Of a stretch of DNA of 32,264 nucleotides, positions 1 to 32,264 are shown in pieces. The stretch lies in contig DICP01000018.1 in NCBI GenBank assembly GCA_002417685.1, positions 11,057 to 43,320 on the forward strand, read 5' to 3'. Origin of the DNA: Candidatus Mesolinea sp. UBA5823 (GTDB lineage: Bacteria; Chloroflexota; Anaerolineae; Anaerolineales; Anaerolineaceae). The notes under the pieces are model-generated. The model searched no databases, was not told the origin of the DNA, and saw only the letters and a list, made by a program, of their open reading frames with translations. Numbering within the stretch: the stretch's first letter is position 1; every line of letters begins with the position of its first letter. The position numbers and the translations under genes were made by a program.

Positions 1-528
1 AATCCGCTCAACATATATGGTCAGACCAAACTGGAAGGCGAGCAGGCTATACAATCTGTTGGCGGCGCGTATCTCATCCTGCGCACCAGCTGGGTTTACT
101 CGATGCGCCAAGGTGGCTTTGTTTCCAAAGTCCTGCAATGGGCGCGGGACCAAGAAGTGTTGCGCGTGGTTGATGACCAGATTAGCAGCCCCACTTGGGC
201 GCGCATGCTTGCCGAAGCGACCGCTTTGGTCCTTGCCCAAGGGCGGGACGACCCGGCGGGTTATATCAGCGAGAAAGCCGGGCTTTATCACTTAGCTGGC
301 TCCGGCGCTTGCAGCCGGTATGAATGGGCGCAAGCCATCCTGGAGCTGGACCCCAAGAAGAGTGAGCACAAGGTGCAGCAGCTACTGCCCGCCAAGAGCA
401 GCCAGTTCCCCACGCCGGCGGAGCGTCCGCTGGTATCCGTGCTGGATTGTGGGAAATTTGAGCGGGTTTTCGGCTTGCGGCTGCCTGAGTGGGGGGAATC
501 ATTACAGTTGGCGATGGATAAGGGGTAA
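1..528 (+). CDS. rfbD: dTDP-4-dehydrorhamnose reductase (RmlD/RfbD), 3' part; the 5' end lies outside the window
   Basis: Frame 1 is open from nt 1. It reads NPLNIYGQTKLEGEQ (SDR YxxxK catalytic motif as in RmlD), then ...LILRTSWVYS..., and continues into the listed 103..528 ORF. TAA stop at 526-528. Confidence 0.85.
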   Translation, partial: NPLNIYGQTKLEGEQAIQSVGGAYLILRTSWVYSMRQGGFVSKVLQWARDQEVLRVVDDQISSPTWARMLAEATALVLAQGRDDPAGYISEKAGLYHLAGSGACSRYEWAQAILELDPKKSEHKVQQLLPAKSSQFPTPAERPLVSVLDCGKFERVFGLRLPEWGESLQLAMDKG

Positions 529-570
529 TATGATTATTGCAAAGTACACTTATAAAACGATGAGATAAAA

Positions 571-1971
571 ATGACCATCGATCGCATCGCATTTTTTACA
601 TATAGCCAAGATGTTTCCGCATTGGAACAATATCGTATTGTAAGTCCGCTAAAGCACGCAGGAATAGACATCGTTCCTGGAATTCGTGACGGCAAGCTAT
701 TATTGGAAAGCATCAACGAAGCGCCTCTTATTCTGTTTCAGCGAGATTTTTCACGCAGTTTTTCGGACTATCTTCAAGTATTAGAACATGCTCACTTCAT
801 GGGCAAGCCCGTCGTTTTGGATTTAGATGATCATCTTTTGGCTTTACCCCAATATCACCCTGATCGGATTTCAGGTTACTATGCCGACGGATTAGCAGCT
901 TTCTTGCATGCTCTGATTAACGTAGATGCAATTACGGTTACAACACATATCCTTCGAGAAGCGCTGCTACCTTACAATCCTCATATCTATGTGCTTCCCA
1001 ATTACCTAGACAATGAATGGTGGCATTTTCGTGAGTCAAAGTTAACCACTAATCAATTTCCGGTTCGCATTCTATTTGTTGGAACGCCAACTCACAAGCC
1101 TGATTTAGAATTAATTGCGGAACCACTCGCACAAATTTCTCAAAAATACCGAGCAGACGTATCATTTTGTTTTTATGGTGCAGAGCCCCCTGAAATCCTC
1201 TCTAACCACCCTAACGTAACCTATATACCTTTGCAAACTTATGATTTTCAGAAATTTATTTCGTATTCTCTACAATTAGAAGCTGACATTGCCATTGCAC
1301 CTTTAGAAAATAATCTTTTTAATTGTTGTAAAAGTTCCATTAAATACTTCGAATATACCGCATTAGGCTTGCCTGGGGTGTTTTCTGCGCTCCCACCTTA
1401 CGCTGAGGTGGTGCAAGATGGCGAGAATGGTTTTTTAGCTGCCACTCCGGAGGAGTGGGAACGCAAGTTGGAGCTGCTGATCGAGAGCCCAGAGCTGCGT
1501 TTGCAGTTTGCTCAGAAGGCACAGCAACGAGTGCAGCAAAACTGGCTGATTCAGGATCATGCCAATGAATGGCAGGAAGTCTACGATCAAATTATCACTC
1601 TTGGCGTGCAACAAGCTCAAGTTGAGCCAAATATCAATTTAGCGATCACTGCACTTGCTAGCCAACTAGAGGAATATCACAATTTAGTAAACCTCGGGAT
1701 GCTAAATCTTAAGGATGAGCAGATACAAAACCTTTCTGTTGAAAATAAAGCCTTACACCAAAAGTTGACTGAAAGCTTAAAGAATATCAATCTCAAAGAT
1801 GAGGCGATACAAAAGCTTTCTGCCGATATAAATCTCAGAGATGAGCAGATACAAAAGCTTTCGGTTGAAAATGAGAGCTTACAACTTGAGATTGTGGATT
1901 ATACTTCCAGCACCAGCTGGAAAATAACCCGCCCATTGCGCCGCCTCTCGCGCCTGGTGAGGAGAAAGTAA
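571..1971 (+). CDS. GT-B (GT1-like) glycosyltransferase with a C-terminal coiled-coil tail and basic C-terminus
   Basis: 466-aa ORF. It has a GT-B type signature (...CCKSSIKYFEYTALGLPGVFS...VQDGENGFL...). Residues ~345-445 are charged heptad-like repeats (NLKDEQIQNLSVEN / NLKDEAIQKLSAD / NLRDEQIQKLSVEN). The tail is SSTSWKITRPLRRLSRLVRRK. The last A of the TAA stop is the first base of the next ATG. Confidence 0.8.
   Translation: MTIDRIAFFTYSQDVSALEQYRIVSPLKHAGIDIVPGIRDGKLLLESINEAPLILFQRDFSRSFSDYLQVLEHAHFMGKPVVLDLDDHLLALPQYHPDRISGYYADGLAAFLHALINVDAITVTTHILREALLPYNPHIYVLPNYLDNEWWHFRESKLTTNQFPVRILFVGTPTHKPDLELIAEPLAQISQKYRADVSFCFYGAEPPEILSNHPNVTYIPLQTYDFQKFISYSLQLEADIAIAPLENNLFNCCKSSIKYFEYTALGLPGVFSALPPYAEVVQDGENGFLAATPEEWERKLELLIESPELRLQFAQKAQQRVQQNWLIQDHANEWQEVYDQIITLGVQQAQVEPNINLAITALASQLEEYHNLVNLGMLNLKDEQIQNLSVENKALHQKLTESLKNINLKDEAIQKLSADINLRDEQIQKLSVENESLQLEIVDYTSSTSWKITRPLRRLSRLVRRK
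1705..1882 (+). repeat. Three in-frame DNA repeats encoding the coiled-coil units
   Basis: Read directly from the sequence. Copies at 1705-1757, 1788-1826 and 1830-1882 share aatct.a..gatgag..gatacaaaa.ctttc. Copies 1 and 3 continue with gttgaaaat.a.gccttaca. Confidence 0.8.
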
Positions 1972-4451
1972 TGTTAACCAACCTAAGAGATTATTTTGCA
2001 ATCAAGCATAGCGGTTTGTTTGATGAGAAATATTACCTTCTTCATAACCCAGATGTCCGCCGTGGAGATATCGACCCACTGACGCATTTTGTAAAATATG
2101 GTTGGAAAGAAGGGCGAAATCCGTCAGAAAATTTTGAAATCCAACATTATTTACAATCCAAACCAGAGCTGCTTTCAGCCAATGTGAACCCTCTGCTGGA
2201 TTATCTCCGGTCAGGCACGAGAGCAGAAACCCAACCAAGTTCTCCTTCCAGAGCAGCTGCAGAATTGACTCAATCCAAACGACTCCAACGCAAGATTAGG
2301 AATGGATGGAAGGTCCTCCAATATTACGGCTTATCTGAAATCTTTAAGCGCCTCCAAGCAAAGATATTCGGAACGAAGAAAATGACGCAGGGCAACCAAA
2401 ACACTTTCAACCTGCTGGATCCTCTCAATGTGTTAACGCTTGACCGCCAGCAGTTCGCTCCAAAAGTATCGGTAATTGTCCCCAATTACAACCACGAAGC
2501 TTATCTCCGGCAACGCTTAGATTCGATTTATGGGCAAACCTATCAGAATATCGAAGTGATCCTGCTGGATGACTGTTCCATCGATGGCAGCCCAGCAATC
2601 CTCAAAGCTTACCAGGAAAAATATCCGCAAATCACACGCTGCGATTTCAATGCAGCTAACACAGGCAGTCCCTTTGCTCAGTGGAAAAAGGGTATTGCCT
2701 TAGCGACGGGTGATCTGGTGTGGATTGCTGAGAGCGATGACTTTTGTGAACCAGATTTCCTGGAAAAATTGGTGCTCTTTTTTACTGATGAATCGATTTT
2801 GCTTAGCTACGCCAATACGGTGTTCGTGGATGATGCGGGCAAGCGGCACCCCTTTGCCTTCGATACGTATGTTGCGCAGATTGACCCGCAGCACTGGCAA
2901 GCTTCTTACATCGAAACCGCCCATAATGAAGTCAATCGAGCTCTGGGCTTGCTCAACACCATCCCTAACGTAAGCAGTGTTCTTTTTCGCCGGCCGGAAA
3001 GCCGCGTGCCCCTTTTTGAGGACCCTGAATGGCCAGCGATGAAGGTTTGTGGTGATTGGGTTTTCTATCTGCACCTCTTACGTGGTGGAAGGTTGGCTTT
3101 TTGCCGAGATACGACGAGTTATTTTCGTATTCACGAAACAGGCACATCCAAGATTGCCCAAATCCAGGAATACTACTACCGCGAGCATAAAGTCGTGGCA
3201 CAAACGGTAGCCAGGCTCTATAAGGTACCTGATGAACTGCTTCGAAGGCTTGAGCTGCGCCTGAGGCAATACTATTTGGAAAATATGCCTAATAGCAGCG
3301 TGGATAAGTTTCAGGAGTTATTCGACCTTGACCGCGTATTGGCTTGCAAACAGGAGCGGCTGCCCAATGTCATGATTGCAACGTACGCCTTTTCTTATGG
3401 GGGCGGGGAGATCTTTCCGATCCGCCTGGCGAACGCCTTAGCTGAAAATGGCACTGCAGTGACGATTTACAATGGCAACCAGGAACCTACTGACCCAGGT
3501 GTGCGGGGGATGTTGCACCCACAGATTGCGGTGTTCAACCATTCCCCTAACCTCAACGTGCCTTTGGTGCTAAAGGAAATGGGCATCGAAGTTGTGCATA
3601 CACACCACGCTTCCATGGAAAACCTTTTCGGGGTTTGGAAACTATCTTATCCTTCACTGAAAATCAAGCACATCGCCACTATGCACGGCATGTACGAGAT
3701 GATGGGTGAAGATTTCCTCGCAAACACGAAAAACATCCTCGCTGCGGTAGATAATTGGGTTTATCTAACGGAAAAAAACCTGGAACCCTTCAAGCAGCAC
3801 GGATTTTATTCTGAAGATAAATTCAGCCATATTGATAATGGGATGCCTGTACCGAATATAAAAGAAATAGATTTAAGCCCCTATCGCATCAATAAAGATT
3901 CTTTCACGATGTGTCTAGTAAGCCGGGCATTACCAGAAAAAGGGTGGAAGGAAGCCGCCCTGGCAGTGAGCACCGCCCGCAAACGTACCAACAAAGACCT
4001 TCATTTGCTATTGATAGGCGAAGGTGTTGTCTATAACATTCTAAGGCGGGATTCGTTGCCAGATTATGTGCACCTTTTAGGTTTCCGGAAAAATGTGGAC
4101 GATTTCCTGGCTGTCTCACAGTTAGTGCTGATACCCTCCTATTTTAAGGGGGAGAGCTTCCCCTTAGTCTTGATTCAATCTTTCATGGTGGAAGTGCCGG
4201 TGATTGCCACGCGAATTGGGGAAATAGAAAGGATGATGACACTAGATAGCCAGCACAAAGGGGGTATCCTCATTGATTTAAAAGATGGGAAAGTGGATCC
4301 AGATGACCTTACCGAAGCCATCATAAAAATGGTGACCGATCAGAATTTTTATAATGAATGTAAAAGTTCTGTGCGGCTTCTAAAAGAGCGGTTTGATATA
4401 AACAACGTGGCGAAAAACTATTTAGCACTTTATAAGAATGCATTGGAATAA
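1971..4451 (+). CDS. Three-module glycosyltransferase: conserved N-terminal module, GT2 domain and GT4/GT-B domain
   Basis: 826-aa ORF. The N-terminus has FDEKYYLLHNPDVRRGDIDPLTHFVKYGWKEGRNP, a motif I recall from large polysaccharide GTs. The GT2 signature is VSVIVPNYNHEAYLRQRLDSIYGQTYQNIEVILLDDCSIDGS...WIAESDD. The C-terminal GT-B signature is ...GESFPLVLIQSFMVEVPVIATRIGEI.... TAATG junction with the upstream gene. Confidence 0.88.
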   Translation: MLTNLRDYFAIKHSGLFDEKYYLLHNPDVRRGDIDPLTHFVKYGWKEGRNPSENFEIQHYLQSKPELLSANVNPLLDYLRSGTRAETQPSSPSRAAAELTQSKRLQRKIRNGWKVLQYYGLSEIFKRLQAKIFGTKKMTQGNQNTFNLLDPLNVLTLDRQQFAPKVSVIVPNYNHEAYLRQRLDSIYGQTYQNIEVILLDDCSIDGSPAILKAYQEKYPQITRCDFNAANTGSPFAQWKKGIALATGDLVWIAESDDFCEPDFLEKLVLFFTDESILLSYANTVFVDDAGKRHPFAFDTYVAQIDPQHWQASYIETAHNEVNRALGLLNTIPNVSSVLFRRPESRVPLFEDPEWPAMKVCGDWVFYLHLLRGGRLAFCRDTTSYFRIHETGTSKIAQIQEYYYREHKVVAQTVARLYKVPDELLRRLELRLRQYYLENMPNSSVDKFQELFDLDRVLACKQERLPNVMIATYAFSYGGGEIFPIRLANALAENGTAVTIYNGNQEPTDPGVRGMLHPQIAVFNHSPNLNVPLVLKEMGIEVVHTHHASMENLFGVWKLSYPSLKIKHIATMHGMYEMMGEDFLANTKNILAAVDNWVYLTEKNLEPFKQHGFYSEDKFSHIDNGMPVPNIKEIDLSPYRINKDSFTMCLVSRALPEKGWKEAALAVSTARKRTNKDLHLLLIGEGVVYNILRRDSLPDYVHLLGFRKNVDDFLAVSQLVLIPSYFKGESFPLVLIQSFMVEVPVIATRIGEIERMMTLDSQHKGGILIDLKDGKVDPDDLTEAIIKMVTDQNFYNECKSSVRLLKERFDINNVAKNYLALYKNALE

Positions 4452-4618
4452 AAATTTAGTGAGAATAAATGTGGTTATGAAAATATCATTTTCTCATCAT
4501 CATGAGGAAATGATTATGGTATCTCATAAGCGAAATCGATACATCAGTTCAAAGAAGTTAGTGCAAATGGGAGTTCGATCCGCAAAGTAATCTGCATAAT
4601 ATCAAATTCTCATTTGTT

Positions 4619-4627
4619 TGATATAAT
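4619..4627 (+). promoter_or_regulatory. Candidate extended -10 promoter (TGaTATAAT) for the AT-rich gene pair
   Basis: TGATATAAT at 4619-4627, GGAGA at 4640-4644, GTG start at 4653. No good -35 element. Confidence 0.4.
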
Positions 4628-4652
4628 CTAGCCTGATATGGAGAAAATGTAA

Positions 4653-6104
4653 GTGAATAAGAAAAATCTAGTTTTATCGATTCTATCAGTTGTGTGCGTT
4701 ATACTATTTCCTTGTTTCTTTCTCTATCTTCAGAACACAGGAATAGCGATTTTTAGTGATTTTTTGAATGTTGCCGGGAAATTTTTATTAGTTGGTCTTT
4801 CCTTGCTCGGCTTGAGTTACCTCATATTTCGTAAAATTGAGAAGGCTGCCTTATTCAGTAATGTTACTCTGCTCTTTCTATTATATTTTGCACTGATCGA
4901 AAAAGCTATTGTTGATAAGTTCCCTATGCTTTATTACTGGCATATCGCGTTAATTTGTTTGTTTTTAATTTTCCAGATTGGTTACTTAATCTACAATAAA
5001 GTAAATTTGAAGCTTGCCAATCAGATTAATCAGGTTTTTCTATTTATTTTCGCTGGTTTGATTTTATTTAACGGTATTATTTCTGTCCCTAAAGTGCTCC
5101 AAGCAGCATCAAACAAGCCACAGGAAGAAACCCATGAGAATGTAGAACAAGCAAACGTCGTCAATAATGACCCTCAAAAAGAACTACCCAATATTTATTA
5201 TTTTATTTTTGATGAGTATGCAGGTTTCGATAGCATTCAGAGATATTGCAATTATGACAACAGCGCCTTCTTTGATACCCTGGAGGATATGGGATTTGTT
5301 GTATCAAGGCATTCATTAAACTATACCAATGATACTTATACTGAGATCCCGAATCTATTGCAGTTGAACAGAATTAATAGCCCTTCAATGACGAAAGCAG
5401 ATAAACAAAGCACTGCAAGTAACCCGTTCTTACTGCAACTCATGAAAGAACATGGTTACACAATAAACGTACTTGATATGTATAGTTTTATTGATTTAGC
5501 TGTTGTTGATCTTTATTGGGATCCCCATTTTGTTACAACCCATGGATCGTTAGAATCATATGTTGTCAAGAATACATTTTATTATCCATTTTATGATCTT
5601 GATGGCTATGATAGAGAGATAAGGCACAGGTTAAATGCTTTTAAGTATTCTGAAGAGTCGAGTAAGATGGCAGACTCCAATCTATTCACCCTTGGTATGT
5701 TCTGGTTTCCTCATGAGCCATTTATATTCGATGAAAATGGCAATAAGACAAACGATGCTGATCATTCAAACCTTCGCGATATAGAACCATATCTGGCGCA
5801 ATACAAGTACGCATCAAAAAAAATAATTGAATTAGCCACTGAAATTATTAAGAATGATCCGAATTCAATCATTATTTTGCAATCCGATCATGGATATCGT
5901 TATCCTGATTTCTTAAAAAACCTGTATGGTATAGATATTTATGATATGGATGTCGAGTCACTTTACATGCGCAACATACTCAATGCTGTTTATTATCAAG
6001 GTCAGAACATTGATATAGATAATTATTCAGGAATAAATACCTTGAGAACGGTATTAAATAAATTACTGAATGCTAATTTTGAATTGATCGAACAGCCTAA
6101 ATAA
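4653..6104 (+). CDS. Polytopic membrane protein with an extracytoplasmic sulfatase-fold (alkaline-phosphatase superfamily, LtaS/EptA-like) transferase domain
   Basis: GTG start directly after an in-frame TAA. There are ~5 N-terminal hydrophobic helices. The catalytic-domain motifs are LPNIYYFIFDEYAG, FPHEPF and IIILQSDHGYRY. There is no C/S-x-P-x-R formylglycine motif, so this is probably not a true sulfatase. The gene is AT-rich. Confidence 0.75.
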   Translation: MNKKNLVLSILSVVCVILFPCFFLYLQNTGIAIFSDFLNVAGKFLLVGLSLLGLSYLIFRKIEKAALFSNVTLLFLLYFALIEKAIVDKFPMLYYWHIALICLFLIFQIGYLIYNKVNLKLANQINQVFLFIFAGLILFNGIISVPKVLQAASNKPQEETHENVEQANVVNNDPQKELPNIYYFIFDEYAGFDSIQRYCNYDNSAFFDTLEDMGFVVSRHSLNYTNDTYTEIPNLLQLNRINSPSMTKADKQSTASNPFLLQLMKEHGYTINVLDMYSFIDLAVVDLYWDPHFVTTHGSLESYVVKNTFYYPFYDLDGYDREIRHRLNAFKYSEESSKMADSNLFTLGMFWFPHEPFIFDENGNKTNDADHSNLRDIEPYLAQYKYASKKIIELATEIIKNDPNSIIILQSDHGYRYPDFLKNLYGIDIYDMDVESLYMRNILNAVYYQGQNIDIDNYSGINTLRTVLNKLLNANFELIEQPK

Positions 6105-6122
6105 GTTCATGAGATCTATGCT

Positions 6123-6653
6123 ATGAAAAAAATTAAAAACCCCGCTTACTGGTTAATCACAATTTTATTGCTTCTGCTTTTTGTCTTTGCGAATGACATT
6201 GCCTTAGCCATACCTTTAAAAGAAACATATCAATTAAAGAAAATTGAGCTAAATAAATACAATGAATTTGCAAAAAACTTTGACTTAAAAATCGAGTCTA
6301 TTTATACAAAACAAGACATATTTATTACGACTGAAATTAGTGGGTATGCCCTAATTCAGCCTGATCAGGCTAGTCCTAATAAGGCCATAAAACTGGTATT
6401 CTCTTCAGATGACAAACGCTACGAAGTTGATGCGTCCATAATTGATAGATTTAATCTAAACTCCTTATATCGTAATAAAGGTATTGTCGGTATCAATCAT
6501 GGCTTCATTACGCGATTTTCGCCATTAAAAATGGAAAACGGAGTCTATAAACTGTATATTTATTGTTATGAAAACGAAAACACAATTGGGTTCATGGATA
6601 CAAATCGATATTTCGAGAAGACCTATCGTACTTTCAAAGAGGTGAAGAAATAA
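6123..6653 (+). CDS. Small signal-anchored or secreted protein of unknown function
   Basis: 176-aa ORF starting 18 nt after the previous stop. The N-terminus is MKKIKNPAYWLITILLLLLFVFANDIALA (signal or anchor). It shares the AT-rich composition of the upstream gene. I recognise no family. Confidence 0.65.
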   Translation: MKKIKNPAYWLITILLLLLFVFANDIALAIPLKETYQLKKIELNKYNEFAKNFDLKIESIYTKQDIFITTEISGYALIQPDQASPNKAIKLVFSSDDKRYEVDASIIDRFNLNSLYRNKGIVGINHGFITRFSPLKMENGVYKLYIYCYENENTIGFMDTNRYFEKTYRTFKEVKK

Positions 6654-6723
6654 CCACGGCACCGTTTAGAAGCGTCAAACCTATTTTAAAGCTCCGTTGC
6701 ACCTTTCATTAAAGAGCTCATTA

Positions 6724-6745
6724 AAGGGCTGAGAAATCAGCCCTT
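6724..6745 (+). terminator. Perfect 9-bp stem, 4-nt loop hairpin after the AT-rich gene pair; no U-tract
   Basis: aagggctga-gaaa-tcagccctt at 6724-6745, 71 nt after the stop at 6653. The following sequence is gtcagttaataaaac, which is not T-rich. Confidence 0.35.
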
Positions 6746-6785
6746 GTCAGTTAATAAAACTGAATCCGGATGAGAATAGGGTTAG

Positions 6786-8216
6786 TTGATTTATAATATT
6801 AAACAATCTCACTACGTTGATGCATCTATGTCTAAAACAGAAACCGCAGTATCTAATAGCAACTCACGCAAAGCTCAAAAAGTGGTTTTGGCGTGCATAC
6901 TGCTTGCCTTTGCCATAGCTTCTATTTATGTGGCCCTCAATCTCGCCGAGGGCATCGTCCCAGACGAAAAGGCACACTTCATCTTCTCTAAAGTCTATGC
7001 CAGCACCTGGGGTATCCCACCTGATTCGCCTGAAACGTATGAGCTGGGTTGGTACATTGCCCATAACCCCTTCCTCTATCACTGGATTAATGGCCGCATT
7101 ATCAATCTGGTTCAGGTAATTAGCCCAACGGCGAGTGATTGGGATCTTTTAATTGTGCTGAGGCTTACAAGTGTGCTTTATTCGCTCGGTACACTCTATT
7201 TTTGTTATCTCCTTGCCAAAGAGCTAATCCGCAAGCCTTGGTGGCCACTCTTGCCGGTATTTTTGCTGGCTAATACGCTGATGTTCACATTTCTCTCAGG
7301 CGGGGTAAACTATGACAACTTAGTGAATTTGCTGTGCATAGCGGGGCTATATTTCCTCGTACGCGTGTTTACTGGCAAAGATTTCATCACGAATTCCTTG
7401 GCTTGGTTGGTTTTTATGTACGTTGGCTGCTTGTCTAAGTACACTGTTCTACCATTGGCACTCTTCAGCTTCATCGCTTGGTTGGTATTTACATTGCGCC
7501 AGCGCAAAGCTATCTTTCCGCTCCCCAAACTTACCAAAGGACAGACGGCTCTGCTAATTATTCTTATCTTCCTTATTGGCGGGAATTTGGCGATCTATGG
7601 CTATAACCTCGTGGTCTACCATGCGGTGCTGCCCTCTTGCGCTGATCTTCTACAACCGGAACAGTGCGCTTTGAGCCCATTTCACATCCGCTGGGAAAAA
7701 TATGGCTTAGGCCACAGGATGACCTTGATTGAAAGCATTCAAGCCGGTCATCCTGATCCAGTAACATATTTTGTTGAATTCTGGATCAAAGATATGCTGA
7801 CCAAAACTTATGGCATATTGGGGCATAAAACTTACTATCCGGCACACATTATCACTTTCTACCGGTTATTTTACTTAGGCGTGCTGCTGCTGGCTGCCCG
7901 CTATTGGCGACGCCCACCTTATGCCATTTGGAGCGCGGTTTTTATCATTTTAGGATACAGCCTGGTGGTTTTTTTGACCAATTACAACAGCGAACTGACT
8001 TATGGGTTCAAGCATTTCGCTCTGCAAGGCCGCTACCTTTTCCCCATTATTGGGCTTGTCTACGGCTTGGTCGGATATACCCAGAGCCAAATCAAAAACC
8101 GAACCGTGCAATTGGTGGTGCTCGCACTAACATTAATTTTGTTCTTTGTGGGTGGACCGATTAAATTCATCACGCGCTATGAAGGCGTGTTTTCCACCTG
8201 GTTCCTTCCCCATTAG
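6786..8216 (+). CDS. Polytopic membrane protein, GT-C/DUF2142-like (putative lipid-carrier-dependent glycosyltransferase or polymerase)
   Basis: 476-aa ORF with more than 10 predicted TM helices. The first extracytoplasmic loop carries EGIVPDEKAHF, an acidic motif in the position of the GT-C DE/DD motif. The listed start is TTG at 6786; an ATG at 6828 (MSKTETAV...) is an equally plausible start. Confidence 0.6.
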   Translation: MIYNIKQSHYVDASMSKTETAVSNSNSRKAQKVVLACILLAFAIASIYVALNLAEGIVPDEKAHFIFSKVYASTWGIPPDSPETYELGWYIAHNPFLYHWINGRIINLVQVISPTASDWDLLIVLRLTSVLYSLGTLYFCYLLAKELIRKPWWPLLPVFLLANTLMFTFLSGGVNYDNLVNLLCIAGLYFLVRVFTGKDFITNSLAWLVFMYVGCLSKYTVLPLALFSFIAWLVFTLRQRKAIFPLPKLTKGQTALLIILIFLIGGNLAIYGYNLVVYHAVLPSCADLLQPEQCALSPFHIRWEKYGLGHRMTLIESIQAGHPDPVTYFVEFWIKDMLTKTYGILGHKTYYPAHIITFYRLFYLGVLLLAARYWRRPPYAIWSAVFIILGYSLVVFLTNYNSELTYGFKHFALQGRYLFPIIGLVYGLVGYTQSQIKNRTVQLVVLALTLILFFVGGPIKFITRYEGVFSTWFLPH

Positions 8217-8227
8217 GATCAAAATAT

Positions 8228-8521
8228 CTATTCTTGACCCTCTGTTGTCGATTCATCCGGCAGCGTCGGCTCTGAAGGTGTATTAGCTAGGCGCTTCCTC
8301 CGGGCTGAGCGCAATGCCATATATCTGCCACCCCCAAGGACGATGACCACAGGGATCAGCCAGAAAGGATTGAAGCCCGCGCCAAGCCCAAGCAGGGTCG
8401 GCTCGGGGGTGGCAGTGCTGGTAGGGCTGGGCAGCAGCGTGGGGGTAGGGGAGCTCGTCAAAGTCGGACTGGGTATTGGTGTGGGGGTGACTGGTGTGAG
8501 TGTGGGTGTTATGGTTGCCAC
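8228..8521 (-). CDS. Orphan Pro/Thr-rich single-pass membrane ORF; possibly the remnant of a larger anchored protein
   Basis: 97 aa. The GTG start is 3 codons after an in-frame TAA, and there is no signal peptide. A 42-aa PT-rich stretch ends in TPEPTLLGLGAGF. It is followed by the hydrophobic helix FWLIPVVIVLGGG, the basic cluster RSARRKR and a 20-aa tail. Clear codon periodicity in the PT run supports real coding or ex-coding sequence. Confidence 0.4.
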   Translation of the reverse strand: MATITPTLTPVTPTPIPSPTLTSSPTPTLLPSPTSTATPEPTLLGLGAGFNPFWLIPVVIVLGGGRYMALRSARRKRLANTPSEPTLPDESTTEGQE

Positions 8522-8765
8522 CCCAATCTGTTAGGGATTGGTGCCAAGCTGAGTGAAGATGGCGTATCGGTTATTGTAGGCGTGAGTAAGAGCAAAAGGG
8601 CCACTGTTTACGTAGGACTGAGGGTGAGCGTGAGGTTATGTCGGTCGCTAGGGCCAAGTGATATCAACAAGAGTTGAGAAAAGAAGAGGTGAGCTGTCCG
8701 GCTTTTAGCCTCAATTTTTATAATTCTTAGCCTTTATCCTGTATCCGAAAACACCGATAATTCGT

Positions 8766-8774
8766 TGCTATAAT
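8766..8774 (+). promoter_or_regulatory. Candidate extended -10 promoter (TGcTATAAT) upstream of hom
   Basis: TGCTATAAT at 8766-8774, AGGAAA at 8794-8799, ATG at 8806. A second TATAAT lies at 8719-8724. Confidence 0.35.
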
Positions 8775-8805
8775 TAGCCATTGAAATAAACAACAGGAAA
8801 CCATT

Positions 8806-9849
8806 ATGAAGACGATCGATTTAGCACTGCTTGGATTTGGGAATGTCGGTAAGGCTTTTGCCCGCTTGCTGACCGCGAAAAAGCAGGAGTTACAAGAACA
8901 ATTTGGATTTAATTCGCGCATCACCGCAATCGCAACCGGAAGCCATGGGGTTTGCCTTGACCCAAACGGAATCGATGAGCAAAACTTACTCAACCTTTTG
9001 GCCAGCAAAGACCCGTTAGACTTGTCTGTTTTGGATAAGATGGCCTTTCATGGGGATATGTTCGATTTCATTCAGCAAGCTCCCGCCCATGTATTGGTCG
9101 AAACGACTCCTGTAAATCCGCGCTCCGGCTTACCTGCGCTGGACTATCTGCGGGCTGCAGCAAAACGAGGACTTCACCTCATCACTGCCAACAAAGGTCC
9201 GGTGGTCTACGGTTTTCGGGAACTGACCGAGCTAACCAAGGAACATGGGCGCCTCTTTCGGTTTGAATCTACGGTAATGGACGGTGCTCCAATTTTCTCG
9301 CTTTTCCGGGGTCCGCTCGCAGGGGCAAAGCTGCATGGCTTTTATGGGATTCTCAATTCCTGCACTAATCTGCTGCTTGACCGCATGCGTGGGGGTGAAA
9401 CTCTCGAGCAGGCAATTGCCTATGGCGCTTCGATTGGCATCACTGAGACTGACCCTAGTAATGATGTTGATGGATGGGACGCTGCTATCAAAGTGGCAGT
9501 CCTTTCGAACGTTTTGATGGGCCAAAACCTGACCCCCATGGATGTAAAACCGATCGGTATCCGCAGGATCACACCCGAAATGATTTCAACTGCAGAATCC
9601 CAAGGAAAGCGTTGGAAGCTAGTCTGCCAGGGAGGCTGGCAGGATGGGCACTATCAGGTTAGCGTAAAGCCTGAAATGGTGGGGCCAAGCTCTCCGCTTT
9701 ATACTGTTGATGGAACCTCTTCTTATGTGAACTTTGCACTGGACGTGCTCCCTGGATTGGGCATTTTAGAGACAGATCCCAGCCCTAAAACAACGGCATT
9801 CGGGCTTCTGGCGGATCTGATCGACATTGTAAAGAGTGAGACCAGATGA
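8806..9849 (+). CDS. hom: Homoserine dehydrogenase (short form, no ACT domain)
   Basis: NAD-binding N-terminus LALLGFGNVGKAF. It has ITANKGP, ESTVMDGAPIF, GILNSCTNLLL and GITETDPSNDVDGWDAAIKVAVLSN, which match the conserved homoserine dehydrogenase blocks as I remember them. Confidence 0.75.
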   Translation: MKTIDLALLGFGNVGKAFARLLTAKKQELQEQFGFNSRITAIATGSHGVCLDPNGIDEQNLLNLLASKDPLDLSVLDKMAFHGDMFDFIQQAPAHVLVETTPVNPRSGLPALDYLRAAAKRGLHLITANKGPVVYGFRELTELTKEHGRLFRFESTVMDGAPIFSLFRGPLAGAKLHGFYGILNSCTNLLLDRMRGGETLEQAIAYGASIGITETDPSNDVDGWDAAIKVAVLSNVLMGQNLTPMDVKPIGIRRITPEMISTAESQGKRWKLVCQGGWQDGHYQVSVKPEMVGPSSPLYTVDGTSSYVNFALDVLPGLGILETDPSPKTTAFGLLADLIDIVKSETR

Positions 9850-10325
9850 GCATTGCCTACCTAGGGCTTGGAACTAATCTGGGCGACCGTAAACAAAACA
9901 TTAGCAAAGCCATTGAAGCAATCTCGCTGAAAATGAGTATCTTTAAGCAATCTTCACTCTACGAAACAACAGCCTGGGGGTACACAAACCAACCCGACTT
10001 TCTCAACCAGGTGATTCAGGTTGAGACTAATTTAAGCCCGCTCCGCTTATTGAATTTCCTCAAGAAAACTGAGGTAGAGCTGGGACGAGTCGAAAACTTT
10101 CGCTATGGACCCCGCCTGATCGACATCGACATCCTTTTTTACGATGATTTGATAAAAACTACAAGTCGCCTAGAAATCCCTCACCCAAAAATCCCAGAAA
10201 GGGCTTTTGTTTTAGCGCCTCTAAATGAGATCGCGCCTGGATACGTTCACCCAGTTTTGAAGAAAACGATAGCAGAACTGTTGGCAGAGCTTCCGAATAA
10301 GACTGGAGTATGGCTATGCGAGTAG
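9846..10325 (+). CDS. folK: 2-amino-4-hydroxy-6-hydroxymethyldihydropteridine pyrophosphokinase (HPPK)
   Basis: IAYLGLGTNLGDR, SSLYETTAWGY..QPDFLNQV, RYGPRLIDIDILFYDD and HPKIPERAFVLAPLNEIAP are classic HPPK blocks. ATGA overlap with hom. Confidence 0.9.
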   Translation: MSIAYLGLGTNLGDRKQNISKAIEAISLKMSIFKQSSLYETTAWGYTNQPDFLNQVIQVETNLSPLRLLNFLKKTEVELGRVENFRYGPRLIDIDILFYDDLIKTTSRLEIPHPKIPERAFVLAPLNEIAPGYVHPVLKKTIAELLAELPNKTGVWLCE

Positions 10326-12121
10326 CGCTGGCTTTTTTGGCGGTCTGTCTGCCTGGTTTGGCTTGGTGGCTTTGGCTGGGAGACCATAAACAAGATGGTG
10401 GCGAGGCTCTGGCGCGAATATTTGCGGTTAGTGCTAGTGTCATAACTCTCGGAGCCTTGGCCTTTTATACGGTCAGGCTCAAAATTACCCCCCTGGCAAT
10501 CGGATTATTTCTAAGCTTATTCATTGGGCTAGTATTGACCGGCTTGATCCACAGTTGGAAAACCGCATTCAACAAGACTTGGTTAATCGCTTTGGTTATG
10601 CTGGCTATTTTTACCATCTGGCGAATTTGGCAAGCACGGGAATTGGTCTTCCCCAATTGGGTCGACTCTCAACACCATGTCTTGATCATCCGCAAGATTA
10701 TAGAAAATGGCGGGTTGCCTAGCACGCTCGAACCTTATCTGCCTGGACCTTTTTACTATCACTTTGCATTCCATGCGGTTACTGCGTTTTTCTCAGCATT
10801 GAGCGGTTTAGCTCCGGAAGGGGCTGTTTTGGTTTTGGGGCAAGTGATAAATGCCTGCGTTGGAATCTCAGTTTATGCTCTGGCGAAGGCTATAGGCAAA
10901 GATTGGCGGATTGGGGCGATGGCAGCGTTTTTTGTCACCTTCGCGACCAAAATGCCGGGTTACTACCTGACTTGGGGGCGCTATACTCTCCTAACGGGGG
11001 TAATGATATTACCGGTCGCAATGGCGGAGGTGATGCAGGTGAAGGACCGTCATGAACACTGGTGGCAAATGACAGGATTGACCCTCCTAACCGCCGGCAC
11101 CCTGCTCAGCCATTACTTCACTGCTTTTTTGCTCGCGCTCTTCCTGGTCATACTTGCCTTGCTTTGGCTTGTGCGCAGCCTAAAAGCCAAGCAGTTCCAG
11201 TGGAAAGAGTTGGCTGCGCTGGCGCTGCCGGCTTTGGGTGGACTGGTTTTAGTTTCGCGCTGGTATTGGCGCGTGTTCCGCTATTCACTCGGAGTCTTCC
11301 ACCCAGCTGTCACTCTCTCAGCAGGAGCGGCTGGAGACGTCAATCAGTGGCATTACTATTGGACGCTGGTGGGTCCATACAGCGGATATGTCGTTCTGGC
11401 ATTGGCGCTTATCGGCGCGCTAGCAAGTCTTTTCCACCAGAAAACGCGTGGGCTCGCCTTATGGGCCCTGCTCGTGGCATTTTTGGCATTGCCATTAGGG
11501 CTGCACATAGCACCCTTCCGCAGTGACCACTTTGCGCTCGTGCTATTTTTACCAGCCTGCAGCTTAGCCGCCTTAGGCTTGGAGTGGGCAAGCGGTCTGT
11601 TCCGGCGGCCATGGCCGCCGGCGGGGATTTCAGCTGGCATCACAGCTCTCGTGGTTTTTATGCTTATCTTTGGCGCTCAACAAACTTGGAACGTGGTCAA
11701 TCCGGACACCATCCTGGCAGACCAGGCCGACCTGGCAGCCTTGCAATGGATAGACACTCATACGCCTCAGGATGCGCGTTTCTTTATCAACACCACGCCT
11801 TGGGGGTATGAGCTTTACCGCGGCGTAGATGGAGGCGCATGGATTATGCCCTACACTGGCCGCTGGTCGCTGGCACCGACTATTTTTTACACTTTCGGCG
11901 GAGATAAGGCATTCAAAGCTCAAATGAGCGCTTGGGGAGAGAAAGCTGCTAACCTCAAAACTTGCGACGAAGACTTTTGGGGACTGGTGCAGGAGGCTGA
12001 TCTCCAATACCTCTACATTCGCAAGGGCAAAGGCAGCCTGCAGGCTGACGCATTGCGAGACTGCACCGGCCTCAAACAGCTTTATTCTGCCGGCGGTGTG
12101 AGTATTTGGTTGATTGAGTAG
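10310..12121 (+). CDS. Large polytopic membrane protein with a C-terminal extracytoplasmic domain (GT-C-like layout; function unknown)
   Basis: 603-aa ORF overlapping folK by 16 nt. It has ~13 hydrophobic helices. An early loop reads NWVDSQHHVLIIRKIIENGGLP. The soluble C-terminal ~150 aa include ...ALQWIDTHTPQDARFFINTTPWGYELYRGVDGG.... I recognise no firm family. Confidence 0.6.
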   Translation: MAMRVALAFLAVCLPGLAWWLWLGDHKQDGGEALARIFAVSASVITLGALAFYTVRLKITPLAIGLFLSLFIGLVLTGLIHSWKTAFNKTWLIALVMLAIFTIWRIWQARELVFPNWVDSQHHVLIIRKIIENGGLPSTLEPYLPGPFYYHFAFHAVTAFFSALSGLAPEGAVLVLGQVINACVGISVYALAKAIGKDWRIGAMAAFFVTFATKMPGYYLTWGRYTLLTGVMILPVAMAEVMQVKDRHEHWWQMTGLTLLTAGTLLSHYFTAFLLALFLVILALLWLVRSLKAKQFQWKELAALALPALGGLVLVSRWYWRVFRYSLGVFHPAVTLSAGAAGDVNQWHYYWTLVGPYSGYVVLALALIGALASLFHQKTRGLALWALLVAFLALPLGLHIAPFRSDHFALVLFLPACSLAALGLEWASGLFRRPWPPAGISAGITALVVFMLIFGAQQTWNVVNPDTILADQADLAALQWIDTHTPQDARFFINTTPWGYELYRGVDGGAWIMPYTGRWSLAPTIFYTFGGDKAFKAQMSAWGEKAANLKTCDEDFWGLVQEADLQYLYIRKGKGSLQADALRDCTGLKQLYSAGGVSIWLIE

Positions 12122-12176
12122 TCTATGCAACATTCATCTTGCCAATTATTATGTTTAGACCAAAGTTTCCTTACCG

Positions 12177-12206
12177 TTGACAAGACCTCACTGCCTGGTT
12201 GATAAT
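12177..12206 (+). promoter_or_regulatory. Sigma-70-like promoter of the sulfate-activation operon
   Basis: TTGACA at 12177-12182, an 18-nt spacer, GATAAT at 12201-12206 (or TGATAA with a 17-nt spacer). AGGAG at 12228-12232 and ATG at 12238. Confidence 0.5.
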
Positions 12207-12237
12207 AACTCAAATTTGGATAAGTCCAGGAGTAGGA

Positions 12238-12990
12238 ATGGATTTCAACTTAATTCTCGTGATCATTGTGGGTTTTATTGCCCAAATGATTGATGGCAGC
12301 TTAGGCATGGCTTATGGCGTGAGCGCCAATAGCTTTTTGCTCGGCGTAGGCTTGCCGCCAGCCATTGCCAGCGCCAGTGTCCATTCCGCGGAAATCGTTA
12401 CCACTGCTATTTCTGGCATTGCTCACTGGCATGAGGGGAATACCGATCGGCGCATGGTGCTCTCCTTGTTGATCCCTGGCGTCATTGGCGGCGCTTTAGG
12501 GGCTTATATTCTTACCAACATTGATGGCAATAAAATCAAACCCTATATCACTATTTACCTCTTGCTGATGGGAATCCGCATCTTGGTGAAAGCTTTCAAC
12601 GGTGCGCAGCTTTCTGAAGAAAAGCAAACCTCAAAATGGCTGATCCCCTTAGGTCTAGTCGGCGGCGTTTCAGATGCTATTGGTGGCGGGGGATGGGGGC
12701 CGATTGTCACCAGCACCCTTATTTCCAGCGGTCATGCACCCCGCAAAGCTATCGGTTCAGTCAATTTTGCTGAGTTTTTCGTGACCATTGCAGAAGTGAT
12801 TGTATTCATTACTTCGCTCTCATTTGTAGAAAACTGGCGTTACATTGTGGCCCTCTTGATTGGGGGCGTTATCGCTGCTCCCTTGGGTGCGCGTATCACT
12901 AGGAAAATCCCAGCTAAAACCCTGATGATTATGGTCGGCATCTTGATAATTGTCCTGCAGCTGCGCACGCTTTATCAGATTTACTTTTAA
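12238..12990 (+). CDS. TSUP/TauE-SafE family anion (sulfite/sulfonate/sulfate) permease
   Basis: MDFNLILVIIVGFIAQMIDGSLGMAYGV and the GGGGWGPIVTS Gly-rich motif. About 7-8 TM helices. I moved the start to ATG 12238 because it has an AGGAG RBS 5 nt upstream and because the listed TTG at 12199 lies inside the predicted promoter. Confidence 0.8.
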   Translation: MDFNLILVIIVGFIAQMIDGSLGMAYGVSANSFLLGVGLPPAIASASVHSAEIVTTAISGIAHWHEGNTDRRMVLSLLIPGVIGGALGAYILTNIDGNKIKPYITIYLLLMGIRILVKAFNGAQLSEEKQTSKWLIPLGLVGGVSDAIGGGGWGPIVTSTLISSGHAPRKAIGSVNFAEFFVTIAEVIVFITSLSFVENWRYIVALLIGGVIAAPLGARITRKIPAKTLMIMVGILIIVLQLRTLYQIYF

Positions 12991-12993
12991 GCA

Positions 12994-13590
12994 ATGGCAG
13001 AAAACCTTACTCCTTTTTCGCATCACATTCCCCTCGCAGTGCGCGAGCGGATCAACGGTCATAAAGCCTTAGTGCTTTGGTTCACTGGCCTTTCGGGCAG
13101 TGGTAAGAGCTCGATCGCTGGCGCATTGGAAAGCATACTCGTCGAGCGCTACCAGGCGCATACCTGCTTTTTGGATGGTGACAGCCTGCGCTCTGGGCTC
13201 AACCGTGACTTGGGATTTTCGGATGCCGACCGCACGGAAAATATCCGCCGGGTGGGTGAGGTGGCTCGCCTGATGTTCGAGGCTGGGTTGCTCACGCTGG
13301 TGGCGTTTATCAGTCCCTTTGCCCGTGATCGCGAGCGGGCACGTGCGCTCGTGCCGCCTGGGCGCTTTTGGGAGATTTATGTGGACTGCCCTATAGAGAT
13401 TTGCCAAAGGCGAGACCCAAAGCAGCTTTACCGGCGCGCAGGGCAAGGAGCAATTGCCGATTTCACAGGTATCAGCTCAGTTTATGAGCCGCCGCTGCAC
13501 CCCCAGCTTGTGCTGCACTCAGACCAATTTGGAATTGTTGAATGTGCCGAACAGGTCTTGGCACGCATGCTCGAAAACGGGGTATTATAG
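12994..13590 (+). CDS. cysC: Adenylylsulfate (APS) kinase
   Basis: The P-loop LWFTGLSGSGKSS, FLDGDSLRSGLNRDLGFSDADRTENIRRVGEVA and VAFISPF are all present and intact. It starts 3 nt after the permease stop. Confidence 0.93.
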   Translation: MAENLTPFSHHIPLAVRERINGHKALVLWFTGLSGSGKSSIAGALESILVERYQAHTCFLDGDSLRSGLNRDLGFSDADRTENIRRVGEVARLMFEAGLLTLVAFISPFARDRERARALVPPGRFWEIYVDCPIEICQRRDPKQLYRRAGQGAIADFTGISSVYEPPLHPQLVLHSDQFGIVECAEQVLARMLENGVL

Positions 13591-13607
13591 CTTTATGGCT
13601 GTAACTT

Positions 13608-14501
13608 TTGAGGAGTATTTTGGACCACTTACATGAACTAGAAAATCGTAGTGTCTACATTCTGCGGGAAGCTTACGCTAATATTAAATCTCTGGGAATG
13701 CTGTGGTCCATGGGTAAAGATAGCACCGTGCTGCTGTGGTTAGCCCGTAAAGCTTTTTTTGGACATATTCCTTTCCCGCTCATTCACATTGATACGCATT
13801 ATAAGATCCCGGAAATGATCCGCTACCGCGACCAAATGGTGCGCGAGCTACATCTAAACATGATCGTAGGCTCTAACTTAGAGGCGCTCGAGGCTAAAAA
13901 CACCTTTCCGGATGGCGCACTGGACCGTCTAAGCTGCTGTGCCACACTCAAGACGCAAGCGCTCAAGCAAACGCTCGACGGTACAGGTCCGCGGTTTCGC
14001 TTTAACCACGAAAAAGGAATCTATGAACGTGAAGAGCATCCCACACCCTTTACCGGTGTGATTGTGGGTGTGCGTGCCGATGAGGAGGGCTCGCGTTCTA
14101 AAGAACGTGTTTTTTCAGCTCGAGACGAGCAAAACGAGTGGAATGTTGCTAATCAGGCCCCCGAATTTTGGAACCAGTTCAAGACGGAATTTGCCCCGGG
14201 CACCACTGTGCGTGTGCACCCGCTGCTAGATTGGACTGAGCTGGATATTTGGGAGTACATCCGTGCAGAAAACATCCCTACGGTTTCGCTCTATTATAAT
14301 CACGGCGATGGCAAGCGCTACCGCTCCTTAGGTTGTTACCCTTGCACTTTTCCAGTCGAATCTGACGCGCGCAATGTGGATGAGATTATCGAAGAGCTAA
14401 GCGTGGGCAAGTTCGCCACCATCGCTGAGCGCTCCGGCCGGGCGCAGGATAAGGATGACGGCGGCTCGCTGGAGACCTTACGACGGGACGGATACATGTG
14501 A
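13608..14501 (+). CDS. cysD: Sulfate adenylyltransferase subunit 2
   Basis: [15 protein letters not shown] and the PP-loop [18 protein letters not shown]. Also [15 protein letters not shown] and [13 protein letters not shown]. The listed start is TTG 13608. An in-frame TTG at 13620, 4 nt after AGGAG (13611-13615), is an alternative. Confidence 0.92.
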
Positions 14502-16321
14502 TGACACAAACTCTACCCCAAGAAAGCATGAACATCGTCTTCGTAGGGCATGTAGACCATGGCAAGAGCACGATCGTGGGCCGCTTACTGGCTGATACCA
14601 ACTCGCTGCCCAAGGGCAAGTTGGAAGCGCTGCAAGCCGATTGCGCTCGCCGCGGAGTGCCCTTTGAGTATGCTTATCTCATCGATGCACTCAAAGATGA
14701 GCGCACACAAAATATCACCATTGATACCGCGCGCATATTCTTCAAATCCAAATTGCGCGAGTATCTCATCCTAGATGCGCCTGGGCATATTGAATTTATC
14801 AAGAATATGGTGACGGGAGCCTCCCACGCGGAAGCAGCGGTGCTGGTGATCGATGCACATGAAGGCGTGCAAGAAAACTCCCGCCGGCACGGTTACCTGC
14901 TGGGCATGCTGGGCATTAATCAGGTCGTGGTGGCGATCAATAAGATGGATCTGGTCGGTTATGACCAAGCCGTGTTTGAAGCCGTGAAGAAAGAATATAG
15001 CGCCTTTCTTCAGACTATCGGCATCACCCCTGCTGCTTATATCCCTCTGAGCGGGCGTGAGGGCGACGGCGTCGCTTCTCACAGCCCTGCTATGCCGTGG
15101 TATACGGGCAAGACGCTTCTGGAGGCATTGGATGCCTTTGAAAAGCACAAACCGCTGGTAGACCGCCCATTGCGCATGCCCGTGCAGGACGTGTACAAAT
15201 TCTCGGAGGATGGCGATCAGCGCCGTATTGTGGCTGGCACCCTCTCGAGCGGTACGATGCGCCCTGGGGATGCTTTGGTTGCTTACCCCTCGGGCAAACG
15301 CACCCATGTTGCAGAGCTGGTCACTTTTAACCAAAGTTCGCTCAGCCAAGCTGAAGCCGGCGAAGCCATTGGTTTCACCATGCAAGAACAAATTTACCTG
15401 AGGCGCGGGGAAGTTATTTGCCATCCGGATGAGCCTGCGCCTGAAGTGAGCACGCGCCTGCGTACGAGCCTTTTTTGGATTGGCGAGCAGCCGCTACAGA
15501 TGGGGAAAGACTACCTGCTCAAGGTGGGCACTGCCAAGGAAAATGTGCGCGTAGAGGCCATCCATCATGTGTTGGATGCTGCTACCTACGACCTGTTGGA
15601 AAGCTCGGACGAGGTCAGCCGGCACATGGCTGGGGAAGTCACCCTGAGGGCTCGGCACCCCATCGCCTTTGATGTGGGTACCCAGCTCCCCGAGACCAGC
15701 CGCTTTGTGTTGGTGGATGGCTATGAGATCGCTGGGGGCGGCAGGATCTTGGAAGCCCTGCCCGATGAAGACATGCACCTGCGGCAAGAAGTCTACCAAC
15801 GCGACCAAAAGTGGGTGCAAGGCATCCTCACTGCCGGCCAACGCGCCCAGCGCTTCAATCAGCAGCCTGCACTGATCATTATCACTGGTGAGAAAGGCAT
15901 GGGCCGCAAGCGCTTAGCTGCACACTTGGAGCAGCACCTGTTTACGGAAGGCAGTCTGGTTTATTATCTCGGCATCGGTTCAGTCATTCATGGCGTCAAC
16001 TTTGACCTGACAAACCGCTCCAAACCCGAGGAGTGGGCTGAACATGTGCGCCGTTTTGCCGAAGTCTGCCATTTGCTGCTTGACACCGGTCTAATTTTGA
16101 TTGTCACCGCCATTGAACTGACCAGCGCAGATGTGAAAATCCTAAAGACCATCATCAACACCGAAATTATCCAAACTATCTGGCTGGGAGATAAGATCAC
16201 CACGGACCTGGTTCCAGATATTCACCTTAGGCTGAACGAGGATGAAGAGACCCAGTTGGCGCGCATCAAAGCGGGCATCGAGGCGGCCGGCGTGGTCAAT
16301 GGAGCGCACGAAATCCCCTGA
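14498..16321 (+). CDS. cysN: Sulfate adenylyltransferase subunit 1 (GTPase) fused to a degenerate APS-kinase-like C-terminal domain
   Basis: G-motifs [13 protein letters not shown] and NKMD. The last ~160 aa align to the CysC of this window but read [13 protein letters not shown] and AIEL where CysC has GLSGSGKS, LDGD and ISPF. The start is GTG 14498 or ATG 14501; both overlap the cysD stop. Confidence 0.9.
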
Positions 16322-16519
16322 GCCCCTTTTTAAGGTGGGCTATATAAGGCTGAGGTACCTTTTTTTGGTATTTGGAGGTTAGTTACCTCTGCGGCAATCG
16401 ACATAATTGCGGTATGATAGGTGCAAGCCGAATAAGCGGCGCTTGGGAAATTTAGTTGCTAATTAATCGCTGAGCGCTCCCTTGCTTTGATATTTTTATA
16501 TGCCGACCTACAGGTATCG

Positions 16520-17641
16520 ATGATCGTCTGCTATTTTGGAACCTACCGCCAGAATTACTCCCGCAACAAGAATATGATTGCGGCTTTGCGCTCTGTGGGC
16601 GTCGAGGTTAAGGAGTGCCATGTGCCTCTCTGGCACGGCGTGGAGGATCGCGTCAAGGTTACCAGCGGTGGGTGGAAAAAACCGTCCTTCTGGTGGCGGG
16701 TAATCAAAACTTACTGGCAGCTTTATTGGAAATATACGCGCATTGGAGAATACGATATCTTGATGGTTGGTTACCCCGGTCAGTTCGATATCCTCCTCGC
16801 CAGGATGTTAGCTAATAGAATGCATAAACCTTTGGTCTGGGATGTGCTTATGTCTATCTATCTGGTAGCATTGGAGCGTCAGCTTGATCAAGTAGAAGGC
16901 TCTTCAATTAATTTCATCCGTAAAGCCGAAGCTAAGGCTCTAAAAAAGCCTGATATGCTTATTCAGGACACTCAATCCTACGTTGACTGGCTGTGTGAAA
17001 CGTATCAAATCTCCTCTGATAAATTTCGCCTCTTGCCTATTGGTGCTGATGATCGTATTTTCAAACCTCAACCAGAGGGAAACAATCCAGATGGGCTCTT
17101 CCGCGTGCTGTATTACGGTTCCTATATTCCCAACCACGGTGTCAGCGTCATCTTATGTGCGGCTGAGATTCTACGCGGCCATAGCGATATTCTATTCGTA
17201 ATGATCGGAGAAGGTCCCGAAAGGGCTGGTGCCGAACGCTTTGTGCAGCAAAAAGGCTTGACCAATATCCAGTTTCAAAGTTGGGTTCCACAGGATGAGC
17301 TGCCTAGCCGGATCGCGCAAGCCGATGTCTGCCTGGGTGCTTTTGGCCAAACGCCACAATCCCTCATGACGGTGCACAACAAAGTATATGAAGGCATGGC
17401 CATGGGCAAGCCGGTCATTACTGGCCAAAGCCCCGCGATTGCTGCCCAGTTTCACTCGGGCGAAGAGCTCTTGGCCTGCCCGCGAACACCGCAAGGGCTT
17501 GCTGAGAGCATCCTGCAGCTCAAAGAAGACCCAGCATTTCGGGCAAGATTGGGTGTCAATGCCTTGCACACTTTTCAGGAGCGTTATTCCCTGCAGAGCC
17601 TAGGGAAGCTCCTCTTAGGTTACCTCCATGAATTTGACTGA
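16520..17641 (+). CDS. GT4-family (GT-B) glycosyltransferase
   Basis: MIVCYFGTYRQNYSRNKNMIAAL... N-terminus and C-terminal ...VHNKVYEGMAMGKPVITGQSPA.... I prefer ATG 16520 over the listed TTG 16487. Confidence 0.8.
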   Translation: MIVCYFGTYRQNYSRNKNMIAALRSVGVEVKECHVPLWHGVEDRVKVTSGGWKKPSFWWRVIKTYWQLYWKYTRIGEYDILMVGYPGQFDILLARMLANRMHKPLVWDVLMSIYLVALERQLDQVEGSSINFIRKAEAKALKKPDMLIQDTQSYVDWLCETYQISSDKFRLLPIGADDRIFKPQPEGNNPDGLFRVLYYGSYIPNHGVSVILCAAEILRGHSDILFVMIGEGPERAGAERFVQQKGLTNIQFQSWVPQDELPSRIAQADVCLGAFGQTPQSLMTVHNKVYEGMAMGKPVITGQSPAIAAQFHSGEELLACPRTPQGLAESILQLKEDPAFRARLGVNALHTFQERYSLQSLGKLLLGYLHEFD

Positions 17642-18890
17642 TAAGCCGGTTTCAACACCCAAACGTAGCCGTTTTCTGAACATGTTAGCGGGCTACGGCA
17701 GCGCCAATGCCGCTGCTCAGTTCATGAAGATGCTCTTCATGCTCATCATGGCGCGCTACTTTGGGCTGGAAGATTATAGTGATTATGTTGCAGCCTATTC
17801 ATTAGCTTCTTTCACTGCCATTTTTTTCAACCTTGGTTTGGATACTTGGCTGCTGCGAGAGGGCTCATTCCAAGAGAATTGGAAGCTCTCGACGCAAAAG
17901 GTGCTTAGCTTGAAAGCGAGTATCGGTCTTATATGGGCAGGATTGTTGATCGGGTTAGCACCATCGCTACGCCCTGACCTATTTGGCTTTGGCCTCCTGG
18001 CGCTGTGTGTGGCGGATGTGTGGTTTGATTCCTTGCTAATAACCATGTTGGCTGTCCTTAATATTAAACGAGATATCAAAGCATACTCAGTTTCCATTTT
18101 GTTGCTACGCGGGTTAAAGCTAATTGTTTTGTTGGTTATGATTGCGGTGGGGAGCCGGTCTGTTATGCTGATTGCAGGTTTGAGGGCAGCTATTGCCGGC
18201 GGACTTGCTGTTGCTGTTTTTTTGATGCTCCGACTGGATTTTCGTTTTGCCAGGAGGCAAGAAAGCCTGCGTATGCTGCGCGATTCGAGAGCCTACACTT
18301 ACTCAGAGTTTTTTTCAGTAATCTATATGCAAGCCGATATTAATTTACTTACGATGCTACAAGGCAAGGTTATGGCTGGCATCTATTCCCCTGCTCTGAG
18401 TGTGATCAATGCTTTATTTATCATTCCCAGCTCAGTTTACACCTTTTCAATCCCCACTCTTTCGCGGACTTATCACGAAGCTCCGCAAAGGCTCCCCGCA
18501 GCAGCGCGTAAATTGCTGGCAGGGATTACCTTAATGGGAATAGTGCTTTTTGCGGGGGTCGGTTTGCTTGGGGATGACCTGGTACGGTTGCTGCTGGGTG
18601 CGGAATACGAGACCACCGGGCAGTTAATCACCATGCTCAGCCCAGTATTGCTGCTCAAGTGCTTGGAATTTGGGCTGGCAAGCGTGATTGTAGCGCTCAA
18701 TAAACAAAAAGACCGCATCTTCCCGCAAATGATTGCAGCGGCAATGAACGTGGGGCTCAACCTCTGGCTGATCCCTTTATATGGCGTGTTTGGAGCAGCC
18801 AGAGTGTATGTGATCAGCGAAGTTGTGCTCTTTTTGGGTTATGGGATAATTGTATTTAGGTCCATAAGGCAGCCAGAATATGCAGATTAA
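17628..18890 (+). CDS. Wzx-like polysaccharide flippase (MOP superfamily)
   Basis: 420 aa with ~12 TM helices. The layout and length are typical of Polysacc_synt/MOP flippases. It overlaps the upstream GT by 14 nt. Confidence 0.7.
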   Translation: MNLTDKPVSTPKRSRFLNMLAGYGSANAAAQFMKMLFMLIMARYFGLEDYSDYVAAYSLASFTAIFFNLGLDTWLLREGSFQENWKLSTQKVLSLKASIGLIWAGLLIGLAPSLRPDLFGFGLLALCVADVWFDSLLITMLAVLNIKRDIKAYSVSILLLRGLKLIVLLVMIAVGSRSVMLIAGLRAAIAGGLAVAVFLMLRLDFRFARRQESLRMLRDSRAYTYSEFFSVIYMQADINLLTMLQGKVMAGIYSPALSVINALFIIPSSVYTFSIPTLSRTYHEAPQRLPAAARKLLAGITLMGIVLFAGVGLLGDDLVRLLLGAEYETTGQLITMLSPVLLLKCLEFGLASVIVALNKQKDRIFPQMIAAAMNVGLNLWLIPLYGVFGAARVYVISEVVLFLGYGIIVFRSIRQPEYAD

Positions 18891-20184
18891 CTCCAAAAAC
18901 GGCTCGCCCGTTGTGTTGATTATCAATTTTCACTCCACCCGCAATGCGGGCGACCTGGCCTTGCTGCTTTCCAATCGTCAATTGCTGCAAGAAGCTTTCG
19001 ACAACCCCAGAATCATTGTCTCAGCAAACTGGCCTGATGAGGAAGCTTACGCAGAGTATGGCTTCGAAGTGGTGCCGTCGCCTTGGGCCCTTGCCGGGGT
19101 GCGGCCCGAAAACCCACTACCTAAGCAGGTTACGAATCTAATCGGTACCTACACTGCCCTTTGGCGGCATCGTCATCATCAAACGCCCCTCAAAGGCCAG
19201 CCGGATCTACCTTGGAAGCGCCTATATGCGGCTTATGCTGCTGCCGATGTGGTTGTGGGGGTCTCGGGTAATCAGTTTTACTCCAGCGGCAAGTATGGCT
19301 GGCCCTTCCCGGCCACCTATGCTTCGGTGAGCTTGGCGCATGCATTCCAGAAACCGCTCTATATACTGCCGCAATCGATTGGGCCGTTGCGCCGCCAGTG
19401 GGAACGCCGAATGCTGGCAAAAGGCTATGGACGAGCACGGCGCATTTATTTACGGGATAGTATCTCCTTACGATTAGCTGGTGAACTGGGTTTTCCAATG
19501 GAGAATGTGAGCTACGCGCCTGATCCAGCTTTTGACCTGGCACCGGCTGATCCTATGGAAGCAACCAATCTTTTGCAAGCTTGGGGTGCAGACATGACTA
19601 AGCCGAAGCTGGGCGTCACTGTTATTGCTCCGATGGGACGGTCATTTGTTACCGCTGAAGTAATGAATTATTACACCGTACTGGAGCGGACGCTCACACG
19701 TTTCTTACAATGCTATACAGCACAGGTGGTGCTCTTCAATCAGGTTTCGGGGCCAACACCCAACGAAAATGATGGCGAAGCTGCGGCTGCGCTCTGCTCC
19801 AGGCTAAAAGCCCAAAGCTTGGAGGCTGTGCACATCAACCAGGTGGTTAGACCAGCCCAGCTCAAAGCCAGCTATGGCTTGATGCAAGCTTTTTTAGCCT
19901 CGCGCTTGCACTCTGGCGTATTTGCGCTGGGCATGAACATCCCCACGGTTTTCATCGGCTATCTTTCCAAGACCCGCGGGATGTTACAGGCGTTAGAGCT
20001 GGAAAACAACGTGATTGACCTCAGGGATCTCAAGGAGCAGGATTTGTGGGAAAAGCTGAGCTACACTTGGGAGCATGCGACGCAAGAGCGAAGGGCTCTA
20101 GAAGTAAAGATGCCGGCAATTAAGGCTGCAAGTCACGCTCCCGCTCCATCCATACGAGAGGATTTTTTTCGTTACCATGGCTGA
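18880..20184 (+). CDS. Polysaccharide pyruvyl transferase family protein (CsaB/WcaK-like)
   Basis: N-terminal VLIINFHSTRNAGDLALLLS (N.GD motif) and C-terminal ...ASRLHSGVFALGMNIPTVFIGY..K. These match the family as I remember it. It overlaps the flippase gene by 11 nt. Confidence 0.7.
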   Translation: MQINSKNGSPVVLIINFHSTRNAGDLALLLSNRQLLQEAFDNPRIIVSANWPDEEAYAEYGFEVVPSPWALAGVRPENPLPKQVTNLIGTYTALWRHRHHQTPLKGQPDLPWKRLYAAYAAADVVVGVSGNQFYSSGKYGWPFPATYASVSLAHAFQKPLYILPQSIGPLRRQWERRMLAKGYGRARRIYLRDSISLRLAGELGFPMENVSYAPDPAFDLAPADPMEATNLLQAWGADMTKPKLGVTVIAPMGRSFVTAEVMNYYTVLERTLTRFLQCYTAQVVLFNQVSGPTPNENDGEAAAALCSRLKAQSLEAVHINQVVRPAQLKASYGLMQAFLASRLHSGVFALGMNIPTVFIGYLSKTRGMLQALELENNVIDLRDLKEQDLWEKLSYTWEHATQERRALEVKMPAIKAASHAPAPSIREDFFRYHG

Positions 20185-21340
20185 GATCCACATCTTGCAA
20201 TTGGTCAAGGGTTTAGATATTGGCGGGGTAAATGGCGGCGCTGAGCGTTTCTGTGTGGATCTTTCGCAGCAGCTCACTCAAATGGGATATCAAGCCACTA
20301 TTTGCGCGTTTTTCCGCATGCACACACCAGCAGAGGCTAAAACCCTGCAAGCGCTGGAAGCTACCAGTCTGAATGTTATCCAGCTGGCAGAATGGCGCGG
20401 TAACGGCGCGCTTTCTTCTTACCGCCAGGCATTGCATGGGCTAGAGAATTACGTTCAAAGCCACCCCGTTCAAATTGTACAAAGCCATTTTCAGTTAGGG
20501 ACCCTGGCAGCCTTGCGCCTAAAGCGTCAGCATCCCGGCTTGATTACCCTGCGCACGGTGCATAACGTGCGGGAGTGGGAGCAAACCCCAGCTGGCCGAT
20601 GGAAAGCCCATATCTTTACTGAAAGAGTTTTCCCTGCCCGGCTGGATGCCGAAGTTGGCGTCTCACAAGCCATCGTTGAGCAACTGGGGGCACATCCTGG
20701 AGCTAAGCAACACCCGGAAAAAACCCATCTGATCCCTAATGCCATCGACCTGCCCGAAAAACTGCCGGAGATAAAGCCGCCTAGGGCTGAAGGCCAAGGC
20801 TTTGTCATTGGCAGTGCAGGCCGCCTGGCTGAGCAAAAGGGTTATCGCTATTTAGTTGCGGCGATGCCGGAAGTACTCGAGGTAATCCCAGGTTGCGAGC
20901 TGCACTTGGCTGGCGATGGAAATCAAAAAGCAGAGCTTATTGCTCTGGCTCAGGAGTTGGAGGTGGCTGAGCATGTGAAGCTTAGGGGATATCTTGGGAA
21001 TATTCCCAATTTTTTGAATGAGTTAGATTTGTTTGTGTCCTCTTCTCTTTGGGAAGGCTTACCAACGGTTATCTTGGAGGCGATCGTGGCTGGAGTGCCT
21101 GTGTTAGCAACAGATATTGCCGGCAATCGCGAGCTTATCCAGGATAGAAGAACTGGCTGGCTGGTGCAGCCGGCTGATGCACACGCATTGGCGCGAGCCA
21201 TCGTACATGCATATCACCACCCTGAACTTCGTCAACAATTTGCGCGGGAGGCACGCCGCATCTTGCCTCAATTTTCCATTCAAACCGTGACGGAGCAATA
21301 TGCTCAGCTTTACCAACGTCTCTTGGCAGGTGCAGTATGA
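20177..21340 (+). CDS. GT4-family glycosyltransferase (paralogue A)
   Basis: ILQLVKGLDIGGVNGGAERF and the E-x7-E region SSLWEGLPTVILEAIVAGVPVLATDIAGNRELI. 8-nt overlap with the upstream gene. Confidence 0.88.
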   Translation: MAEIHILQLVKGLDIGGVNGGAERFCVDLSQQLTQMGYQATICAFFRMHTPAEAKTLQALEATSLNVIQLAEWRGNGALSSYRQALHGLENYVQSHPVQIVQSHFQLGTLAALRLKRQHPGLITLRTVHNVREWEQTPAGRWKAHIFTERVFPARLDAEVGVSQAIVEQLGAHPGAKQHPEKTHLIPNAIDLPEKLPEIKPPRAEGQGFVIGSAGRLAEQKGYRYLVAAMPEVLEVIPGCELHLAGDGNQKAELIALAQELEVAEHVKLRGYLGNIPNFLNELDLFVSSSLWEGLPTVILEAIVAGVPVLATDIAGNRELIQDRRTGWLVQPADAHALARAIVHAYHHPELRQQFAREARRILPQFSIQTVTEQYAQLYQRLLAGAV

Positions 21341-22476
21341 GTGAAACCCTGCATGTTTTGCAACTATTGAAGGGTTTGGATATCGGCGGCGCTAGCGGCG
21401 GCAGCGATAAGTATGGCTTCGAGCTGAGCTTAGCCTTGAAGAAAGCTGGCGTGCATGTGGCGGTGGGTTGTTTCAACCAATTTGGAACTGCCACGGAGCA
21501 GGATAATTTGGCTAAACTAAAAGCTGCCGGCATTCCCAATATTATCTTGGAAGAAGGAAGCACATTCTCTAAGCTGCATTCGCTTGATCTACAAAATTTC
21601 TGCCGTGATAATCAGATTGATATCGTCCACAGCCACTTCCCTGTAGGGAACCTGGCGGGCTCGCATCTTAGGGCGCAGAACGCAGTTAAAGCAGTGGTAC
21701 GAACAGCCCACATTTCTAAAGAATGGGGTGACGGGGTGATCGCCTGGGTCTGCCGGCAGGTCTTTTCGGGGTTCCTTTATCCCTTATTGACCGATCAGGT
21801 GGTGGGGGTTTCACAGGCGATTACTGACCAGCTCAACCACACACTTGGTGGAAGACTTTCCCACCACAAAGCGATAACCATCTATAATGGCATCCCGGAA
21901 CGATGGTTTACTCAGGGCAGCGCTCCGCTCCAGAAAGAGCTCCATTTGATTGGGGCGGCGGGGTTATTGATCGAACGTAAGGGTTTTGATCATCTAATTC
22001 GCGCCATGCCGGCAATTCTCACAGAATATAGTGATGCGCGCTTGATGATTTTAGGTGAGGGCCCGCAGCACGCAGTGCTAGAAGCTTTGATTGCTGAGCT
22101 GCATCTGGAGCAAAAAGTTAAATTGCTTGGAAATCAATCCGATCTGCCCAATTGGCTAAGCAGAATGGACATCTTCGTGTTGCCTTCTTGGGTGGAAGGT
22201 TTACCTACTGTTCTCCTGGAAAGCATGGCTTGCCAAACGCCTGTGATTGCGACGGACATCCCAGGGACCCGTGAACTTGTTCTGGATGGCCAGACCGGCT
22301 GGTTAGTTCAGCCCGGTTCGGTTGAGCAAATCTCCGAAGCAGTAAAGCGTGCTTTTTCACAACGCGAGGCGTATGTGTGCATCCAAGCGCAAGCCTATGC
22401 CTGGGCACAGAATTTTACGATTGAGCGTGCCGTGCAGCAATACTTAGCACTTTATCAACAGCTAGTTAAGGGTTAA
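21337..22476 (+). CDS. GT4-family glycosyltransferase (paralogue B)
   Basis: VLQLLKGLDIGGASGGSDKY and PSWVEGLPTVLLESMACQTPVIATDIPGTRELV. It is collinear with the preceding gene. ATGA overlap. Confidence 0.88.
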   Translation: MSETLHVLQLLKGLDIGGASGGSDKYGFELSLALKKAGVHVAVGCFNQFGTATEQDNLAKLKAAGIPNIILEEGSTFSKLHSLDLQNFCRDNQIDIVHSHFPVGNLAGSHLRAQNAVKAVVRTAHISKEWGDGVIAWVCRQVFSGFLYPLLTDQVVGVSQAITDQLNHTLGGRLSHHKAITIYNGIPERWFTQGSAPLQKELHLIGAAGLLIERKGFDHLIRAMPAILTEYSDARLMILGEGPQHAVLEALIAELHLEQKVKLLGNQSDLPNWLSRMDIFVLPSWVEGLPTVLLESMACQTPVIATDIPGTRELVLDGQTGWLVQPGSVEQISEAVKRAFSQREAYVCIQAQAYAWAQNFTIERAVQQYLALYQQLVKG

Positions 22477-22936
22477 AGTCAAAATCCAGACTGATTTCGC
22501 CTATATCCAAGATCTTGCCAGCTTCGGTGTGCCAAACCTTGGCTTTGCCTTCCTCGTTTTCGATGATTTTATAAGCTGCGTCTGGGCTGCCTAATACCAG
22601 CACATAATCCATAGGGTTAATTTCAGGAATAATAAAATATCCATTTTGATCCGTAACCCCACCAGGGCTAAAAGCGGCGTCTAGCACATAGGCGCCCTGC
22701 TCAGGATTATCTGTGGCATAGTAAACCTCTGCCAAGCGGACAGTTAGGTTTTGGTAAGGTTGGCCGGAAGTATTGACAACCCGTCCAATCACAGTAGTTT
22801 TATCTGCCGAGGGGGCTGCATAAGTTTGCGTAGGCGTAAGTGTTGCGGTCGGAGATTCAATTCCGCTGCAAGCTGCTAGCAAAATGAGGCAAAAAAAGGA
22901 AAGAAGAGATATTCGACCAAAATAATTCTTTTTCAT
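22466..22936 (-). CDS. Lipoprotein with a carboxypeptidase-regulatory-like beta-sandwich domain
   Basis: Signal peptide plus lipobox (SFFCLILLAAC|SG). VIGRVVNTSGQPYQNLTVRL resembles CarboxypepD_reg-type domains. The 3' end overlaps the convergent GT4 gene by 11 nt. Confidence 0.7.
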   Translation of the reverse strand: MKKNYFGRISLLSFFCLILLAACSGIESPTATLTPTQTYAAPSADKTTVIGRVVNTSGQPYQNLTVRLAEVYYATDNPEQGAYVLDAAFSPGGVTDQNGYFIIPEINPMDYVLVLGSPDAAYKIIENEEGKAKVWHTEAGKILDIGEISLDFDFNP

Positions 22937-23061
22937 TATGTCTTTGTACCATCCTTAAAAGTCAAGATTGAAACGCGGGTCAATTTCTTTTTTGGTTCAA
23001 ACCTATTTCAGAAAAAATAATCCCAATGGGCTATTGATTTGACGTCCGTTATCTATTAAAT

Positions 23062-23087
23062 TATCTGTCAGATAGAAAAATTATACT
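23062..23087 (+). promoter_or_regulatory. 13-bp palindrome TATCTGtCAGATA next to a TATACT -10 box: candidate operator plus promoter of the repeat-protein gene
   Basis: Palindrome at 23062-23074, with a further TTATCT copy at 23049-23054. TATACT at 23082-23087, AAGGAG at 23094-23099, ATG at 23110. Confidence 0.4.
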
Positions 23088-23109
23088 CTAAAGAAGGAGC
23101 AAGAAAAAT

Positions 23110-24507
23110 ATGAAAAATAAGCTATTGTGTGCACTTGTTGTTGTCATGATGGTGGTAACCGTTTTTGGGGCTTCCCCGGTTAAAGCTGCTGCGTATGGTA
23201 CCAGCTTTACAACCTCCATCACCTATCAAAACGTGGGAACAGATACTGCGACAGTCTCCCTGGAGTTCTATGCTGAAGGCGATGGAACCCCGATCATTAT
23301 ACCTCGCCCAGATCTTGAGCCCATGGCCGGCACTTCCATTTTCGTTGGATCGCTTGGCGATTTAGATCCAGGCTTTAAAGGCTCAGCCGTGATGGTTTCT
23401 AACCAACCCCTTGTTGCCACCTTGGTGCAGATTCCTGCCCCGGCGAGCGGCGTAAAGGTACGGCCTTTGTCCAATGGGTTTACTGCCGGTTCTGACTATA
23501 TTTTGGTTCCTACCGCTCTACTAAACACATTCAATGCTAACACCATCATTTCGGTCCAGAATGTGGATAGCGTAGCAGCTGACTTCCGACTGGTGTTCGT
23601 CCCAGTGAGTGGTTCCAACATCGTCGTAGAAGTTGAAGATGTTCCAGCCTACGCTACCAAGTATTTTGATTTGGCCCAAATGCCTGATTTCACTGGCCCA
23701 TTCAATGGCTCTGTGCAGGTCTTCGCTTTCAAGGCCGGCACCACTGATCCAGGCGCAGCTGTGGCTTCCGCAATGGAGTTACGCACAAATGCCACCGGTG
23801 CTTCTGCTTTTGAGGCGACGAATGACTTCGCTACCACAGTTTATATGCCATCGGCACTTTGTCTCTTCAATGGTGTTCAGACCTCTTCCTATGCTGTTCA
23901 GAACACGACTGATGCAGACGTGACCGTTTCGGTTACTTATGATAGTGGAGTTGTGGATGGCCCATATACCCTCGCCCCTGGTGCAAAGCAAAGCTTTAAT
24001 GCCTGCGATGGTGGCAATGACCCAGGCTATATCGGATCAGCTGTAATCGAAGCGACTGGCGATGTAGTTGCCATGGGCAAAGTGTTCGGCGGTGGACTTT
24101 CCACAGCCTTCTTGGGCTTCACGAGCGGTGCTTCCAAAGTGGCTCTGCCCTACATCCGCTGGACGACTGAACACTGGTATGATGGTACCCGCCAGAGAGC
24201 TTTCATTGCCATTCAAAATGTGGGTGCTGATCTACCTGCTGACGCTGTTACTGTGAAGTACTATGACAAAGCTGGCGTTTTGGTAGGCACTGACACACTG
24301 GGCGCTATTCCTTCTGGTGCAAAAGTAAATTCCAACGCCGGTAACATCGGAGCGGCAGAATTTGGTTACTATACAGATGGCACATTTGGTGGTTCCGCAA
24401 TTGTTGAAGGCCCTGCAGGCAGTGCGTTAGCGGTCATCGTCCGCATCCAGACTCGTGTTGGTTCAACGTCCGTTGCCGAAGACTACTCTGGGATCGCAAT
24501 TCAGTAA
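23110..24507 (+). CDS. Secreted protein built from four ~110-aa internal repeats (unknown family; candidate abundant surface protein)
   Basis: Signal peptide MKNKLLCALVVVMMVVTVFGASPVKA|AA. Four modules are anchored by h-x-QN (residues 40, 150, 264, 369) and F.GSA/GSV (91, 200, 309, 428). There is a strong RBS and a perfect 13-bp-stem terminator downstream. Confidence 0.85.
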   Translation: MKNKLLCALVVVMMVVTVFGASPVKAAAYGTSFTTSITYQNVGTDTATVSLEFYAEGDGTPIIIPRPDLEPMAGTSIFVGSLGDLDPGFKGSAVMVSNQPLVATLVQIPAPASGVKVRPLSNGFTAGSDYILVPTALLNTFNANTIISVQNVDSVAADFRLVFVPVSGSNIVVEVEDVPAYATKYFDLAQMPDFTGPFNGSVQVFAFKAGTTDPGAAVASAMELRTNATGASAFEATNDFATTVYMPSALCLFNGVQTSSYAVQNTTDADVTVSVTYDSGVVDGPYTLAPGAKQSFNACDGGNDPGYIGSAVIEATGDVVAMGKVFGGGLSTAFLGFTSGASKVALPYIRWTTEHWYDGTRQRAFIAIQNVGADLPADAVTVKYYDKAGVLVGTDTLGAIPSGAKVNSNAGNIGAAEFGYYTDGTFGGSAIVEGPAGSALAVIVRIQTRVGSTSVAEDYSGIAIQ

Positions 24508-24554
24508 TTCAAAGCGTGACCCCGGGTTTACTAACCTGGTGCGGATTTTTCAAC

Positions 24555-24590
24555 AAAGAGGCTGCCAATTTCTGGCAGCCTCTTTTCTGT
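24555..24590 (+). terminator. Rho-independent terminator
   Basis: aaagaggctgcca-atttc-tggcagcctcttt is a 13-bp perfect stem followed by tct..t. It lies 48 nt after the stop at 24507. Confidence 0.85.
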
Positions 24591-24931
24591 CTAAATGAAG
24601 TATTAGAATGCTCTCACGGATATTTTTGGAATCACTTTATCACATTCGGAATAGAAATGGTATACAACACGCGGAGGCGGCAAAGCGCGTCCAGCGAGGA
24701 GGAAGCTGCGTCCTGGCCGCCCACAGCCCTGACCCTGAACGCTGTATTACAAAAAGCGCCACACTGAGATGAATTATTACAGTAAAGTAATTCCGCCAAA
24801 AAGGAATAAAAAAGCCGAATTTGGCTATTGCTTTCCAGTTCTTGATTTGTTAATTGTCTGTACCTCTTATTCTGCGTACGATTGATTTTATCTCCTCATC
24901 CGTTGCACTAAATTCTTGAGACTAGGTTCCA

Positions 24932-25765
24932 TCAAAACAACACATTGGAAAGATCCGCGCGGTATTGGCGCACGTCCGGATGATGCTCACCCAGGACCTC
25001 GAGCAAGCCCAAATAAACCTCGCGCACTTCATCATCCCGGTAATGCTTATCCCTGCGCAAAATATCCAAAAAACCATCCAAGGCTAATTGGATCTTGCCT
25101 TGTTTGGCTAAGCGCAAGCTGTTGCGATACGCCGCTTCAAGCGCATCCTTAGGTGGGTCTTGTTGCTTCTCCAACCAAAGGTAAGCATCCGCAACAGGCT
25201 TGAGTATTTGCGCTGCATTGAACTCATAGCTGGCTGGGAAGGTTGCCAGAATCCCTTTAGCCTCCCATGCGCGTCCCTCAAGGAGTAGCAGCCGAACAAG
25301 AGCCAGCAAACCAGCAGGGCTCTCCGGGTTGTTCGCCAGATATTGGCGCAGGGCGTCTTCTGCACCGTCAAGATCGCCTAAAAGCATTAAGCTTTTTCCT
25401 TTCTCCAAGAGGAGATCACCAGTTTCGGGCATAATGCGGCGGATAAAGGCTCGCAGGTTGGGTTCAGAAAGCACACCCGTAAACTCAGAAACGATGCGCC
25501 CATCCACAAAGGTTTTGACGGTTGGTACCGACTTGACTTTGAGGCGCTCAGCTAATTTGGGTTGTTCATCCACATTAACTCGCGCCAATCGAAAAGCGCC
25601 ATCGGCTTCCTCAGCAAGTTTGGCTAACAGCGGTGATAGCACCCGGCAAGGGATACACCAAGGTGCCCAAAATTCAAGGACAACCGGTGTATGAGATGAG
25701 TAACTCACTACTTCGTAATCGAAGCTTTCATCGCTAATATCGATGATATTTGCATCAGCCATCAT
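24932..25765 (-). CDS. Thioredoxin-domain protein with a C-terminal TPR-like domain (YbbN/CnoX-like architecture, but with an intact CxxC)
   Basis: EFWAPWCIPCRVLSPLLAKLAEE is a thioredoxin WCxxC motif. The ~170-aa helical C-terminus (...LLLEGRAWEAKGIL...LAKQGKIQLALDGFLDIL...) is typical of TPR-fused thioredoxins. Confidence 0.85.
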   Translation of the reverse strand: MMADANIIDISDESFDYEVVSYSSHTPVVLEFWAPWCIPCRVLSPLLAKLAEEADGAFRLARVNVDEQPKLAERLKVKSVPTVKTFVDGRIVSEFTGVLSEPNLRAFIRRIMPETGDLLLEKGKSLMLLGDLDGAEDALRQYLANNPESPAGLLALVRLLLLEGRAWEAKGILATFPASYEFNAAQILKPVADAYLWLEKQQDPPKDALEAAYRNSLRLAKQGKIQLALDGFLDILRRDKHYRDDEVREVYLGLLEVLGEHHPDVRQYRADLSNVLF

Positions 25766-25810
25766 GTGTTTCTCTCGCTTTAATTTTATCAGACTCCAAC
25801 ACTAATGGTT

Positions 25811-26248
25811 TTAGTCATTGCCTTCATCGCCGTATACTTGGGGCTGATTTACCTCAATCACCTTCCCATGAATATCGATGGTAATTCTAAATCCCATCAT
25901 GCCCAAATACTGACGCGCTTCCTCAGGCAAACCTTTTTCTTGGATAGCCTTAAATTGCTCATCTTTTTTTTCTAATTGGCTGCGTAACATCGCCACAGTA
26001 AAAATATCTTCTTGACCCAGCATCTTAGCTGCCTGCTTGCTGAGGATATCTTCATGCCCGATGATTTGTGATGTTAAAGCTTCCCACACCTGCCAATCCA
26101 CATCTCCGGCGGGGATGTAGCGTAAAAATCCATCATCATTCAGAACATAACACGGCTCTGAACCAACATAAGCGACCTTTATAGGCTCGCCCTTAGGGTC
26201 GTAAACCAATCCTTCAAAAACAGCTTTTATCACAAACAGTCCTTCCAC
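25811..26248 (-). CDS. Hypothetical protein
   Basis: 145-aa ORF, co-directional and 45 nt upstream of the thioredoxin gene. The more likely start is GTG at 26233 (MIKAVFEGL...), preceded by GGAAGGA with a 6-nt spacer. I recognise no family. Confidence 0.6.
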   Translation of the reverse strand: MEGLFVIKAVFEGLVYDPKGEPIKVAYVGSEPCYVLNDDGFLRYIPAGDVDWQVWEALTSQIIGHEDILSKQAAKMLGQEDIFTVAMLRSQLEKKDEQFKAIQEKGLPEEARQYLGMMGFRITIDIHGKVIEVNQPQVYGDEGND

Positions 26249-26310
26249 TCTATGTTTTATAAAATATTACACGCATTGTATATAAAAAAGATTAACTTCC
26301 ATATACAAAT

Positions 26311-27342
26311 CTAGTATCCGCTGAGGACGTCCACACGGGTACCAGTTTCTTCAATGTGATAAGGCTCATCAAATGGAACCACTGGAGTCGTCCAACGGTA
26401 AATCCACTTGGCATCCTCCGGGGTCATTTCAATGCAGCCATGGCTCATGGGCTTGCCCCAATTGGCATGCCAATAGGATCCATGAAAGGCAATGCCTTTG
26501 AGTGTGAGATAACTTACCCAAGGAACGCCAGGAAAATCATAATCCATCTTTGGGTTTCCTGAAACTAAATACATACGCCGCGAAGGGCGTTTACGGTTGG
26601 TCAAAAAAGTCCCTGTGGGTGTAAATGTCGCGGGAAGTCCTGACGAAATAAGCGTAGAGAATACCTCACGATTGGATTCGAGAGCTATTGCACGCTGAAC
26701 TCGCAAATCCACTAAGATGCGCTTCTGATCAGGGGGCACTTCTGCTGAAAGTGGCGCGATTTCCTCAGGATTCATCAAGTGCACAGCATAAGCGCGGACA
26801 AAATATGGTATTCCGTTGATTTCGTCAGGGAGTTCGTACCAAGGGACACCAAATTCATCCATTACGCGCGTTTTGACCCAAAATGTGGAGCCGTAGTAAT
26901 AACGCCGGCGAGTTTTCTGTACGCGAGGTTGAAGGTAAACATCAATCGCTGGCACGGTAATTTCTCCCAAGCTTCCAATAGCTTGGATTGGTTCCTGGCT
27001 CACGTTACGTCGGTTTTCTACCACTTGGATGAAAGCTGAGCGCACATATTCCCCATCTGCTACCCGATACCAAGTTTCGCCCTGGTTAGCTTCCTCTGTT
27101 TGCTTAATTGTTTCTATTATGGGGATAATTTGGTCGAACTTCAGGCTATAGCAACGCCGTGCGTTTTGGTTGGGTTCGGCAAATACAGGCCAACCCTCCT
27201 GGGCAACACGTCCTAACTTAATTTTACTTTCATTTACGAGTGCTTTCGAAAAGGAAAAACTTGGTATAGCTGCCGATAACACTCCTACACTGCAAAGCTT
27301 CAAAAAATTTCGACGCGTCAGCCTTAGTTTTGGGGAGTTCAT
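26311..27342 (-). CDS. L,D-transpeptidase (YkuD domain) with a Tat-like signal
   Basis: The catalytic motif is [45 protein letters not shown] resembles a twin-arginine signal. I place the start at ATG 27342, which gives a TGATG overlap with the upstream stop. The listed 27393 start would overlap the upstream gene by 52 nt. Confidence 0.85.
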   Translation of the reverse strand: MNSPKLRLTRRNFLKLCSVGVLSAAIPSFSFSKALVNESKIKLGRVAQEGWPVFAEPNQNARRCYSLKFDQIIPIIETIKQTEEANQGETWYRVADGEYVRSAFIQVVENRRNVSQEPIQAIGSLGEITVPAIDVYLQPRVQKTRRRYYYGSTFWVKTRVMDEFGVPWYELPDEINGIPYFVRAYAVHLMNPEEIAPLSAEVPPDQKRILVDLRVQRAIALESNREVFSTLISSGLPATFTPTGTFLTNRKRPSRRMYLVSGNPKMDYDFPGVPWVSYLTLKGIAFHGSYWHANWGKPMSHGCIEMTPEDAKWIYRWTTPVVPFDEPYHIEETGTRVDVLSGY

Positions 27343-28376
27343 CAATAATGAATATATACCATTATTCCAACGTAAGACCAATAGTACAGCCACTCAGCAT
27401 CGCTCGTTTCCATATTGATGCAGCCATGGCTCATGAGTTGACCAAAATTGTTATGCCAGTAGGTTCCGTGGATGCCATAATCATTATAAAAATACATGGT
27501 ATAAGGCACATCGGGTAAATAATAACCTGGGCCAGTCATGTCAGCATAAAGATACTTTACATATACGTAATATGTTCCTGTAACGGTAGGTGTATCCGGT
27601 AAACCTGTGGAAACCAGGAAGGATGCCACCACCGTATCATCCACATAGGCATAAAGCATTTGTTGGCTCAAGTTTACATCAATCCACTTAGTGCCACTCG
27701 GATCAGGCAGATCTTCTGGGGGATCCTCCTCCTCAGCCACATACGTCACGGTCACCTGAGGGACCTCTGTGGGTGTATGCGTAGACGTTGGGGTTGGCGT
27801 AGGTGTCTGTGTCTGGGTTGGGGTTGGCGTGGGTGTGAGCGTGGGGGTCAGCGTTACCGTCGGAGTGGGGGTATTAGTGGGTGTCAAGCTGGGCTTGACC
27901 AAGCCAGAAGGATCATAGCGAGCAAACTGCCAGCCAGATTGCGCAGCTGGAGAGAGGAAAGCACCCATCGTGTGCAACTGCATAACCAAGAAGCACACAA
28001 CCACAATGATCAAGGGGATGAGCAAGTTTAGTTTATGCCGCGTCAGGCTGGCGGCGTCAATTTCAGGCATGGCGACCAGCGCGGCTGCTTCGGGCTGCCA
28101 GCGGGCAAGATTGCTTTCACGTAGCTGCTGGGAGACCCAGTGCATAGCTTCCCGCGCAGTTGCGTTCTGGGGGTCCAAATCCAGCACGCGCGTGAGGTAG
28201 CCCAAACTTTCCTCTGGAGCAGAAACTCCCGCCAAAATCAGCAAAGCATCGATGTTATTTGCATCCTCGGCAAGCACGCGTTCAGCTATGCTCTTAGCGT
28301 GCAGCAAGTCGCCTTGCAAAATTGCTTGTTTGGCTCGTGAGATTTGGTCTTCGAAGCTTGTGGGGGTGTTTTGCAT
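27342..28376 (-). CDS. Membrane-anchored L,D-transpeptidase: cytoplasmic TPR-like segment, TM helix, Pro/Thr linker and YkuD domain
   Basis: N-terminal ...[30 protein letters not shown].... TM helix [18 protein letters not shown] 42-aa PT linker. YkuD motif [20 protein letters not shown]. Confidence 0.85.
27765..27890 (-). repeat. Low-complexity (ACN-CCN)n tract encoding the Pro/Thr linker
   Basis: The + strand reads gttggggttggcgtaggtgtctgtgtctgggttggggttggcgtgggtgtgagcgtggggg.... It encodes residues 163-204, [40 protein letters not shown]. Confidence 0.8.
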
Positions 28377-28379
28377 AGA

Positions 28380-29255
28380 TTATGGCTCTATTGTGGGCGT
28401 GGGGGTTGCGCTCACACCTTCATTGTTGAGGTAGCATTGAATCCCTGCCACGATGCCATCCGCTATTAGTTCGGGTTTCTTGGTCAGGATCTCTTGGTCC
28501 AAGTTCAAAAAGCCCGTTTCGATAATTGCTGCAGTGGTTAGTGGATCAATTTCAGTAAAAGCGTGATAAGAAGTCATATCGACGGTCACAGTATGATAGT
28601 TATATTGCAATCCCGTAATTTTTTGGTAGCGATCTGCCATACAGGCAACTAAACGGGTGGCATTATCCGCTTTGGTTTCTGAGAGTGCAGCCGCAATCTT
28701 GAAGCCAGTCGCAGAATCGGAATAATACTCACATGAATCTGCATGGATAGAAAGCAGCAAGACAGCTTGATAGCCAACTAAGCGCGGGTCAAACTCATCC
28801 AAGAGCTCTACCTCATATCCTAAATCGGTGAGCTTTTTCTGCACAAAGGATGCTATCGTGCTGTTGACTTCCAGCTCAGTCAATCCATTGGCACACACTG
28901 CTCCACTATCGTTCCCACGGTGCCCAACCACGATGCCAATCTTATTCACTGGGAAGCCTTCGGGCAGCAAACCAGCAGCCATTTGGGTCTGATCAGCTGC
29001 GCTGCTTTGGGCTAAAGCTTCAGCTAAGCGTTCCTGCAAGCTGCTCGAAAACAAACTGGCGGGCGTCCAAATCGTAAAGAGTGTAGCAAGGAGAGCAGCG
29101 CCTGCTAAAATCACGCGCAAAGTTTGCCAAGTTAGGCTCTGCGGAGGTATTGGCTTGTGCTCTTTTTTCACTTTCTCTTCGGTAAACGTCTCCATGACAG
29201 GGCGTTTTTCCTTATTATCAGGCGTTTCTTCCCTCATGCTCATGCTTTTGCTCAT
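28380..29255 (-). CDS. N-acetylmuramoyl-L-alanine amidase (Amidase_3 type), membrane anchored
   Basis: TM helix ILAGAALLATLFTIW. The Amidase_3 blocks are IGIVVGHRGNDSGAVC, LTELEVNSTIA and AVLLLSIHADS. It ends 3 nt before the next gene. Confidence 0.8.
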   Translation of the reverse strand: MSKSMSMREETPDNKEKRPVMETFTEEKVKKEHKPIPPQSLTWQTLRVILAGAALLATLFTIWTPASLFSSSLQERLAEALAQSSAADQTQMAAGLLPEGFPVNKIGIVVGHRGNDSGAVCANGLTELEVNSTIASFVQKKLTDLGYEVELLDEFDPRLVGYQAVLLLSIHADSCEYYSDSATGFKIAAALSETKADNATRLVACMADRYQKITGLQYNYHTVTVDMTSYHAFTEIDPLTTAAIIETGFLNLDQEILTKKPELIADGIVAGIQCYLNNEGVSATPTPTIEP

Positions 29256-29330
29256 AGTTTAATCTTACCTTATCTCGTTTAATTTATGGTTAAGAATAGA
29301 CTTTTAATTTAAGCCTTACTATAATTAAGA

Positions 29331-29954
29331 ATGACCCATAAAAGAACGGTCGAAAGGATTGGTGCAATTCCTATGCCACAGCCATTAACCCGTGAAGAAC
29401 AAAATATTCTCCTTAACATTGCTGCGGATGCAGTCTACGCTGCTGCTCATCGCCAGCAGCCACCAAGAATTGACCTTGCCAGTCTACCACCAGCACTGCA
29501 GCAAAATGGTGCCAGCTTCGTCACCCTTACCAAGCATGGTCAGCTACGTGGATGCATTGGCAGCTTGCAAGCCTATCAACCCCTCGCACTTGACGTACAA
29601 GAGCGTGCTGTACAGGCTGCGGTGGAAGATCCTCGCTTTCCTCCTCTGCGTCCAGAGGAACTCCCTGCGATTGAAATCGAGGTATCCCGCCTGACCGAAC
29701 CAATGCCCTTGCATTATGATCGACCCGAAGACCTGCCCAAAGCGCTGCATCCACGCGTAGATGGCGTCATCTTGCAAGATGGTTTCCGCCGAGCTACATT
29801 TCTCCCCCAGGTTTGGGATGAGCTGCCAGACCCTGAAGAATTCCTCAGCCACTTGTGTATGAAAATGGGTGCGCATCCTGACCTCTGGCGCAGGAAGATG
29901 TTGAATGTGCAGGTTTATCACGTCGAGGAGTTTAAAACAAAACCGGAGTGGTAA
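29331..29954 (+). CDS. AMMECR1-domain protein
   Basis: GASFVTLTKHGQLRGCIGSL is the signature LRGCIG motif, and DPRFPPL is also present. ATG 29373 (MPQPLTREEQ) is an alternative start. Confidence 0.85.
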   Translation: MTHKRTVERIGAIPMPQPLTREEQNILLNIAADAVYAAAHRQQPPRIDLASLPPALQQNGASFVTLTKHGQLRGCIGSLQAYQPLALDVQERAVQAAVEDPRFPPLRPEELPAIEIEVSRLTEPMPLHYDRPEDLPKALHPRVDGVILQDGFRRATFLPQVWDELPDPEEFLSHLCMKMGAHPDLWRRKMLNVQVYHVEEFKTKPEW

Positions 29955-29965
29955 ATCCACTCCGG
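29934..29965 (-). terminator. Intrinsic terminator for the minus-strand membrane-protein gene; its hairpin overlaps the AMMECR1 stop codon
   Basis: ccggagtgg-taaat-ccactccgg is a 9-bp perfect stem at 29943-29965. On the minus strand it is followed by ttttgtttt (29934-29942). The AMMECR1 TAA (29952-29954) lies in the loop. Confidence 0.65.
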
Positions 29966-29987
29966 CATATTGCAGCTATTACCAGAA

Positions 29988-30758
29988 TTAAGCTTCGACA
30001 TCTGGTGGTTCTGAAGGAGCGTCTGGCGGGGTTTCCGCAGGACCTTCCTCGGAGGAGGCTTCGATGGGTGCTTCTGTGCGTGTTTCAGCAGGGGTTTCAA
30101 CAACGGTTTCGATAACTTCAACTGCCGACTGTGAAACAGCATAAGCTTGGCCTTGCAGGTGAGCGACCATCAATTGAGAATACATCATTGTAAACAGGGC
30201 GCCGATGCCAAAAACAATCCCGCCAAGGGGCGCAATCATGCCGCCCAAGATAGAACCACCGATAACCAGCAGCCAGCTGGTGATATTTTTGGATAACATT
30301 CCAAAGATGTTCTTAAAATTGAAGCCTGCGGCAATATTGTCTTTTACCGCAATATTAGCTTGTACTACTGGCAAAAACAGCGCTAAAAAGATCGAATACG
30401 CAATCAAGAACATCACAAGTACCGCGATAGCAAACCCAGCAAGCACTCTGCTGAGATCATGCTGAATGAGGACAGCAAACATGCCAATCAGCCAAGCAAT
30501 AACGATGAAGATTAGCCCATAAAGCAGCATGACAACCACATACTTAAACCCTAAGGCTAAATCATCACCAAAATTGCAAATTGGTAAAGGTTGGTCAACA
30601 CGGTTGGCAACGTTACGGGTTACGCGCATCACGTAGCCAATGACAACAATCCAACCGACGATTGGGATGAGCCCAAACAAAATGGGAATAATAATCTTAT
30701 CAAACCATTTAGGGTCATCAAAGATATAAGTAAAAGCCTTTCCAAAATCAACTTGCAT
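29988..30758 (-). CDS. Multi-pass membrane protein, DUF4013-like, with an acidic Pro/Glu-rich C-terminal tail
   Basis: The N-terminus MQVDFGKAFTYIFDDPKWFDKIIIPILFGLIPIVGWIVVIGY matches my memory of the DUF4013 N-terminal motif. About 6 TM helices. The tail is ETVVETPAETRTEAPIEASSEEGPAETPPDAPSEPPDVEA. Confidence 0.6.
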   Translation of the reverse strand: MQVDFGKAFTYIFDDPKWFDKIIIPILFGLIPIVGWIVVIGYVMRVTRNVANRVDQPLPICNFGDDLALGFKYVVVMLLYGLIFIVIAWLIGMFAVLIQHDLSRVLAGFAIAVLVMFLIAYSIFLALFLPVVQANIAVKDNIAAGFNFKNIFGMLSKNITSWLLVIGGSILGGMIAPLGGIVFGIGALFTMMYSQLMVAHLQGQAYAVSQSAVEVIETVVETPAETRTEAPIEASSEEGPAETPPDAPSEPPDVEA

Positions 30759-30803
30759 TCTAAACCTCGTTTCCTTTGTATAGTTAGTAAAAAATGCCTA
30801 AGT

Positions 30804-31070
30804 TTATGCTTGAATAAATTCTTCAACGTTAAGCACAAATACGATGGCTTTCTTTTCTTTGCCTTCTTTATCAGTGACGCAATTTTCGCGTAAGATTTGC
30901 AACGCGCGTTCCAAGCGCTCATCTTCCACACCAATTAACAGAGTGCTGCGGCCGCTGCGGAGAAATCCGCCCGTTGATGCGATCATGGTCACCCGAAAGT
31001 TTTCACCCGTCAACATTCTGGAGACCCGGTCATTTTCTTCGTCATGGATGATAGCAATAATGAGTTTCAT
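30804..31070 (-). CDS. DarA/PstA-like PII-like protein (DUF970, cyclic-di-AMP receptor family), short loop-less paralogue
   Basis: MKLIIAIIHDEENDRVSRMLTGENFRVTMIASTGGFLRSGRSTLLIGVEDERLERALQILREN aligns residue for residue with B. subtilis YaaQ/DarA as I remember it. The long loop before the last strand is replaced by DKEGKEKK. Confidence 0.75.
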   Translation of the reverse strand: MKLIIAIIHDEENDRVSRMLTGENFRVTMIASTGGFLRSGRSTLLIGVEDERLERALQILRENCVTDKEGKEKKAIVFVLNVEEFIQA

Positions 31071-31072
31071 CG

Positions 31073-31417
31073 TTAAATCTCCTCAAAATGATCCAGGTCT
31101 AAAGAAAAAACATTAATTCCTCCCACAATTGTTTCAGCAATGAAGGGCATCGTCACAGTGGGGTTTTCCAGAGGCGTCGCCACAAAGCTGATGCGCTTTT
31201 TGCAAGTAGTAATCAGGATGTTCTTAACAGAGACGTAATTCTCGTCTGAGCAGCCAATTAAGAAGGTAACATTATGCTCGCGTAAGAACCCTCCGACGCT
31301 GGGAAGGTGGTAATAACTCACTTCAGCTTCATCCAATGCTTTTTCGAGCAGATCACAGTCAGCAGTTTGAATGACAGCTATCAGGAGCCGGTTTGCTTGG
31401 CTATCAATCTCATTCAT
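31073..31417 (-). CDS. DarA/PstA-like PII-like protein (DUF970 family), full-length paralogue
   Basis: LLIAVIQTADCDLLEKALDEAEVSYYHLPSVGGFLREHNVTFLIGCSDENYVSVKNIL, then the long loop ...RISFVATPLENPTVTMPFIAETIVGGINVFSL. AGGAGG RBS 8 nt upstream. It ends 2 nt before the next gene. Confidence 0.7.
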   Translation of the reverse strand: MNEIDSQANRLLIAVIQTADCDLLEKALDEAEVSYYHLPSVGGFLREHNVTFLIGCSDENYVSVKNILITTCKKRISFVATPLENPTVTMPFIAETIVGGINVFSLDLDHFEEI

Positions 31418-31487
31418 AATATTGCTACCTCCTTTCAGCTTTCTATGTTCATTTTATCCTAATTCAATGCAGTATTCAAATTACAAC

Positions 31488-31715
31488 GTGGAGGGTGTTG
31501 GAAGACATTGGTTAATCGATTACTTCCTAATACTTCAAAGTTAAGAAGTTCAATCTGCCCTCACCCTGCCCTCTCCCAGCTCCGAATCGCGTTCGTTTTT
31601 TAGCGTCAATCTGCTGGGAGAGCGTGATTCTAATGAAGGGTGGAGATATGCTTTTGGCATAATATTGCTATGTTATAAACTATTCGATTATTGACAACCT
31701 CCAACATCCTCACAC
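31488..31715. mobile_element. Candidate MITE-like element or IS fragment bounded by imperfect inverted repeats
   Basis: gtggagggtgttggaag (31488-31504) pairs with cctccaacatcctcacac (31698-31715); the core gagg[g/a]tgttgga[a/g]g matches 13 of 15. Inside is a perfect 10-bp inverted repeat, ctctcccagc (31571-31580) / gctgggagag (31613-31622). By a rough estimate the outer repeat is only modestly above chance. Confidence 0.3.
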
Positions 31716-31767
31716 AATTTTGGTTTCTTTGCCTGCTACGTTTCCGTTTGTGTCCGTGAAAAATGAA

Positions 31768-32073
31768 TTAGGAATGGTCGTGCCCGAATTTATCGAGAAA
31801 TTTTTTCAGGATATCGCGTTCCTCGCTGACTTTTGATATTTCCTTCTTTAAGCGGTGCATTTCTGCTTGAAGATTTTGATCGGTCATAGGTTCCAACCTG
31901 GCTGGCTCATTGCCACGTTGCACAACGATATACTTCCAGCTCCACTGGCTGAGTAATCCTGGTGTAATCCCTAGTTCGCGCTCAATTTGCACCGCAGGCT
32001 TACCGCTGCTATTCAGCATCTGCAATGCATGCAATTTGAACTCTGTCGAATAGGTGCGTCTTTTGCGGGTCAT
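31768..32073 (-). CDS. IS3-family transposase OrfA (HTH), orphan; no orfB follows
   Basis: MTRKRRTYSTEFKLHALQMLNSSGKPAVQIERELGITPGLLSQWSWKY...EERDILKK is the typical IS3/IS911-type OrfA, with an HTH and leucine zipper ending in DILKK. GAGG RBS 5 nt upstream of ATG 32073. An A6 run (ctgaaaaaat) is present, but the -1 frame stops after 4 codons. Confidence 0.8.
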   Translation of the reverse strand: MTRKRRTYSTEFKLHALQMLNSSGKPAVQIERELGITPGLLSQWSWKYIVVQRGNEPARLEPMTDQNLQAEMHRLKKEISKVSEERDILKKFLDKFGHDHS

Positions 32074-32116
32074 AGTAACCTCAACTTCTGAAACGACCAA
32101 ATTTAGATTTATCACA
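31768..32116 (-). mobile_element. Truncated IS3-family element (left end plus orfA only)
   Basis: The minus strand reads TGTGATAAATCTAAATTTGGTCG starting at 32116, 43 nt upstream of the orfA ATG. A TG start is typical of IS3-family ends. I found no matching right end and no orfB. Confidence 0.45.
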
Positions 32117-32141
32117 GTTATAAAGATATTCCGTAGGCATT

Positions 32142-32264
32142 TCACTCAAACCAATCCACCACCATATCTTCCAGGTCATCGAGGTCTACGTCTTCCTCGC
32201 TGACCACCTTACCAAGCACCGATTGGCCCGCCAAAATCACGCTTTTAACGTTGCCACTGCGTAA
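32142..32264 (-). CDS. 3' end of an unidentified CDS that starts outside the window
   Basis: The minus-strand frame is open from the window edge to TGA at 32142-32144: LRSGNVKSVILAGQSVLGKVVSEEDVDLDDLEDMVVDWFE*. It is too short to assign. Confidence 0.35.
   Translation of the reverse strand, partial: LRSGNVKSVILAGQSVLGKVVSEEDVDLDDLEDMVVDWFE

What the first reader, a model, noticed from the sequence alone, without database searches (positions are those of the whole stretch)
12177..16321. PAPS-producing sulfate-activation operon inside a glycan-assembly locus, with no reductive-assimilation genes and no recognisable sulfotransferase
Seen in the sequence:
- A TTGACA-N18-GATAAT promoter is followed by a TSUP/TauE permease, CysC, CysD and CysN.
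- CysC has intact GLSGSGKS, LDGD and ISPF. CysD has the SMGKDS PP-loop. CysN has [13 protein letters not shown] and NKMD.
- The gene junctions are 3 nt, 17 nt and overlapping.

Established: CysDN makes APS and CysC makes PAPS.

Context:
- No cysH, sulfite reductase or cysteine synthase is visible.
- The operon sits between polytopic envelope proteins and, about 200 nt downstream, a GT/flippase/pyruvyltransferase operon.

Inference:
- PAPS is made here as the sulfuryl donor for a sulfated envelope glycan or glycolipid. The logic is the same as rhizobial NodPQ or mycobacterial sulfoglycolipid pathways.
- I found no PKxGTT-type 5'-PSB motif in any ORF.
- The sulfotransferase is therefore either outside the window or an unrecognised family among the unassigned ORFs. 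Candidates are 6123..6653, the first ~165 aa of 1971..4451, and 25811..26248.
Basis: partly seen in the sequence, partly recalled or inferred. Interest (0 to 1): 0.72.

Follow-up and report, generated by a model that had tools for sequence, protein, structure and literature searches.

The report
PAPS-making sulfate operon in glycan locus
An anaerobic-digester bacterium (Candidatus Mesolinea, Anaerolineae) carries an intact four-gene unit that takes up sulfate and turns it into the sulfate donor PAPS, placed among cell-envelope sugar-polymer genes; it most likely feeds sulfation of a surface glycan, a known kind of arrangement, but the enzyme that would attach the sulfate is not nearby.

Summary
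A promoter at 12177-12206 is the only match of at least 11/12 in the window. It precedes tauE (TSUP permease), cysC, cysD and cysN, all with intact motifs and tight junctions.

Two corrections:
- cysD probably starts at TTG 13620, giving a 29-nt gap rather than 17.

No cysH, sulfite reductase, cysK or sulfotransferase lies in the window or in 10 kb either side. The three named sulfotransferase candidates are rejected.

The sulfation reading is partly supported:
- In 10 Anaerolineae loci with the same module, none sits beside reductive genes, and most sit beside polysaccharide genes.
- In one relative (CysN 64% identical) the module lies inside a same-strand operon with glycosyltransferases, a canonical sulfotransferase and a Wzx flippase.

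The acceptor and the sulfotransferase in this genome remain unidentified. Ordinary assimilation through a distant cysH is not excluded.

This is a new member of a known kind (NodPQ, RaxPQ, sulfated capsule clusters). Interest is moderate.

The parts
12177..12206 (+). Sigma-70-like promoter: TTGACA, 18 nt, GATAAT
   Evidence: It is an 11/12 match and the only one of that quality in the window. It lies in the 116-nt gap upstream of tauE, in the right orientation.
12238..12990 (+). TSUP/TauE-family permease (250 aa), inferred sulfate importer. The mechanical ORF starts at TTG 12199; the likely start is ATG 12238, after AGGAG at 12228-12232.
   Evidence: Pfam PF01925, 9.3e-44. Public gene calls give 250 aa. 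It is linked to cysC in nearly every Anaerolineae locus examined, and to cysNC in a Clostridia locus. The sulfate-uptake role is by analogy with Corynebacterium glutamicum CysZ (PMC1266029, PMC5840216).
12994..13590 (+). CysC, stand-alone APS kinase (198 aa), catalytically intact
   Evidence: PF01583, 3.5e-58. NCBIfam 242 > 163 and apsK 223 > 138.7. GLSGSGKS, LDGD and ISPF are present.
13608..14501 (+). CysD, ATP sulfurylase small subunit. The likely true start is TTG 13620 (293 aa).
   Evidence: NCBIfam NF003587, 351 > 195; the CysH models score far below their cut-offs. SMGKDS PP-loop. AGGAG ribosome-binding site at 13611-13615. 87% identical to the CysD of L008.
14498..15787 (+). CysN GTPase part (G domain plus two beta-barrel domains), translationally coupled to cysD (ATGTGATGA)
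   Evidence: TIGR02034, 359.5 > 336.1. PDB 1zun_B, 1e-80. Foldseek to 1zun_B, target-normalised TM-score 0.81. [13 protein letters not shown] and NKMD present. Start and stop overlap.
15788..16321 (+). C-terminal APS-kinase-like pseudo-enzyme domain of CysN. P-loop GEKGMGRKR in place of GLSGSGKS; LGIG in place of LDGD; AIELT in place of ISPF.
   Evidence: PF01583, 7.8e-11, partial. Best PDB match is Arabidopsis APS kinase 3uie, 6.7e-13, with the motifs aligned. The bifunctional CysNC model scores 449 < 715 and apsK 41 < 138.7. The replacement motifs are conserved in 120 homologues and in other phyla. The region is predicted to fold as alpha/beta.
16322..16519 (.). Spacer between cysN and the downstream GT operon, with no detected promoter or convincing terminator. 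Read-through is possible.
   Evidence: fold z-score -0.63. Public gene calls start the GT at 16520.
16487..22476 (+). Downstream glycan operon: GT4-type glycosyltransferase, Wzx flippase, CsaB/WcaK-like pyruvyl transferase, two GT4 glycosyltransferases. This is the likely assembly line of the envelope glycan, with no sulfotransferase in it.
   Evidence: Pfam, NCBIfam. The same layout appears in L027.

Best explanation
The unit is a self-contained 'sulfate in, PAPS out' supply module.

Steps:
1. Transcription starts at the 12177 promoter.
2. The TSUP permease imports sulfate. This step is inferred.
3. CysD with the CysN GTPase makes APS. This follows from family membership.
4. The stand-alone CysC phosphorylates APS to PAPS. 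This also follows from family membership.

The APS-kinase-like domain fused to CysN cannot be a kinase, because its catalytic motifs are lost. It is nevertheless conserved. It most likely acts as a docking or regulatory domain. APS kinases are dimers, so it may tether the real CysC to CysDN. Alternatively it may sense APS or PAPS, as the kinase-like domain of fungal ATP sulfurylase does. This is inference.

The PAPS is most likely used by a PAPS-dependent sulfotransferase encoded elsewhere in the genome. That enzyme would sulfate a cell-envelope glycan or glycoconjugate assembled by the surrounding GT/Wzx genes. This too is inferred, from the conserved genomic context in relatives.
For: - Gene identities and intact motifs.
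- Promoter and coupled junctions.
- No cysH, sir or cysK in the window plus 10 kb either side.
- Ten Anaerolineae loci carry the same module (CysN 57-99% identical). None has reductive genes nearby.
- Polysaccharide genes (Wzy, Wzz/BY-kinase, Bac_transf, UDP-glucose dehydrogenase, GTs, pyruvyl transferase, LCP) are adjacent in most of them. A CysQ-like PAP phosphatase is adjacent in four.
- L012 has GT2 - methyltransferase - GT4 - tauE - cysC - cysD - cysN - GT2 - methyltransferase - GT2 - Sulfotransfer_1/3 - Wzx on one strand with small gaps. That sulfotransferase has canonical GAAKSGTS and RNPVERAFS PAPS-binding motifs.
- Sulfotransferases of this type are common in Chloroflexota.
- The host is a strict-anaerobe digester lineage (PMC10937449). 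Sulfide is normally plentiful in such habitats (general knowledge, not tested here).
- Sulfated glycoconjugates are abundant in anaerobic granular sludge EPS (PMC10483923).
- The dead kinase domain correlates with a separate cysC. The one relative with an intact fused domain (L022) has no separate cysC within the ~21.6-kb locus examined.
Against: - No sulfotransferase of any Pfam family was found in about 52 kb. A clade-specific HMM run on all six frames also found none.
- Where the relative L012 has its sulfotransferase, this locus has a pyruvyl transferase. The local glycan may therefore be pyruvylated rather than sulfated.
- No CysQ is present here.
- Two relatives (L011, L026) have the module away from glycan genes.
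- CysDN plus CysC is also the standard PAPS route of assimilation. Chloroflexota cysN/cysC genes are usually read that way in the literature (10.1101/2021.01.05.425403).
- The rest of the genome could not be inspected.
Confidence: 0.6

Rival explanations
1. Ordinary assimilatory sulfate reduction. The module supplies PAPS to a PAPS reductase (CysH) and a sulfite reductase encoded elsewhere, and its position among glycan genes is incidental.
For: - CysDN plus CysC is the enterobacterial assimilation route.
- No sulfotransferase was found nearby.
- A cultured Chloroflexota strain is reported to have a full assimilatory set including cysH and sir.
- In L011 and L026 the module is not in a glycan locus.
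- A CysQ neighbour does not discriminate, because CysH also releases PAP.
Against: - None of the 10 Anaerolineae contexts, nor the flanks here, shows cysH, sir, cysK or cysE.
- The repeated linkage to Wzy/Wzz/GT/LCP genes, and once to a sulfotransferase, is hard to explain as chance.
- The organism lives in sulfide-rich anaerobic digesters, where reducing sulfate for biosynthesis is costly and unnecessary (inference).
Confidence: 0.2
2. The sulfotransferase is an unrecognised family encoded inside the window. A wider version would have the EptA/LtaS-like membrane protein 4653-6104 carry out sulfuryl transfer.
For: - Several ORFs have no Pfam or NCBIfam hit.
- 4653-6104 belongs to the alkaline-phosphatase/sulfatase superfamily.
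- In a Gemmatimonadota locus, two membrane-anchored proteins of the same superfamily flank the PAPS genes.
- Sludge studies note sulfated polymers without recognisable sulfotransferases (PMC10483923).
Against: - No unassigned ORF is a soluble cytoplasmic protein of sulfotransferase size.
- The three named candidates are shorter than 180 aa and score 0.07-0.7% in hhalign.
- 4653-6104 has five N-terminal TM-like segments and, by analogy with its EptA/LtaS-type structural matches, would place its catalytic domain outside the membrane, away from cytoplasmic PAPS. Those matches are phosphoethanolamine and glycerol-phosphate transferases.
- No unknown family is shared between this window and three other loci that carry the module, L008-L010.
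Confidence: 0.07
3. PAPS is made for a non-glycan acceptor, such as a lipid, a small metabolite or a secreted protein or peptide. This would resemble Xanthomonas RaxPQ/RaxST or gut-bacterial SULTs. The glycan genes would be neighbours only.
For: - Related cysD-cysN(C*)-cysC sets occur in gut Eubacterium MAGs. Eubacterium ramulus uses PAPS to sulfonate hydroxy fatty acids (PMC13449962).
- L011 places the module beside cohesin/cadherin surface proteins.
- A secreted beta-rich protein (23110-24507) follows the glycan operon here, and a similar one follows it in L012.
Against: The most frequent neighbours in Anaerolineae are polysaccharide assembly and export genes. The one linked sulfotransferase lies between a GT2 and a Wzx flippase.
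Confidence: 0.1

Closest known systems
Sulfated capsular polysaccharide clusters that carry a second cysNDC copy plus sulfotransferases (Vibrio sp. KMM 8419, PMC11641403; also Cobetia marina, PMC11766843)
   Same: PAPS-synthesis genes sit inside a polysaccharide biosynthesis locus, together with GTs and export genes. The authors call PAPS genes plus sulfotransferase genes in one cluster the hallmark of sulfated polysaccharide synthesis.
   Different: No sulfotransferase is present in this locus. Here the host is a Chloroflexota anaerobe, the pathway is of the Wzx type, a TSUP permease is part of the module, and CysN carries a dead kinase domain.
Rhizobial NodP/NodQ with NodH, and Xanthomonas RaxP/RaxQ with RaxST (from general knowledge; NodPQ is also summarised in PMC1780047)
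   Same: A dedicated CysD/CysN-type sulfate-activation set provides PAPS for sulfation of a secreted product rather than for cysteine synthesis.
   Different: The C-terminal APS kinase domain of NodQ and RaxQ is active and no separate CysC is needed. Here the fused domain is inactive by motif and a stand-alone CysC does the job. The partner sulfotransferase is adjacent in those systems and missing here.
Mycobacterium tuberculosis CysD/CysNC sulfate-activating complex (PDB 4bzp, 4rfv; PMC4373884)
   Same: CysD plus a CysN fused to an APS-kinase fold. The PAPS produced serves sulfolipid and glycolipid sulfotransferases.
   Different: The M. tuberculosis kinase domain is catalytically competent. 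The bifunctional NCBIfam model is not met here (449 < 715).
Fungal ATP sulfurylase with a C-terminal APS-kinase-like allosteric domain, and the inactive kinase-like domain of Thiobacillus denitrificans ATP sulfurylase (general knowledge; Gay et al. 2009, as cited in PMC11641403)
   Same: A non-catalytic APS-kinase-like domain is fused to the sulfate-activating enzyme, alongside a separate true APS kinase.
   Different: Those are Sat-type homo-oligomeric ATP sulfurylases, not the GTPase-coupled CysDN type. No function has been tested for the domain here.
Corynebacterium glutamicum fpr2-cysIXHDNYZ cluster, with its TSUP-family CysZ sulfate permease (PMC1266029, PMC5840216)
   Same: A TSUP/TauE-family permease is encoded together with cysDN and implicated in sulfate uptake.
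   Different: That cluster is reductive (cysH, cysI) and lacks cysC. This one has cysC and no reductive genes.

Membership tests
CysDN GTP-coupled ATP sulfurylase | CysD of the PP-loop ATP pyrophosphatase family, scoring above a curated CysD threshold | tested here: met
   NF003587, 351.5 > 195. SMGKDS present. The CysH models score far below their cut-offs.
CysDN GTP-coupled ATP sulfurylase | CysN of the EF-1alpha-like GTPase type with G1, G3 and G4 motifs, above the curated CysN threshold and adjacent to cysD | tested here: met
   TIGR02034, 359.5 > 336.1. [13 protein letters not shown] and NKMD present. The start overlaps the cysD stop. Foldseek to 1zun_B gives a target-normalised TM-score of 0.81.
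APS kinase (CysC) | Walker A GxxGxGKS, LDGD and ISP motifs, with a score above curated thresholds | tested here: met
   The stand-alone 198-aa protein scores 242 > 163 and 223 > 138.7, with all motifs present.
Bifunctional CysN/CysC (NodQ type) | The C-terminal domain is a catalytically competent APS kinase (intact P-loop and LDGD) | tested here: not met
   [13 protein letters not shown] and AIELT replace the catalytic motifs. NF004035 scores 449 < 715 and apsK 41 < 138.7.
TSUP / TauE-SafE permease | Polytopic membrane protein matching PF01925 above the gathering score | tested here: met
   150.3 bits > 32.6, covering residues 21-255 of the 263-aa ORF.
TSUP / TauE-SafE permease | Substrate is sulfate, transported inward | not testable with these tools
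   Inferred only from conserved linkage to cysC/cysDN and from C. glutamicum CysZ (PMC1266029).
PAPS-dependent sulfotransferase (Sulfotransfer_1/2/3/4/5, Stf0 and similar) | A protein with a 5'-PSB loop (PKxGTT-like) and a 3'-PB motif, matching a sulfotransferase profile | tested here: not met
   - Pfam at E<=10 on the unassigned ORFs: none.
- tblastn of the L012 sulfotransferase against the window: best E 0.36.
- Motif regex: no hit inside a gene frame.
- HMM of 120 Chloroflexota sulfotransferases against all six-frame ORFs: best E in the window 15.
- hhalign: below 1%.
Assimilatory sulfate-reduction gene cluster | cysH or APS reductase, sulfite reductase and cysteine synthase linked to cysDN | tested here: not met
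   None in the window or in 10 kb either side. The rest of the genome was not tested.
Sulfated-polysaccharide biosynthetic cluster (hallmark as defined in PMC11641403) | [quoted passage not shown] | tested here: not met
   PAPS genes, GTs and Wzx are present, but the sulfotransferase is absent here. The criterion is fully met in the related locus L012.
EptA/LtaS-like membrane-anchored alkaline-phosphatase-superfamily transferase (for 4653-6104) | N-terminal helical membrane domain plus an AP-superfamily catalytic domain with metal-binding D/E and DH motifs | tested here: met
   - AF2 model, mean pLDDT 90.
- Foldseek top hits are MCR-1, EptA, EptC and LtaS.
- D187, E188, H354, S411, D412 and H413 are invariant.
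- About half of the listed homologues carry PF00884.
- Five TM-like segments.
- The nucleophile residue and the donor substrate were not determined.

The most novel reading that the evidence does not exclude
Anaerolineae of anaerobic digesters use this conserved module (TSUP permease, CysC, CysD, and CysN with a pseudo-kinase domain) as the PAPS source for the sulfated extracellular glycoconjugates measured in granular sludge. In lineages like this one, which have no recognisable sulfotransferase near the module, the sulfuryl transfer is done by a family not yet recognised as a sulfotransferase. The conserved dead APS-kinase domain on CysN would then be a new regulatory or scaffolding element that channels APS to CysC or senses PAPS.
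Probability: 0.1. Interest if true: 0.7.

Novelty: new member of a known kind. Interest (0 to 1): 0.35.

Why it matters
- Sulfated glycoconjugates are chemically abundant in anaerobic and aerobic granular sludge. Their producers and enzymes are poorly known, and standard sulfotransferase searches find little in the dominant genera (PMC10483923).
- Anaerolineae are dominant digester filaments. If their PAPS module feeds envelope or EPS sulfation, it gives a genomic marker for likely producers. It would also correct the routine annotation of these genes as 'assimilatory sulfate reduction' and 'bifunctional CysN/CysC'.
- The pseudo-kinase domain fused to CysN is a neat case of a dead-enzyme domain retained beside its live paralogue.
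- None of this changes the basic biochemistry, which is textbook.

Tried and rejected
1. Census of neighbours in JGI metagenomes, using an alignment of the pseudo-kinase domain (A2). The context sample therefore stayed at 10 Anaerolineae loci plus 9 from other phyla.
2. The genome-contig scan with a single protein returned only 10 loci.
3. Exact look-up of CysC, to find strains where the module has different neighbours. Only the same layout came back.
4. Search for an unknown ORF family shared between the window and three other module loci (L008-L010). None was found apart from the module itself and a pyruvyl transferase.
5. The unknown ORFs of L009 and L013 were read as possible sulfotransferases. 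By eye they look like a GT-A-type enzyme, secreted proteins or polytopic membrane proteins.
6. 4653-6104 was considered as a possible novel sulfuryl transferase. Its fold is EptA/LtaS-like, a type whose catalytic domain lies outside the membrane, so it was rejected as a PAPS user.
7. Terminator after cysN: no convincing structure.
8. Literature search for a described CysN with an inactive kinase domain: nothing found.
9. Foldseek with full-length CysN returned only EF-1alpha/CysN matches, so it added nothing on the C-terminal domain.
10. Whole-genome content (cysH, sulfotransferases, cysQ, a second cysDNC) could not be examined with the tools and caps available.

Full report
**Origin.** The window is 99% identical to contig DMCS01000003.1 of 'Candidatus Mesolinea sp. 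UBA7927'. This is a mesophilic anaerobic-digester lineage of the Anaerolineaceae, phylum Chloroflexota (PMC10937449). Contigs carrying identical proteins from several metagenomes and MAGs extend the sequence 10 kb to each side.

**Observation.**
- The promoter TTGACA-N18-GATAAT at 12177-12206 is an 11/12 consensus match. It is the only match of that quality in the 32-kb window on either strand, and 0.19 are expected.
- It sits in the 116-nt gap before the operon, 32 nt upstream of the tauE ATG at 12238. That ATG follows an AGGAG ribosome-binding site.
- The four proteins pass curated thresholds:

| Protein | Model | Score vs cut-off |
|---|---|---|
| TauE | PF01925 | 150 bits vs 32.6 |
| CysC | NCBIfam APS kinase models | 242 > 163; 223 > 138.7 |
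| CysD | NF003587 | 351 > 195 |
| CysN | TIGR02034 | 359.5 > 336.1 |

- All quoted motifs are in the translations.
- Junctions: 3 nt between tauE and cysC. From cysC to cysD it is 17 nt to TTG 13608, but an AGGAG at 13611-13615 followed by TTG 13620, the homologue N-termini and public gene calls point to 13620, giving 29 nt. The cysD stop overlaps the cysN start in ATGTGATGA.

CysN is 607 aa, not about 430.
- Residues ~455-600 match the APS-kinase family (PF01583, 7.8e-11). The best solved relative is Arabidopsis APS kinase 3uie at 6.7e-13.
- The catalytic motifs are gone. The P-loop GLSGSGKS is [13 protein letters not shown] is LGIG, and ISPF is AIELT.
- The NCBIfam bifunctional CysNC model and the apsK domain model both fall far below their cut-offs (449 < 715; 41 < 138.7).
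- The replacement motifs are themselves conserved in 120 homologues (G-x-K-G-x-G-R-K-[RT], YLGIGS, A[VI]E[LF]T). The LGxG change is also found in related proteins from Thermotogaceae, Gemmatimonadota and gut Eubacterium MAGs. A separate intact cysC is visible wherever the contig extends far enough; the 3.3-kb Thermotogaceae contig L015 is too short to show one.
- One Clostridia relative (L022) has an intact fused kinase domain. It has no separate cysC within the ~21.6-kb locus examined.
- The domain is therefore a conserved pseudo-enzyme, and public labels such as 'bifunctional CysN/CysC' are wrong for this clade.
- AlphaFold models the region as a folded alpha/beta domain.
- An exhaustive search finds a modest family: 146 representative clusters at E<=1e-10, many of them fragments.
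- I found no paper describing a CysN-fused inactive kinase domain.

**Absence of reductive genes.**
- Pfam on all ORFs of 100 aa or more shows no CysH, sulfite reductase or cysteine synthase. The only PAPS_reduct-family protein is CysD.
- The left flank holds a peptide ABC transporter, an aminotransferase, a tRNA methyltransferase and rml genes.
- The right flank holds FTCD, dCTP deaminase, a cation ATPase, TrkA and GluRS. Neither flank has these genes either.

**Absence of a sulfotransferase.**
- Pfam at E<=10 on the unassigned ORFs gives nothing, and NCBIfam gives nothing.
- tblastn with the canonical sulfotransferase of a relative gives a best E of 0.36.
- A 5'-PSB regex over all six frames hits no real gene.
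- An HMM built from 120 Chloroflexota sulfotransferases was run without filters on every stop-to-stop ORF of 50 aa or more, in the window and in all 29 fetched loci. It finds only the L012 enzyme (1.5e-144). The best value in the window is E=15.
- All three are shorter than 180 aa, which is too short for the sulfotransferase fold. This size argument rests on general knowledge.
- 6123-6653 begins with a hydrophobic N-terminal segment, which suggests it is exported.
- The N-terminus of 1971-4451 reads as two copies of an FDxxxYLxxNPDV...PLxH(F/Y)xxxGxxEGRxP-type repeat (by eye).
- 25811-26248 lies in the stretch that stays 93-98% identical in a strain (L007) whose neighbouring surface-protein region differs.

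**Comparative context.** This is the main evidence on function. I obtained ten Anaerolineae loci with CysN 57-99% identical.

| Locus | Neighbours of the module |
|---|---|
| Window (L027 is the same layout) | Glycan genes on both sides |
| L008 | IclR regulator, module, LytR-CpsA-Psr ligase |
| L009, L024, L025 | Wzy, Wzz/BY-kinase, CysQ-like phosphatase, tauE, cysC, LCP, UDP-glucose dehydrogenase, cysD-cysN; plus (L009, L024) an ABC transporter, pyruvyl transferase and GT2 |
| L010 | Wzy, Wzz-kinase, CysQ-like, module, epimerase, UDP-glucose dehydrogenase, Bac_transf |
| L013 | Module, polytopic membrane proteins, DUF2142, Bac_transf, GT4 |
| L011 | Cohesin/cadherin surface proteins |
| L026 | dcw (cell division and wall) cluster |
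| L012 | See below |

- L012 is decisive for the family. On one strand, with gaps of 90 nt or less, it reads: GT2, methyltransferase, GT4, tauE, cysC, cysD, cysN, GT2, methyltransferase, GT2, a 305-aa Sulfotransfer_1/3 protein, Wzx flippase. A secreted beta-rich protein follows after a 130-nt gap.
- That sulfotransferase has textbook GAAKSGTS and RNPVERAFS motifs.
- None of the ten loci has cysH, sir or cysK nearby.
- Sulfotransferases of the L012 type are widespread in Chloroflexota.
- The window has the same overall architecture as L012: module, then GTs with Wzx and a modifying enzyme, then a secreted beta-rich protein. The difference is that a CsaB/WcaK-like pyruvyl transferase stands where L012 has methyltransferases and the sulfotransferase.

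**Interpretation.**
- The biochemistry up to PAPS follows from family membership.
- The permease as sulfate importer is inferred from its linkage to cysC in nearly every locus examined, and from the TSUP-family CysZ of C. glutamicum (PMC1266029, PMC5840216).
- The use of PAPS for sulfating an envelope glycoconjugate is inferred from context and habitat. I put it at about 0.6.
- The module is intact, and 86-99% identical variants of its CysN occur in other assemblies. This argues that something in the cell consumes PAPS.
- The glycan made by the adjacent operon may carry pyruvate rather than sulfate, and the sulfotransferase must be sought elsewhere in the genome.
- Assimilation through a distant cysH remains possible (about 0.2). 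A non-glycan acceptor gets about 0.1. An in-window novel sulfotransferase gets about 0.07.

**Transcription.** No sigma-70-like site and no convincing terminator lie between cysN and the GT operon. Co-transcription is possible but unproven.

**The largest unknown in the locus.** 4653-6104 was followed up because it is the only sizeable enzyme-like ORF without a family.
- About half of its listed homologues carry a weak Sulfatase (PF00884) hit.
- The AlphaFold model has a mean pLDDT of 90.
- Its best structural matches are full-length MCR-1 and EptA, EptC, LtaS and PbgA.
- It is therefore a membrane-anchored alkaline-phosphatase-superfamily transferase of a kind whose catalytic domain lies outside the membrane. 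It probably adds a phospho-substituent to the glycan and is not a PAPS user.

**Comparison with known systems.**
- The logic matches NodPQ/NodH, RaxPQ/RaxST, mycobacterial CysDNC with the Stf enzymes, and the sulfated capsule clusters of Vibrio and Cobetia that carry an extra cysNDC copy (PMC11641403).
- It fails the stated hallmark of those clusters because the sulfotransferase is missing locally.
- It fails membership of the bifunctional CysNC/NodQ type because the kinase domain is dead.
- The dead domain recalls the APS-kinase-like allosteric domain of fungal ATP sulfurylase, but on the unrelated CysN scaffold.

**Verdict.** This is a real and correctly described operon. It is an ordinary sulfate-activation pathway in an informative place, with a likely but unproven role in envelope sulfation. 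I classify it as a new member of a known kind, with one feature that seems undescribed: the conserved pseudo-kinase domain on CysN. Interest is 0.35.

Noticed in passing
window 4653-6104 (+): A 483-aa protein with no Pfam, NCBIfam or PDB sequence hit. It turns out to be an EptA/MCR-1/LtaS-like membrane-anchored alkaline-phosphatase-superfamily enzyme: five TM-like segments plus a catalytic domain, AF2 mean pLDDT 90. Invariant residues are D187, E188, Y189, H354, S411, D412, H413 and R416. Its family of ~480-aa proteins is essentially unannotated in public data.
   Followed up: yes
window ~4000-7000: GC drops to 35-36% against ~48-55% elsewhere. The stretch covers the AP-like gene, the small exported protein 6123-6653 and the start of the polytopic protein 6786-8216. 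It looks like a separately acquired or fast-evolving cassette within the glycan locus.
   Followed up: no
window 23110-24507 (+); L012:17032-18612; L007:18665-20059: A secreted, beta-rich ~465-526-aa protein with no family follows the glycan operon both here and in L012 (weak N-terminal similarity, pairwise E 2e-5). The copy in the closely related strain L007 is only 28% identical, although the flank up to 24932 is 93-98% identical. It may be a strain-variable surface protein, such as a glycosylation target or an S-layer-like protein.
   Followed up: partly
L017:10423-12456; L018:12442-13872 and 14718-16802: In gut Eubacterium MAGs the gene right after cysD-cysN(C*)-cysC is an arylsulfotransferase (ASST, PF05935) family protein. 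ASSTs are classically PAPS-independent, so their placement behind a PAPS-synthesis operon is odd.
   Followed up: partly
L016:2892-4745, 6678-7997, 9145-10887: A Gemmatimonadota locus has cysN, a CysQ-CysC fusion protein (Inositol_P plus APS_kinase, 439 aa) and cysD. Two membrane-anchored Sulfatase-family proteins flank them. These lack the C/SxPxR formylglycine motif and have PWTLPSHG, which I read as a Thr-nucleophile LtaS/EptA-type site.
   Followed up: partly
L022:9998-11845: A Clostridia relative has an intact CysN-CysC fusion (GLSGSGKST, LDGD, ISPF). No separate cysC was found in the ~21.6-kb locus, and tauE lies downstream. It is the natural comparison point for when the fused kinase domain died in the other lineages.
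   Followed up: partly
window 1971-2465 (N-terminus of the GT2-GT4 fusion protein): Two copies of a ~35-aa repeat (FDEKYYLLHNPDV...DPLTHFVKYGWKEGRNP / FEIQHYLQSKPEL...NPLLDYLRSG) precede the GT2 domain. No family hit and function unknown.
   Followed up: partly
window 571-1971 (+), residues ~340-466: This GT1-type glycosyltransferase ends in a long coiled-coil with repeated (L/I)KDE(Q/A)IQ(N/K)LS units and a basic tail. It recalls the coiled-coil chain-length rulers of ABC-transporter-dependent polysaccharide systems.
   Followed up: no
window 8806-10325 (+): Two housekeeping genes, homoserine dehydrogenase and HPPK (folK), sit between the two halves of the glycan region. They lie directly upstream of the DUF6541 polytopic protein and overlap it.
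   Followed up: no
window 8228-8521 (-): A 97-aa ORF made largely of Pro/Thr/Ser repeats followed by a hydrophobic segment and a basic tail, in an otherwise empty 590-nt gap. It could be a small anchored surface peptide or a chance ORF.
   Followed up: no
P0041 (CysN homologue) and P0337 (sulfotransferase homologue): Both list a longest contig of exactly 112,175 bp from the same sources. A second genome may therefore carry the module and a canonical sulfotransferase on one contig. The distance between them is unknown because the look-ups were exhausted.
   Followed up: no
window 31768-32145 (-): A transposase-type HTH (PF01527) ORF lies at the right edge of the window. It is conserved in all related contigs.
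   Followed up: no

Follow-up and report, generated by a model that had tools for sequence, protein, structure and literature searches.

Among present candidates for the protein coat on filamentous Chloroflexota, a four-repeat secreted protein encoded by Candidatus Mesolinea sp. UBA5823 stands out, on our evidence, as the strongest. On balance, we favor a reading in which the gene specifies a major secreted surface structural protein, an S-layer-like subunit of the "protein layer" of this filamentous Anaerolineae bacterium. How the Chloroflexota envelope is built has been a matter of dispute for decades. By cryo-ET, members of the phylum show extra envelope layers, among them the lattice-like protein layer of Litorilinea, with no layer component identified, and the phylum has neither LPS nor BAM genes (PMC7332563, PMC13319060). 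The four-repeat family offers a concrete, testable candidate for such a component, and its confident structural model is ready for fitting into tomograms.

Within the window, by which we mean the whole stretch of 32,264 nucleotides analyzed, the gene and its expression signals are arranged as follows.

22937..23109, + strand: non-coding stretch between the divergent lipoprotein gene and the repeat-protein gene, with putative promoter and 5' leader
23094..23099, + strand: ribosome-binding site AAGGAG, 10 nt 5' of the ATG, read from the sequence
23110..24507, + strand: coding sequence of the four-repeat protein (P0001), 465 aa, from the open reading frame and its translation
23110..23187, + strand: Sec-type signal peptide, residues 1-26, predicted cleavage after VKA, from sequence features and family conservation
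24555..24592, + strand: intrinsic terminator, a perfect 13-bp stem closing a 5-nt loop and followed by a T-rich tail, from RNA folding

A first-pass annotation of this DNA had described the open reading frame, its ribosome-binding site, the 13-bp terminator, the two cysteines of the mature protein, and the divergent lipoprotein gene, all of which we confirmed on the sequence. The terminator stem arms (24555-24567 and 24573-24585) fold with a z-score of -4.5, and none of 200 shuffles folded equally well; a terminator consensus scan missed this stem, which folding confirmed. The mRNA is monocistronic. RNA depth drops past the terminator; in run X13 an RNA contig begins upstream of the gene at 23086, and a contig ends at 24597. 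A sigma-70 consensus scan of the + strand upstream region found no promoter, and no Rfam family matched in the window. The cleavable signal peptide of the earlier annotation is likewise predicted by the features that we read from the sequence, which are MKNK, a hydrophobic core, and VKA followed by AA, together with a motif, PVxAAAYGT, that is kept family-wide. The AF2 model places a helix at residues 2-19 and disorder at residues 20-26, and its fold begins at about residue 30. The mature protein is rich in Ala, Gly, Val, and Thr, as had been noted (12.8, 11.2, 10.7, and 9.6 %, respectively), and its only cysteines are C251 and C299, C7 being in the signal peptide. Both are invariant across 32 homologs and likely form a disulfide within repeat 3. 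The protein has no membrane or covalent anchor, and its gene is single copy in its own genome. Homologs of conserved length number more than 865, and grouping at 50 % identity gives 550 clusters.

The four repeats are placed as follows.

23191..23514, + strand: repeat 1, residues 28-135, ASRAH-like beta-sandwich, from hhalign, a single-repeat model, and Foldseek matches to TM1070 and ASRT
23515..23859, + strand: repeat 2, residues 136-250, from hhalign, the joint repeat alignment, and the repeat profile
23860..24174, + strand: repeat 3, residues 251-355, carrying C251 and C299, from hhalign and the joint repeat alignment
24175..24504, + strand: repeat 4, residues 356-465, more diverged than the other three and matching FlgD_ig only weakly, from hhalign, Pfam, and the alignment

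The QN and GSA/GSV anchors that the first-pass annotation had discerned were confirmed, and its four repeats were borne out beyond chance, with hhalign E values of 1e-10 to 1e-4. QN occurs at residues 40, 150, 264, and 369 and GS[AV] at residues 91, 200, 309, and 428, with an additional GSA at 437. Among the repeat sub-alignments, repeats 1 and 2 matched with an E value of 1.4e-10, 1 and 3 with 1.2e-8, and 2 and 3 with 7e-8; repeat 4 matched repeat 3 (3e-5) and repeat 1 (1.4e-4), and its hhalign comparison with repeat 2 was not significant. The Q, the N, and the G of GSA are invariant over 28 repeat copies in the joint alignment. When run against four other genomes, the repeat profile found exactly one open reading frame in each, with exactly four matches.

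Structure prediction points to a sugar binder's fold. The AF2 model of the whole chain (pLDDT 91.5, pTM 0.87) predicts that the four modules pack as one rigid 45-kDa body, and this pTM, with four repeats in one chain, implies a fixed domain arrangement. [quoted passage not shown] TM1070 (1nc7) aligned with a TM score of 0.66-0.68, an rmsd of about 3 Å, and 21-24 % identity, and the ASRT structures 2ii7, 2ii8, and 2ii9 with TM scores of 0.53-0.68. With the whole chain, TM1070 was the sole confident domain match, and Foldseek against the PDB gave no multi-domain match (query-normalized TM ≤0.19). On the strength of these models, we assign each repeat to the ASRT/TM1070-type (ASRAH) eight-stranded beta-sandwich. 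The earlier annotation had been reminded of CARDB, a resemblance to which the HMMs lend no support: CARDB (PF07705) matched neither our protein nor its Litorilinea aerophila ortholog, and only 2 of 28 isolated repeats matched it, with a best E value of 0.045, below the gathering score.

ASRAH domains are predicted to bind sugars and act as tetramers, dyads, or tetrads, and the superfamily (ASRT/TM1070, Pfam DUF1362) includes amidase-fused tetrads in Chloroflexi and dyad lipoproteins in Actinobacteria (PMC2739507). Our protein shares with it the predicted eight-stranded beta-sandwich, an array of four domains, secretion, and linkage to glycosyltransferase genes; unlike the known members, it has no sequence-profile link, no H/C signature, and no amidase domain, and it is stand-alone and extremely abundant. 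The ligand His and Cys of the SHEshChhN signature are absent from the repeats, which carry (T/S/A)(Y/V/I)QN in its place, such that only the terminal Asn could correspond; non-ASRT families of the superfamily likewise replace H and C (PMC2739507). DUF1362 matched neither the protein nor its isolated repeats, and searches of Pfam, NCBIfam, and PDB sequences with the whole protein returned nothing significant. The repeat profile gave only noise against PDB sequences, without recovering 1NC7 or 2II7 (best match CBM2, E 0.62). A sequence-level link to the amidase-fused tetrads was considered and rejected: on four Chloroflexota genomes the profile found only the family member's own repeats.

Transcription of the gene is very high. 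It is the best-covered feature of its neighborhood in 7 of 7 metatranscriptomes from separate studies, as judged from assembler k-mer depths that pool strains of 90 % identity or more and are therefore semi-quantitative. In run X2 depth was 1768-3482 on the gene versus 15-40 on the neighboring glycan operon, and in X3 and X9 it was about 10 and about 22, respectively, versus 0. The tuf gene (EF-Tu) of the same genome had depths of 1258-2995 in X2, 13-116 in X3, and 1-31 in X9, placing the repeat-protein RNA level with that of EF-Tu in all three benchmarked runs. Four further studies gave the same peak on the gene, and coverage was flat over the gene and its neighbors in the DNA-like run X1. 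The high expression presumed by the first-pass annotation is thereby supported, level with EF-Tu in three runs and far above the glycan operon in seven, and neither of the two outcomes that it had named as fatal to its proposal, low expression or membership of an enzymatic family, came true. In digester and activated-sludge communities the gene appears among the most highly transcribed of the abundant Anaerolineae, which makes it relevant to the surface chemistry of flocs and granules and to phage receptors.

The protein-level evidence comes from L. aerophila, an aerobic thermophile that belongs to another class. Its true ortholog (P0297; UniProt A0A540VDF2, WP_141611114.1, FKZ61_15795) matches along the entire length at 47 % identity (E 7e-114) and has the four repeats and the adjacent glycan module as well. 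In the supplementary table of a published surface fraction, A0A540VDF2 ranks second by copy number and third by weight among 1,272 proteins, with a log10 iBAQ of 7.02 versus 5.49 for EF-Tu. The fraction, which was obtained by shearing, pelleting at 200,000 g, CsCl banding, and concentration on a 100-kDa filter, is crude, as glutamine synthetase ranks first; A0A540VDF2 is its top non-enzyme candidate. The same paper reports the lattice-like protein layer without an assigned protein, has every appendage already assigned to other proteins, and does not mention A0A540VDF2. Nor does the accession occur in the supplementary data published with the earlier archaellum study, and literature searches with the accessions of the L. 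aerophila and Herpetosiphon aurantiacus orthologs found no paper. UniProt labels A0A540VDF2 a "CARDB domain-containing protein," for which we found no HMM support. That the first-pass annotation took the gene product for an envelope component is supported by this second place in copy number.

The genes beside the repeat protein suggest how such a coat might be held at the cell surface.

10310..12121, + strand: DUF6541 multipass membrane protein, possible accessory module member, from Pfam
16487..22476, + strand: glycan operon, from Pfam and NCBIfam
16487-17641, + strand: GT4 glycosyltransferase of the glycan operon
17628-18890, + strand: Wzx flippase of the glycan operon, closest to EPS-type Wzx
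18880-20184, + strand: CsaB-like pyruvyl transferase of the glycan operon
20177-21340, + strand: GT4 glycosyltransferase of the glycan operon
21337-22476, + strand: GT4 glycosyltransferase of the glycan operon
22466..22936, - strand: divergent lipoprotein, 156 aa, with lipobox Cys (LLAAC), Pro/Thr-rich spacer, and CarboxypepD_reg-like beta-sandwich, from Pfam

The glycan locus is confirmed to lie next door, as had been noted, and the arrangement is conserved over several Chloroflexota classes. Across 85 loci the lipoprotein gene adjoins the repeat-protein gene in 74, and the pyruvyl transferase, GT4, and Wzx genes are adjacent in 70, 71, and 65, respectively; genes downstream are never conserved in these 85 loci. 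The lipobox is present in 72 of the 74 adjacent lipoprotein copies, spacer length is variable, and the pairing recurs in distant paralogs too. A DUF6541 gene lies within 9 kb in 32 of the 61 loci with enough upstream sequence. In L. aerophila the Wzx, pyruvyl-transferase, and GT4 module adjoins the ortholog, and the partner lipoprotein (A0A540VE20) is encoded at the end of a neighboring contig; the surface-fraction proteome did not contain it. The pyruvyl transferase matches PF04230 (E 2e-30), and its best NCBIfam model is TIGR03609 CsaB, ahead of WcaK, at 82.7 bits, which is under the 213-bit equivalog cut-off. The conserved synteny and the predicted sugar-binding-type fold support the partnership with an anionic glycan that the earlier annotation had thought possible. 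Net charge varies among the orthologs, whose pI runs from 4.2 to 8.9, and a conserved basic surface that could meet such a glycan is therefore not obvious.

The conserved three-part gene module, comprising putative coat protein, lipoprotein, and pyruvylated glycan, suggests how a coat could be fixed to the cell in the absence of SLH domains. In Bacillus anthracis (Sap and EA1) and Paenibacillus alvei (SpaA), SLH S-layer proteins are held on a CsaB-pyruvylated secondary cell-wall polymer. The Mesolinea system resembles these in its very abundant secreted candidate coat protein, in the genetic coupling of that protein to a putatively CsaB-like pyruvyl transferase and to wall-glycan synthesis, and in the LCP ligases of the genome, which carries five such genes. 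It differs in that an ASRAH-type tetrad is the candidate binding module, in its far higher conservation, and in the absence of SLH domains from the protein and from the whole genome, in a search whose control was positive in four reference genomes. After export, the single-chain tetrad would dock through lectin-like clefts onto pyruvylated polysaccharide, putatively the product exported by the neighboring operon, and would self-assemble on this glycan into the unbroken coat that cryo-ET shows. The lipoprotein, with its spacer of variable length, may tether the coat to the membrane or assist its assembly, and coat, lipoprotein, and glycan together would stand in for the SLH-domain/pyruvylated-glycan anchoring of other monoderm bacteria. 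A comparable pairing is found in the two-component archaeal S-layer of Sulfolobus, in which SlaA is joined by the membrane-anchored stalk SlaB. Here, too, an abundant canopy-type protein is encoded beside a smaller membrane-anchored partner with an extended spacer; there is no homology, however, and the partner is a bacterial lipoprotein, is missing from the sheared fraction, and interacts only putatively. We tentatively extend this scheme, as a conjecture that we hold with less than even confidence, to a Chloroflexota-specific, SLH-independent surface-layer system in which ASRAH tetrad, lipoprotein, and CsaB-like pyruvylated glycan would build the puzzling outer or protein layer that makes these bacteria look diderm despite their lack of outer-membrane genes.

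The strongest rival takes the protein for a multivalent lectin or matrix protein, secreted in abundance, that holds together a sheath or biofilm matrix by cross-linking its pyruvylated exopolysaccharide and forms no ordered lattice of its own. Four predicted sugar-binding-type domains in one rigid body would suit such a role, as would the tight linkage to a glycan module that depends on Wzx and has a flippase nearest the EPS type, and matrix aggregates, too, would pellet with sheared material. Conservation also leans this way. The repeat protein is the most conserved gene of the locus in 57 of 67 loci, and identity stays at 44-47 % between classes, which suits a ligand-constrained lectin more than an exposed S-layer; classical S-layer proteins diverge much faster. 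Against it, the lattice-like layer of L. aerophila needs a subunit, for which the ortholog leads the non-enzymes of the fraction, and mRNA as abundant as that of EF-Tu would be expected rather of a coat protein needed in stoichiometric amounts. We regard the lectin or matrix role as rather unlikely, if still the most serious competitor.

A second alternative, which we judge improbable, has the operon build an O-glycan that is attached to the repeat protein, anchoring being achieved by other means. The S-layer glycosylation (slg) clusters of Geobacillus and Paenibacillus adjoin S-layer genes, and the conserved synteny would accord with such a function, as would the 17-25 % Ser plus Thr of the orthologs. 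The large multipass DUF6541 protein, often in the module and faintly matching the glycosyltransferase PgfM2, could be an oligosaccharyl transferase. On the other side, no recognizable O-oligosaccharyltransferase of the Wzy_C or O-antigen-ligase type was found at the locus, and the domains are predicted to fold like a sugar binder. O-glycosylation of the protein is compatible with its being a coat subunit.

Least probable is a non-structural extracellular role as an enzyme, inhibitor, or nutrient-capture protein, to which faint Pfam alpha-amylase inhibitor matches in some members and the invariant polar residues spread across all four repeats might point, but which is opposed by the want of any enzymatic or binding-protein family match in Pfam, NCBIfam, or the PDB, by an A/G/T/V-rich composition poor in charged residues, by a fixed four-domain architecture that is never shuffled into other proteins, and by the levels of expression and surface-fraction abundance.

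The coat-subunit reading carries caveats of its own. We infer lattice formation, surface localization in the organism itself, and glycan binding, and the unusually high conservation and patchy distribution of the family both speak against an S-layer. Strong full-length matches occurred in 11 of 201 sampled Chloroflexota genomes, and none of the 13 genomes of the same order had a match at E ≤ 1e-10. No named ortholog appeared in Roseiflexus castenholzii or Chloroflexus, which by cryo-ET are without an S-layer; the distribution is thus free of conflict with cryo-ET and is no test of it either. The cultured carriers are L. aerophila, H. aurantiacus, and Thermanaerothrix solaris.

Beyond the bacteria, the sole full-length structural neighbor that we found is FirrV-1-C4 (Q6XLX4) of Feldmannia irregularis virus a, a eukaryotic-viral protein with only 11 % identity, which Foldseek aligned over 480 columns with an E value of 1.8e-9 and TM scores of 0.51 (query-normalized) and 0.46 (target-normalized).

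The reading best supported by our data is that the secreted repeat protein of Candidatus Mesolinea is a major S-layer-like coat subunit whose function is tied to a lipoprotein partner and to a pyruvylated glycan of the wall or surface. Its secretion signals, repeat architecture and fold class, its very high transcription, the abundance of an orthologue in a surface fraction, and a conserved gene module are the established elements of this scenario, in which the protein would dock onto the glycan like a lectin and might self-assemble into a lattice, with the lipoprotein as a putative tether. The first-pass annotation had proposed a highly expressed structural envelope protein, with the glycan as its possible partner, and expression, the surface-fraction orthologue, and the conserved glycan module support that proposal. 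The genes concerned are as follows (window coordinates).

23110-24507 (+), repeat gene, four repeats (R1 to R4)
22466-22936 (-), divergent lipoprotein gene
16487-22476 (+), glycan operon (GT4, Wzx, CsaB-like pyruvyl transferase, GT4, GT4)
24932-25765 (-), convergent thioredoxin-TPR gene

The repeat gene encodes 465 aa, and the features previously read from it held. These include an AAGGAG ribosome-binding site at 23094-23099, a terminator (24555-24585) with a 13-bp stem free of mismatches whose predicted folding is much more stable than that of shuffled controls (z = -4.5), and a monocistronic organization, which must hold because the upstream neighbor is divergent and the downstream neighbor convergent. 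In the RNA data, the transcript is delimited by contig ends at 23086 and 24597. The QN anchors (residues 40, 150, 264, and 369), the GS[AV] anchors (91, 200, 309, and 428), and an A/G/V/T-rich mature composition were likewise recovered, and the only two cysteines of the mature protein, C251 and C299, are invariant across 32 homologues.

Transcription of the repeat gene is very high, as had been proposed, and the gene is present in at least 24 metatranscriptome runs, some as small as 14 to 35 Mb. We placed RNA contigs over the 14 kb surrounding it, with the EF-Tu gene (tuf) of its own genome as comparator; the depths are assembler depths and hence semi-quantitative, and the direction of the difference was unanimous across runs.

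Depths of RNA contigs by sequencing run
X2: repeat gene 1768-3482; glycan operon 15-40; tuf 1258-2995
X3: repeat gene ~10; glycan operon 0; tuf 13-116
X9: repeat gene ~22; glycan operon 0; tuf 1-31

In all three runs the depth of the repeat gene is on a par with EF-Tu and far above the glycan operon, and the comparison with tuf is conservative because tuf, the more conserved gene, gathers more cross-species contigs. Run X1, labelled METAGENOMIC, gave flat depth across the region, as a DNA-like control, and the isolated peak over the repeat gene was seen again in four further studies. Second in RNA coverage in several metatranscriptomes (122-151 in X2, 28-34 in run X10) is the thioredoxin-TPR gene; its synteny with the repeat gene is not conserved in any other genome.

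The four-fold repeat noted at first pass is real. Single-sequence comparisons of R1 to R4 reached only moderate significance; profile-profile comparison of the four segments, taken from a 32-sequence family alignment, was clearer, with significance in five of six pairs (R1-R2, E = 1.4e-10; R1-R3, 1.2e-8; R2-R3, 7e-8; R3-R4, 3e-5; R1-R4, 1.4e-4) and none for R2-R4. When 28 copies of the repeat are aligned together, the Q, the N, and the G of GSA are invariant. In four other Chloroflexota genomes the repeat profile matched exactly four times, in a single ORF per genome, and outside the family ORF matched one short fragment only; the module is thus exclusive to the family and never shuffled. Family length is fixed at ~460 to 540 aa (550 clusters at 50% identity).

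Searches of Pfam, NCBIfam, and PDB sequences gave the repeat protein no family matches. CARDB, the initial impression and the UniProt label of orthologues, lacks such a match, and this domain assignment is the sole part of the earlier interpretation left unsupported. The AlphaFold2 whole-chain model (m3eee9da5bd4f) has a pLDDT of 91.5 and a pTM of 0.87, the latter implying that the four predicted beta-sandwiches form a single rigid body. No PDB entry resembles the entire chain; the sole full-length structural neighbor is BFVD Q6XLX4 (FirrV-1-C4 of a brown-alga phaeovirus; TM ~0.5, 11% identity). [quoted passage not shown] On these models we place the repeats in the ASRAH superfamily at the fold level only, because they lack both the ASRT His/Cys signature and a profile-level link. 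Sugar binding has been proposed for this superfamily, whose members function as homotetramers or carry two or four domains (dyads, tetrads) in a single chain, and secreted amidase-fused tetrads are known in Roseiflexus, Chloroflexus, and Herpetosiphon (PMC2739507).

Across 85 loci (42-89% identity), the repeat gene adjoins a small divergent lipoprotein gene in 74, a GT4 glycosyltransferase in 71, a pyruvyl transferase in 70, and a Wzx flippase in 65; the downstream Trx-TPR and L,D-transpeptidase genes adjoin it in 0-1. The glycan module of some Caldilineae is inverted and downstream, still adjoining. The small neighbor is a lipoprotein in 72 of the 74 loci; its Pro/Thr-rich spacer spans 20-110 aa, and its beta-sandwich domain (~100 aa) is conserved. 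The pyruvyl transferase is nearest to CsaB. Known systems of this kind join coat protein and pyruvylated glycan through SLH domains; this genome encodes zero, and the ASRAH tetrad would stand in their place. Of its five LytR-CpsA-Psr (LCP) glycan-to-peptidoglycan ligase genes, one shares the contig of the locus (G000:C51:55651-56091), ~12 kb past the window end.

The Litorilinea aerophila orthologue (A0A540VDF2; 47% identity over the full length, E = 7e-114) ranks second in summed intensity, second in copy number, and third in weight among 1,272 surface-fraction proteins, with an iBAQ ~34 times that of EF-Tu (Supplementary Table 2, PMC13319060). Preparation of the fraction started from sheared cells and went through a 200,000-g pellet, a CsCl band, and a 100-kDa filter (PMC13319060), steps that a 49-kDa free monomer would not survive. 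Cryo-ET of the same organism shows a shared outer layer bearing a lattice-like "putative proteinaceous layer … consistent with an S-layer", and other proteins are assigned to the archaellum, to the Tad pili, and to the grappling hooks (PMC13319060). Its authors do not mention A0A540VDF2, and a literature search by orthologue accessions found zero citing papers. Other high-ranking proteins undiscussed there, two very large S8 peptidases (182 and 265 kDa) and a 55-kDa DUF5666 protein, are candidates for alternative or additional envelope-layer components, as is a second "CARDB" protein, FKZ61_08920 (58 kDa, copy rank 79; PMC13319060 Supplementary Table 2).

A non-lattice lectin or matrix protein stays the main rival to the coat subunit because the repeat protein is highly conserved (ahead of every other gene around it in 57 of 67 loci), whereas S-layer proteins evolve fast; because its distribution is patchy (strong matches in 11 of 201 Chloroflexota genomes sampled); because orthologue net charge varies widely; and because the L. 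aerophila fraction is crude and the partner lipoprotein was not detected in it. That absence fits a membrane-retained tether and lends no support to a tight complex.

Homologues, every one annotated "hypothetical", occur in named genomes of Anaerolineaceae (Ca. Mesolinea, Thermanaerothrix solaris, Bellilinea, Longilinea), Caldilineaceae, Ardenticatenia, Thermoflexales, Promineifilaceae, Roseiflexaceae, and Herpetosiphon (H. aurantiacus DSM 785), and with this family the long-standing question of the outer layers of Chloroflexota becomes directly testable in cultured strains. Members at 55-60% identity are also attributed to MAGs from outside Chloroflexota (Melioribacter sp., Ca. Methanomethylicaceae archaeon, Pelotomaculum sp.). 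The contigs are short in every case, so binning errors, not real transfers, are the probable explanation. Some genomes have a second full-length paralogue (59-60% identical) outside the glycan module (L001, L028, L029, L030), at L001 isolated beside rpsT between long intergenic regions. A distant subfamily (~25% identity, ORFs of 470-530 aa; L098, G195:C35 7918-9875, and L100, G144:C22) occurs in same-genus and same-family genomes without the core family, still paired with a small-lipoprotein-like neighbor.

Within the glycan locus, a low-GC island (4001-7000; 0.35-0.36 versus ~0.50) holds ORFs 4653-6104 and 6786-8216, each ~480 aa and without Pfam or NCBIfam match; they are possible genes for a Wzy-like polymerase or ligase, gained by horizontal transfer. 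Window positions 16487-24507 diverge from the Ca. Mesolinea sp. UBA7927 locus (L019) in a mosaic fashion: identity is 85-95% for Wzx, two GT4, and the lipoprotein but only 73% for the repeat protein, 66% for one GT4, and 58% for the pyruvyl transferase, a pattern that could reflect serotype-like replacement of coat protein and glycan-modifying genes among close relatives.
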